From: Neoechinorhynchus agilis
Taxonomy: Eukaryota > Animalia > Acanthocephala
Direction of reading: 5' to 3'
Assembly (NCBI GenBank): GCA_051530055.1
Contig: CM121341.1
Coordinates: 1,674,001 to 1,738,000 of the forward strand
DNA length: 64,000 nt
Both the position numbers and the translations under genes were made by a program. Below the pieces are notes generated by a model that saw nothing but the letters and a program-made list of their open reading frames with translations, ran no database searches and was not told where the DNA came from. Shown here in pieces: positions 1-64,000 of this stretch (position 1 is the stretch's first letter; every line of letters begins with the position of its first letter).

Positions 1-81
1 CGTCTTAAGAACACGGGCAAGTTCCCAACACCAGCGGATATAAAGAAGATTGCTGATGCTGTAAAAATGTCGTCAGAGTAA
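1..81 (+). CDS. 3' end of a CDS truncated by the window edge, weakly Rdx/SelT/SelW-like C-terminus
   Basis: Frame 1 reads RLKNTGKFPTPADIKKIADAVKMSSE*. It resembles the S-x-L-x-x-G-x-F-P motif near the C-terminus of Rdx-family proteins, but is too short to be sure. Confidence 0.25.
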   Translation, partial: RLKNTGKFPTPADIKKIADAVKMSSE

Positions 82-607
82 AGTCGAGTTTTTAGGCTAA
101 ATGAAGGAATTGAGTGAAACGATTAGCTCAAAACCAGAACGCTTAAAATCTTCTTTAAATAAAAAATGTGTATATTCAGCAGATTAATACAACGGGTTTT
201 ATAAGTAATTTTTGTATAATAAATGGAATTTTTAGGTTTAAAAAGTAAAGATGTGTTCGCGGCGACGGTAAATACAACACCTTTTTAAAACTACAGCAAC
301 AAACGCAGTGCTCTTCAGGGATCGATACGCAACGATAATAAATATTTTGGTCGAGTCAAATCTCAGCCAAAAAAGTGAGAAGTATTTTGTCGTTTCTTCG
401 TTTCGTTATTTTCAAAGTATAAACAAAGCGATAGGAATATATTCTGCACGTTAAAAAATATAAATAAACCAAATAAACAGCAATTATTGATCACTATTTT
501 ATCGAACTCCATTTCCTTGGATGCTCCTCCATTTCCTCATCATTCGCCCAGCATGTTCTCTCCCCTGAAAAGCGATCGATCTATCGACCAGGAATACTTT
601 TGGATTC

Positions 608-1180
608 TCAGGCGACTTTCTCTTTTTCGTCAACGAGTCTCGGATTCTTCGTTTGTTTCTCCATTTCGGATTCCTCGAAATGAATTCTGGCCCGCTTTCG
701 TCCAGCGAGACACGACAGTTGACGGCGACAATCATTAGACAATCCCTGCCTTTTGTCTCTGATCCGACAATAAAGTTCAAAAATATCAACTTTTTCGTGT
801 TTAGAGCTTTCGGCGTCAATTTGGAATTTCCGATTCAACATAGCCCGTCTCTTTTCGTCCCTTACAACTTTCCTACTTGGCCTTCTTTTTGGTTTAAGTT
901 TCGATGCTTCTTCAGCCTTGCATTTCTTAATTTTCTCGTTCATGAAGTCCGGAAACCAGAAGTAGTACTTTCCAAATTCAGAGCAACTTAAGCGTTTAAC
1001 AATTGATTCAATATTACATTTTCTTATCTCATCGAAATCCATTGGCCTTGATAAAAGTTCACTCAAATTCTGGTTGATTGACGGATGATATCGAATGGAG
1101 CGTCCGTCTCCCAGGCACTCGTTCAGCTCATCGCAGATCTGTTGAATAGTCTTCAGTTCAACCGGCATTCGTTTTACCAT
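608..1180 (-). CDS. 190-aa protein with a TFIIS N-terminal-like (TND) helical motif and a basic C-terminal half
   Basis: Open frame. LSELLSRPMDFDEIRKCNIESIVKRL resembles the TND pattern L-x-x-L-x-x-x-P-M-T-x-x-x-L-x-x-T-x-I-G-x-x-V-x-x-L. A KPKRRPSRK basic tract follows. Confidence 0.4.
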   Translation of the reverse strand: MVKRMPVELKTIQQICDELNECLGDGRSIRYHPSINQNLSELLSRPMDFDEIRKCNIESIVKRLSCSEFGKYYFWFPDFMNEKIKKCKAEEASKLKPKRRPSRKVVRDEKRRAMLNRKFQIDAESSKHEKVDIFELYCRIRDKRQGLSNDCRRQLSCLAGRKRARIHFEESEMEKQTKNPRLVDEKEKVA

Positions 1181-2189
1181 TATTTCAATAAAGAGGTGAT
1201 CGAAATATGAGCTTTTAGATTGAGCTGTGATGTTAAGCTCTCGAACGAACGTTGATTAGACCGTGAATTGCAATGCTTTTTATGAAACAACAAGTTTTTG
1301 TAACGGTAAACAACGCGGAAAATGGAAGATGTGGAATTTTATATGCGAATTAGAAGACAAATGTACAATGGATAGTTTAGTATCGTTGGTATACTTTAAA
1401 TTCGGTGTCGACCTTAACTGAAGTTTATATTCATTTGTACGATTGTGTTAATGAATTAAAGTTCCCAAGAATTAAAATTAAGCAATAATGATTTAATAGA
1501 CTTTATTTTATTGTCTCTAAAGTTTGTAATAGCTGAAGGAAAAATGTCCTTAAAATTAGAAATGCCGATATGTCAGATAGCGGCGAATGTGATTGGAATT
1601 ATAACGTCTTTAATTAATAATCATTTACCGGGTGTAGTAGACCTAAGCAATAATTCCTAAATTATCAACCTTTAATCGATATTTTCTATGGAAAAAAGTA
1701 ACAATCACGTTTATTATGACGACAATCTGTGGATACCAACGAATAAACGAAATATGGCGCTTCTTGGGTGCATTTTAGATAGACTGAAGAAGACCTACGC
1801 GAAGGCGGAAAATTATCGAATAAAAATAAATCAATTATTTGATAATTGGTTATAAAAAAGTATTATGAAGAGTTTGTTCCCTTCGTGCTTTTCGTTTCTT
1901 TAAGTAGCATCACGCTTTTCGTTAAAGCTTTACCGAGAAATTCGAAGGGATTTTGGTTGAAAAAATTCTATTTGTAAAAATGAGTTTCGCTTGAAATAGT
2001 TCGAAATACGGCTTAATATTGAAGATAAATCATGATAGGAATTCAGAAGTTATGTTTCCGATTAAAAGTGATATTTGATTGAGCGCAATATATTAAGAAC
2101 TGAAGAGATAAATAATCTGTTCAAATCCATGTAATTTTGTGGATGCATTTAAAATAGATATAAAGAATTTAATGATATCGATTTATATT

Positions 2190-4380
2190 TTTAACAACTC
2201 AAACATACTGTTTGAAGCACACTCGCCACCTCCCGCCAAATTCTAGCTTTTGTCCTTCCTCGACCGTCGCCATCACGCTGGCAGCATTGCCCAGTTGTAC
2301 TGTCAGCGAGATATTTTGTCGAAGGAATACGCCTGCTCTTGAGTCTCCGGTTGCCTCTCTCAATTTCTTCGAGAGATCCTGGAGCAGAGAGAGTGTCGAC
2401 GTGCCGAGCACTCCATACGTCTCTACCCCAAAGGGGACAAAATAGTGAGCCCTCGATAACTGAATATATTTCCGTATTTTCCTCCCTTCCGCTGCACTGG
2501 CGGAACCACCGGCGATTTCGAGGGAGTAGCGGATGTTGCTGGCTGCGAGGGACGTGGCGTCCCAGAGAAGGCATTTGCCCTCCCGCCACGGGAAGACCGA
2601 AATTCCATCGGGCCTACGGCCGTCTAGTCGACAAAGATGGGCGGGTTCCAGGATGTTCGGGAAGTTCGCCGTTCTTAACGCCCGAGAAATTGCGTTATTG
2701 ATTTCAGAATGACGTGAGAACCTTCCTGCTGACCTTCTGCAAACGAGACCTTGTCGCCCGAAAGCATCAACCAAAGACCCACATCGACAGCCATGGGGCG
2801 TGCATATCGGGAGACCAAGTCTTAAGGATACTGCGATCCTCGTTACCTCGTCAGTAAGAAGAGTTCCCACTGATGCCAACGCCCCAGTCTAGCTCGGACG
2901 ACCCGATCGCTAGAACCTGAAAGTAGAGAGCTTTGAGCTCTCGCGACAAGAGGTCCGTCCCAACTCGACTGTCTGAGGCTTTTCACGGGAACATGGTTAG
3001 CGCATGTCTGCTGGCACCATTCCTCAACCGCCACCACGAAACCCCGGTCAAGACAGACTTTTCCTTCAAAATTTTCTTCGATACTGGTAGGCTCCCCTCA
3101 AACGATCCAAGAAAGGCCGGCAAAGCAAGTTCCACTTGTGCCCGAATCCCCAATCCCACAGATGACACAGGCAAAGAAGCTTGTCGCCACGCCTCATCTG
3201 AGAGCTGGACATTTAAAATACGCTCGAGGCATGCCCTCACCTTATCGTCCAGCTTTGCCAATCCTTTTTTGTGTTTGAAAAATGTTGCTGTGCGAACCTT
3301 GTACAATAATTTGGGGATGAAGAGCGCGTTCTTTATGAAAAACAAGGCTTCATGAGCCGAGAGAGCGCACACCCTATCGCACAGCAACGAAAGTTTCGGT
3401 ATGATATGGCCGATCTCATCTTCCACATTTGAATCGAAGACGCAATTGCCCAGGAGGCTGAGTTGTTCCCGAGTCACGAGTTTCAGGCCTGGAGCTACGG
3501 CCTCGAACCCAGCCATTAGTTCTTTGACTTTGGCGGCGTCTCCAATATTCAGTACAACGAGCTCACAATTTCCAGCATCGAGCTCAATGTCCATCTTCGA
3601 GGTCTCGCTAATCAGCGTCTCCAAATCGCGCAGTACAATGGAGGGATCACTTCCGAGCGTAGCGTCATCCAAGTACCAAGCGTTGAAGCTGGAATGGAGA
3701 GAATGCGCTATTGGATTTACCGTTAGGGAGAATGCGATTGGACCGAGGGGATCTCCTTGCTGCACTCCTCTTTCGGACCAAATGAGGTGGTATTCGAAAA
3801 GCAAAGGAGTCGCCGTCCCGTAGGCATTGAGAAAATACTGGAAGGCTTCTGGTCCGTGATCCCCAATTGCGCAGAACATGCTTTCTCTATTGAGAGAGTT
3901 AAAGACGTTCCGAAAATCGCACTAATGAATCACGCAAGGCTCTGAGCTTCTCGTAGCAAAGTTTCGGAGCGAGTGGACAATAGCTTCCGCCCCGCAGGAT
4001 GCGCAGCAGCCCAGTTGGACTGGACGAAGTTGCTGTCCGGTTTTCTCTGTAATACGTTTGCAGAGAATTTTTCCTGCGAGTCGGCGTATCGTCGAAGATA
4101 CGGCGATGGGACGGATCCCACCTTCTTTTTTTGTGAGTGCACACAATGAGGCTCCGAAAAATAGGTCCTTTGCAACGGGGTTCAGGTCCTCTCCAGTCAG
4201 GCGGTCGACTATTCGAGAAAGCGCGCTTTCTAGAGAGAGCTGCTTCAAAAGTTGAAAAGGACATCATGCCCTTTAGGTGCTGAGGCCTTAGTCCGTCAAG
4301 CCCGTGACCCGAACCATTTGCAAAAGTTGAGATGGCCTTTTTTATCTCTGAAATTTTAGTGGGCGTCCTGTCTTGTATAC
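2190..4380 (-). mobile_element. CRE-clade non-LTR retrotransposon, 5'-truncated (RT plus restriction-like endonuclease), frameshifted
   Basis: RT motifs GIRPIAV, GVQQGDPLGPIAF and AWYLDD (ORFs 3922-4248, 2983-3879). RLE motifs RHSEIN, EP, RPDG, WDAT and FVPFGVETYG (ORF 2199-2879). Confidence 0.9.
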
Positions 4381-5904
4381 ATGAAGCGTCAAAAGTAGAT
4401 ATAGAAAGGTTAATTTGATCTTAAATTTATTGATGTTTTAATATCTTTAATCAACGCAGTTGGTCTCAAAATGTAACAACGGTTAACTCTAGAACCATAA
4501 TAACTATTGCAAATCTGAAAACATATTTGGAATCAGCGCGTTAAGATGTACCAAACTAACTGATTCAGTACACAACAGCTGTAATATTCGCATCGAAAAT
4601 CGCATTATCATATTTTACCAATAATCACAAACGTGAACGATCACAAAATTTGCAGGATTCATTAAATATATATAACACCATTGAAATCAGCGTATTAGAT
4701 ATGCTCAAAATGCTTTATCATTTCGTAACAACTTTCGAGCACCACAGATTTAAATCAGGTGTCTTTTATGAACCTCAATCCTTAAACTAAGTGTCCAAAT
4801 TTAACAAGCCGCATCAAACCGTTATTGCAGGTGGATTTAGCGTCAAAAGTAGATCTAGAAAGGTTAATATCAATAGTCAAGGTAGTTGGTCTCAAAATGT
4901 TACAACGAATAACTCAAGAACCATGATAGCTATTGAAAATCTGAATACAGATTTGGAATCAGCGCGTTAAGATGCACTAAATTTACTGATTCCCTACACT
5001 ACAGCTGTATTATTCGCATCGGAAATCGCATTATCATATTTTGCCAATTTTCACAAACGTGAAAGATCACCAAACTTGCAAGATTCATTAAATATATATA
5101 ACACCATTGAAATCAGTGCATTAGATATGCTCAAAATGCTTTATCATTTCGTAACAACTTTCGAGCACCGCAGATTTAATTTTCGAATAAAACACTTTAA
5201 CAATGACCAAAAGCCTGAAGAGGGAGACTTTGCTCTCCGAAAATTTGCATAATAAAAAACATCTGGGTGTCCGCACAAAACAAATCTCGTTTCACCCAAC
5301 AGTAATAATGAAATTCACAAGAGTGAGAGATCACTAAATTTGCAAGATTCATTAAATATAGATAACACCATTGAAATCAGCGCATTAGATATGCTCAAAA
5401 TGGTTTAATATTTCGTAACAACTTTCGAGCACCACAGATTTAGTTCAGGTGTCTTTTATGAACTTCAATCCAAAAACTAAGTGTCAAAATTTAACAAGCC
5501 GCATCAAAGCGTTATTGCAGGTATATTCTACGTCAAAAGTAGATCTAGAAAACTTAATTTGATCTTAAATTTATTGATGTTCTAATATCAATAATCAAGG
5601 TAGTTGGTCTCAAAATGTAGCAACGAATAACTCAAGAACCATTATAGCTATTGCAAATCTGAATACAGATTTGGAATCTGCGCGTTAAGATGTACTAAAG
5701 TAACTGATTCCGTACACTACAGCTGTAATATTCGCATCGGAAATCGCATTATCATATTTGGTCAATATTCACAAGAGTGAAAGATCACTAAATTTGCAAG
5801 ATCCATTAAATATAGATAACACCATTGAAATCAGCGCATTAGATATGCTCAAAATGCTTTATCATTTCGTAACAACTTTCGAGCACCACAGATTTATTTC
5901 AGGT
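4381..5904 (+). repeat. Satellite with about 450-bp unit, roughly 3 imperfect units, interrupted by a ~135-bp unrelated insert at about 5180-5320
   Basis: GTTGGTCTCAAAATGT recurs at 4459, 4885 and 5603, and CACCATTGAAATCAGCG...GCTCAAAATG recurs in each unit. The same family occurs at 27939-28665 and 49321-50590. Confidence 0.9.
5213..5248 (+). ncRNA. Penelope-type minimal hammerhead ribozyme motif within the satellite insert
   Basis: GC-CTGAAGA-G-GGAGA(CTTTGC)TCTCC-GAAA-AT-T-T-GC. The core is intact, stem II has 5 bp and stem III is the palindrome AATT, but stem I has only 2 bp. Confidence 0.55.
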
Positions 5905-7100
5905 CAGAGAATTTTTCCTGCGAGTCGGCGTATCGTCGAAGATACGGCGATGGGACGGATCCCACCTTCTTTTTTGTGAGGGCACATAACGATGCTCCAA
6001 AAAATAGGTCTTTTGCAACGGATTCAAATTCTCTCCAGTCAGGCGGTTGACTACCCGAGAAAGCGCACTTTCTAGAGAGCTACTTCACCAGTTGAAAAGG
6101 ACATCATGTCTTTTAGATGCTGATGCCTTAGTCCGTCAAGCCCGTGACCCGAACCATTTGCAAAAGATGAGATGGCCTTTTGTAACTCTGAAATTTGAGT
6201 GGGTGTCCTCTCTTGTATGGGAGGAGATGGAATTTCAAAACTTCCGCTACTACATGGGTGCTTCGACCGGAGTATTTGTAGTGCCACGTTGTCTCCTTTT
6301 GCGAAACTGTCGGAGGATGACAATGACCGAACAGCCCCCGAACATCTCCGTCCGCAAGCTTCGAAGAGACACGTTCAGTCAGTGATCGCTTTGAAAAACG
6401 GCAGCGAAACTCTTCCTTCGTGCGTCCCTTACGAACATCGCGGAGATTCCTTTCAAAATCGTTAAATATTTGTTCAAAGGAGGCTAACCTTTCCTTGATT
6501 GTTGATGTCAAAGACACACCAGAATCACCGCTGGTGCAGAGGACTAAGCGCGGGAAAGCGAAGAGCCGTGTCCATGATGGCCCACAGTTCGTTTGAAGGC
6601 AATCGTTGAGCAATCCCGTAAATGCTTTGGCGACCAGATATCGCGCGCCTTTAGGGATCCGTTTCAGGACGTTCCTGGGCAGAAACCGCACGATATCCGG
6701 TATCGAAATAGAATCAGTGGTGATCTGAGGGGTCTCAGGCACGAAAGGTTCGGTTAATTGTGGTGGAGAACCGGACCCACTATGGCGGAGATTCCGGGGA
6801 CCATGGACAAACAAAACCCCCAGATTGGTTAATTTAAAAGACTTACCGCAAACCGGACACAAACCAGTAGAGACGCGTGGGAGCCCGGCAGCGTTGGTCT
6901 TCTCAGGTGGATCATGATCGATGAGTGGCGCGTTCAAATTATCTGCGTCACATTGCGACGTAATTTGGAATTTCGGCAAAACCTATCCGATGCTGAGATC
7001 GTCCTGAGCCTTCTTGGAGGTATAGGACTGGGAGGTGAATCTGATCCGTCGCTATATCCATCGTCTGATTTCCTCATATTCGTTCCGTCAATTTCCATTG
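5905..7100 (-). mobile_element. 5' part of a CRE-clade element (zinc-finger region to start of RT), 3'-truncated at the satellite
   Basis: ORF 6128-6979 contains CPVCGKSF...HGPRN, RIPKGAR and WTRLFAFP. RT-entry motifs GLDGLRHQHLKDM lie in 6072-6323. A probable ATG is at 7098, followed by a frameshift. 5905-6218 duplicates 4061-4378. Confidence 0.85.
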
Positions 7101-8111
7101 TTTCGCAGGGTAATACTGAAATGTTGTGTTAAAGTGTTAACAGAATTTAGATTAAAAGTCGTAAGTCTTTAGGGAAAAATGATAATTTCATTTCCTTATA
7201 CCTATTTCCGATAATACAAATAATACTTTTTTTCATAGGAATCTTCATTTTCTTTGGAATAGTACGGCTTCCTGATCAACGAAAACATTTTGTCCGCTAT
7301 TTCTTAAATGAAAACCTGACATTTATTTCCCTCCGGAATGAAAGGTTTGTTAATTTCTTGTTGATTATGAATAATGTTAAGCTAAATAATATTTTGCAGA
7401 GAGCTGAGTAACACAGCAAAATATACGAATTCAACTAATAAGGCTACTAATTTTAGAACGATCACTATCGATTGATAGACCAATTATCATCGATGGTGTC
7501 AAACAATATTGGATATCTCGGATAATAGTAGGAATGGACGATAAGGAGAGGCGAATAAGCTTTGTTATATATTTTTCATTTTATATCCCAATTTTAATAT
7601 ATCCCCCAAAATGGCTTTTTTCTAGCAGAATTCACTATATGGAGGTGGAAATCCTCACTTTTACGCTTACTGCTCTTACATTTTCTCTAATCACCAATGA
7701 GGCGGAATGATAATGAAGTGAATAAAACTTTTAAACTTTAAATAGAGAAAAATGGAATACGAATGACGACAGTTGCAGAATTCAGCGAAAAGGAGGAATC
7801 TGTGAGTGTCAGAGATTTGAAGCTCCGTGGAACGTAAAATATCATTAAGACTGTTATGATGACTTTCATTGATCAAAAGTAACTACGGCCTTAAGTAATT
7901 GTTGATCATTCAATGAATGTCACATTTTTTGTTTATTGTGCAATCAATCCAATAAAAGCTTTTTATATTCGTCATGATAACATTCGGGTGAAAAGTAATC
8001 CTCTTGTGGCGATTCACACCCCACGAATCAGTTTTATTTTGTAATATTTCGTGGGCCAAACCCACCTTTTCAGACATTGTCATCTGAAAAACCGAAACAT
8101 AGAACGCATTA

Positions 8112-8201
8112 GCCTATTTCCGAATGCTCTGCATGGCTCGGGATCGCGGGGTTGCCATTCCCGTGGATAGGGGCGTTAAATGCCGCACGAACCCCTGCGA
8201 T
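8112..8201 (+). ncRNA. Possible decayed HDV-like ribozyme fold
   Basis: P1 CCTAT/ATAGG; J1/2 hairpin CCGA-ATGC/GCAT-TCGG; P2 ATCGC-GGGGTT/AACCCC-T-GCGAT; P3 CCA/TGG around loop TTCCCG. G1 lacks a Y partner and J4/2 is non-canonical. Confidence 0.3.
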
Positions 8202-8234
8202 TGGGTATCCGGCGTTCAACCTTACGTTGATATC

Positions 8235-9861
8235 CTTGACGGGCTCAACCGACGAGAGAAAAAGTTATGGATTTGGTGAGCGCTCCACCTCCACGAAACG
8301 TAAAGGATTTGAAAAGCTTTCTAGGAATGATTAATTTTCAGGAAAGGTACATCCCTAACTTGCACTCCATATGTGCGCCGCTGCATACTTTAACTCGAAA
8401 GGGTATAAGATATAGATGGGATATTGAGCAGCGGGAGGCATTTGAATTGGCGAAGAAAGTATTGTCAAAAGCGGAGAATATTGTTCTGTTCAATTCGCGA
8501 AGACGTACCATCGCAAGCTGCGATGAGTGTGAAACAGGACTTGGTGCTGTTCTGACGCAGGAAGATGAGAAAGGGACACGATGGCCTGTTTGTTGTGCTT
8601 CGAGAGTTTTGAGCAAAGCTTAGAACTATGCGACAATAGATAAAGAGGCACTAGCCGTTATTTTCGCACTAAAAAGGTTCCACATGTATCTATTCGGCAC
8701 ACAATTCCGATTGGAAACCGATCATAAACCACTTGAATACATTTTTGGTAACAAACGAGAGTTATCTAAGATAACGAGTCAGAGGCTAGTACGATGGGCT
8801 ACGATATTGAGTCAGTATGATTATACGATTCAAGCGATCAAAGGGGTAAATAATGTGATTGCCAATTGTTTATCGAGACTGACCGCAAAAGATGGTGCCG
8901 AAAAAATTAGCGAGGAGCGATAATGAAATGGATATGATAAAGGAAATAAAGATCGATAGAATCGAGTTATCCGAAACAGTAATTCGAGAGGAAACGAGCA
9001 AAGAGCATCAGTTAAAGCGGATCAGGCGATATATTCGATACGGCTGGCCTAAATTAGTGAAATCTGAAAATACAACCATGTTCAGGAGAAGAGAGGAGCT
9101 AAGCGATTCTGAATGTATCCTAATGTTACTAGACCGAATGGTCATACTGGCAAAGTTAAGACAAAAAAGTCCTGAATATACTTCACGAAGGTCATCCAGG
9201 TCGAGACGCAATGGTAGCGTTGGCAAGACATTATGTATACTAGTCAGATGACAGGTAGACGACTACGAACGATGCTCGACAATGTTAAACCGTCTATGCA
9301 AGGTCGAATGGAAGATCGAAACAAGAAACAAGAACAAGATTCGTGGGAGGATAGGAGAATGCGGGTTTTCGGAGAAAGTGAACTGATGTGGTACAAGAGA
9401 AATAATGAAGATAATTGGATAATGGGAAGGATAAAGAAAATGAATAGCCCAGTGTCTTATACAATAACGGGAGACCACGGAGGAGAGCGACAATGTCATG
9501 GTGACTATATCCGAAAACAATAAATCTCGATGAGCAAGGAGAAGCAAGAACCAGATAAGTGCGACAAGACTCGAGAAATCGATAAATCCAAGGTCAAAGA
9601 AGAACCAAGGAATATAAGCGAGGAACAAAGCGAACCGAAACCAACGGAATTGAGACGCGGGACACGAATACGAAGACAAACCATCAGACCTTATGATGAG
9701 TACTTGGGTCGCAGAGGGGAAGGAGATGTGGTAGGACGTCAGCGATACGCACAGTACGATCGATAGTGTGTAGTGCATGTACGTTTGAACATTGTGGTTT
9801 GAATAAAATATAGAGTTAGTAGAAGCATGCCGGCATCACTTACTTATGACCCATAATGACA
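8235..9861 (+). mobile_element. Ty3/Gypsy pol remnant (RT C-terminus, RNase H, partial integrase region) with PPT and 3' LTR
   Basis: PPPRNVKDLKSFLGMINF, ASCDECETGLGAVL, FRLETDHKPL and IANCLSRL, ending in RRGTRIRRQTIRP. PPT AGAGGGGAAGGAGA at 9713-9726, then TG at 9727 and AATAAA near 9802. The LTR right end is approximate. Confidence 0.85.
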
Positions 9862-11015
9862 TCGAACCGGATCTTGAGGTAAATATCTCCTTAGCAAAAT
9901 TCCAATTGTCAGATTTACGACGAATCCCCCTAAGAATATGTGGTACCGATTTATTGCAAGTGGATAATTAATGTGCAGCACAAAAGACCTTTGATTTGCG
10001 TTTTTATTTTAATCTTTGGCGCTGTCATGTATACTGAGACATCTGTCGTATAGTTCTCACCCAATAAATTGTTGAAAAAGTTGGAAAGATACAACAAAAC
10101 AGAGCGTTACTTCGTCAATTTCTATCGAAAGACAGATTAGAATCCGAATTTAACATTGAACAAAGTAGCCATAAAGAAAACGGCAAGAACGCGGCACGCA
10201 AATCTTTTGGCCATCTCACGAACATGTAAGACGCTTTGAAACAGTACTCTACTAATTTTGGTTTTACCATCCAATGTGGCAGATAAGATGCTAGAGATTG
10301 AGACTAAAACCACAGAGCAAAAAAGCAATGGAACATACAAAGATAGAGCAGTGTGCAAAATGTTTTGTGGAGACGCTGATAATGAACATAAAAACCCATT
10401 GGTTCAAGCTGACCTCGAACACGATTCAGTGAGTGAAAGGAGAGTGCTGGAGGGTGGCTACTGTTCGGCCTTTTAAGCTAACAGCGATATCTACAAAGAG
10501 AAATGCAGAAAATTCCATAATTAAGTTCCCTCGTTTTCCTGACAAGGCGGTGACCATAAGAAGTTACGATTCTTGATCTAGTATTTTAATATTTTATATT
10601 TTTTCTAAAATAGTCACGGCATATCATGAAGTTGAATTGATGACAACATGCTATCGTAACTTCTTCGGCATATACCCAATTTACCAATCGTCAATGAAAC
10701 CTAATCGCGTCGACAACGCAGTTTCGGGAAATCACAAATAATTCCGAACCCTGAAAAAAATTCGTTAAAAACTGCAATCATTTCACTTTTTCGAAATGAA
10801 ATTTATAGGAACCACGTAAGTCGAATTTCCTCATGCTTTGAAGGGGCACATAAAATGCTTTTATACTCATTTCCCTCAAAGTCGTATAAAAACATCACTA
10901 CGATCAAAAGGGCGAATTGAGATTCCAAGTTTAAAGAATACTCCGATCCGAAGACTCACATCACTGAAACGAGTTTACATTTTTCGCTTTTAATCAGGGA
11001 GGTTATGTTGCAGTC

Positions 11016-12420
11016 TTTAGTATAAAATATCGATGAAGTAACGGCGATCCATCTCAATCTTTAAAATGCAAAACTGCCGCTCAAGTTCAAGTTGGATCAA
11101 ATCAGAGCAACTAAAATTTTGCTTTTAAAACTATTTTAGAATGAAATATCGATGAAGTAACGGCAATCCATTCTTTACGAATGCAAAACTGCCGCTCAAG
11201 TTCAAGTTGGATCAAGACAGAGCAACTAAAATTTTGCTTTTAAAACTATTTTAGAGAAAATATCGATGAAGTAACAACGATCCATCTCCATCTATACGCA
11301 TGCAAAACTGCCGCTCAAGCTCAGTTTGGATTAAATCAAAGCAACTAAAATTTTGCTTTTTAAACTATTTTAGAGAAAATATCGATGAGATAACGGCGAT
11401 TCATTCTTTACGCATGCAAAACTGCCGCTCAAATTCAGTTTGGATTAAATCAAAGCAACTAAAATTTTGCTTTTTAAACTATTTTATTAGTATAAAATAT
11501 CGATGAAGTAACGGCGATCCATTCTTTACGAATGCAAAACTGCGCTCATATTCAGTTTGGATTAAATCAAAGAAACTAAAATTTTGCTCTTTAAACTATT
11601 TTATTAGTATAAAATATCGATGAGATAACGGCGATCCATTCTTTACGCATGCAAAACTGCCGCTCAAGTTCAGTTTGGATTAAATCAAAGCAACTAAAAT
11701 TTTGCTCTTTAAACTATTTTCTTAGTATAAAATATCGATGAAGTAACGGCGATCCATTCTTTACGAATGCAAAACTGCCGCTCAAGTTCAAGTTGGATTA
11801 AATCAAAGCAATTAAAATTTTGCTCTTTTAACTATTTTCTCAGTATAAAATATCGATGAGATAACGGCGATCCATTCTTTACGCATGCAACACTGCCGCT
11901 CAAGTTCAGTTTGGATTAAATCAAAGCAACTAAAATTTTGCTTTTTAAACTATTTTATTAGCATAAAATATCAATGAAGTAACGGCGATCCATTCTTTAC
12001 GAACGAAAAACTGCGCTCAAATTCAGTTTGGATTAAATCAAAGCAACTAAAATTTTGCTCTTTAAACTATTTTATTAGTATAAAATATCGATGAGATAAC
12101 GGCGATCCATTCTTTACGCATGCAAAACTGCCGCTCAAGTTCAGTTCGGATTAAATCAAAGCAACTAAAATTTTGCTTTTTAAACTATTTTAGAGAAAAT
12201 ATCGATGAGATAACGGCGATCCATTCTTTACGAATGAAAAACTGCGCTCAAATTCAGTTTGGATTAAATCAAAGCAACTAAAATTTTGCTTTTTAAACTA
12301 TTTTATTAGTATAAAACATCAATGAAGTAACGGCGATCCATTCTTTACGAATGAAAAACTGCGCTCAAAGTCAGTTTGGATTAAATCAAAGCAACTAAAA
12401 TTTTGCTCTTTAAAACTATT
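11016..12420 (+). repeat. Satellite with about 118-bp unit, about 12 copies
   Basis: Unit TAGTATAAAATATCGATGAAGTAACGGCGATCCATTCTTTACG...AACTATTTT. TATCGATGA recurs at 11498, 11615 and 11733. Confidence 0.95.
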
Positions 12421-13071
12421 CCATCCGTTTTTCTAGGACCGTTTCGTACAAGTGTTCAGAATAAAAATTATTGGACTAAAAATCATATTCGATAATTTGA
12501 ATCCAGCTAATAAGATGTTGAACAGAAGGAACGTTCACCAAGATAATTAAAAACAAGAATGGACTGGCGATTTTGTAAACAGCCACTTGCATAAGAACGA
12601 AATCTATGACCAGAACGTGAAACTTATGATCTTCGAGCAATCGACTAGTAAGAAACCTTCCTGCAACTACCGATGTTCGAAAAGATATTTTTCAGAAATT
12701 TAGCTCTCAACCATCAACCACTGCATCAATCTCACAATGCAACCATAAAAAGTTTCAAGAAAAGCACACCACCCGAATCATTCGGAAAAATTGGGCCAAG
12801 TATCAAAGGAAAGCACGATAACGATTAACGAAAGAACTGTCACCATCAATTCGCAATCAACAAGAAATTAACAAACCTTTCATTCTGGAGGGAAAGAGAA
12901 CGCCAGGTGATTGAAGAGCAGTCAAAAAGTTCGATAAAAACGAAATCTAAACTTAGTTTTGAAGACGGGAGCTGTAAAGAAATTTCAAGAAAGAGGCTGT
13001 CATCTTCCATTCGAGGTAAGGAGAAAACAAAAATTTAGCGAACGGATTCAACACCTCTCCGTCAGAGACTC

Positions 13072-14079
13072 TTGATCACTATGTACTGTGAGCACAAAGT
13101 TATGAATTTTGATTTAGTAAGGAGCATCCTTAATGAAATTCTGATAGGCGAAGTGAGCATCGGTGAAATTCTTCAATTCGGATTGATAGATGTTCTTGGA
13201 GAGATGTTCGACAACAAAGATAATGCTCCACTCAACAAACTCTTAAACCAAGTTGGTATGAAGATCAAGGAGGCTTTTGATCAAAAACGATTTAAAGAAG
13301 GACGAGCGACGAAACCCAAATTAAATAAAACAAAAGAATTAGAACCCGAAATATCAGATACTGATTCTAATGATCGGAATTCTAATGCAATTTCGGACAA
13401 AAGAACAGAATCGCCGAAGAGTATCAATAGCGATAAAAAAGGAGAAATGGGACTTCGTAACGTCGAAAACGTTCACAGTCAACAGATTTCAGAATCCAAA
13501 CAATTGATGCCGCCTTCTCTTTTAACTAAGGAGATTAAATTATTAAAGTTTTTGTTGGATTCTCAATACGCAACGAAAATCTTCGAACTGGTGGACGATG
13601 TCCTTTCCGAGATTTCGGAATTAGCGATGACCGCGGATGAAATCAAAGATTCCGATCTCATAGCCATTCTCCATAACATGGCCAGCAACGAGGAAAACGA
13701 ACCGCTAATCGACATTATCGATGAAATCGGAAAAAAGATCGTGGGAATCTTTAATCGCCAACCTACAGAAATGTCCAATATTTCGACGGAAAATAAATCA
13801 GGATCACGATTGAAAGACAAATCACCGAATGAATCCACTTCAAAAAGAAAATCATCAAAGCCTTCAGTTGAAATGAACTTGAGTACCAAGGAACTCTGTA
13901 ATCGTTTAAAAAGCATCTTGGACGAGAAGTTCACTGTGCGGAACCACGCGATGCCAAAGCGGATACTCAGCGCGATGATTAAACGTGAAATAGCGTTGAG
14001 TGAAATTCGGAACTACAATTTGCATCCTAACTCAAGTTCGTGTGAATCCTTTAAATATTCGGCACAAAAGACTGATTGA
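13072..14079 (+). CDS. 335-aa segment of a multicopy helical-repeat protein (three TFIIS-N-like repeats with S/N/K-rich linkers); flanks 12480-14350 are disrupted
   Basis: Repeats SILNEILIGEVSIGEILQFGLIDVLGEM, DVLSEISELAMTADEIKDSDLIAILHNM and RILSAMIKREIALSEIRNYNL. A paralog lies at about 40075-41530. Confidence 0.5.
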   Translation: MITMYCEHKVMNFDLVRSILNEILIGEVSIGEILQFGLIDVLGEMFDNKDNAPLNKLLNQVGMKIKEAFDQKRFKEGRATKPKLNKTKELEPEISDTDSNDRNSNAISDKRTESPKSINSDKKGEMGLRNVENVHSQQISESKQLMPPSLLTKEIKLLKFLLDSQYATKIFELVDDVLSEISELAMTADEIKDSDLIAILHNMASNEENEPLIDIIDEIGKKIVGIFNRQPTEMSNISTENKSGSRLKDKSPNESTSKRKSSKPSVEMNLSTKELCNRLKSILDEKFTVRNHAMPKRILSAMIKREIALSEIRNYNLHPNSSSCESFKYSAQKTD

Positions 14080-14356
14080 AAAATTGTTGAAGAAAATAAA
14101 TGGCGGCTGATATTAATGAAAAAATTTAAATCTCGAAAACGAATAGTGGTCCTGAGAAATAAATCTGAAGGAAAAATGTTGGCGACGGAAACAACGGAGC
14201 AGCAGAAAACGAGAGCAGAATTCATGAGAAAATCTGAAGGAAAGACAAATATCAGATCTAACGAGGATAAAAACGAAGCTAAGACGGGCATTTCTGATTT
14301 CACTTCCGAAGGTTCAACCGGTTTCGAAACCGATTATTCGAACATCAATTTCGGAA

Positions 14357-14881
14357 TTAGCGATGACCGCGGATTAAATCAAAGATTCCGATCTCATAGC
14401 CATTCTCCATAACATGGCCAGCAACGAGGAAAACGAACCGCTAATCGACATTATAAAGATCGTGGGAATCTTTAACCACCAACCTACAGAAATGTCCAAT
14501 ATTTCGACGGAAAATAAATCAGGATCACAATTGAAAGACAAATCACCGAATGAATCCACTTCGAAAGAATTAAGTAGGTCTCACGTTTTTATACCCTTTG
14601 GAGTTGAGACTCTTGGTGCGCTCGGTAGCTCGGCACTTAGACTTACGAAGGAGTTATCGTGTAGACTCCAGGCCAAGAGAAGAAATACAAGAACTGGTGC
14701 CTTCCTGCGCCAAAACATTGGTCTCGCGATCCAAAGAGTAAACGCAGCGAGTGTGGTCGCGACCACTGAGGGAGAGCGATGTCTCTTCTTCGTAGACGGT
14801 GGTGATTGTTTAAACGTTTTGTTGTTTCGGTGGGAGGGGAATTTCTCTGGATGTGAAGGGGAGGGAGATGTAGGGTTATGA
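14357..14881 (+). other. Chimera: local duplicate of about 13620-13845 joined in frame to the C-terminal segment of a CRE endonuclease
   Basis: ORF 14414-14881 switches from ENKSGSQLKDKSPNESTSK to ELSRSHVFIPFGVETLGALG...FLRQNIGLAIQRVNAASVVAT, which is homologous to the end of ORF 2199-2879. Confidence 0.75.
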
Positions 14882-16700
14882 ATGGGTGATATCGTCGGCA
14901 TGTAAGAAAAATTCAAAGTGAGAGGAGAGAGGAATGAGGTTGTTTAGGAAAATATTAAAAAGAAGTGGTGACAGCATAGCACCTTGATGTAGGCCTTTGG
15001 TGAGAAATTTGATGATTGAGGAAGTAGATCGGCAGTGAATGTATTGTTTGCGATTGTGAAGATAAGAGGCGAGCCAGCTTATCTGCGTTAAGTTCAGACA
15101 TAAATCGGAGCACTCCCCGAGGAGTGAATGGTCCACTGAGTCGAAAGCTTTCGATAAATCAAGTTGAATGAGACGGTGACGTGGGAGGAATAATTGTTGA
15201 AGTTACATAGAAGCGTATTATAAATGCAAAATAGGACATCGTTTGTAGAAAATTTTGGCCGGAAGCCGAATTTCAGGGGCGATAACTTTTGATTGAAAAG
15301 TGAAAGAAGGTGAGATTTATACATTTTCGATGATTTTTGAAAGAGCGGGTAGAATGGATATTGGATGGGATGATTCGGTGGAAATCGGATGCCCTTTTTT
15401 GGAACGAGTATAACTTTGGCAGTTTTCAGGCAAGAGGGGTAGATGCAATATAAAAAGCAAGTTCGGGGATAATGTAACGAAGAGCCAAGTTTGGGATTTC
15501 GGATTGAGAGGACGAATTTTTAGGTAATTTCACTAGATACTTTAGTACTTCGTATGACAAGACTGAGGGGAATATAGGCAGGTTGACAAAAGTTTGAGGT
15601 GTGGGCGTGAAAGATTGTGTCGAGATTTCTGTTGAGCAGATATTGTAAATTGAACCAAGGCAGAGGTTCTAAATAATGGAATCTAGAACCTATTTTAATT
15701 CAGTGGGGGACATATTAGAGAAGGGATCCGGGTGGCGTAGACCAAGGCAGTCCTTGACGGCCCGCCACTATGTTGAGCTGCCACCTGATCGAATTTTAAA
15801 GGAAGTTTTTGCGGGCGATAAGTGCTTTTCGTAAACGGGGAGAGTCTGGGGGGGTTACTGCTATAGGCCTTAAAAGTTTGCCTTTGTAGAAGTTTCAAAA
15901 TGGGAGTTATCCATGGAGGGTCGCGGTTGGATATCCTTATGAATTTCTTAGGAATTGCCGATGCTAGGGAATTTTCTATGATTGGGGTTAGGGAGGACAT
16001 GGCCAAGAAAGGGTCATTTGTGTAGTCAGAGTGGGATTTGCGGATGTTAGAGCTGAATAATTTTATAAAATTTTGGATGTGATGATCACGTTGATTCCAG
16101 ACTGGAAAACGGAGAGATTTAGTACGCTGAGGTGGGGTGGAGGGAGTGATAAGGGCAGAAGAGTGGTCAGAGTTCGTGGGGGAGGGAGTTTAGAAACGGA
16201 TGAATAGGCGTCGATATTGATGAACACTTTGTCAAGGTGAGCGTCAAGACGAATCAGGAAGTCAATATGTTGAAGCAACTCGGAGAAGGGTAGAAGAGGA
16301 AATAGGTTATTGAAGTCCCCTGCAATTAAGAAATGGTGCGAATTTGTGGAGTTTATGAGCTCCATCATAGAGTCAATTTGGAGCAAGGTGGACTCAAGTC
16401 GGAAGGCCGGAGGGCGATAGACGCCAGCAATGGTGAATTCTCTAAGGAAATCGACTGCGATGAATTTTAAGTTGGGCTCTTGAAGCGAGCCTGTGAGAGA
16501 TAAAGAATAAGGTAGCGATTGCTGTAAGTAAATTGAGACCATCATCCTGGGCGGTCATCGCGGTATGTATGGAAGGAAGAGTACCCGGGGAGGATGGCTG
16601 AATCGCTGTTGAAGGGGGTAAGCCAATTTTCTGTTAAGATTATCACGTCGGCTTTTGAGGTAGATCAAATGAGTGAAATTTCATCTAGTTTAGAAAGGAG
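14870..16700 (-). mobile_element. Degenerate L2/CR1-like non-LTR retrotransposon (APE plus RT)
   Basis: APE motifs AGVYRPP, IAGDFN and LDKVF (16063-16545), and RDPPWITP. RT motifs FGFRPKFST, KGLHQGAMLSPLLFNIF and LHADD. Many stops and frameshifts. Confidence 0.85.
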
Positions 16701-17454
16701 GCTTCGAGTATTAGAGTAGAAAACGGCGGGGGAGGGAATTTTGGATTTCGTGTAAAAAATCGGGGGCGGAGGTGAGGAAGATTGGGTTTGCATTGTCCGT
16801 TGCGGGTGGTGGGTTAAGGGAGGAATCGTTACGGGATGCCGGCAAAGAACTATAACTGGGAAGTCACTTATTCTTCGATTTTTTTGAGATGGGGGAGATG
16901 TTCGTGGGTTTTTGCTAAGAGTGACGGGGTTACATTGGGAAGATGGGTTCTGGGTTGAGTTTGGAGGGCATGAGGAAAGATTTTGTGGAGTCTCTCAAAT
17001 CGGTATTGAATTTTTTAGTAGACTGGTCGTTAACTTATATTTTAGTATTCAAGTTCATACCACTGGTGGATGTGGCAATGACTCCTTCCGCATGCCCGGC
17101 GTGCAACCGTAAGAGGTTTGTGTCGCCGAACAGAAGGAAGGACAACACATATTTGACCATTGTAGATAACAATAATAAAATAATCCATCTTGACTAGGTG
17201 TCGTCCCTAAAAGAAGAGGTTGGCGAGGTAATACAATGAAACGTTTTTTATAAAAGCTCCATTCTGAAAGGAATGGGTATTCTTTTTTGTAGTTGCCGAA
17301 AAAAGGAAAGTTAGGCAAGACTAAGTTATGATGGTAAAAAAATGAAAAGCGGATTTGCCGTTACTGTTAAAATCTCCACAAACTATGTCTGGTTCCCAAA
17401 TTTAAAAGGCATGTAAGTTATTTTTGATAAAATAAGAAACTTTTCTGGGAGTTA

Positions 17455-20200
17455 CATAGAAAGCCGAGTTTGAAACCGACGAAGCGATTGAAGGCGTTTT
17501 GAAGGATCCGAAATCGATTGTCTGGGCAAGTGCAAAGTGAGAATCGAAGCAAGAAGGATAAAGAAGAATACAGTGGTGCACGTGGTAAAAGGAACGAAGG
17601 GGTGTTTATGGGAGATTGACTGGATAAAGCTGTTTGATATGGAGTAACCCCCTCCAGTGATCGTCAGGGGAATAAAGACCGTACAGGAGTCAGTGGATGA
17701 GATGCTAAAACAGTTTAAAGTACTTTTCGAGGAGAAGTGCACCCCCATCAGGAACTTCAGAGTAACGCTGCCGATTGCAGACGGTGCTCAGCCCACGTGG
17801 ATACCAGCGAGGAGAGTGCCGGGGGCATTACAGGATGCGGTAGTTAAAGAAATGTAACGATTGACGAACAAGGGGGTATTGGAACGAGTGGAGACAGGCG
17901 ACACAAATTTAGAATGGGGAACCCCTACGGTCATCACGAAGAAAAGTAATGGACAAATACAAATCTGTGCGGATTTCAGAATCACAGTCAATAAAGCTTT
18001 AAGGCAGGACAGCTATCATATGCCAACTTTCGACGACATGCTACAGAGATTGCGGAATGGCAAGAAGTACTCTACTATTGATTTATCGGATGCTTACTTG
18101 TAGTTAGAGGTGGCAGACGACCATAGGAAACTCCTGAATATATCGACTCCATGGGGATTGTTCCGGTACCGGAGGATGCCGATATCCCAAGTACCGGAGC
18201 TTATCTCGACGATATAATCATCTCCGGAAAGAATGACGCAGAAAATCTGCAAAATTTAAAGGCGGTGCTCGAGCGACTTGAGGAGGCAGGGATAGGCATC
18301 AAGAGAGATAAATGTAGATTTATGGAAGCACAGGTGCGATATTTGGGGCACAGCTTAGAAGACGGGAAAATAAAACCGCAAGGAGAAAAGGTGACTGCGA
18401 TAACGTCGGCGCGATACCCACGAAATAAAAAAGAGCTTAAGTCGTTCATCGGTATGGTCAACTATCTAGAACGCTTCATTACCGAATTGCAATCCCACTG
18501 CTGGGGAAGTGCATGAGTTACTGAAACAAGGAGTTCGGTGGAAATGGGGAAAGGATGAGAAGGACATCTTCGTTGGAGTAAAGCGAGCGGTCCAAAATCA
18601 CAAGGTCTTAGTACCTTTCGATATCAAAAGAACGACTGTGCTGACATGCGACGCAAGCGAAGAAGGAATTGGTGCGGGATTATTCCATAAGAAGGAAGAT
18701 GGGAGCAAAGAACCGATCATGTTTGTATCCCGGGCACTTACCTCAGCGGAAAAGAAATACGCGACTATAGAAAAGGAAGCTTTAGCAATCGTCAGCTCGA
18801 TCAAGAGGTTCCACCAATTCTTATATGGACATCGATTCATCTTAGAGACCGATCACAAACCCCTGAAGCATATTTTTGGAATGCGGAGAGATTTGTCCAA
18901 GATGACGAATAATCGACTTATACGCTGGGGCCTATCTTGAATCAATACGACTTTGTGATCGGATATGTTCAAGGGGCCGAGAACAAATGTGCTGATTTTT
19001 TGTCGAGATTTCCGGTAGACCCTCCAAAGCAGAAATACTCAGAGGAGGAGACAATAACGCTACGAATGGTGCAAGAGGAGAAGGTGGAGGCTTGCGGTTT
19101 GACGAAGTCAAGATTGAAAGCGGAATCGATTAAAGATCGTCAACTGGCAAGGATTGGATGATATTTGCAGCTCGGATGGCCGAAAACGATGCTCGATACG
19201 GACAGGCAGTTCGCTGCCCGAGCAGATGAGTTATCCTGCGAAACGGCATTGTCATGCACTTACAAAGAATTGTCATCCCATTTTCTCTGAGAAAGGAAGT
19301 GTTAGATATGTTACATCGTGGTCATCCAGGAATTGAAGGCACAAATGCTCTATGCCGATATTACGCATGGTGTCCCGGTATAGAGGATGACATACGGCGG
19401 AAGGTAGAAGGTTGCGAAAGGTGCCAAATAGCCCGACCAAATATTCAACAACTGCCGCTTATACCTTGGGACTATCCGGCGGAAGTGTGGGAGCGCGTGC
19501 ACATCGATTTGGCGGGACCGACAAACTCCAAGATGTATTTGGCGATCGTAGATGCAAGGAGTAAGTGGCCCGAGGTTTGGTTCTTCAATACATGCAAAAT
19601 AACATCCGAAATGGTGATCGATCGGATGAGGGAAACATATGCTCGATTCGGGACTCCAAAGAAAATTGTGAGCGATAACGGGCCTCAATTTATGTCACAA
19701 CAGTTCAAGGCGTTTTGCGAAGAAAATAGGATCGAGATCATAAAGGCGAGTCCTTACCACCCACAAACGAATGGGTTGGTAGAACGATTTATAGGAACCC
19801 TTAAACGACGCGGAATGGCAGGGGAAGGAATGGATACTCGAAGGGCACTTACGGAATTTCTACAAACATACAGAAACACTCCTCATGCAACCACAGGAAA
19901 AGCTCCAGCAGAAATGATGTTAGGGAGGAGGATGAATACAGTGTTCGACAATATCAGACCAAATACAGAGGAAACAGTGCGAGACAGGACAGCGCGAAGA
20001 CAGAGACCGGATGGGCGTTATTGCGAGTTTGGGGAAGGCAATGAAGTGTGGTGGAAAAAAAGGAAGAGCTGGGGAATGGCAAAAGGAAGTCGTGGAGCAA
20101 CGATCAGGACCGGTGTCCTATCGAATCGTGGATAAAAACGGAACGCAAAATAGGGCGCACGGGGATTTCGTGAGGAAAAGAAGGCTACGAAGAATGTGAA
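17455..20200 (+). mobile_element. Degenerate Ty3/Gypsy pol (protease end, RT, RNase H, integrase)
   Basis: ICADFRITVN, AYLDDIIISG, TCDASEEGIGAGL, LETDHKPL, HRGHPG, WERVHIDLAGP, SDNGPQF and SPYHPQTNGLVERF. Confidence 0.92.
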
Positions 20201-21630
20201 CAAGAAAAGGATAATGTGAGCATAAAGGTTGAAGAGGAAGAACTTCAAAAGAAGGTAGAACGTTCCCTTCGATTTCCATTTGCTCAACTTTTCGAATAAA
20301 TCCATTCGGCTCTTCACCTTTCACCATATCGCTCCATTTGATTCTCCGTTTCGTGATAGCTTCCTTCACATCCTCCACCTTCGCTGAGCCCCAGACCGCA
20401 TTATTTGGGATCATTTCTTGCCTGGTCACCCCACACATCCACCTCATCATGTTTATTTCATCCCCGGCCTGCATTCGCTTGATCTGATTGGCAGTGGTGT
20501 TCCATGTCTCCGTCCCATATAACATGGCTGGTCTGATTGCTATCTTGAAGAATCTACCTTTCAACACCACAGGCACTTTGCTATCACACAAGATCCCAGT
20601 CAGACTTTTCCACTTCATCAATGCGCTATTTGTTGTCAATGAAATCACGGCGGAGATATCGCTTTGCATCGACACTATAGAGCCGAGGTACTTGAATTTG
20701 TCGAATTTCTGCAGCTGTGTCTCTTGAAAGAAAATGCTTTTCGTTAATCCAGAGCTTCCCTCCATTTCTCTAGGTCATTGTTGAGATCCTCTGAATTATA
20801 GCTGGAGGGGACGATGTCGTCGGCGAAAAGCATGTTTCATGGCGGACCTTTACTGATCGTTTTGCTGATTTCATCCACAGTGACTGCAACCAAATAAGGG
20901 TTCAAAGCCGAACCTTGATGCAATCGTACGTTCACCGAGAAGCTATTCGTATCACCAACTGGCGTCCTTAAATTTACTTTGCTCCGCCTGTACATGCCCT
21001 GAATCGCTTTCATATAAGTCTTTTAGGGCAGAGTTCTCCTCTAAGACAGTTCCATACCAGTTTTCGTGGGACAGAGTCATAGGTATTTTCGAGATCGATG
21101 AACACGCATGTATTGCCCTTCGTTTTTCAAGGCATTTCTCATATAACTGGCGTAACTCAAATACAGCCTCGGTACTACTTCTGCGGGGCATAAATCCTCT
21201 CCGCTCCTCTGATATGGACCTTTCGCTCCGCAGACGTTGATCGATTATAATTTCGTATAGCCTCGTTGTGTGGCTCAACAATTTGATTCCTCGATAGCTT
21301 GAACAAGCTCTAGCATCTCCTCTCTGTTTGTGTATCGGTGACAGTGTACCCTGCCCCTATTCCTCTGGCATCTTTTCAGTGATCCAATTCTCAGTTTTCG
21401 TTCGCGTTAAGGTCTTTGTCCATTCGAAAATTTATTCACAGAGATAGGACGAGTTCTCTGCGCGTCGCATACAGGGTACGCCCTAATCCTTGTTTGTGTG
21501 TTCGTTATACTGCTCATTTTTGGTTTTATTGGTGCACGGTTTTTTGCGGTTGGATGCCCTTCCTGACATCAACACTCCCCATTTATCCGGGCTTGGGACC
21601 GGCACTTAATTTACCTCGAGATCGGAATCA
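20200..21630 (-). mobile_element. RTE-clade non-LTR retrotransposon with internal deletion of the APE domain
   Basis: ORF start (KLRIGSL) is joined to KMPEE*...RGDARACSSYRGIKLLSHT. Further motifs are GFMPRRSST, LHQGSALNPYL, FKYLGS and IRPAMLYGTETW. A twister-like motif sits at the 5' end. Confidence 0.88.
21560..21630 (-). ncRNA. Twister ribozyme remnant at the RTE 5' end
   Basis: The minus strand carries GCCGGTCCCAAGCCCGGATAAA (21603-21582), the conserved P4/L4 segment of twister ribozymes. The cleavage-site strand is decayed (TGATTCCGAT instead of TAACTCCGCC-like). Confidence 0.7.
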
Positions 21631-22059
21631 ATTTAATACTAATGTTCATTTTATTAAGATCCAATCCCCCGGCTATACATTTTCCATTGAGAAATATTCT
21701 CTTAATTGTTCGGTTGCCATCTCAAATACTTGTTATGTAATCATTTATTTCTCTACGGTTTTCGATTTGATCAAATTCACAGATTTTTTAATCTTCGATT
21801 TGATATCGATTTAATTTGCTCTTAGCGACACCCGAAAACATGTCAAGCTCTTACTCAACATTACAACATTGTAACTTCCCCGTGAGAGTAAAACTAGGCA
21901 TACGATCGCTCACGAATTCTAGAAAATGCCCATAGATTTGTCGCTTTTGGCCCGAATTGGTAAAGACAGTTTCATGAGGCGTTGAAATTTCGTTTGAATT
22001 AAAAGTACCCTGTGGCATCATCATTATTTAATGACGTTGCCATCACAATTTATTGAATA

Positions 22060-25000
22060 TAACCAGGTTCTCTTGATAGAAACAGCAGAAGGTGATCACA
22101 AGGACATTCAATCAACATTGAATCAAGAAACGCCACTATCACGGAGTGACCGGACTACTTCCAACAAAACATGGCGGTTGGAACGGAGCGTCGAAAACAT
22201 ATAAATTGTGGAGAAATTTTCAACATTTGAAGCAATCCACCGAAGATCATCCTTCTATCGACATTCTGCTATTCAACATCGGAGCGGACGTGTACGAATT
22301 GATCGAGGGGGAAACAAGCCTGGATGATGCTTTAAGAGCAAGGCTAAAGCGAGCATAGATCGATTCGTACAATCCCTGAGATCCCTAGCAAAGAATTGTC
22401 AATTCAAGGCTGTTTCCGCGGATCAAGCAAGAAATAATTTCTTACGAGACGCATTTATTTCTGGAATTCGATCGAATACGATTCGGCAACGTCTACTCGA
22501 GAACGAACGGTTGGACTTCGACAAGGCGATCGATATTTCCAAAACAATGCAGTGCACTGTTGACAGCTTGATACACTTCAACCCAAACTTGGAAGTCGCT
22601 CCGGTTGGCGCGCTCTCATCGGAAAATCAGATCTCTACTTCAACTGCGGAAATAGTGGAATGTAACGCTACCTCACGGAATCCGAGAACCATGAGACCTC
22701 ATGTAGACGACCGATGCTATTTTTGCGGAGGACGACGACATCCAAGATCCCGATGTCCGGCTAAAAACGCAATATGCCGTACTTACTCAAAGTTGGGACA
22801 CTTTGCCAAGGTATACCGTACTGGCAAGAAATCAGGCGCGAACTGCGTATCATCCATCTTCCTGGCAACTAGCTACAGAGATTCTGACATTTTTGGTAAA
22901 GATCATCGCGTTCAAATCAAAATTGAACTTCACGGTAACCGTTTGAGAGCTTTGGTCGATGCCGGTAGTGTTCTCAATTTCATCAACCTGAAATCTGTAA
23001 AAAGATTAGGAATGATTTACGAGCCGGCTAATCTAAACGTTCGGATGGCTGCAGGGGATGTCTCAAGGAAAGTACTAGGTAAGTGCCGGATTGGGATGCG
23101 ATACGAGCAACGAACCTACAACAATATTGAATTTTACATTCTAAGCGACCTTTGTATGGAAGTCATCCTTGGGATTCCTTTTATTCGGCTACATTCTGAA
23201 ATCTACTTAACAACGAACGGATCCATGGAACGGTTAGATCTCCACTACGTTTCCAGAATCTCTCGGAAGATATCAAGCCCGTCGCAACGGATCTGAAATC
23301 GATAAAATGATACAAGAAAACATAATCGAGGAAGCGAATTCGCCATGGAGAGCCCAGATGAATGTGGTAAATCGCGATAATGGCAAGAAGCGACTCGTCG
23401 TCGATTTTTCAAGAACAATCAAAAAGTTTGCCTAATTGGACGCTTATCCCTTGCCGAAACTGAGTGTCATTGTCAATGAAGTTGGCAAGTACAGGTTCTT
23501 CAATCACATCGGCCTAGCAAACGCCTATTACCAGGTATCGATCAGACATCATGAAAGACGCGTGCGAGAAACTTTATCGTTTCACCCGTATTCCAATGGG
23601 AGTGACCAACGGGGTCGCTGCCTTCCAGAGGTTTATGGATAACCTGACCGGCGGGCACGATTTGAAGTCTACATTTGCTTACCTGAACGATATCATAGTT
23701 TGCGGCTCGACCAAAGACGAACATGATCAAAATTTGAAGCGTTTCAAGACCGTCGCGATGGAAAAAGGACTAAAGTTAAATATGGAGAAAAGCACATTCT
23801 GTCAAGAGACCATCAGGGTACTCGGTTACGAAATCGGTCATGGTCACCTGAAACCGGATCCTTCTCGCTTAAAACCATTAGACTAACTTCCGATCCCGAC
23901 GAACAAAGTTATGCTGAGTCACATGTTTGGATTTTTCGCTTAATACAGTCGGTGGATCTCTCGATATAGTGAGAAGATTCAACCACTGATCGCTACTGAT
24001 ATCTCGTTCCTTCTTCAACAAATGGAAATCGAAACCATAACGAGACTAAAGGATGATATCAAGAATGCATCCATGAGCGCAATCACGGAAACTGGTGAAT
24101 TCGTCTTGGCATGCGATGCATCCGATAACGCGATTGGCGCCGCTCTCGTCCAACATAGTCGACCAGTGGCATTCTTTTCGAGGACTCTATCCAAATACGA
24201 GAAACGCTACCATATAATCGAGAAGGAAGCTCTCGTACCGGTTGAATCAGTAAGAGAATGACGATATTATCTGACATCGCGCCGCTTCACTATAATCACT
24301 GATCAACGATCGGTCTCGTTTATGACGAGCCAAAAAAATATGGGAAACGTACGAAATGATAGAATCTTAAGGTGGAGGTTCGAGCTCTTAAATTTTTCAT
24401 ACTATATTCAATATCGGCCTGGAAATGAAAACTTATCGGCAGATGCCCTTCCTAGAAATGTATGTGTTGTATCCAGAGTATCCCTCGATCGACTGAAGGA
24501 AGTTCATCGATACTTAGGTCATTCTGGTAGTTCTCGGCTATTTCACTTCATTCAACAGAATAATCTACCTTACACCCTTAACGAAGTTTGACAGATCACC
24601 TCCGATTGCCGCGTATGTTGTGAATTGAAGCCGCGTTTTTTTCAAGCCTCAAGACAACCTAGAGCTGATTAAAGCAACATCACCTATGGAGAGGTTCTCG
24701 GTGGATTTTTAAGGTCCCTTACCAACGTCTACTCAGGGACAAAAATACCTGTTCGTCGCTATCGACGAATTTTCACGTTTCCTAATAGCATTCGCATGTC
24801 GGGATACGTCCACTGAAATCGTCAAATCCTGCCTGCAGCAAATATTTGCCTTGTTTGGCTGTCCGGCTTATATTCACTCTGATCGAGGCGCTTGTTTCAC
24901 GTCCCGTGTTCTTCGCGATTGGCTAAAATCTCTCAAGATATGTATAAGTCATACTACGTCCTATCGACAAGAAGCAAACGGGCAATGCGAGAGACTTAAC

Positions 25001-25520
25001 GCCATCTTGTGGAAAACTATTTTGGATTGTATTAAGAGACGGCGGGAAATCAATAACGACCTGGCACCACGCGCTTATTCTGGCACTCGCCTGTATAAGA
25101 TCATTATTATGCACCAGCACCGATAAGACGACTCATGAAAGAATGTTCAGTTTTGAGAGGAGAGTTCCGCTAAATATCACCCTTCCTCAATGGTTACGTG
25201 ATGGAGAATCTGCGTGGCTCAAGAGCGGCCATCCAACGAGCGAAAACGAACGCTCGACAAAAAAGGTTAATCTGGTCGAAGCCAATGAAAAATATTCAGT
25301 TGTGGAATATCCTGACGGTCGCGTTGACAAAGTTTCCACCTAACTATTAGCTCCTACCTCCCGCTCATCCATTGATGCGTCAATTGAAGATAAGGATTCA
25401 ACAAATGATTCGAACGTCGATGTAAATACTGCTGACTCTCCTTCGAGTGAATTAACGCATCGCTCCTGCCGATTTTCTTCAAGAGACCTGTCGAAGGTTG
25501 TTATAGAATATCGACTCAGT
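22060..25520 (+). mobile_element. Near full-length degenerate Ty3/Gypsy element (gag, PR, RT, RNase H, IN)
   Basis: Zinc knuckle CYFCGGRRHPRSRC, protease ALVDAGS, RT DAYPLP / IPMGVTNG / AYLNDIIV, RNase H LACDASD, integrase IHSDRG and EANGQCER. No LTR pair was identified. Confidence 0.88.
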
Positions 25521-25919
25521 GGCATCACCATTATTTACAGACGTTACTATTATATTCATTATAACGTTGTCAAAAAAACTTATTTCAAAAAACAAAACGC
25601 CTCACGCCTTTTGAAACGAATTAAAATAATCTCCGCATTTAGTATTTTTTACTAGAAAGCAAACTAAACGCGAATTTGCCTTGTAAATGTAGCAACGCCA
25701 ATATTACAATGCTCGATAGAGTTCGATCTTCACTATCACCCCACGGGAACGGCGGAAAAAGTACGGGAACCTCGTTGGGTTTTTGTGTTTTTTTAAAGCT
25801 AAATTTTCACACGCGTCCCCTAAAATTTAAAATTTTTGCGACTTTTTATGTAATAAAAGAAACCTGTATTTTTTGTTCGACACGCAATAATTAAAATGTG
25901 AACGTTCAGAACTTTCTGT

Positions 25920-27333
25920 TTACGAATGTGAGATTTCCTTGCTTTTGAAATCGACAGTTTCATTATCCGCATAACAGTCAAAAGCATTTTCTGGCACAGA
26001 TGCAATAGCTTCGGTTACAACACTGACGTCTTTGTACCTTTTTCTGAATCCCTTTATGGCTTTTTTGTCAACTAAATGGATTCCATCAAGTTGATTGCCT
26101 AGCGTAATCCAATTGTAATGTACATTATGGGGGCGTCCGAAAAGTTCAATTTTACGTGTTCCGGGGGATAATCTTTCTATGATTCCGTATATTTCATCTG
26201 GCTTCCTGCTGGTAGCCCGGACTTCGCTAACAATGACATCACAGTCGATTCCGGGGTAGAACTCGTCGAATTTCGAAGTCGCCAAATTCCCTTTGACTGC
26301 AACTAGACAATGTTCTTTTCCGTGGTTCAGCCAATGACCAGTCCGTCCAGTCCTTATAATTCTCTGGAGCTGGTTAGTCTTTACCCATGCAATTTCATCG
26401 ACTCGTGTATATCCCCATATCTTTAAACATTCTCGTCCAAGTTCCATTGCTCGACCAGTGACCCAAAGAAAGATATATCCTTCATCTTGCAAGCTCGGAA
26501 TATTCAATGCCCGCATTTCATCGTCGGCCATTGTTCCATAGGGCAGTTCCATATGAATGTCCCAGGGAGGATCAGCCATGATAATTGAGAACTTGCCAAG
26601 GCAACTAAGATCGAATTTGCGAATGTCACATTGTATCCATTGGGGTGGAATTCCTGCCACGGGTTTCTTTTTCCGCCGCATGGGTAAATCTTCAATCTGA
26701 TAATGAACGTATTTACACGATGCTACGTGGAAGCAGGTATTCAGAAAGGAACAGTGTCCGAGACTTGTATCGGTGTTGGGATTAACGATCCGATGAAAGT
26801 GAATCTTTGGACAGTCATTGGTACACTCTTCTCGAGTTTGGTTCCTGCAAAATTCATGGATCTGATCTATAAGTGGAAGAGAGAGACGAATAATTCAATC
26901 GATTAATCAATTCAAATACCGCTTGTCTTGGACTTCTTTACAGCCAAAAGTTGCTTAGCGGAAGGAGTTGTCAAAATCTTCACTATTTGCAACTCGGTAC
27001 TATTTCTTTTGTTTATCGACTTCCTTGACTTACTCATCAAATTATCAGACTTTTGAAGGTTTAGTTTGATCATCAAAAAGTTAACGTACCGATAAATCGT
27101 ATAGATTGCTGATCGCTTGACCAACAAAGTGCGGAATGCGAGATGATTGCCGATTTTTAAAGAATAGTTTAACCGGTCTACTACCAAACGTACCTATGTT
27201 TCATTTCGCAATGAAATAAAGCTTTTAAACTCTTACTTTTAAGAAGACTCCGTCTTTTACGACCATTTTCGCGAATTCTGACCTTAAAATCATCAAATTG
27301 ATCTTTAACTGCCAAAAGATCGTCCTGCAACAT
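25920..27333 (-). CDS. METTL3: m6A methyltransferase catalytic subunit (MT-A70 family); exons 27333-27237, 27193-27090, 27049-26920, 26866-25920; about 425 aa
   Basis: Catalytic IMADPPW, LWVTGRA and GRTGHWLNHGKEHCLV, two CCCH-type fingers (EFCRNQTREEC...CPKIHF; CSFLNTCFHVASCKYVHY) and an N-terminal leader helix. Three GT-AG introns of 43, 40 and 53 nt restore one continuous frame. Confidence 0.93.
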
Positions 27334-27938
27334 CTAAAGAACCCTCGATTTGATCTTGAGAAACAATTCCACGTTCAAATACACGTCATAATTTTTTTAC
27401 TACGGAAGAACGCATGACAAAATCGATTCCTATTTTTACATTTCGGTTTTTCTGTGTCGGAAATACAAATAACTGATTCAAAATAAGAATTTGAAAGTGA
27501 GCGTTCCGAAATATCGGGTTTAATGGGTTATTTCAATTCTCCGTCTTAACAAAACGTCCGCATCATTGGAATCAAGTTTACTGGTGTCTTGATTTTCAAT
27601 CTTTAATTGAAATCTCACGGAGCGCTGTTACTCAATAAAAAAATTCTTAACTGTATCTTTTTAGTTGATTAGGGAAATCACAACAAGTCCTAAAAACGCA
27701 ATACGACATTTAAATCAATAACCCTTCGGACGATTTTAGAGAAAATCAGAAGGTATGTTGTTCCCCGAATGTTAGTGAAGCTGAGTATTATTGTGCCTCT
27801 GTTTCAAAAGATGTTTTTCCCCTCCTAAAAAGTATAAAAACTGGCTTCAAAAAAGAAAATTCATCATTAAAATTAAAAACGAAGCTTTAAAAGAACTTTC
27901 TAAATACTTATTATTAAAAAATATCATTTAAAGCACGT

Positions 27939-28665
27939 GTGGTCAATATTCACAAGAGTGAAAGATCACTAAATTTGATAGCTTCATTAACATTAGATAA
28001 CACCATTGAAAATCAGCGCATTAGATATGCTCAAAATGTTTTATCATTTCGTAACAACTTTCGAGCAACACAGATTTAAATATCGTGTCTTTTATGAACT
28101 TGAATCCTAAAACTAAGTGTCAAAATTTAACAAGCCCCATCAAACCGTTATTGCAGGTGAATTCAGCGTAAAAAGTAGATCTAGAAAAGTTAATTTGATC
28201 TTAAATTTAATGACGTTTTAATATCAATAATCAAGGTAGTTGGTCTCAAAATGTAACAACGAATAACTCAAGAACAATGATAGCTATTGAAAATCTGAAT
28301 ACAGATTTGGAATCTGAGCGTTAAGATGTACTAAAGTAACTGATTCCGTACACTACAGCTGTAATATTCGCATCGGAAATCGCATTATCATATTTTGCCA
28401 AAATTCACAAACGTGAAAGATAACCAAATTTGCAAGATTCATTAAATATATATAACACCGTTGAAATCAGCGCATTAGATATGCTCAAAATGCTTTATCA
28501 TTTCGTAACAACTTTCGAGCACCACAGATTTAATTCAGGTGTCTTTTATGAACCTCATTCCCTGAACTAAGTGCCAAATTTAACAAGCCGCATCAAACCG
28601 TTATTGCAGGTGAATTCAGCGTCAGAAGTAGATCTAGAAAGGTTAATAAAATTAATTTGATCTTA
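27939..28665 (+). repeat. About 450-bp satellite, about 1.6 units
   Basis: Same unit as 4381-5904. CACAA(G/A)GTGAAAGA recurs at 27951 and 28406. Confidence 0.9.
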
Positions 28666-29600
28666 GAAGTGAAGAAGTCGGACAATACGGACGAAATATT
28701 GAATTAATAAAATTAATCTTTTAAGAAGTACGTTCATCTGGACCATTGGTACTGTTGAAAATCCGCTGAAGCAAACGCATTCCAAATAAAAGAACTTTCA
28801 ATTCCAAAGGTCGGAGTGGGAAACGAAAATCCTCATTTTGTCTTATCTCCGCCTCCAGACGAACAAAATATTGAAATAATTAAATTAATCCTTTCAGAAA
28901 TATGTTCATCTGGACCGTTGGTATCGTTGAAAACCCGTTGAAGGAAACGCATTGCAAATAAAAGAACTTTCAATGTTTTGTACATTCCGTAAGATTAAAT
29001 GGCTTTACAATCCACAATCGCCGATGATGCATAATCAAAAGAAACTCACTGATGAGTCCCGTTTTCTCGGGATTTACCGAATGGCTCAGGACATACCGAA
29101 ATCGATTAGCCGAAAGCAAAGAAATCAGCAGTGTAATAATTACTTCAACGATTAAAATTTAACCGGCATGTCACACACAAACGATAAAATTAACGGTCTT
29201 GGGTTTTTTGAAGTGGTTATTGCGCGGCTGATTTCTTGGGCACACATCCATTTGATTTTGGTACGCCCTGAGCAATTCCGTCCCTCCCATTTCCTTAACG
29301 GTCGCCGATGACTCATAACCAAAATGGATTAAATATCGCTAAGGAGGGAAGGAAACTCACTGATGAGCTCCGCTTCCTCGGGTTGTATCTCAAGATCCGT
29401 AGGAATAACCTGCCTGACCAATGAATCGGTGGGCTGTGAGTCCAATTAAACTAATAAGCCGTGTAAGGGATGCTCACTTGAATACTCAAAAAAGCAAATC
29501 CTTATATTCATACAAATTTCTTTATTCTCAACGGCCAATTGTAACACACTCAAGTTTTATTGAAGTCAACCTTGCGAATTTTCAAGGCCTCAGCCTGCTA
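28666..29600 (+). repeat. Dispersed ~0.95-kb segment, near-identical to 52658-53625, containing decayed hammerhead motifs
   Basis: Direct alignment by eye (identical 67-aa ORF starts at 28952 and 52946). GTGAAGAAGTCGG..CGGACGAAATATT near 28669-28701. AAACTCACTGATGAG at about 29042 and 29353. Confidence 0.85.
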
Positions 29601-29735
29601 CTCAAGCATCTAAAAATGGAAAGTTGGTAGCCTCCATTTCTAGATGCTTGGGAAGGAGGCTGAGGCCTTGAAAATTCGAAATGAAGAGTTCAATAAAAAT
29701 CGAATGTGTTACAATTCGCCATTGAGAATACACAT
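29520..29735. repeat. Foldback palindrome built from an 87-bp module, centred near 29622
   Basis: AAGCATCTAAAAATGGA-AAGTTGGTAGCC-TCCATTTCTAGATGCTT, with arms extending through GGCCTCAGCC/GGCTGAGGCC and GCGAATTTTCAAG/CTTGAAAATTCG. Confidence 0.85.
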
Positions 29736-30075
29736 CCACTCGAAGGAACAATAGGATAGAATATTTCTTTATGAAAAATCTGGTTTATTGCGGATATGAC
29801 TAGAAATTATCCACGTAGTTGGCATATTGCAAACCAGGGCAATCCACTAATTGAACCTCGTTGCTTCAATGTTTTTAATTTAAATCAGAAATATACAGTT
29901 GAATATCCTAACAAAACAATTATATTGAGGAATACGAAAAAAGGCGTTCGAACTTTTAGGTAAAAATCAATTTTACTATCGTTTACCGTTACGCACTTTC
30001 CCCAAACATAAAACCTGTCAACGAATGTGAGTTTTACTATATCCTAAGGAGCAAAAATCGAGATTACAAGTCCTT

Positions 30076-30525
30076 TTAAGTTTTTTTACGAATTTTTCCT
30101 TTTTGTGGACTATCAGAGGCATCCACTAATTGATTAGCACTTTTCCAAGGAACGACAAGAGCGTTGTAGGCAACAAATAAGAAGCGAGCTGGAACGAATA
30201 TCCACAATATCCATGCGTATATGGTTACCATTGTCAATGAATGAACAGCCAGATTCCATATAATCACGTCCTTTAAGAAATCACCAATAAAAGAATCCGA
30301 CAGATCAACGTTATGACTTGATGCCGGATTTCCTAGCCATCTTAGGAATAAAAACGATAACCAACAAGTTATCGCGGTTGAACCATAGATACCTTTTTCG
30401 AACGGTGTTACTCCGGCCTTGAAGTAGGTGGATCATCCAATTTGAAGCACCAACAGTAAACTGTCAATGCATGAGAGAATGAGGTAAAACTCTGCGAACC
30501 TCGTGCCGGGTCCATCACCAGTTTG
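30076..30525 (-). pseudogene. TMEM208: TMEM208/SND2-like membrane protein with one in-frame TGA (30435-30433) and no clear start codon
   Basis: Frame reads EFYLIL...VDLSDSFIGDFLKDVIIWNLAVHSLTMVTIYAWILWIFVPARFLFVAYNALVVPW. This matches the TMEM208 pattern KFYL...DLN...EHLKDVI...WLLAPGRALYLLW...PW, with a basic tail. Confidence 0.7.
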
Positions 30526-30715
30526 TTAATTATTAAAAGACGTTTAAGACTTTTGAATAACTAACAAACTGAGTTAATGAACCCGACCAGAGTACAAACG
30601 TCTTTAACAAATTTTCCAAAAGACATCATTTTTCATTTATGATTAATTTTGAGTTGAATAGTTGAATGTGGGATAGTTTGTAACCTATTATACAATGGTG
30701 CCTTGAAACCGATCA

Positions 30716-31148
30716 TAATTGCGAATTTTCAAGCCTCAGCCCTTCGAGTGGATGTGTATTCTCAATGGCGAATTCTAACACACTCGAGTTTTATTGAACT
30801 CTTCATTGCGAATTTTCAAGCCTCAGCCCTTCGAGTGGATGTATATCCTCAATGGCGAATTGTAACACACTCGAGTTTTACTGAACTCTTCATTGCGAAT
30901 TTTCAAGGCCTCAGCCTCCTTCTCAAGCATCTAGAAATGGAGGGTACCAACTTTCCATTTTTAGATGCTTGAGAAGGAGGCTGAGGCCTTGAAAATTCGC
31001 AAGGTTGACATCAATAAAACTCGAGTGTGTTAGAATTCGCCATTGAGAATACACATCCACTCGAAGGGCTGAGGCCTTGAAAATTCGCAATGAAGAGTTC
31101 AATAAACTCCAGTGTGTTACAATTCGCCATTGGGAATACACATCCACT
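30716..31148. repeat. Larger foldback palindrome (about 195-bp arms of tandem 87-bp modules), centred near 30946
   Basis: GCGAATTTTC recurs at 30721, 30808 and 30895 and is mirrored as GAAAATTCGC on the right arm. The loop is the reverse complement of the 29622 loop (1 mismatch). Confidence 0.9.
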
Positions 31149-32548
31149 GGTTTTGGTATTTGTGGCATTAAACAATATGCCGAAAACTAAATGAAATTTC
31201 TAAAAATATACGAGATGAATGCCAAAATTCTGTCAAGAAGCATTCTAGGTTTGTCGCCGAAAAAAGGCGCGTTTGAAACCATAAAAGCTTCAAAAAAAAT
31301 GAGAAAAACGGGTTTGAAACTTTCAACCTCGCAAAATATACAGAGAGAAAGCTTTTAAATAGTGATGACCCCAGAACGTATTTCTTTATGGAGAAAGGTG
31401 ATATTCCAGCGTGAAAATTTGTTGTTTAAAGTTTTTTTGAATGGAAACCACCCTTTTAATCGAATTGCAATTCTTGTCTGACACGAGAATAAAAGACGTG
31501 ACTTTGAGAAACCGAGATGATTTTAGTAGAATTTAGCGATGCGCTGTTTTCGATGAATCATATCAACTTTGTATGAGCCAAATGCACAAACGTTGACTAA
31601 TGAGCAAGCATACCGATAAAAGCATCGGTATTGAAAAGTTAACAAAACTTCAACGCGATTAATGAAACCAGAAAGCACAGCAAATGATAATCCAATCAAT
31701 GCAGGAGGATACACGATAGAATACCTCCTTAACCTTCAAATGTCCGCAATTGATGAAGCGGTGTTAGCGAAGGACGATGAAATTGGACTGAGTGAACTTG
31801 TCGGACAAGTTGATGTCCTGAATCTTTTGAGATTCCGATTCCGTCAGTTGTAACATCTTCAGCTAATCGAGGGCATTGGGAGCACAAGGCTACTAGAATT
31901 GATGACTGGGAGCGGGCTTATGATAATGTTCCCGGAACCGAGCGAATTCGCCCGGGCGGTTTTGATTTGAGAGAGAGAATCGTGAGGTTCAAGGAATAAA
32001 CGAAAAAACATCCCAGTGATATATTTTAATGGGTATTTGAAGGGATTTATTAATGAGACATCAATATAATGGAAATTTCTAATTGAAGTCGCTACATGAA
32101 GCATCTTGACATTGTATCCACATCGGCGATATTGGTTTTTTTTTAATTCGTCAGAAATATGTTTCTTAGGAATACGCGTGGGACTTGTTCAAAATTACTT
32201 GTAAGTTTTCTACTATCTAAACCCGTTTTCCCACGCATTTATCTCGCCCTCATCAAAACAAACCATGGACAGCATATCTACTCCAAGAAAGACCGAAAGT
32301 AGTCTTTTTATATGAGGGTAATGGACTCAAATGACTTCAAAAAAAGCTGATATTCTCATCATCACTAAGTCCAATTATCACACTTAAACATAGTTTCCGT
32401 GTATTTCACATTGACTAATAAAACCGATAAATAAACGAGAAAATGTTAAAAAAATTCTCTTCCAGTAATCATTTACTGTTCGAATCAAAAAATTTTCTAA
32501 ATTGTGGGTAAGCAACAACTAGCTTGCTACCTTCTACCCATTGCTTTT

Positions 32549-33430
32549 CACACAGTGAGTCTTTGCCAGACGAACTCCGCTCGAAGCTGTTCAGGACTCT
32601 AATTGAGAGCATTCTCTACTACAATGCAGAGACCTGGACACTGTCACCAACGGCGACGATGCAGTTGGACCAAAATCATTCATCTCTCTTACGTGCGGCG
32701 TTCAAGCTCAGATGGTCAGTAAAGTGACCAACAAAGCACTGTATAAGAGAGCCGGAGTCCAACCGCCCAGTAAATATTTGCGCCACAGACGACTGCAGTT
32801 CACGGGCAATATAATTCGGTCCGAGGCATCTTGCCCACAGGTCGTGCAAGAGTCCCTTTTCTGGAAGCCAACGACATTGTATCGTAAAGGCAAAGGGAAC
32901 TGTCGTGCATACGATGACCTGATTTTAAGAGACGCGAATTGCCCGCATAACAGGACTGCTGTCGTGTATTTTAGATCCCTTGCGGAGTCTAATTCTATTT
33001 GACGGGCTTATACCTACGGTGCAACGTAAATGGCATTAGAGAATTCACCATTGCTGGTATCTATCGCCCTCCTGCCTCTCGTCCTGAGTCCTCTTTACGT
33101 AAACTGGTTTCCATGATGGAACTCATAAACTCTGCAAATTTACACCATTTCTAAATTGCAGGGGACTTCAATGATCTATTTCTTCCTCTACCATTCTCCG
33201 AGTTGCGTCAACTTATTAATTTCCCAACTCGTCTTGACGCTCACCTCGACAAAGTGTTCACAAATATCAACGCCCACTATTCCGCCCTTAAACTCCCTCC
33301 CCCACACGCGAACTCTGATCTGATTCTTTTGCTTTTATCACTCCCTCAACCCCACCTCAGCGTTTAAAATCTCCCCGTTTACCCGTCTGGAATAAACGTG
33401 ATCATCACACCCTAAAATTTTATAAAATTG
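32549..33430 (+). mobile_element. RTE-like RT 3' fragment (32549-33002) followed by an L2-like APE fragment (about 33037-33430)
   Basis: LFRTLIESILYYNAETWTL...LRHRRLQFTGNIIR. The APE piece is the same family as 16063-16545. The block is duplicated at 43109-43980. Confidence 0.8.
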
Positions 33431-36400
33431 TTCGGACTACAACTCGATATTCTTAGAAATAACGCAAACGTCCCACTGATCTAAAAACGAAAGTACCTAA
33501 CTTACTTGCTTACTTGCTAAGTAGTTAAACATTGAGGCCTATTGGCAACAACAATAGTCCTTTTTGGGACACGAAATGCATCAATATGCACTTCCTATAC
33601 TGCACGGGAGATTATCTCCCTAAAGTGCCACTTGGATTTCTATTTTAATCAACAGCTTACGGACTACAACTCGATATTCAAAATAAAACGTCCAAAAACG
33701 ACGAGTTTAGTACCTAACTTACTTGCTAAGTAGTTAAACATTGAGGCCTATTGGCAACAACGTAGTGCTTTTTGGGACACGAAATGCATCAATATGCACT
33801 TCCTATACTGCACGGGAGATTATCTTATAAAGTTTATGCAGAATGCTAAAGTACCACTTGGATTTCAATTTTAATCAACAGCTTACGGACTACAACTCGA
33901 TATTCTTAGAAATAACGCAAACGTCCATTTTCATTGATCTATAGGAAACGACGAGTTTAGTACCTAACTTACTTGCTAAGTAGTTAAACATTGAGGCCTA
34001 TTGGCAACAACAATAGTGCTTTTTGGGACACGAAATGCATCAATATGCACTTCCTATACTGCACGGGAGATTATCTTATAAAGTTTATGCAGAATGCTAA
34101 AGTGCCACTTGGATTTCTATTTTAATCAACAGCTTACGGACTACAACTCGATATTCTTAGAAATAACGCAAACGTCCATTTTCATTGATCTATAGGAAAC
34201 GACGAGTTTAGTACCTAACTTACTTGCTAAGTAGTTAAACATTGAGGCCTATTGGCAACAACAATAGTGCTTTTTGGGACACGAAATGCATCAATATGCA
34301 CTTCCTATACTGCACGGGAGATTATCTTATAAAGTTTATGCAGAATGCTAAAGTGCCACTTGGCTTTCTATTTTAATCAACAGCTTACGGACTACAACTC
34401 GATATTCTTAGAAATAATGCAAACGTCCATTTTCATTGATCTATAGGAAACGACGAGTTTAGTACCTAACTTACTTGCTAAGTAGTTAAACATTGAGGCC
34501 TATTGGCAACAACAATTGTGCTTTTTGGGACACGAAATGCATCAATATGCACTTCCTATACTGCACGGGAGATTATCTTATAAAGTTTATGCAGAATGCT
34601 AAAGTGCCACTTGGCTTTCTATTTTAATCAACAGCTTACGGACTACAACTCGATATTCTTAGAAATAACGCAAACGTCCATTTTCATTGATCTATAGGAA
34701 ACGACGAGTTTAGTACCTTACTTACTTGCTAAGTAGTTAAACATTGAGGCCTATTGGCAACAACAATAGTGCTTTTTGGGACACGAAATGCATCAATATG
34801 CACTTCCTATACTGCACGGGAGATTATCTTATAAAGTTTATGCAGAATGCTAAAGTGCCACTTGGCTTTCTATTTTAATCAACAGCTTACGGACTACAAC
34901 TCGATATTCTTAGAAATAACGCAAACGTCCATTTTCATTGATCTATAGGAAACGACGAGTTTAGTACCTAACTTACTTGCTAAGTAGTTAAACATTAGAG
35001 GCCTATTGAATTGTGCTTTTTGTTACACGAAATGCATCAATATGCACTTCCTATACTGCACGGGAGATTATCTTATAAAGTTTATGCAGAATGCTAAAGG
35101 TGCCACTTGGATTTCTATTTTAATCAACAGCTTACGGACTACAACTCTATATTCTTAGAAATAACGCAAACGTCCATTTTCATTGATCCTATTGGCAACA
35201 ACAATTGTGCTTTTTGGGACACGAAATGCATCAATATGCACTTCCTATACTGCACGGGAGATTATCTTATAAAGTTTATGCAGAATGCTAAAGTGCCACT
35301 TGGATTTCTATTTTAATCAACAGCTTACGGACTACAACTCGATATTCTTAGAAATAACGCAAACGTCCATTTTCATTGATCTATAGGAAACGACGAGTTT
35401 AGTACCTTACTTACTTGCTAAGTAGTTAAACATTGAGGCCTATTGGCAACAACAATAGTGCTTTTTGGGACACGAAATGCATCAATATGCACTTCCTATA
35501 CTGCACGGGAGATTATCTTATAAAGTTTATGCAGAATGCTAAAGTGCACTTGGATTTCTATTTTAATCAACAGCTTACGGACTACAACTCGATATTCTTA
35601 GAAATAACGCAAACGTCCATTTTTATTGATCTATAGGAAACGACGAGTTTAGTACCTTACTTACTTGCTAAGTAGTTAAACATTTGACACGAAATGCATC
35701 AATATGCACTTCCTATACTGGCCTATTGGCAACAACAATAGTGCTTTTTTTTTGGACACGAAATGCATCAATATGCACTTCCTATACTGCACGGGAGATT
35801 ATCTTATAAAGTTTATGCAGAATGCTAAAGTGCCACTTGGATTTCTATTTTAATCAACAGCTTACGGACTACAACTCGATATTCTTAGAAATAATGCAAA
35901 CGTCCATTTTTATTGATCTATAGGAAACGACGAGTTTAGTACCTCTTACTTGCTAAGTAGTTAAACATTGAGGCCTATTGGCAACAACAATAGTGCTTTT
36001 TGGACACGAAATGCATCAATATGCACTTCCTATACTGCACGGGAGATTATCTTATAAAGTTTATGCAGGACGCTAAAGTACCACTTGGATTTCTATTTTA
36101 ATCACGGCTTACGGACTACAACTCGATATTCTTAGAAATAATGCAAACGTCCATTTTCATTGATCTATAGGAAACGACGAGTTTAGTACCTTACTTACTT
36201 GCTAAGTAGTTAAACATTGAGGCCTATTGGCAACAACAATAGTGCTTTTTGGGAAATGCATCAATATGAAACTGCATCAATATGCACCACTTCCTATACT
36301 GCACGGGAAACGATTATCTTATAAAGTTTATGCAGAATGCCTAAAGTGCCACTTGGGAGATTTCTATTTTTTAATCAACAGCTTACGGACTACAACTCGA

Positions 36401-37046
36401 TATTCTTAGAAATAATGCAAACGTCCATTTTTATTGATCTATAGGAAACGACGAGTTTAGTACCTTACTTACTTGCTAAGTAGTTAAAGTTAAACATTGA
36501 GCCTATAGGCAACAACAATAGTGCTTTTTGGGACACGAAATGCATCAATATGCACTTCCTATACTGCACGGGAGATTATCTTATAAAGTTTATGCAGAAT
36601 GCTAAAGTACCACTTGGATTTCTATTTTAATCAACAGCTTACGGACTACAACTCGATATTCTTAGAAATAATGCAAACGTCCATTTTCATTGATCTATAG
36701 GAAACGACGAGTTTAGTACCTTACTTACTTGCTAAGTAGTTAAACATTGAGGCCTATAGGCAACAACAATAGTGCTTTTTGGGACACGAAATGCATCAAT
36801 ATGCACTTCCTATACTGCACGGGAGATTATCTTATAAAGTTTATGCGAATGCTAAAGTACCACTTGGATTTCTATTTTAATCAACAACTTACGGACTACA
36901 ACTCTATATTCTTAGAAATAATGCAAACGTCCATTTTCATTGATCTATAGGAAACGACGAGTTTAGTACCTTACTTACTTGCTAAGTAGTTAAACATTGA
37001 GGCCTATAGGCAACAACAATAGTGCTTTTTGGGACACGAAATGCAT
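33430..37046 (+). repeat. Satellite with 251-bp unit, about 14 copies
   Basis: ACGAGTTTAG recurs at 33951, 34202, 34453 and 34704 (period 251). Units after about 35000 contain small indels. Confidence 0.97.
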
Positions 37047-37244
37047 AAGTCAGGAAATTGGTTTCGGAAGTAGCAACAAAAGCATGGGCGTTAACGAGTA
37101 ATGCAAAGTAATTAAAAGTAATAGCTTCTTTGTTTAGTTCATTGAAGCCTTTGAAAATCAAGGATTTTTAAGTACTTTAATTATAATTAATCTGTATAAT
37201 TAGTAATGCCTATCCGCACTATATCAATGTCGGCTTCTTGATCT

Positions 37245-37330
37245 CGCGATTTGATTGGTTGCACAAATTTACTGAGTGCAGTGAATCGCGCTGATTGGTT
37301 GCGCAACGTACTGTGGGAGCCTATTTATCA
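37245..37330 (+). promoter_or_regulatory. Putative promoter: two reverse CCAAT boxes and a TATA-like element
   Basis: TCGCG..GATTGGTTGC repeated at about 37245-37263 and 37286-37303, and TATTTAT near 37322, about 210 nt upstream of ATG 37537. The same arrangement occurs at about 45895-45980. Confidence 0.4.
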
Positions 37331-37536
37331 TACCATTGAACCCGAATTGTATACATCGCTAATATCTTTGGATATCGTACTAACGACCTAAACAGCTACG
37401 TTCTTAAACTCAACTTTCTACATCGGGTCATTACTATAATCTACTAATATTTAACGATCTGATCGCTTCCTTAAACGAACATCTATTCAACGGCAACAAA
37501 CGCGATCACCATTGCAAATCATTTTATCTTGCACAA

Positions 37537-39154
37537 ATGTCGGACAAAAGAACCCAATTGAGAATCGATCCAAGAACTGGGGAATACTACATTCCTAGTT
37601 ACCTACGAAGCGATGGAACTTGGACAGAAAGGATCGTCTTCCGACCGGCCAGAATTAACAATGAGCAACAGCGCTCAAATAATACTATAAGCTCAAATGC
37701 CACTATAAATGAAAATTTAAATCATGACTCGCAGCAAAGATCAAACCGAACCAGGAGTGTTCCAAGACCGAATCAAATTAACTATGCAAATAGAAATTCT
37801 CGTGGATCGGCACCTCTCGCTCGCTATCAACCTGATCGAAGCAAAAATGAACTTTCGAGGAGCAACAGTGCAACATACTCGGTATTTCGGTCCGGACACC
37901 AAAACAAAAATTCTGCAAATAGTGGCACAAATGTAGAAGGTGCAAATTATCAAAATCGTGCCAGAAGCGTACAGAGAGCTCTTCAATTAAATTCGCCTCG
38001 CGGAAATGGGCACAGAAGAGTCAACTTCAAGATTTCAAACTGCGACACTTAATAGTGCTATAAACACAGCGGGACACTTCAACGATTCAGGGAGCCAAAG
38101 GGCTCAATTCATCCAGAATCACCAAAATCCCACGCTACAACAACCACAAACAACAACCAATACTGCTATCGGCCAATCGATCAATTTCGGCGGCATTCAA
38201 AATGTTAACATGATTGGTGGCTTCCCATCCCAACGATTCACCCAATTACCTTTTGGACAAACAATACAGCCAATGCCTCAACTTATCGCCAATATGCAGG
38301 CATTATCTTTGGGGAATCAAGTTGGACAAATTTATCCATTAAATCAACCCAATGCGGCTTATGGATTAGGGTGCGGTGCAACCGGTGTTAATCAATTTCC
38401 TTCGGGATTTCTGCTGCCACATCAACTACAAAGGATCCCAAATACATTTAATGCACCCAATCACACCTTTGAGGCGGATAAACCAATTGATGAGGGAGAA
38501 GCTTTAAAAACCCAGCCGAAAAAAGATCATCTCTCGACTAAACTATATATCAACCGGAAAAACGGCGACCACGAGGAAAAGGTCCCAGTCATTGTGGAAT
38601 TGAGCATCCGCGCCGACGACCAAACAAACAGTGAACTTCGAAAATGTACAAAGGGCGGAATTAAGAATGCTTCTTTGCGGCCACGACATCGAGATAATTC
38701 AAATATTCCCAGTTATTTATGGACTTATCTGCGTCCAGCTCAAAGGGATTACATAAAAAAGAACAAAGTTGAAGGAGAGCCCGGCGATATAGAAGATATC
38801 GAAGACGTTGTCTTTGCGTTGGAACGTGAGGAAGAGATGCCGCCGATTCCGGAAAAATTTACTATTGTTATCCAAAAGCCCGAAAAGGAACAGAAAATTC
38901 CTGAATGGTTTACCTGCCACAAAGACGAACAATGGCAGGATATCGGCGATGAAACCTTTATGGAAGAGTTTCTAATGGGCGATGATGATATGGAGATCTT
39001 AAAATTGAATGCCGATACACTGAACACTAATAACAAAGACATGGCCTTTATTATGAAGTCATTGGCCAATAGTAAAGTGCATATTGAAGCTGTCACCATT
39101 GTAAATGATAAAGAAGATAAAGACAGTGAAAATAATTCAGATGAACAGAACTGA
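37537..39154 (+). pseudogene. Copy 1 of the 540-aa PYM-like/Q,N-rich ORF, split by a 2-nt deletion near 38015
   Basis: Near-identical to 46187-47809. GGGCACAGAAGAG here versus GGGCACGAAGAAGAG in copies 2 and 3. This could be a consensus error. Confidence 0.75.
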
Positions 39155-39629
39155 AGAAATACGGAGGCTAAATAAAGAAGAAACGATTAACTCGGCAGGA
39201 AAATAAACCAGGATGCTCAAAATGGGAATATCGAAATTTGCGAAAATGAAAAGTTTATAAAAAATGAAGAGTGATCGAACAAACTGTCGCTGCTTTTTGA
39301 TGTGCTTAAATAAAAAAATTAAAATCAAGTGTTTCAAATGGGCATTGATTTTCACTTGTCGCCTATTAAGCAAATAATTTTTAGGGGTATTTGTGGGCAC
39401 TTAAGATTTAAAAAATGATTTAATATTCTGGAGCGTTAAAAATTTATACAAGTTTGTTTTGTTTAGTATTTAGCGAAAAAATAGGAATATTTATTGAATA
39501 AAATGGATTCAAATAAATATTTACTTACAGATATTGGGAAGACTAAAAAGGTTAAAAATACATAGCTTCAAATTTAAAACATCTCGAGTGTCATTTCATA
39601 AGCAATTGTGATCACCGCATAAATCAAAG

Positions 39630-41530
39630 GATGAACGAATTTGTGTTTCGGAAAGCCTTTCATTTCCAAATTTTTTCAAAACATAATTATGTTAAATGGA
39701 ATTTAAAGAGAGAACAAGTCACATTTTCTTCACATCGACTATGTATATTTTTTGAAGCTTCTAGTCAGTTATTTTTTGAAACATATCATTGGCGAAATAA
39801 CAGCTATCAAAACTGTCAGGATTCATAGATATCCACCAGCAACTTTTTGTGAACCTGAAATCAAATTACAGAGTAACAAATCATTCCATGACAAAGAATG
39901 TTTTCAAGATATTCTAAATGAAAAAATGTCTTCAAATTAAAAAGAGTAAAGACAAAAACCTTTTACCTTGGTGCAACAAATAAGACATTGAACGGGATTA
40001 TTTTTAAAGTACTTTGAGTAATTGCTGAATGGCGAAGTATGGAAAAAGGTAAAAATACCGATGATAAATCTCATACATGTCCGGTATCCACTCAAAGTTT
40101 GATGTTGAGATTGAAGAGCAGTGTCCGATAGAAACGAAATCTAAATCCAGTTTTGAAGACGGGAGCTGTAAAGAAATTTCAAGAAAGAGGCTGTCATCAA
40201 CCATTCAAGGTGAAGAGAAAACAAAAATTCAGCGGACAGATTCAACACATCTCCGTCAAAGAATCTTGATGACTATGAACTCTGAGCACAAAATTGTGAA
40301 TTCTGATTTATTAAGGAGCATCGTTGATGAAATTCTGAAGGCGAAGTTAGCCTGAGTGAAATTCGTCAATCCGGATTGATAGATGTCCTTGGAGAGATGC
40401 TCGACAACAAGGATAATGCTCCACTCAAGAAACTCTTAATCCAAGTTGCTATGAAGGTCAAGGAGGCTTTCAATCAAAAACGATCTAAAGAAGGACGAGC
40501 GACCAAACCCAAATTAAATAAACCAAAAGAAGTAGAACCCGAAATATCAGATACTGATTCTAGTGATCGGGATTCTAACGCAATTTCGGACAAAGAGAAC
40601 AGAATCGCCGAAGAGAATCAATAGCGATGGAGAAATAGAAACGGGACTTCACAACGTCGAAAACGTTCACAGTCAACAGATTTCAGAATCCAAACAATTG
40701 ATGCCGCCTTCTCGTTTAACCAAGAAGATTAAATTACTAAAGTTTTTATTGGATTCGCAATACGCAACAAAAGCCTAGAACTGGTGGACGATGTCCTTTC
40801 CGAGATTTCAGAATTAGAGATGACTGTGGATGAAATCAAAGATTCCGATCTTATAACTATTCTCCATAAGATGGCCAGCAACGAGGAAAACGAACCGTTA
40901 ATCGACATTATCGATAAAATCGGAAAAAAGATCGGGAATCTATAATCGGCAACCTACGGAAATGTCCAATATTTCGATCGAAAATAAATCAGGGTCACAA
41001 TTGAAGGACAAATCACTCGAATGAATCGATTTCAAAAAAAAAATCAAAGCCTTCAATTGAAATGAACTTGAGCATCAAGGAACTCTGCGATCGTTTAAAA
41101 AGCATCTTGGACGAGAAGTTCACAGTTCGGAACCACGCGATGCTAAAGCGGATACTCAGCGCGATGATTAAACGTGAAATAGCGCTGAGTGAAATTCGGA
41201 ATAACAATTTGGTCAACATCCTAAGTCAAGTTCGTTCGAATCAATTAAATATTCGGCACAAAAGACTTTGTTGAAGAAAATAAATGACGGCTGATATGAA
41301 TTAAAAAATTTAAATCTCGAAAACGAATAGTGGACCTGAGAAATAAATCTGAAGGAAAAATGTTGGCGACGGAAACAACGGAGCAGCAGAAAACGAGAGC
41401 AGAATTCATGGGGAAATCTGAAGGAAAGACAAATATCAGATCTAACGAGGATAAAAACGAAGCTAAGACGGACATTTCTGATTTCACTTCCGAGGGTTCA
41501 ACCGGTTTCGAAACCGATTATTCGAACATC
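39630..41530 (+). pseudogene. Disrupted copy of the TFIIS-N-like helical-repeat gene
   Basis: Fragments 40077-40355, 40376-40624, 41062-41274 and 41330-41686 align with 12920-14345, with several stops and frameshifts. Confidence 0.7.
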
Positions 41531-42599
41531 AATAACAACTTTATTTATAAAAGTACGATCTATGTTCAACTGGAATTTTCGTTACCGATGGTTTTGAAAA
41601 TAACGTGGGGTGTACAGCATCGAGTTGGCGACCCAACATTTAATGTAGTTGAAATCCAACAGGGAAACCTAGAGCGCCCCTTTTAGACTCATAAAGTCTT
41701 GATTAAAATCGTTAATAATTTTCTCGCTGTACATTGCATTCTCCCCGCAATCTATCTTTCTCTCAAAGAATATGGCATTGCGCCCGCTGTTCCTGGATTT
41801 GAGTGAAATACACAGGCTGCAGGTCGCATTCGCTTATTTTTGTCTTAATATTATTTGATAGGATGTTTTGTTGTGGAAACATTAAAGGTAAGAAAGTTTC
41901 ACTTAACCACTTTCATCCCTTGAGGGTTTAGGTGGCTCTTTCAACTTTACTGCAAATTCACTTGCGAGAAACAATCCCTTCCTCAACGTTATCCCCTATC
42001 TGCCCCAACAACCCGCTTAGGAATCAACTCTTTTTTATTGACGAAATGCCCTTAAATTTTTCTATCATATGAATAAATCAGGCTCCAATATCTACTTTTT
42101 AGTTGTCCACCGTCACGCGTAGTTTCCTATTTTGCTCCATCAAATTGTAAATGTCTCTCCAAGTTTTCCAATTTTATATCATTATCCTCTTCCGCCTTCC
42201 ATGGTACGACTAACCGACTCTCTTTGAGTCCTGTTCGAGAAAGTGTACGGCTAATCCTGAAATTGACGAAGATGATCATTGGAACGCTGATTGATATAAA
42301 ATTCGTTTCAAAAATTCAATTAACATTACAGGTAATCGGAATCTTCTTGAATGATTCATTATTTAATTTCTAAACATACTCCACAATACCGTGTTTTTTT
42401 AACACATTTAGCGATTGTATCTCCAAAACTAGAATGAGACTTTACTAAATCTTCTTATGAATTTTAACTCTTCCCTGTTTCTGAGAGCCCATAAAAGATG
42501 CTCAACTTACAGGTCATGCTGAAATACGTTTGATTACTTAATCTAGCGATTCAGCCATCTTAATCCCGGTTACTCTTCCTTCCATACATACCGCGAGGT

Positions 42600-44115
42600 C
42601 CGCCCAGGAAGATGGTCTCAATCTACGAACGGCAATCTTTCACATCGGCGAAACCCCGATCGAGAATTCATCGCAATCCACTTTTCAGCTCCTGGCTCCT
42701 TTCCTCTTCATCTTGGTGATTGATTGGGTAATGAGATGGGCACTATCGGATGATGAAGATGGATTTCTTCGGTTGAGGAAAAGAGGTCGCAGGTATCCTG
42801 AGATACACGCCTCCTACATGGCATATGCCGACGACATCATGTTGATGTCCTCAACAGTCGAAGGAGCTCAACGCATGCTAAATAGACTGTGCGAGAGGGC
42901 GAATATGATTGGTATGACCATCAACTCGAAAAAGACGATTCCGCATGTCGCGCATACAGTCTCTGGCGAAGGGCCGAATGGCGTTGAGCAATTAAAACAG
43001 ATAGAGCGGTATGTCTATCTGGGAGCTGTCGTTCCTGAGGTGAGTGCGGATGTCAGCCGACGGAGAGCTATAGCTTGGAGAGCAATGGGGCAACTTAAGC
43101 CACTGTTTGACAGTGAGTCTTTGCCAGACGAACTCCGCTCGAAGCTGTTCAGGACTCTAATTGAGAGCATTCTCTACTACAATGAAGAGACCTGGACACT
43201 GTAACCAACGACGACGATGCAGTTGGACCAAAATCATTCATCTCTCTTACGTGCGGCGTTCAAGCTCAGATGGTCAGTAAAGTGACCAACAAAGCACTGT
43301 ATAAGAGCCGGAGTCCAACCGCCCAGTAAATATTTGCGCCACAGACGACTGCAGTTCACGGGCAATATAATTCGGTCCGAGGCATCTTGCCCACAGGTCG
43401 TGCAACAGTCCCTTTTCTAGAAGCCAACGACATTGTATCGTAAAGGCAAAGGGAACTGTCGTGCATACGATGACCTGATTTTAAGAGACGCGAATTGCCC
43501 GCATAACACGACTGCTGTCGTGTATTTTAGATCCCTTGCGGAGTCTAATTCTATTTGACGGGCTTATACCTACGGTGCAACGTAAATGGCATTAGAGAAT
43601 TCACCATTGCTGGTATCTATCGCCCTCCTGCCTCTCGTCCTGAGTCCTCTTTACGTAAACTGGTTTCCATGATGGAACTCATAAACTCTGCAAATTTACA
43701 CCATTTCTAAATTGCAGGGGACTTCAATGATCTATTTCTTCCTCTACCATTCTCCGAGTTGCGTCAACTTATTAATTTCCCAACTCGTCTTGACGCTCAC
43801 CTCGACAAAGTGTTAACAAATATCAACGCCTACTCATCCGCCCTTAAACTCCCTCCCCGCGCGAACTCTGATCTGATTCTTTTGCTTTTATCACTCCCTC
43901 AACCCCACCTCAGCGTTTAAAATCTCCCCGTTTACCCGTCTGGAATAAACGTGATCATCACACCGAAAATTTTATAAAATTGTTTAACTCTAACATCCAC
44001 ACGTCCCACTGACAAAACAAATGACCCTTCCTTGGCAACGTCCTCCCTAACCTTAATCATAGAAAATTCCCTAATCACGACAATTCCAAAGAAATTCAAT
44101 AGAATCTCCAACCGT
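42600..44115 (+). mobile_element. RTE-like RT 3' half (42600-43556) followed by an L2-like APE fragment
   Basis: LAPFLFILVIDWVM, AYADDIML, INSKKT, YVYLG and ETWTL. The APE fragment matches 33037-33430 and continues to about 44115. Confidence 0.85.
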
Positions 44116-45700
44116 GACGAGTTTAGTACCTAACTTGCTTGCCAAGTAGTTAAACATTGAGGCCTATAGGCAACAACAATAGTGCTTTTTGGGTCCCGAA
44201 ATGCATCAATTTGCACTTCCTATACTGCACGGGAGATTATCTTATAAAGTTTATGCAGAATGCCAAAGTGCCACTTGGATTTCTATTTTAATCACGGCTT
44301 GCGGACTACAACTCGATATTCTTAGAAATAATGCAAACATCCATTTTCATAGATCTATGGGAAACGATGAATTTAGTAGCTTACTTACTTGCTAATTAGT
44401 TTAACATTGGGGCCTAAAGGCAACAACAATAGTGCTTTTTGGGACACGAAATGCATCAATATGCGCCTCCTATACTGCACGGGAGATTATCTTACAAAGT
44501 TTATGCAGAATGCTAAAGTGCCACTTGGCTTTCTATTTTAATCAACAGCTTACGGACTACAACTCGACATTCTTAGAAATACCGCAAACGTCCATTTTTA
44601 TTAATCTATAGGAAACGACGAGTTTAGTACCTAACTTACTTGCTAAGTAGTTAAATATTGAGGCCTATTGGCAACAACAATAGTGCTTTTTTGGACACGA
44701 AATGCATCAATATGCACTTCCTATACTGCACGGGAGATTATCTTATAAAGTTTATGCAGGACGCTAAAGTACCACTTGGATTTCTATTTTAATCACGGCT
44801 TACGGACTACAACTCGATATTCTTAGAAATACCGCAAACGTCCATTTTTATTGATCTATAGGAAACGACGAGTTTAGTACCTTACTTACTTGATAAGTAG
44901 TTAAATATTGAGGCCTATTGGCAACAACAATAGTGCTTTTTGGGACCGAAATGCATCAATTTGCACTTCCTATACCACACGGGGTATCTTATAAAGTTTA
45001 TGCAGGACGCTAAAGTACCACTTAGTTCTATTTTAATCACGGCTTACGGACTACAACTCGATATTCTTAGAAATACCGCAAACGTCCATTTTTATTGATC
45101 TATAGGAAACGACGAGTTTAGTACCTTACTTACTTGATAAGTAGTAAAATGTTGAGGCCTATTGGCAACAACAATAGTGCTTTTTTGGACACGAAATGCA
45201 TCAATATGCACTTCCTATACTGCACGGGAGATTATCTTATGAAGTTTATGACGAATGGTAAAGTACCACTTGGATTTCTATTTTAATCAACAGCTTACGG
45301 ACTACAACTATATATTCTTAGAAATAATTCAAAGGTCCATTTTTATTGATCTATAGGAAACGACGAGTTTAGTACCTAACTTACTTGCTAAGTAGTTTAA
45401 CATTGAGGCCTATAGGCAACTACAATAGTGCTTTTTGGGACACGAAATTCATCAATTTGCACTTCCTATACTGCACGGGAAATTATCTTATAAAGTTTAT
45501 GCAGAATGCCAAAGTGCCACTTGGCTTTCTATTTTGATCAACAGCTTACGGACTACAACTTGATATTCTTAGAAATAATGCAAACATCCATTTTCATAGA
45601 TCTATGGGAAACGATGAATTTAGTAGCTTACTTACTTGCTAAGTAGTTAAACATTGAGGCATATAGGCAACAAAAATAGTGCTTTTTGGGACACGAAATG
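44116..45700 (+). repeat. 251-bp satellite, about 6 copies
   Basis: Same unit as 33430-37046. It ends at the same register (GGGACACGAAATGC) before the unique flank CAGGAAATTGG. Confidence 0.95.
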
Positions 45701-46186
45701 CCAGGAAATTGGTTTCGGAAGTAGCAACAAAAGCATGGGCGTTAACGAGTAATGCAAAGTAATTAAAAGTAATAGCTTCTTTGTTTAGTTCATTGAAGCC
45801 TTTGAAAATCAAGGATTTTTAAGTACTTTAATTATAATTAATCTGTATAATTAGTAATGCCTATCCGCACTATATCAATGTCGGCTTCTTGATCTCGCGA
45901 TTTGATTGGTGCACAAATTTACTGAGTGCAGTGAATCGCGCTGATTGGTTGCGCAACGTACTGTGGGAGCCTATTTATCATACCATTGAACCCGAATTGT
46001 ATACATCGCTAATATCTTTGGATATCGTACTAACGACCTAAACAGCTACGTTCTTAAACTCAACTTTCTACATCGGGTCATTACTATAATCTACTAATAT
46101 TTAACGATCTGATCGCTTCCTTAAACGAACATCTATTCAACGGCAACAAACGCGATCACCATTGCAAATCATTTTATCTTGCACAA

Positions 46187-47809
46187 ATGTCGGACAAAAG
46201 AACCCAATTGAGAATCGATCCAAGAACTGGGGAATACTACATTCCTAGTTACCTACGAAGCGATGGAACTTGGACAGAAAGGATCGTCTTCCGACCGGCC
46301 AGAATTAACAATGAGCAACAGCGCTCAAATAATACTATAAGCTCAAATGCCACTATAAATGAAAATTTAAATCATGACTCGCAGCAAAGATCAAACCGAA
46401 CCAGGAGTGTTCCAAGACCGAATCAAATTAACTATGCAAATAGAAATTCTCGTGGATCGGCACCTCTCGCTCGCTATCAACCTGATCGAAGCAAAAATGA
46501 ACTTTCGAGGAGCAACAGTGCAACATACTCGGTATTTCGGTCCGGACACCAAAACAAAAATTCTGCAAATAGTGGCACAAATGTAGAAGGTGCAAATTAT
46601 CAAAATCGTGCCAGAAGCGTACAGAGAGCTCTTCAATTAAATTCGCCTCGCGGAAATGGGCACGAAGAAGAGTCAACTTCAAGATTTCAAACTGCGACAC
46701 TTAATAGTGCTATAAACACAGCGGGACACTTCAACGATTCAGGGAGCCAAAGGGCTCAATTCATCCAGAATCACCAAAATCCCACGCTACAACAACCACA
46801 AACAACAACCAATACTGCTATCGGCCAATCGATCAATTTCGGCGGCATTCAAAATGTTAACATGATTGGTGGCTTCCCATCCCAACGATTCACCCAATTA
46901 CCTTTTGGACAAACAATACAGCCAATGCCTCAACTTATCGCCAATATGCAGGCATTATCTTTGGGGAATCAAGTTGGACAAATTTATCCATTAAATCAAC
47001 CCAATGCGGCTTATGGATTAGGGTGCGGTGCAACCGGTGTTAATCAATTTCCTTCGGGATTTCTGCTGCCACATCAACTACAAAGGATCCCAAATACATT
47101 TAATGCACCTAATCATACCTTTGAGGCGGATAAACCAATTGATGAGGGAGAAGCTTTAAAAACCCAGCCGAAAAAAGATCATCTTCTCTCGACTAAACTA
47201 TATATCAACCGGAAAAACGGCGACCACGAGGAAAAGGTCCCAGTCATTGTGGAATTGAGCATCCGCGCCGACGACCAAACAAACAGTGAACTTCGAAAAT
47301 GTACAAAGGGCGGAATTAAGAATGCTTCTTTGCGGCCACGACATCGAGATAATTCAAATATTCCCAGTTATTTATGGACTTATCTGCGTCCAGCTCAAAG
47401 GGATTACATAAAAAAGAACAAAGTTGAAGGAGAGCCCGGCGATATAGAAGATATCGAAGACGTTGTCTTTGCGTTGGAACGTGAGGAAGAGATGCCGCCG
47501 ATTCCGGAAAAATTTACTATTGTTATCCAAAAGCCCGAAAAGGAGCAGAAAATTCCTGAATGGTTTACCTGCCACAAAGACGAACAATGGCAGGATATCG
47601 GCGATGAAACTTTTATGGAAGAGTTTCTAATGGGCGATGATGATATGGAGATCTTAAAATTGAATGCCGATACACTGAACACTAATAACAAAGACATGGC
47701 CTTTATTATGAAGTCATTGGCCAATAGTAAAGTGCATATTGAAGCTGTCACCATTGTAAATGATAAAGAAGATAAAGACAGTGAAAATAATTCAGATGAA
47801 CAGAACTGA
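46187..47809 (+). CDS. Intact intronless 540-aa protein: PYM/Mago-binding-like N-terminus, R/S/N/Q-rich low-complexity middle, acidic C-terminus
   Basis: Open frame conserved across three copies. TGEYYIPSYLRSDGTW resembles the PYM motif (T/E)G(K/E)-x-I-x-(S/A)T-x-RPDGTW, but the downstream GYVPQEE motif is absent. Confidence 0.7.
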   Translation: MSDKRTQLRIDPRTGEYYIPSYLRSDGTWTERIVFRPARINNEQQRSNNTISSNATINENLNHDSQQRSNRTRSVPRPNQINYANRNSRGSAPLARYQPDRSKNELSRSNSATYSVFRSGHQNKNSANSGTNVEGANYQNRARSVQRALQLNSPRGNGHEEESTSRFQTATLNSAINTAGHFNDSGSQRAQFIQNHQNPTLQQPQTTTNTAIGQSINFGGIQNVNMIGGFPSQRFTQLPFGQTIQPMPQLIANMQALSLGNQVGQIYPLNQPNAAYGLGCGATGVNQFPSGFLLPHQLQRIPNTFNAPNHTFEADKPIDEGEALKTQPKKDHLLSTKLYINRKNGDHEEKVPVIVELSIRADDQTNSELRKCTKGGIKNASLRPRHRDNSNIPSYLWTYLRPAQRDYIKKNKVEGEPGDIEDIEDVVFALEREEEMPPIPEKFTIVIQKPEKEQKIPEWFTCHKDEQWQDIGDETFMEEFLMGDDDMEILKLNADTLNTNNKDMAFIMKSLANSKVHIEAVTIVNDKEDKDSENNSDEQN

Positions 47810-48559
47810 AGAAATACGGAGGCTAAATAAAGAAGAAACGATTAACTCGGCAGGAAAATAAACCAGGATGCTCAAAATGGGAATATCGAAATTTGCGAAA
47901 ATGAAAAGTTTATAAAAAATGAAGAGTGATCGAACAAGCTGTCACTGTTTTTTGATGTGCTTAAATAAAAAAATTAAAATCAAGTGTTTCAAATGGGCAT
48001 TGATTTTCACTTGTCGCCTATTAAGCAAATAATTTTTAGGGGTATTTGTAGGCACTTAAGATTTAAAAAATGATTTAATATTCTGGAGCGTTAAAAATTT
48101 ATACAAGTTTGTTTTGTTTAGTATTTAGCGAAAAAATAGGAATATTTATTGAATAAAATGGATTCAAATAAATATTTACTTACAGATATTGGGAAGACTA
48201 AAAAAGGTTAAAAATACATAGCTTCAAATTTAAAACATCTCGAGTGTCATTTCATAAGCAATTGTGATCACCGCATAAATCAAAGGATGAACGAATTTGT
48301 GTTTCGGAAAGCCTTTCATTTCCAAATTTTTTCAAAACATAATTATGTTAAATGGAATTTAAAGAGAGAACAAGTCACATTTTCTTCACATCGAGGATGT
48401 ATATTTTTTGAAGCTTCTAGTCAGTTATTTTTTGAAACATATCATTGGCGAAATAACAGCTATCAAAACTGTCAGGATTTCATAGTTTATCCACCAGCAA
48501 CTTTTTATAAGCCTGAAATCAAATTACAAAGTAACAAATCATTCTATGGCCAAGAATGT

Positions 48560-48732
48560 TTTCAAGATATTCTAAATGAAAAAATGCCTGAGTGAATTCC
48601 AATAAGCCGAATTTATTGACGCCTTGGATGAAATGTTCGTATGCGATAATGGCACTGTCGGTCTTGAAATAAAGAATCGAGTTGAAATCGAAATCAAAGA
48701 GAATATCCGCAGCTATATTAGAGAACATCGCA
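48560..48732 (+). pseudogene. Diverged fragment of the helical-repeat gene family
   Basis: AEFIDALDEMFVCDNGTVGLEIKNRVEIEIKENI aligns with FGLIDVLGEMFDNKDNAPLNKLLNQVGMKIKEAF of 13072-14079. Confidence 0.5.
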
Positions 48733-48911
48733 CCTAAACAAATAAGTTTGAAATGTCAAAGGAGAATGAGTGTTCAAAAGAAGTTGCTAAGAAAAAAAGG
48801 TCTATTGAAACTTAAAAGGCTAAGAACGCGTCATTTGTAAAATTTTGATATGTGAGGTACCGGGGAAAATTATTGGAACTATTGTTTAATTCTTCACCCG
48901 GTAAATGATTT

Positions 48912-48958
48912 TTTATTGTAGATGTTTCGAACCCGTCAGGTTCATCTTCTTTAATAAA
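48912..48958 (-). ncRNA. Decayed Penelope-type hammerhead
   Basis: AAGAAGA-T-GAACC(TGACG)GGTTC-GAAA-CA-T-C, flanked by TTTTATT/AATAAAA. Core C3/U4 is mutated. Confidence 0.4.
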
Positions 48959-49186
48959 AAATCATTAACCAGATAAATACCTTAACGATAACAGGTAATT
49001 TGCGATTAAATCTCAACATTTATCAAATTTCACAGATTGTATTTGATACCATCATTCAATTGTAGTCAATCCCTTTCTTGTCCGGCTTATTTATTTAGGC
49101 ATAAAGCCGAACCAATTACATCAGAGAAGTGATATAATCACATAGTCTCTAATGCACGGTTAAGAGTTTGTACATTCCTCCGGATC

Positions 49187-49251
49187 CTCAGATACCTCCA
49201 GGAGGCGGGACTCATCAGTGAGTTTCCTCCCTTCAGCGGTATTTCGTCCCC
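49187..49251 (-). ncRNA. Hammerhead ribozyme with non-circularly permuted strand order; predicted cleavage after C49191 (AUC)
   Basis: Minus strand reads GGGAC-GAAA-TACC...CTCA-CTGATGA-GTCCC...GGTA-TC-TGAG. Stem II GGGAC/GTCCC, stem III TACC/GGTA and stem I CTCA/TGAG are all Watson-Crick, and all core nucleotides are present. Confidence 0.75.
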
Positions 49252-49267
49252 TTTGGCTGTGCGTCAT

Positions 49268-49310
49268 TGGTGGTAACGGATTCGAACCACTTGATCCCTA
49301 ATCGGGATCA
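49268..49310 (-). promoter_or_regulatory. tRNA-like 3' fragment: hairpin TGATCCC/GGGATCA, B-box GGTTCGAATCC, ending ACCACCA
   Basis: Perfect Pol III B-box consensus at 49288-49278, about 30 nt upstream of the permuted hammerhead. No clear A-box is present, and it is too short for a tRNA. Confidence 0.45.
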
Positions 49311-49320
49311 CGGGCATTAG

Positions 49321-50590
49321 TCCGTTGTTACATTTTGAGACCAACTACCTTGGTTACTGATATTAAAACATCAATAAATTTAAGATCAAATTAACTTTTC
49401 CATATCTAATTTTGACGCTTAATTCACCTGCAATAACGGTTTGATGCAACCTGTAAATATTTGACACTTGGTTTTAGGATTGAAGTTCATAAAAGACACC
49501 TAAATTAAATCTGTGGTGCTCGAAAGTTGTTGCGAAATGATAATACATTTTGAGCATATCTAATGCGCTGATTTCAATGGTGTTATCTATATTTAGTGAA
49601 TCGTGCAAATTTGGTGATTTTTCACTCTTTGAATATTGACCGAATATGACTATGCGATTTCCGATGCGAATATTACAGCTGTAGTGTACGGAATCAGTTA
49701 CTTTAGTACATCTTAACGCGCAGATTCCAAATCTGTATTCAGATTTACAATAGCTATCATGGTTCTTGAGTTATTCGTTGCTACATTTTGAGACCAACTA
49801 CCCTGATTAATGATATTAAAACATCAATAAATTTAAGATCAAATTAAATTTTCTAGATCTACTTTTGACGTAGAATTCACCTGCAATAACGCTTTGATGC
49901 GGCTTGTTAAATTTTGACACTTAGTTTTTGGATTGAAGTTCATAAAAGACACCTGAACTAAATCTGTGGTGCTCGAAAGTTGTTACGAAATATTAAACCA
50001 TTTTGAGCATATCTAATGCGCTGATTTCAATGGTGTTATCTATATTTAATGAATCTTGCAAATTTAGTGATCTCTCACTCTTGTGAATTTCATTATTACT
50101 GTTGGGTGAAACGAGATTTGTTTTGTGCGGACACCCAGATGTTTTTTATTATGCAAATTTTCGGAGAGCAAAGTCTCCCTCTTCAGGCTTTTGGTCATTG
50201 TTAAAGTGTTTTATTCGCAAATTAAATCTGCGGTGCTCGAAAGTTGTTACGAAATGATAAAGCATTTTGAGCATATCTAATGCACTGATTTCAATGGTGT
50301 TATATATATTTATGAATCTTGCAAGTTTGGTGATCTTTCACGTTTGTGAAAATTGGTAAAATATAATAATGCGATTTCCGATGCGAATATTACAGCTGTT
50401 GTGTACTGAATCAGTTAGTTTGGTACATCTTAACGCGCTGATTCCAAATCTGTTTTCAGATTTGCAATAGCTATTATGGTTCTTGAGTTAACCGTTGTTA
50501 CATTTTGAGACCAACTGCGTTGATTAAAGATATTAAAACATCAATAAATTTAAGATCAAATTAACCTTTCTATATCTACTTTTGACGCTT
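49321..50590 (-). repeat. About 450-bp satellite in inverted orientation, with the same hammerhead-bearing insert (hammerhead at 50153-50188)
   Basis: TGAGACCAAC recurs at 49336, 49789 and 50506. The insert is the reverse complement of 5180-5320. Confidence 0.9.
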
Positions 50591-52372
50591 CATGTATACA
50601 AGACAGGACGCCCACTAAAATTTCAGAGATAAAAAAGGCCATCTCAACTTTATCAAATGGTTCGGGTCACGGGCTTGACGGACTAAGGCCTCAGCACCTA
50701 AAGGGCATGATGTCCTTTTCAACTTTTGAAGCAGCTCTCTCTAGAAAGCGCGCTTTCTCGAATAGTCGACCGCCTGACTGGAGAGGACCTGAACCCCGTT
50801 GCAAAGGACCTATTTTTCGGAGCCTCATTGTGTGCACTCACAAAAAAAAGAAGGTGGGATCCGTCCCATCGCCGTATCTTCGACGATACGCCGACTCGCA
50901 GGAAAAATTCTCTGCAAACGTATTACAGAGAAAACCGGACAGCAACTTCGTCCAGTCCAACTGGGCTGCTGCGCATCCTGCGGGGCGGAAGCTATTGTCC
51001 ACTCGCTCCGAAACTTAGCTACGAGAAGCAAGGAGCCTTGCGTGATTCTTAAGTGCGATTTTTGGAACGTCTTTAACTCTCTCAATAGAGAAAGCATGTT
51101 CTGCGCAATTGGGGATCACGCACCAGAAGCCTTCCAGTATTTTCTCAATGCCTACGGGACGGCGACTCCTTTGCTTTTCGAATACCACCTCATTTGGTCC
51201 GAAATAGGAGTGCAGCAAGGAGATCCCCTCGGTCCAATCGCATTCTCCCTAACAGTAAATCCAATAGCGCATTCTCTCCATTCCAGCTTCAACGCTTGGT
51301 ACTTGGATGACGCTACGCTCGGAGGTGATCCCTCCGTTGTAATGCGCGATTTGGAGACGCTGATTAGCGAGACCTCGAAGATGGGCATTGAGCTTAATGC
51401 TGGAAAATGTGAGCTCGTTGTACTGAATATTGGAGACGCCGCCAAAGTCAAAGAACTAATGGCTGGGTTCGAGGCCGTAGCTCCAGGCCTGAAACTCGTG
51501 ACTCGGGAACAACTCAGCCTCCTGGGCAGTTGCGTCTTCGATTCAAATGTGGAAGATGAGATCGGCCATATCATACCGAAACTTTCGTTGCTGTGCGATA
51601 GGGTGTGCGCTCTCTCGGCGCATGAAGCTTTGTTTCTCATAAAGAACGCGCTCTTCATCCCCAAATTATTGTACAAGGTTCGCACAGCAACATTTTTCAA
51701 ACACAAAAAAGGATTGGCAAAGCTGGACGATAAGCTGAGGGCATGCCTCGAGCGTATTTTAAATGTCCAGCTCTCAGATGAGGCGTGGCGACAAGCTTCT
51801 TTGCCTGTGTCATCTGGGGGATTGGGAATTCGGGCACTAGTGGACCTTGCTTTGCCGGCCTTTCTTGGATCGTTTGAGGGGAGCCTTCCAGTATCGAAGA
51901 AAACTTTGAAGGAAAAGTTCTGTCTTGACCGGGATTTCGTGGTGGCGGTTGAGGAATGGTGCCAGCAGACAGGCGCTAACCATGTTCCCGTTAATGGCCT
52001 CAGGCAGTCGATCTGAGACAGACCTCTTGTTGCGAGAGCTCACAGCTCTCTACTTTCCGGTTCTCGCGATGGGGTCGTCCGAGCTAGACTGTTGGCAGTT
52101 TCAGCACGAGAATCTGGGGCGTGGTTAGAGGCTGTTCCTCTGGCATCAGTGGGAACTCTTTTTACTGATAAGGTGGTCTCGTCTGCAGAAGGTCAGCAGG
52201 AAGGTTCTCACGCCATTCTGAAATCAATAACGCAATTTCTCGGGCGTTGAGAACGGCGAACTTCCCGGACATCCTGGAACCCGCCCACCTTTGTCGACTA
52301 GACGAGCGTGATGGCGACGGTCGAGGAAGGACAAAAGCTGGAATTCAGCGGGAGGTGGTGAGTGTGTTAATT
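50591..52372 (+). mobile_element. Second CRE-clade copy (inverted duplicate of 2190-4380) with most of the RLE deleted
   Basis: RT ORF 50799-52016. The satellite junction is the same as at 4380. The sequence jumps from GTCGACTAGACG directly to AGCGTGATGGCGACG of the 3' end. Confidence 0.9.
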
Positions 52373-52657
52373 GCCGAGAAATGAAGATTGATTGAATTTC
52401 AAAAATCTTCAAACGAAAAAAAAATCTGAAAAAAATCTTTTATCGCAATGGTGTTCGGTCCCAATTCACTCGGATGAACGACGTTCTACTGTATTTATAA
52501 ACAATGGGTGTCAAGCTCGTGATTCATAAAGATTGCACTCTCACAGCAAACTGTTCATGGGTATATTTTGTTTGGTGATTGAGAAAATACTGATTAATTT
52601 TATTAATTCAATACTTCGTCCGTCTCTTCGGACTTATAGCCACTGAAACCTACCTTT

Positions 52658-53625
52658 TAGAAGTGAAGAAGTCGGACGACACGGACTAAATATTGAATTA
52701 ATAAAATTAATCTTTTTAGAAATACGTTCATCTGGACCATTGGTACTGTTGAAAATCCGCTGAAGCAAACGCATTCCAAATAAAAGAACTTTCAATTCCA
52801 AAGGTCAGAGTGGGAAACGAAAATCCTTATTTTATCTTATCTCCGCCTCGAGACGAACAAAATATTGAATTAATGAAATTAATCCTTTCAGAAATATGTT
52901 CATCTGGACCGTTGGTATCGTTGAAAACCCATTGAAGGGAACGCATTGCAAATAAAAGAACTTTCAATGTTTTGTACATTCCGTAAGATTAAATGGCTTT
53001 ACAATCCACAATCGCCGATGATGCATAATCAAAAGAAACTCACTGATGAGTCCCGTTTTCTCGGGATTTACCGAATGGCTCAGGACATACCGAAATCGAT
53101 TAGCCGAGTGCAAAGAAATCAGCAGTGTAATAATTACTTCAACGATTAAAATTTAACCGGCATGTCACACACAAACGATAAAATTAACGGTCTTGAGTTT
53201 TTTGAAGTGGTTATTACGCGGCTGATTTCTTGGGCACACATCCATTTGATTTTGGTATGCCCTGAGCAACTCCGTCCCTCCCCTTTCCTTAACGGTCGCC
53301 GATGACTCATAACCAAAATGGATTAAATATCGCTAAGGAGGGAAGGAAACTCACTGATGAGCTCCGCTTCCTCGGGTTGTATCTCAAGATCCGTAGGAAT
53401 AACCTGCCTGACCAATGAATCGGTGGGCTGTGAGTCCAATTAAAATAATAAGCCGTGTAAGGGATACTCACTTGAATACTCAAAAAAGCAAATCCTTATA
53501 TTCATACAAATTTCTTTATTCTCAACGGCCAATTGTAACACACTCAAGTTTTATTGAAGTCAACCTTGCGAATTTTCAAGGCCTCAGCCCTTCGGGTGGA
53601 TGTGTATTCTCAACGGCCAATTGTA
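52658..53625 (+). repeat. Duplicate of 28666-29600 with decayed hammerhead motifs; preceded by a short inverted copy at about 52592-52632
   Basis: Alignment by eye. ATTAATTTTATTAATTCAATACTTCGTCCGT is the reverse complement of about 52681-52711 with 2 mismatches. Confidence 0.85.
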
Positions 53626-53635
53626 ACACACTCAA

Positions 53636-55580
53636 ATTTTATTCTTCATCCGCGCCTCTCTCACTTACCATTGCTCTTCACACTACCTTTTCATCTCCGA
53701 CGATCTTGAATGGCTTCACATGCAACTCCATCTCCCCCTCCGCAATGGTCAACGTGAGACCTCTATTGCTGGCCTTTATCGCCCTCCATCCTCAAACTTT
53801 CCCAATACACTTCAACAAATGGACCGCCTCTTCCTCAGATCACTTCATCATATTGGGCGATTTTAACAAACTGCCGATCCCGCCATCGCTCTCTCATCTT
53901 TCCCGACTCGTTACTTTCCCCACACGCTTCTCCTCCTGCCTTGATAAAATTTTCTCAAACATCGGGCAATACTCGTGCACTACCAAACTCCCCCGATCGC
54001 CTCGTCTGACCATTGTTCCATCCTTCTCTCCCCTTCATCACCTCAAGAACGTTTTTTCCTTAAATGCCTGCCCCACCATTCCTCCCCTAATTCGACTATC
54101 CCAAATTGGGCCATTCGTTTCATCATCCCGGAACTTATCGATCCGCTAACACACATAACGAACCTTGGCTTTCTATTGGGATCTTTCCCATCGTGTCTTA
54201 AGGAAGCCCGTGTCGTCCCCCTACCCAAAAACGATAAACTGATTTCCCCCACATCCCTTCTTCCCATCTCTATCCTCTCACCTATCTTTAAAATCTTAGA
54301 AAAATGTTTTAAAACCCGACTACTACCCTTCTTCCTCAAAAACATCTCCCCTTTTCAATTCGCTTTCCGTCCTAATTACTCTTGTTCTGATGCCCTCCTC
54401 TGCATCTACCATACGCTTGCGCGCAGCTTAGATTCCAATCCAGCACCAACCGTCCGTCTCGTGCAATTGGATATTTCCAGGGCGTTTGAGTCGGTAGATC
54501 ACTCCCTTCTCCTCCAATAGTGTGCTTCCTTTGGCCTCCAAACCTGGCAACTCGCTTGGATTTCCACTTTCCTCTCCAACCGCAAACAATATATCCAATG
54601 CGGAACTTCTTGCTCCTCTTCTCTACCCATATTTAAAGGGATCCCCCAAGGCGCCGTACTTTCCCATCTCCGCTTTGACATTTTTCTAAATGACCTTCAT
54701 CCCCTCACTCCCCCTACCAAATATTTTCTCTATGTAGATGACCTCACAGTCATTACCATCGCAAATCTCTCCCTCTACACAACCATGGACGAGCCCAACC
54801 ATCTCATTTCCTCGCTCTCCACCCTAAGGGTCTCCCTAAATTTATCTAAATCTTTTGAGCTTGTCCCCCACATTTCCAAACGCAATCTTATCCCCGCGCC
54901 TCTCCCTCTCCCCATCCAACGCTCCTCTTCTCTCCGAATACTGGGCCATATTTTACGAGAAAACCTTAAATGGGATGCCCACATTTTATTTACATTCTCT
55001 AAAGCAAACCCTCATCTTTACCTCCTCCGGCGCCTCGGCGTATCCCCTAAACACCTTGCTTACTTTTTTCTCTCTGCCATCCCCCTATCCTTACATACGC
55101 CTTCCCCACTTTCCTCGCCCTCTCCGTCAATGCTCTCCATTTTCTAAAAACCTTCCACAAGAGAGCAGCGAGAATATGCGGGACTTCACTCCCTCCCCTC
55201 GACGCCAACCTCCACTCCATTTTCTCCAAAAACGCCCTCCGTCTTCTTCAACCCCCTCCACAATTTTCTTCCCCCCATCTCTAAATACTCTTCCTTCGTA
55301 AACACTCGTAACCCCAAACTTTTTCACCCCCCCCCTCGCTCGTACCACCCTTTACCAAAAATCTTTCTTCCCTCAAGCCCAATCTTTCCTTAATAACCGG
55401 AGAACAAGGAAAGACTCCGAATCGGTCATCTCCTGTACAAAGCCTCCGATAGCACATTAAAACTACTTCAAAGACAAATCCCACCTCCCTGCCTCAACAT
55501 CCGTCATCCAGACACCTTCAGCAAAGATAGATGCTGGCAAGTGTATGGATCGTTCTTTTCTTAAATTAATAAAACGTGTT
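53636..55580 (+). mobile_element. Degenerate L2/CR1-like non-LTR retrotransposon (APE plus RT to the 3' end)
   Basis: IILGDFN, LDKIF and SDHC (APE). EARVVPLPK, PISIL, QFAFRPNYSC, LDISRAFESVDH, GIPQG, YVDD and LKWDAHI (RT). Confidence 0.88.
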
Positions 55581-55944
55581 TATTAACCGCAGTTCAAATA
55601 AATTATCATTTTTGTACCTCGAAATGTATATAATGTGAGACGGAAAACAAATAACAAACGCATCGAATCAGCGTAAAAGATAACAAAAATTGTCCAAACA
55701 AATTTGCATAATGTAAAAATGGATCTTTTGCAGAACTTTCCGCATTTTATTCGATTATTCGTCAAACCAAAATAAATTCAATGATGCATTGAACGATTCC
55801 ATCTGGGTTTCCACATCGGCAACCACGAGTATTCATTGGTGTTCAGCATTGGATTGGCCGAACACATTATTAATAAAAACAGTGGCATTTATTTATCTAA
55901 TTTCTGCTACTGCGATGAGGATTGATCAAAAAATAAATCATGTA

Positions 55945-56400
55945 CCGAACCTTCAAAACTCGTCCAATAAAATGTCTGAAACGGGGACTACGATTGATGA
56001 AAACATAAAAAGCAACGAAATCTAGATAACTCGCCCAATCATATTTCTGCAATTGAGATTGCGATTGATTCGCAAATAAAAAATCGTCCTAGACTATATA
56101 ATTCGTAAAATCTCATCTCTGTAACTGTGAAATTTATTAATGAAAAATATAAAATTGGAACCGAAAATACACAATTCGTCCAATAAAATATCTTTAACCG
56201 AGATAACCATTGATGAAAATGTGAAACAACAACTGAAACTAGATAATTCGCCCTTTCAACTCTCTGAAAATGATACAACGATTTGATGAAAGTGTAAAAA
56301 ATTAACCGAAACTACATAACTCGTCCAATCAAATATCTGCAACTGATATAGCGATCGACTAAAAATAAACCATGAACCGCAACTACATAATTCGTCACCA
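55945..56400 (+). repeat. Seven diverged 72-bp tandem units encoding a decayed 24-aa peptide repeat
   Basis: A(C/T)TCG(T/C)(C/A) anchors at 55958, 56029, 56101, 56174, 56246, 56319 and 56390. Consensus peptide is approximately EPKLHNSSNKISATEIAIDENIKN. Confidence 0.7.
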
Positions 56401-57020
56401 ACGGAATTTATTCGTCGATGAGTCGCACACTCTCTAAACGAATTCGAGCATGTAAATCATCTTTGAATAAACGCAAAAGAACGTGCAAGAAGGTTTTAGA
56501 GTCATCACAGTTGCCTGAATTGGCTGCATTTTCATGCGACGTCGCTAAGTTTTAATTGCGTTAAAGTAAATCCTGAGCGTAGTCCCATCATTACAGCTGA
56601 GGGAACCAACGAATCCGGCAACCGTCCTCTTGGTGTGGTTACTCACCTGTTTCTATTTATTTACTGAGGATTTTGGTTATATTAATAATCGAAGAAAATG
56701 AGGAAAACGAGCAACTCGACTCAAGTTTCGTTTGAAGCAAGAGCCGCCTCAATTGCAAGTTCGATTTCATCGTCGGGTGTAACCTCAGTTATGAACCCTT
56801 TACCGCCGAAGACAATGGATTCATCATTTTTGAACCTTTGAATGCATTCTTCAACGTTCCATTGAATGGCATCAATTTCTTCTTGTTGCTCTACGTTCTC
56901 AACTCTTTGATGGCTTTCCATTCTCTTTGATGTCAACGCACGATTCAAGGCTTCGTTTTCCATAGAGGAACCCGAATTCAACAGTTCGTGTAGTTCAGTG
57001 ATTCAAGAACTAATCTTGAA

Positions 57021-57330
57021 TCATTGACGTAAACTAGTTTCACCTTCGGGCTTGTGAATTCGACCTTCGTTGAACGACGCTATGGCTGCTGCTTTAGATA
57101 GCTCTGCTATGGTTGCATATTTTGGCCGGTCGATCTTATGGCCCGTAGTCAGAGAGTGGGAAACCACAGCGGAGTTCGTGTCCTGTTTCTTCAGTGAATA
57201 GCGATGTTCCCTCATCCTCCTCCCAAAGTTATTTGTCTGGCCAATATAGCATCAATCACAATCCGAGCAAAGTATTCTATATTCTGCACCACTTGGGCCT
57301 TCACGATTACTCGGACAGATCAGGCCATGA
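57021..57330 (-). mobile_element. Penelope-like element GIY-YIG endonuclease fragment
   Basis: GAEYRILCSDCD*CYIGQTNNFGRRMREH...SAVVSH...TGHKID, including the PLE CxxC...H...H pattern. Confidence 0.85.
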
Positions 57331-57338
57331 ATGTTTCC

Positions 57339-57381
57339 ATTGACTGAAGAAGTCCAGCGTGATTAAACGAAATATTTCAAT
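57339..57381 (+). ncRNA. Penelope-type minimal hammerhead with damaged stem II
   Basis: ATTGA-CTGAAGA-A-GTCCA...TAAAC-GAAA-TA-T-T-TCAAT. Stem I has 5 bp, stem III is the palindrome ATAT and stem II has two mismatches. Confidence 0.6.
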
Positions 57382-57772
57382 TAAAGTTATTCTTGGATAC
57401 ATAATTTTCCCCACTTTCATATAATCATGACCAGAAATGAACCATAGGAAATACCAACCCTACAAGCGCTCCTGCAAGAAATAAACGCCAATTACCACTA
57501 GAGCGGACCTTCCAATCCGACCGGATATTGCCACCCGTCTGGACTCGCAATTCACTCCAAAATCAATAGCCAGTTTCATTTTCCAATCAGAACTCGAGTG
57601 TTTACGAGGACTTAAAGGTACATGGGTCCTCCTAAATGTTTCTTTGTATTGTCAAAAAACGTGAGGAGAAATTTGTATTGATGATGAAAAACGTGATTGC
57701 AAAATGTAAAAACTATTGAAACCCCTGTTTTTCCGTTTCAATTAGCGATGTTTGATTCAGAAAAAGGTTTAT

Positions 57773-57814
57773 ATTGAAAATTTTCGGCCATATCGTTGGC
57801 CTTCTTCAGTCAAT
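57773..57814 (-). ncRNA. Intact Penelope-type minimal hammerhead; predicted cleavage between 57778 and 57777
   Basis: ATTGA-CTGAAGA-A-GGCCA(ACGATA)TGGCC-GAAA-AT-T-T-TCAAT. Stems I and II are perfect and stem III is the palindrome AATT. It is flanked by a 21-bp inverted repeat (57736-57756/57820-57840, 1 mismatch). Confidence 0.8.
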
Positions 57815-58129
57815 TGCTTATCAAATATCGCTAATTGAAACTGAAACTATAATGAATAATTTCTTTACAACCCCTGTTTTTTATATGCCAAATGATTAAT
57901 TTTTATGATTTTTTTGAAAATGTCATAACGGTGGAATATTAAGATCGATTCAATTGTTTTCACGGATATAATGCGAATCATAAAATCAGAGGTCTAGAAG
58001 TTACAAAAGACAATTTATTTATTAAATACATGCAAGTAAAGTCTTCAATCCGTTAAAAAAGCTTTGATTAGCTTAGCCCATGAAGTTCAAGGTAGAAGAA
58101 TTGTACCGAATATTTCATGCCTCTAGCTT

Positions 58130-58300
58130 GACGATATCTCAAAAAATTCATCGTTTTGAAGAATCTTTCAACGAATGATTGGGATTCACAACGACAGCGG
58201 CATCCCGAGAAATCCTTCGTTTTAAAGAATCCCCCCACCCCAACGAAGGATTGGGATGCCCAAGAATACGGCATCCTGAGAAATCCGAAGTTATATTTGT
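58130..58300 (+). repeat. About 2.5 diverged tandem copies of a ~70-bp unit
   Basis: CGGCATCC(C/T)GAGAAATCC and AACGAA(T/G)GATTGGGAT each occur twice. Confidence 0.55.
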
Positions 58301-59039
58301 CGCTTCCTTGAAATTTTCAAAGCTAAGGTTTATTTCAATAAATTGATCAAAAGTTGTCATAGCGACCAAGTCATGCGATTGCAAGCGATTGGTTTTTTCT
58401 CTTATTCGCAAATATTTTGCCTTATTGATACAGAGTGTAACAGCGAAGAGTTAATGAGTTCTATAATTTCCTCTGCAATTCGGGGCCATCTTCACAACGG
58501 ACGGCATTTCCACTGGATCTTCGGCATTCAACTAAAACCCAATCGGAAATGGGCGTAGCTATATAATTATAGTCCTCTGAAACTTCGAATATATTTGAAT
58601 AATTCTGACGGAGTAAGATTTGGCATTATATTCCGATGGATAGCTCTTTTCGCATCTCGACTTCAACCGAAACGCCCACATCGAAATGTTCATTTTGGGA
58701 GTTCTGTTCGTCGCAGCTCCTTTAAAGCTTTTTAAACTCAGGGTTTTTTTTAATAAATTGATAAAAAGTTATCATAGCGAACAATTGGCGAAATCAGTCG
58801 ATTTAAAGCAATTTGCAAGCTGATTCTGTGAAGAATAGACAATATTTTTTAGCTCTAACAGTACTTTGTAGATTTCATTGTTTTTATTAACTCCTTTTTG
58901 AACGGCAGCTACAAACACCCTAACAAGGAACTCCTTTTCAACAAGACAACTTTTGCTGCTGTCCGTTTCCCCAGCCTTTTGATTTACAGCCATTCAATCA
59001 CAATGATTCCGAGTCAGGACAGAGCCCAAGGACGATGTA

Positions 59040-59400
59040 AAGAATGAAACAAAAACCTTGTTAAGGAAGAGTAGGATAACAGGATGACGACCGGTATTCG
59101 GAGCAATTTGCATATTTTATCGACTCTCCCGGACAATCCTTTTTTGTATGACTTCCAGCACATAGAAGGCACCTAGCTTTATGTGGGCAATTAGAAGCCA
59201 TATGACCCCAGCGGGAGCATCTTTGACAAATAATAAGGCTAAAGTCATAAATTGACCCTTTAAGGGCAGAAAAGGTAACCCAGTGCGATCTAATCCCTAG
59301 TCCCGAGCCACGGATTTTTCAGCGATATTTAGAGGAGCTGAGCACGTTAGGTCATGGGGTTCAGAGTTAGGATGTCTTTTGAAATATTTTATTGGAGAAA
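59040..59400 (-). mobile_element. Non-LTR ORF1 (gag-like) remnant with tandem zinc knuckles
   Basis: CQRCSRWGHMASNC, CLLCAGSHTKKDC and a decayed third knuckle (ANCSEY...SC), as in Jockey/I/R1-type ORF1. Confidence 0.75.
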
Positions 59401-60059
59401 TCCCGAATTCTTTTTGGATATCCGCAAATTCCTCCTGAGAAAGGTCAGTGGGGGTTATACATAAGGAATGTCACTCTACGTGACATATCAACGCACTTAA
59501 TATGTAGCTCTTTAAGCATTTTCAAGAATAACTCTTTACCCAATATGGAAGCAAACTTGGTGCTGAAAAAGCTTTTTAAATTGTAGTTCTTTTTGAAGCG
59601 TAACCTTTAGGAAGAAGAAACTTTGAGAAGAATGACTTGGTCAGGAATGAGGGAGTACGGTCTCCCGATTCTTCCTTAACAATTTTGATAAGTCTTCTTT
59701 TCTGGTAAGTCGTTTGAAACCTTTCATGGATTGTGAAGAGGAATTGTGGGAGGGAAAAATGGTGGAATGATCTATGGAAGATCTAACTGTCTCACATTCA
59801 CGCAACATGGAGGAAACAACGGCCGGATCGTATTGACCGATTCCCGTCTCACACATACTCGCACTCCTCCTCCTCCTCCACTATCATTCAGAGGATCCGG
59901 ATCTTGCAAAAAGCTCTTTTATTGCTGAGCGCAATTTTTATCAACACTAAAACTACGCGCTGCAAACATGTTTGAGATACGTTTATTATTTATTTATTTA
60001 TTCAGCCACACACAATAGACACAATACAAATACTGGTTAACAAACCAAATGGTCATCGG

Positions 60060-60088
60060 AAAGCTGGAATTTGGTGGGAGGTGGTGAA
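60060..60088 (+). mobile_element. Very short CRE 3'-terminal fragment
   Basis: AAAGCTGGAATTTGGTGGGAGGTGGTGA matches the CRE 3' end at about 52334-52361. Confidence 0.5.
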
Positions 60089-60411
60089 TGTAAAGAAAAG
60101 TAACTTTTTCTCATTGACAAAATCTTCAACTAAATCTAAAGATCAATAAATTTGAATAGTAAAAGTATATGTCATGTTGTTTATGAACCCGTCACGTCAC
60201 GTGTCCGCTCTCCTTATCCCAGGTAACACCTACGGTTTCTTCTTTATATATTAGAAAATAGTTAAACACTCGCTACTTCATAACAACATTCAATGTTGCC
60301 AAAAGTCATCATAAGTTGAACGCTGCAAAAATAGGATTGTCTGTGCAACAACTCGGTCACTTCCCTTAATTTGACATTTCAACAATCAGCGCAACATTCC
60401 AAGAAACTTCA

Positions 60412-60726
60412 ATGGCCCGCAGCAAATCCAATGATTCAAAATTTTATGATATAATGCAACATCTAATGTTAATCTCCGATGGAATTTGCCCAAATTATAC
60501 CGCAAACAGTTCATGCGATCAAAATTGCTCATTAAAGCACGGACTTGTTTGTATGATTTGCTATTTTTATGCACTGGATTCCGATGATTCAAACCAAAAA
60601 AATCGCACTACTTCGAATGTTACAAAAACCTTGAAAATATATCAAATTTACGATGCGAGTTCAGCAAAGACGCGGAGTGTTGCGTGTGCTTGCAAACCTA
60701 CTGATTCGGAGCAATACGTTTTTTGA
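60412..60726 (+). CDS. Small ORF with a CCCH-like motif; possibly an exon of an unrecognised gene
   Basis: CPNYTANSSCDQNCSLKH has C-x8-C-x3-C-x3-H spacing. No further support. Confidence 0.25.
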   Translation: MARSKSNDSKFYDIMQHLMLISDGICPNYTANSSCDQNCSLKHGLVCMICYFYALDSDDSNQKNRTTSNVTKTLKIYQIYDASSAKTRSVACACKPTDSEQYVF

Positions 60727-61039
60727 AATTATGAACTGTTTCCGGAATTGTCTATGTCTACAATGCGTTCGTTCGTGGTTTGAGGAGGAGGATAAATATA
60801 CTTGCCCAATTTGCCGGTGAATCCCGGATTCTATTTTCGACAGTATTTTGTGGCCCTCAAAAGAGAATGAACGATCGGCTTTAATAAAGGTCTTGCATGA
60901 AATCGATGTGGCAAATCAAAAAGTTGACGGTAAAATCAATGCAGAAGCTTTTTGAGGTGATAAAAGTTGCCATGGATAAAAGTAAATACGTTAAATTGAA
61001 CTTAATCCTCTCAACTTCGGAACTGATACAAGGATCTTT

Positions 61040-61970
61040 CCTGATTTATCGAGTACTCGTACCAGACGCCCGCCAGAAGTTTGGAGACGATAAGGGGGAG
61101 GAGATGTCAAGAGTAATCCCCGAAAGAATCATATACGTAGTGCATGTGAACATAGGTTGTGAACGTGTGTGGGGTGTGCGCGCTACATCGAATAAAACAT
61201 GACATCTGGTGGCAGCGGTGGGATTCGAACCCAGGCCCTTTCGGACCAGTATGTGGAGCAGGACGAAGAATGGAAAGATTACACACTTCAGTTGGAACAA
61301 CATTTCGAGTGGTGCCAAGTAAAGGAGTCAGCTTGTAAAAAGTCATGCCTGCTGTCGTGGATCGGTGCAAAACCGTTCCGCCAATTGACGAAAGTCCTAA
61401 CAAGAGACAAATTGAAGGATGTGTCCTACTAGCAGATAGTGGAAGCTACGGGTAAGCTAGTGGGAGCAGTCGAACATGAAGTAACGGCTAGATTTAAATT
61501 TGGTATGATAAAGATGAAAGAAGATCAAACGTATGCGGAATGGATCGCAGAGTTAAAAGGTGCAGGCGAAAATTGTAAATTCTATAAAGAAGAAACAAAA
61601 ACGGAGGCTGATGCTTTATCCGAACGGATGCGCGATCATGTAGTGCTAAACACGCCGTACGATGCCGTCCGGAGAGCGGCGCTCCAAATCGAAAACCTAA
61701 CCTTCGAAAACCTTCAGAAGATAGCGTTCAGATACGAGTCCACCTCAAAAGCTATAGAAATAATGCCGTCGAACAAAGCAGTAGAAGCCGAAAGAGCGAT
61801 ATTCGAAGTCAAGAGGCGAAACGACGAAGATGAGAACCGGAAGGTGGATTCGCGAAGTAGACGAGACACGCAAGGGATTTTTAACAAATGGAAAAGCGTC
61901 TGTTGTGAACGTGTGTGGGGTGTGCGCGCTACATCGAATAAAACATGACAAATGGTGCCTTGAAACCGAT
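61040..61970 (+). mobile_element. Gypsy-type LTR element junction: pol end, PPT (61092-61104), 100-bp LTR (61105-61204), PBS (61207-61250), gag remnant, partial second LTR (61902-61950) and a second PBS-like motif (61953-61967)
   Basis: STRTRRPPEVW* pol tail, AAGGGGGAGGAGA, LTR TGTCA...TGACA with AATAAA, and gag WKDYTLQLEQHF...ARFKF...EDQTYAEWIAELK...RMRDHVV. Confidence 0.88.
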
Positions 61971-62648
61971 AAAATATGAATCCTGACAGTTTTGATAGCT
62001 GTTATTTCGCCAATGATATGTTTCAAAAAATAACTGACTAGAAGCTTCAAAAAATATACATCCTCGATGTGAAGAAAATGTGACTTGTTCTCTCTTTAAA
62101 TTCCATTTAACATAATTATGTTTTGAAAAAATTTGGAAATGAAAGGCTTTCCGAAACACAAATTCGTTCATCCTTTGATTTATGCGGTGATCACAATTGC
62201 TTATGAAATGACACTCGAGATGTTTTAAATTTGAAGCTATGTATTTTTAACCTTTTTTAGTCTTCCCAATATCTGTAAGTAAATATTTATTTGAATCCAT
62301 TTTATTCAATAAATATTCCTATTTTTTCGCTAAATACTAAACAAAACAAACTTGTATAAATTTTTAACGCTCCAGAATATTAAATCATTTTTTAAATCTT
62401 AAGTGCCTACAAATACCCCTAAAAATTATTTGCTTAATAGGCGACAAGTGAAAATCAATGCCCATTTGAAACACTTGATTTTAATTTTTTTATTTAAGCA
62501 CATCAAAAAACAGTGACAGCTTGTTCGATCACTCTTCATTTTTTATAAACTTTTCATTTTCGCAAATTTCGATATTCCCATTTTGAGCATCCTGGTTTAT
62601 TTTCCTGCCGAGTTAATCGTTTCTTCTTTATTTAGCCTCCGTATTTCT

Positions 62649-64000
62649 TCAGTTCTGTTCATCTGAATTATTTTCACTGTCTTTATCTTCTTTATCATTT
62701 ACAATGGTGACAGCTTCAATATGCACTTTACTATTGGCCAATGACTTCATAATAAAGGCCATGTCTTTGTTATTAGTGTTCAGTGTATCGGCATTCAATT
62801 TTAAGATCTCCATATCATCATCGCCCATTAGAAACTCTTCCATAAAAGTTTCATCGCCGATATCCTGCCATTGTTCGTCTTTGTGGCAGGTAAACCATTC
62901 AGGAATTTTCTGCTCCTTTTCGGGCTTTTGGATAACAATAGTAAATTTTTCCGGAATCGGCGGCATCTCTTCCTCACGTTCCAACGCAAAGACAACGTCT
63001 TCGATATCTTCTATATCGCCGGGCTCTCCTTCAACTTTGTTCTTTTTTATGTAATCCCTTTGAGCTGGACGCAGATAAGTCCATAAATAACTGGGAATAT
63101 TTGAATTATCTCGATGTCGTGGCCGCAAAGAAGCATTCTTAATTCCGCCCTTTGTACATTTTCGAAGTTCACTGTTTGTTTGGTCGTCGGCGCGGATGCT
63201 CAATTCCACAATGACTGGGACCTTTTCCTCGTGGTCGCCGTTTTTCCGGTTGATATATAGTTTAGTCGAGAGAAGATGATCTTTTTTCGGCTGGGTTTTT
63301 AAAGCTTCTCCCTCATCAATTGGTTTATCCGCCTCAAAGGTATGATTAGGTGCATTAAATGTATTTGGGATCCTTTGTAGTTGATGTGGCAGCAGAAATC
63401 CCGAAGGAAATTGATTAACACCGGTTGCACCGCACCCTAATCCATAAGCCGCATTGGGTTGATTTAATGGATAAATTTGTCCAACTTGATTCCCCAAAGA
63501 TAATGCCTGCATATTGGCGATAAGTTGAGGCATTGGCTGTATTGTTTGTCCAAAAGGTAATTGGGTGAATCGTTGGGATGGGAAGCCACCAATCATGTTA
63601 ACATTTTGAATGCCGCCGAAATTGATCGATTGGCCGATAGCAGTATTGGTTGTTGTTTGTGGTTGTTGTAGCGTGGGATTTTGGTGATTCTGGATGAATT
63701 GAGCCCTTTGGCTCCCTGAATCGTTGAAGTGTCCCGCTGTGTTTATAGCACTATTAAGTGTCGCAGTTTGAAATCTTGAAGTTGACTCTTCTTCGTGCCC
63801 ATTTCCGCGAGGCGAATTTAATTGAAGAGCTCTCTGTACGCTTCTGGCACGATTTTGATAATTTGCACCTTCTACATTTGTGCCACTATTTGCAGAATTT
63901 TTGTTTTGGTGTCCGGACCGAAATACCGAGTATGTTGCACTGTTGCTCCTCGAAAGTTCATTTTTGCTTCGATCAGGTTGATAGCGAGCGAGAGGTGCCG
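62649..64000 (-). CDS. Copy 3 of the 540-aa PYM-like ORF, 5' end beyond the window edge
   Basis: Reverse complement of about 46458-47809, sharing the intact-frame alleles of copy 2. The 3' flank 61975-62648 also matches. Confidence 0.8.
   Translation of the reverse strand, partial: APLARYQPDRSKNELSRSNSATYSVFRSGHQNKNSANSGTNVEGANYQNRARSVQRALQLNSPRGNGHEEESTSRFQTATLNSAINTAGHFNDSGSQRAQFIQNHQNPTLQQPQTTTNTAIGQSINFGGIQNVNMIGGFPSQRFTQLPFGQTIQPMPQLIANMQALSLGNQVGQIYPLNQPNAAYGLGCGATGVNQFPSGFLLPHQLQRIPNTFNAPNHTFEADKPIDEGEALKTQPKKDHLLSTKLYINRKNGDHEEKVPVIVELSIRADDQTNSELRKCTKGGIKNASLRPRHRDNSNIPSYLWTYLRPAQRDYIKKNKVEGEPGDIEDIEDVVFALEREEEMPPIPEKFTIVIQKPEKEQKIPEWFTCHKDEQWQDIGDETFMEEFLMGDDDMEILKLNADTLNTNNKDMAFIMKSLANSKVHIEAVTIVNDKEDKDSENNSDEQN

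Follow-up and report, generated by a model that had tools for sequence, protein, structure and literature searches.

What kind of gene occupies positions 46187..47809 (plus strand) of the window, the 64,000-nucleotide stretch of Neoechinorhynchus agilis (Acanthocephala) DNA analysed here, and does the N-terminal motif that it encodes, TGEYYIPSYLRSDGTW, connect it with PYM and its partner Mago-Y14? The gene, hereafter copy 2, runs from ATG to TGA as an intact single-exon coding sequence of 540 aa plus stop, and its protein begins MSDKRTQLRIDPRTGEYYIPSYLRSDGTWTERIVFRPAR. Relative to copy 2, copy 1 (37537..39154, plus strand) lacks 2 bp in a GAA run, which shifts the frame after residue ~160, lacks a further 3 bp and carries 4 substitutions. 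It therefore reads as two ORFs of 171 and 382 aa, and represents a pseudogene or a mistake in the assembly. Copy 3 (62649..64000, minus strand) is inverted and cut by the window end, extending from codon 91 onward; it equals copy 2 at all 1352 shared nucleotides, and this identity together with the inversion suggests a very recent duplication or gene conversion. Further copies of the 540-aa gene were found on two unplaced contigs, and a paralogue of 56-64% identity, with three decayed fragments, lies on the same 19.4-Mb scaffold as the window. The family totals at least 11 gene models or fragments, all from N. agilis. The three copies in the window and the others on the two unplaced contigs bore out the original prediction of a multicopy gene, and the gene is also intronless as predicted, since no interruption occurs in four of the 540-aa copies or in the 496-aa paralogue, each of which is one continuous ORF. 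The public annotation represents the window copies by a 509-aa model (P0004), which splices out an in-frame, GT..AG-bounded segment of 93 nt (46532..46624, plus strand) as an intron. No relatives outside N. agilis were found among 5.8 billion clustered proteins, and an exhaustive HMMER search of 1.84 billion representatives returned the family itself only, as N. agilis fragments.

Such ORFs might be non-functional, that is, chance-open or recently dead frames in a young repeat. The young copies are 96-100% identical, so their frames could have lasted by youth alone; besides the frameshifted copy 1, three more models are fragmentary, and the young pair L002a and L002b gave a dN/dS of 0.8 with 16 differences. 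However, comparison of copy 2 with the paralogue L001 gave a dN/dS of 0.27 at a dS of 0.75, and the 496-aa paralogue is still open at this distance, although its flanks have diverged beyond recognition and nucleotide similarity is confined to the CDS. By region, dN/dS against the paralogue was 0.21 for the N-terminus, 0.31 for the low-complexity middle and 0.20 for the C-terminal region. Moreover, a 540-codon frame is not expected by chance at ~40% GC, and the copies have BRAKER gene models built with RNA-seq hints. It is thus highly improbable that the ORFs are non-functional: the dN/dS of the paralogue and the CDS-only conservation between old paralogues indicated that these are real genes, and judged from the substitution pattern the family is protein-coding and under purifying selection. 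Decay is seen in other copies.

The genomic arrangement indicated segmental amplification. In the window, copies 1 and 2 start 8650 bp from each other (37537 and 46187); in L002 the interval between ORF starts is 8421 bp (10001 and 18422). ORF-bearing units thus recur regularly at kilobase scale, with a spacing of 8.4-8.65 kb, as in a tandem array. Every young copy sits behind a block of a 251-bp satellite; the block upstream of copy 2 spans 44116..45701 (251-bp unit, 6.4 units) and that upstream of copy 1 spans 33433..37046 (250-251-bp unit). The satellite is followed by 485 bp of non-repetitive sequence common to the young copies (45702..46186, plus strand), which we presume to hold the putative promoter and 5' UTR. 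Downstream of the ORF, the young copies share a 3' flank (47810..48586, plus strand) with AATAAA hexamers at ~47826, 47858 and 47963, and its homology stops raggedly, without a poly(A) tail or terminal repeat. With ≥0.5 kb upstream, ~0.8 kb downstream and the satellite common to the young copies, and with no poly(A) tract at the boundary, a processed retrocopy was ruled out. An ORF of 335 aa lies downstream in 3 of the 5 examined copies (decayed at 40340..41267, plus strand, downstream of copy 1), and the same linkage was seen in L002 and L003; the best window copy of this ORF (13072..14079, plus strand) has no 540-aa gene copy before it. Pfam gave no domain for the 335-aa ORF, and scans for Rfam families and tRNAs gave no matches in the window.

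This arrangement raises the question of whether the 540-aa ORF simply travels with a selfish repeat, as the passenger or accessory gene of a transposable element or of a satellite-associated amplicon, so that its copy number would reflect spread of the repeat and not host function. The window is rich in retroelement fragments, including an RVT_1 domain (50799-52016) and a relative of it (2983-3879), an integrase (19254-20135) and an aspartyl protease (22511-23296); the same satellite precedes every young copy, and several copies are broken. On the other hand, the protein has no Pfam match to a transposase, RT, integrase or gag domain, the unit ends are ragged and copy-specific and lack LTR, TIR and poly(A), and the copies are clustered (one scaffold and two small contigs) and not dispersed. 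A discrete transposon as the mode of amplification was rejected for the same lack of poly(A), LTR, TIR and common termini. The old paralogue, which has the CDS only in common with copy 2, at a dN/dS of 0.27, points to selection on the protein itself. We consider a passenger role in a selfish repeat improbable, and with it the idea that copy number reflects the spread of a repeat.

Four parts can be told apart in the protein, two of them within a low-complexity middle. The N-terminal module, residues 14-38 (TGEYYIPSYLRSDGTWTERIVFRPA; 46226..46300, plus strand), is similar to the first half of PYM's Mago-binding domain. It is followed by the low-complexity middle, residues 41-312 (46307..47122, plus strand), delimited by composition and with pLDDT below 35; these 272 aa contain N 15%, Q 12%, S 10%, G 8% and R 7%, with a pI of 11, in agreement with the low complexity originally predicted. 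The C-terminal region, residues 313-540 (47123..47806, plus strand), was likewise delimited by composition and is as acidic as had been stated, with D+E 22%, a net charge of -18 and a pI of 4.7; it is the most conserved part between paralogues. Neither a Pfam domain nor, with the family profile, a PDB match was found for the C-terminal region, and a Cmr2_N match in the C-terminal 226 aa (E 0.16, 12.5 bits vs a cut-off of 25) was taken as noise. The AlphaFold model of the whole protein had a mean pLDDT of 29.8.

The middle had also been described as a prion-like scaffold, and this description is only approximate. Residues 166-312 carry hardly any charge (K+R 3%, D+E 1%) and are rich in Q+N (27%) plus G, P and F, but residues 41-165 are basic and N/S/R-rich. 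Q+N makes up 26% of the middle overall (residues 41-312), and the densest 80 residues, starting at residue 194, contain 26 Q/N, which falls below the classic threshold for prion-like sequence of at least 30 Q/N per 80 residues.

The N-terminal module bears on the reading that the family descends from PYM or mimics it, with the module docking Mago-Y14 and the scaffold acting in EJC turnover, NMD or RNP granules. Several comparisons favoured this reading. BLASTP aligned residues 12-29 with residues 16-33 of primate PYM at 10/18 identities, and found 7/12 identities with fly PYM; the pattern common to the family and PYM N-termini is TG-x-Y-I-x-S-x-x-R-x-D-G-T-W, so the motif match noted originally is real but partial. 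The module also lies at the extreme N-terminus (residues 14-38 of 540), as in all PYMs, whose domains begin at about residue 10-30. An animal-only PYM HMM gave 10.1 bits (E 3e-5 per sequence), a score matched by 1 of 40,000 shuffles. Profile-profile comparison by hhalign of the family N-terminus with a plant, tetrapod and fly PYM profile gave a probability of 81.5% and P 1.1e-5 over 25 columns, and 0 of 1200 column permutations came near this score; by domain half, P was 9e-7 for the first and 0.38 for the second. By these profile scores (P 1.1e-5, 0/1200 permutations), the resemblance to PYM appears to exceed a four-letter coincidence. The stretch 'IDPRTGEYYI...W' also recalls a WW domain, but hhalign scored this candidate at 12.8 (P 0.02, probability 2.4%) and Pfam gave no WW match, so that a WW domain was rejected; the failure of the WW sequences, which served as a control only, indicates that the similarity to PYM is specific.

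Other searches spoke against descent from PYM. At E<=10, Pfam PF09282 matched neither the whole protein nor the N-terminal 49 aa of the window copy or of paralogue P0002, while all 180 PYMs listed with a Pfam domain have PF09282. A filter-free, combined custom Mago-bind HMM gave the family 2.2 bits, as against the 24-50 bits at which genuine PYMs find one another across kingdoms, and the plant-only PYM HMM found no match to the family. The profile check of the Mago-binding domain thus came out divided, negative with PF09282 and favourable with hhalign, there for the first half only. When a canonical PYM of N. agilis was looked for, the best 120 of 1057 matches to a human-PYM query were all tetrapods, and a plant-PYM query returned 88 matches, with plant-type PYM domains only. 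None of the reciprocal searches (PDB phmmer and profile, the 5.8-billion set, the 1.84-billion exhaustive set) returned a PYM; phmmer against PDB found a lyase and FXR1 but not the PYM chain 1rk8_C. The hhalign result, for a PYM match chosen post hoc, is not significant at proteome scale: with the whole protein as query P was 3.3e-4, which over 13,655 genes means about 4-5 chance matches, and P 1.1e-5 against ~24.7k Pfam families means an E of ~0.3. No similarity to PYM was seen outside residues 12-38, and the primate BLASTP alignment stops at residues 12-29. Since PF09282 gave no match, the custom HMM gave 2.2 bits and the PDB and 1.84-billion searches returned no PYM, the family is not a demonstrable member of the PYM family.

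The residues themselves gave a similar picture. With the set invariant from plants to animals taken as R-P-D-G, R-K and G-Y-x-P-x-x-E-V-x-x-Y, of the 11 invariant positions the window copy keeps 3 and the paralogue 2, and of the 6 near-invariant ones each keeps 1, which makes 4/17 for the window copy. In the paralogue, the invariant Arg of PYM is displaced (QQLRDGTW), and the hhalign probability of its N-terminus was lower, at 38%. The family's own best-kept residues (IDPRTGEYY, RIVFRPAR) are not those of PYM. The second half of the domain (RK…GYVPQEEVP.Y), invariant from plants to humans, is absent in all three frames; the lack of GYVPQEE had been stated earlier. A frameshift relic of this half was rejected: the +2 frame of the young copies encodes RKDRLPTGQN*, which at -2.1 bits scores no higher than the frame in use, and that of the paralogue encodes STNSLPTGQK*.

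What these losses would mean for binding can be judged from work on PYM. PYM orthologues are defined solely by a 27-aa domain, and a 12-residue deletion within it abolishes binding (PMC6351623); likewise, a single charge reversal in MAGOH, E117R, abolishes PYM1 binding (PMC11952570). In the N. agilis family, the RK that follows DGTW in PYM is replaced by TE or TA. That the lost basic residues correspond to contact residues of PYM is supported indirectly, by the E117R result and by the 1RK8 structure paper, which reportedly points the same way. With the RK/RR residues and the GYVPQEEVP.Y half missing, canonical PYM-type capping of Mago-Y14 by the family would be unlikely. No partial Mago-binding domain outside PYM is described in the literature searched.

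Structure prediction was in part favourable to kinship with PYM. AlphaFold modelled residues 1-60 with a pLDDT of ~90 for residues 11-30, and the module is predicted to form a small beta structure. In a Foldseek search with this model, 1rk8_C ranked 1 of 350,542 PDB chains, with probability 0.82 and a TM of 0.67 on the target, at a non-significant E of 0.9; the Foldseek score includes amino-acid identity and hence is not independent of sequence. Chain C of 1RK8 is PYM, with a fold of a small three-stranded sheet, and the training set of AlphaFold included 1RK8.

Taken together, the hhalign scores, the animal-only HMM, the rejected WW control, the confident module model with 1rk8_C at rank 1 and a module dN/dS of 0.21 stand against the missing PF09282 match, the lost residues and the sequence-dependent fold score, and on this balance descent from PYM or mimicry of it, with a role in EJC biology, seems rather unlikely. 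A relationship between the N-terminal module alone and the PYM domain is possible, though we lean against it, and binding of the module to Mago-Y14 is unlikely. The phrase 'repurposed PYM paralogue or mimic' in the original prediction accordingly falls between unlikely and possible, favoured by hhalign and the first rank of 1rk8_C and opposed by PF09282 and the reciprocal searches. The RNA condensates and the modulation of EJC/NMD that the original prediction added would be hypothetical functions.

On somewhat better than even terms, we regard the gene as a member of a taxonomically restricted, segmentally amplified single-exon family of N. agilis that is under purifying selection and is not demonstrably PYM, and we would class the family as an amplified, uncharacterised orphan. 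Judged from composition, the protein would most probably work as an adaptor or scaffold: its N-terminal hairpin would bind a partner, the basic disordered stretch could contact nucleic acid and the Q/N-rich stretch could promote self-association, while the acidic C-terminal region of ~230 aa may serve as another domain for interaction or regulation, specific to the lineage. The conserved N-terminal module, ~30 residues long, would copy the first two strands of the Mago-binding domain of PYM (YIxSxxRxDGTW).

A more far-reaching proposal starts from the parasite lineage. Much of the conserved regulatory repertoire has disappeared in acanthocephalans (PMC12690905, PMC12256650). The N. agilis genome/transcriptome paper and one supplement mention neither the family genes nor PYM, Mago or Y14, and the companion gene-loss paper mentions no EJC or NMD factors. 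In this setting of massive gene loss, the family could be a remodelled PYM, in which the half-domain docks a co-evolved Mago-Y14, a basic and Q/N-rich scaffold and a new acidic domain have been fused to it, and the array sequesters or re-routes EJCs or replaces canonical PYM; a co-evolved Mago-Y14 in a fast-evolving parasite could tolerate the changed residues of the module. We rate a remodelled PYM of this kind as quite unlikely. If the module does bind Mago-Y14, it would be, as far as we could find, the first known halved, scaffold-fused and amplified form of a PYM interface that is otherwise single-copy and near-invariant, and it would offer a natural test of which domain half suffices for EJC recognition and a handle on mRNA surveillance in acanthocephalans. 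If it does not, the locus is a clean case of a young, selected and restricted gene in a satellite-linked tandem array, useful for genome annotation and unsurprising. In either case it is a cautionary example, in which a short motif spotted by eye fails the curated profile and survives profile-profile and fold comparison.

Compared with known systems, the family resembles PYM / WIBG in its N-terminal module, its predicted small beta structure and the long disordered region after it, but it is multicopy, is 540 aa long vs ~200-280 aa for PYM, and lacks a PF09282 match, the RK and the GYVPQEEVP.Y half. Its small beta module of three strands, which begins in a DPxTGxxYY-like manner, recalls the WW domains rejected above. 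Like Q/N-rich prion-like proteins, it contains a stretch that is Q/N-rich, near-uncharged and predicted to be disordered (residues 166-312), whereas residues 41-165 are instead basic and R/S/N-rich. For the genomic arrangement, the nearest likeness is with DUX4 in D4Z4 and USP17 in RS447, which are intronless human genes inside macrosatellite tandem arrays and have no sequence relationship to the 540-aa family. Unlike D4Z4 and RS447, the unit here carries a 251-bp satellite block, plus a second ORF in 3 of 5 copies, and the array is broken up by retroelement insertions, with one copy inverted. As in the DUX4 and USP17 arrays, each kilobase-scale repeat unit bears a single-exon ORF, and the copies are highly identical, with intact ones mixed with broken ones.

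The main ORF of the amplified orphan gene (copy 2, 46187-47809, plus strand) runs from ATG to stop over 540 codons, and its protein starts with MSDKRTQLRIDPRTGEYYIPSYLRSDGTWTERIVFRPAR. The original prediction called the gene multicopy, and two additional copies were indeed found in the window, with more on other contigs. Relative to copy 2, copy 1 (37537-39154, plus strand) has lost 2 bp within a GAA run and another 3 bp and carries four substitutions, and because of these differences it is split into ORFs of 171 and 382 aa, while copy 3 (62649 to the window end, minus strand) is inverted relative to copy 2 and identical to it at 1352/1352 shared bases. Four 540-aa family proteins lie on two small contigs (49 kb and 19 kb), the old paralogue P0002 (496 aa, 56-64% identical, a single ORF) lies on the window's own 19.4-Mb scaffold CM121341.1, and three decayed fragments carry locus tags 000179, 000267 and 000330. 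Among 5.8 billion clustered proteins, the relatives were all gene models and came from the acanthocephalan Neoechinorhynchus agilis only; HMMER, run exhaustively with a profile against 1.84 billion representative proteins, matched just these three fragments; and neither Pfam nor PDB nor any other organism gave a match in profile and sequence searches with the family. The family is taxonomically restricted, with at least 11 copies or fragments. It is already public as gene models annotated "hypothetical proteins", two of which matched exactly: P0003 (the second ORF of copy 1) and P0004 (the annotators' 509-aa model).

Nucleotide identity between a copy and the old paralogue was about 75% and confined to the CDS; the flanks had no nucleotide similarity. 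Nei-Gojobori analysis of this pair gave dS 0.75, dN 0.20 and dN/dS 0.27, with regional dN/dS of 0.21 in the N-terminal 45 codons, 0.31 in the low-complexity middle and 0.20 in the C-terminal region. Downstream of the stop codon come canonical AATAAA hexamers, and between the upstream satellite and the ATG lie 485 bp of unique sequence. Judged on sequence, the 540-aa ORF is a real gene. The genome paper, which describes a 46.2-Mb genome and 13,655 BRAKER models made with RNA-seq hints, has nothing specific on genes of this family (PMC12690905). The gene had also been described as intronless, which agrees with the single-exon annotation of other copies and the one ORF of P0002; the 509-aa model differs by dropping an in-frame, GT..AG-bounded 93 nt (46532-46624).

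The unit common to the young, near-identical copies is at least 4.2 kb long and includes an upstream satellite block with a period of 250-251 bp (33433-37046 before copy 1, 44116-45701 before copy 2; 6-14 units, 76-97% matches within arrays). This satellite stands directly 5' of every young copy, both in the window and on two further contigs. The distance between ORF starts is 8650 bp in the window and 8421 bp on contig JBMGUZ010000015. Another orphan ORF, 335 aa long, S/N/K/E-rich and with no Pfam domain found, lies about 1.2-1.4 kb downstream of the 540-aa gene in 3/5 copies examined; copies are at 40340-41267 (plus strand) in the window and at 13002-13983 and 13000-14004 in two loci (L002 and L003) on other contigs. 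Its best window copy (13072-14079, plus strand) stands alone behind a 118-bp-period tandem array (11016-12420; 12 units with 90% matches; periods of 235 and 471 bp were scored as well). The unit is a segmental, macrosatellite-like amplicon. A discrete mobile element was ruled out by unit ends that are ragged, differ from copy to copy and show no LTR or TIR, and a processed retrocopy by unit boundaries at which no poly(A) was seen.

Retroelement fragments break up the array, and the amplicon seems to be broken directly after copy 2 by one of them, at 49.3-52.1 kb. The window holds two copies, in opposite orientations, of an RVT_1 reverse-transcriptase element (2885-4753 vs 50222-52091; 96.7%), an LTR-type integrase ORF (19254-20135) and a gag-aspartyl-protease ORF (22511-23296). 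Between repeat blocks lies an MT-A70 ORF (25920-26681, minus strand; full domain, E 1.5e-60), an m6A-methyltransferase-like gene or exon; no other gene seen in the window is clearly conserved and of host type.

The composition of the protein agrees with the predicted R/S/N/Q/G-rich low-complexity middle (residues 41-312: N 15%, Q 12%, S 10%, G 8%, R 7%; pI 11) and acidic C-terminus (residues 313-540: D+E 22%, net charge -18, pI 4.7). "Prion-like" is only approximate, since the uncharged, Q/N/G/P/F-rich part is limited to residues 166-312, a basic and N/S/R-rich stretch occupies residues 41-165, and the densest window has 26 Q/N per 80 residues against 30 in the classic criterion. IPSYL...RPAR (46241-46303, residues 19-39) is echoed by IPSYLWTYLRPAQR in the C-terminal region (47360-47398, residues 392-404), and the skeleton IPS.L...RPA is also present in P0002; the echo may be chance (exact 5-mer repeat in 540 aa, p ~0.05) or may be left over from an internal duplication. 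Residues 249-259 (PQLIANMQALSL; 46932-46964) form a short predicted helix within the disordered region, conserved in the paralogue. Its spacing, L-x3-M-x2-L-x-L, resembles a leucine-rich nuclear export signal purely as a pattern; fly PYM is reportedly exported by Crm1.

The N-terminus had been read as a PYM-like EJC-binding motif to be checked against Mago-bind, and the curated Pfam profile PF09282 was not matched at E<=10 by the whole protein or the isolated N-terminus of either paralogue. By this defining test the 540-aa family is not PYM. With phmmer against PDB, the N-terminal 49 aa returned a rhamnose-glucuronate lyase (YLRkADGTWT) and FXR1 and not the PYM chain 1rk8_C (human PYM N-terminus: 8e-17). 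This human PYM query also weakly matches squalene cyclase QRxDGxW repeats, so unrelated folds carry the short motif too. A custom Mago-bind HMM (built on 54 distinct domains from plants, tetrapods and fly, all filters off) gave 2.2 bits for the window protein (per-sequence E 0.01), equalled by 52/5000 shuffles and 1/140 decoy ORFs, and 0.2 bits for the paralogue; searches between animal and plant PYMs gave 24-50 bits. A 65-aa plant-type PYM fragment recorded in NCBI under Staphylococcus aureus (P0188) is almost certainly contamination.

The resemblance is concentrated in the domain's first half. An animal-only HMM gave 10.1 bits across YIPSYLRSDGTWT (E 3e-5 per sequence; 1/40,000 shuffles), and BLASTP found 10/18 identities with primate PYM. 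The family N-terminus aligned with the PYM profile over 25 columns (hhalign probability 81.5%, P 1.1e-5), scoring 27.9 against a maximum of 20.9 in 1200 column permutations (extrapolated tail ~1e-5) and 12.8 for a WW-domain control. This signal came entirely from the first half (P 9e-7; second half, P 0.38). The PYM comparison was picked post hoc. P 1.1e-5 over about 24.7k Pfam families corresponds to E ~0.3, and the whole protein as query (P 3.3e-4) to about 4-5 chance matches per 13,655-gene PYM scan. Residues 1-60 folded alone with AlphaFold, whose training included 1RK8, reached pLDDT ~90 at residues 11-30. Foldseek, whose score takes in amino-acid similarity, placed 1rk8_C first among 350,542 PDB chains (probability 0.82, TM 0.67 on a 33-residue target, identity 24%, E 0.9).

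It is possible, though we lean against it, that the module and the Mago-binding domain share an evolutionary origin: the module is N-terminal, as that domain is in PYM, and 1rk8_C is its top structural match, but the invariant second half is missing, P0002 scores lower than the window copy, and the best-conserved family residues (IDPRTGEYY, RIVFRPAR) differ from those of PYM. The window copy keeps 4/17 invariant or near-invariant PYM positions, has TE for RK after DGTW and lacks G-Y-x-P-x-x-E-V-x-x-Y; the original prediction, which called the match partial, had already noted the missing GYVPQEE. The second half was not found in other reading frames either. PYM orthologues are conserved in a 27-aa domain only, in which a 12-residue deletion abolishes Mago-Y14 binding (PMC6351623), and one MAGOH charge reversal abolishes PYM1 binding (PMC11952570). 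We judge it unlikely that the module binds Mago-Y14, and a PYM-like mode of action is no more than possible. The "repurposed PYM paralog or mimic" is likewise possible but less likely than not.

The analysis shows the anatomy, the selection signal and the amplification of the family; as to function, the protein may be a lineage-specific scaffold or adaptor. Its N-terminal hairpin would dock onto a partner protein, the basic disordered stretch could touch nucleic acid, the uncharged Q/N-rich stretch might promote self-association, and the conserved acidic C-terminal region may be a second interaction or regulatory domain. Tandem or segmental duplication would keep up copy number, with the identity of copies 2 and 3 suggesting recent duplication or gene conversion and copy 1 and the fragments suggesting ongoing decay. 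As an object, a young taxon-restricted gene inside a satellite-linked tandem array is familiar, and the partial PYM-like module is the sole unusual feature of the family.
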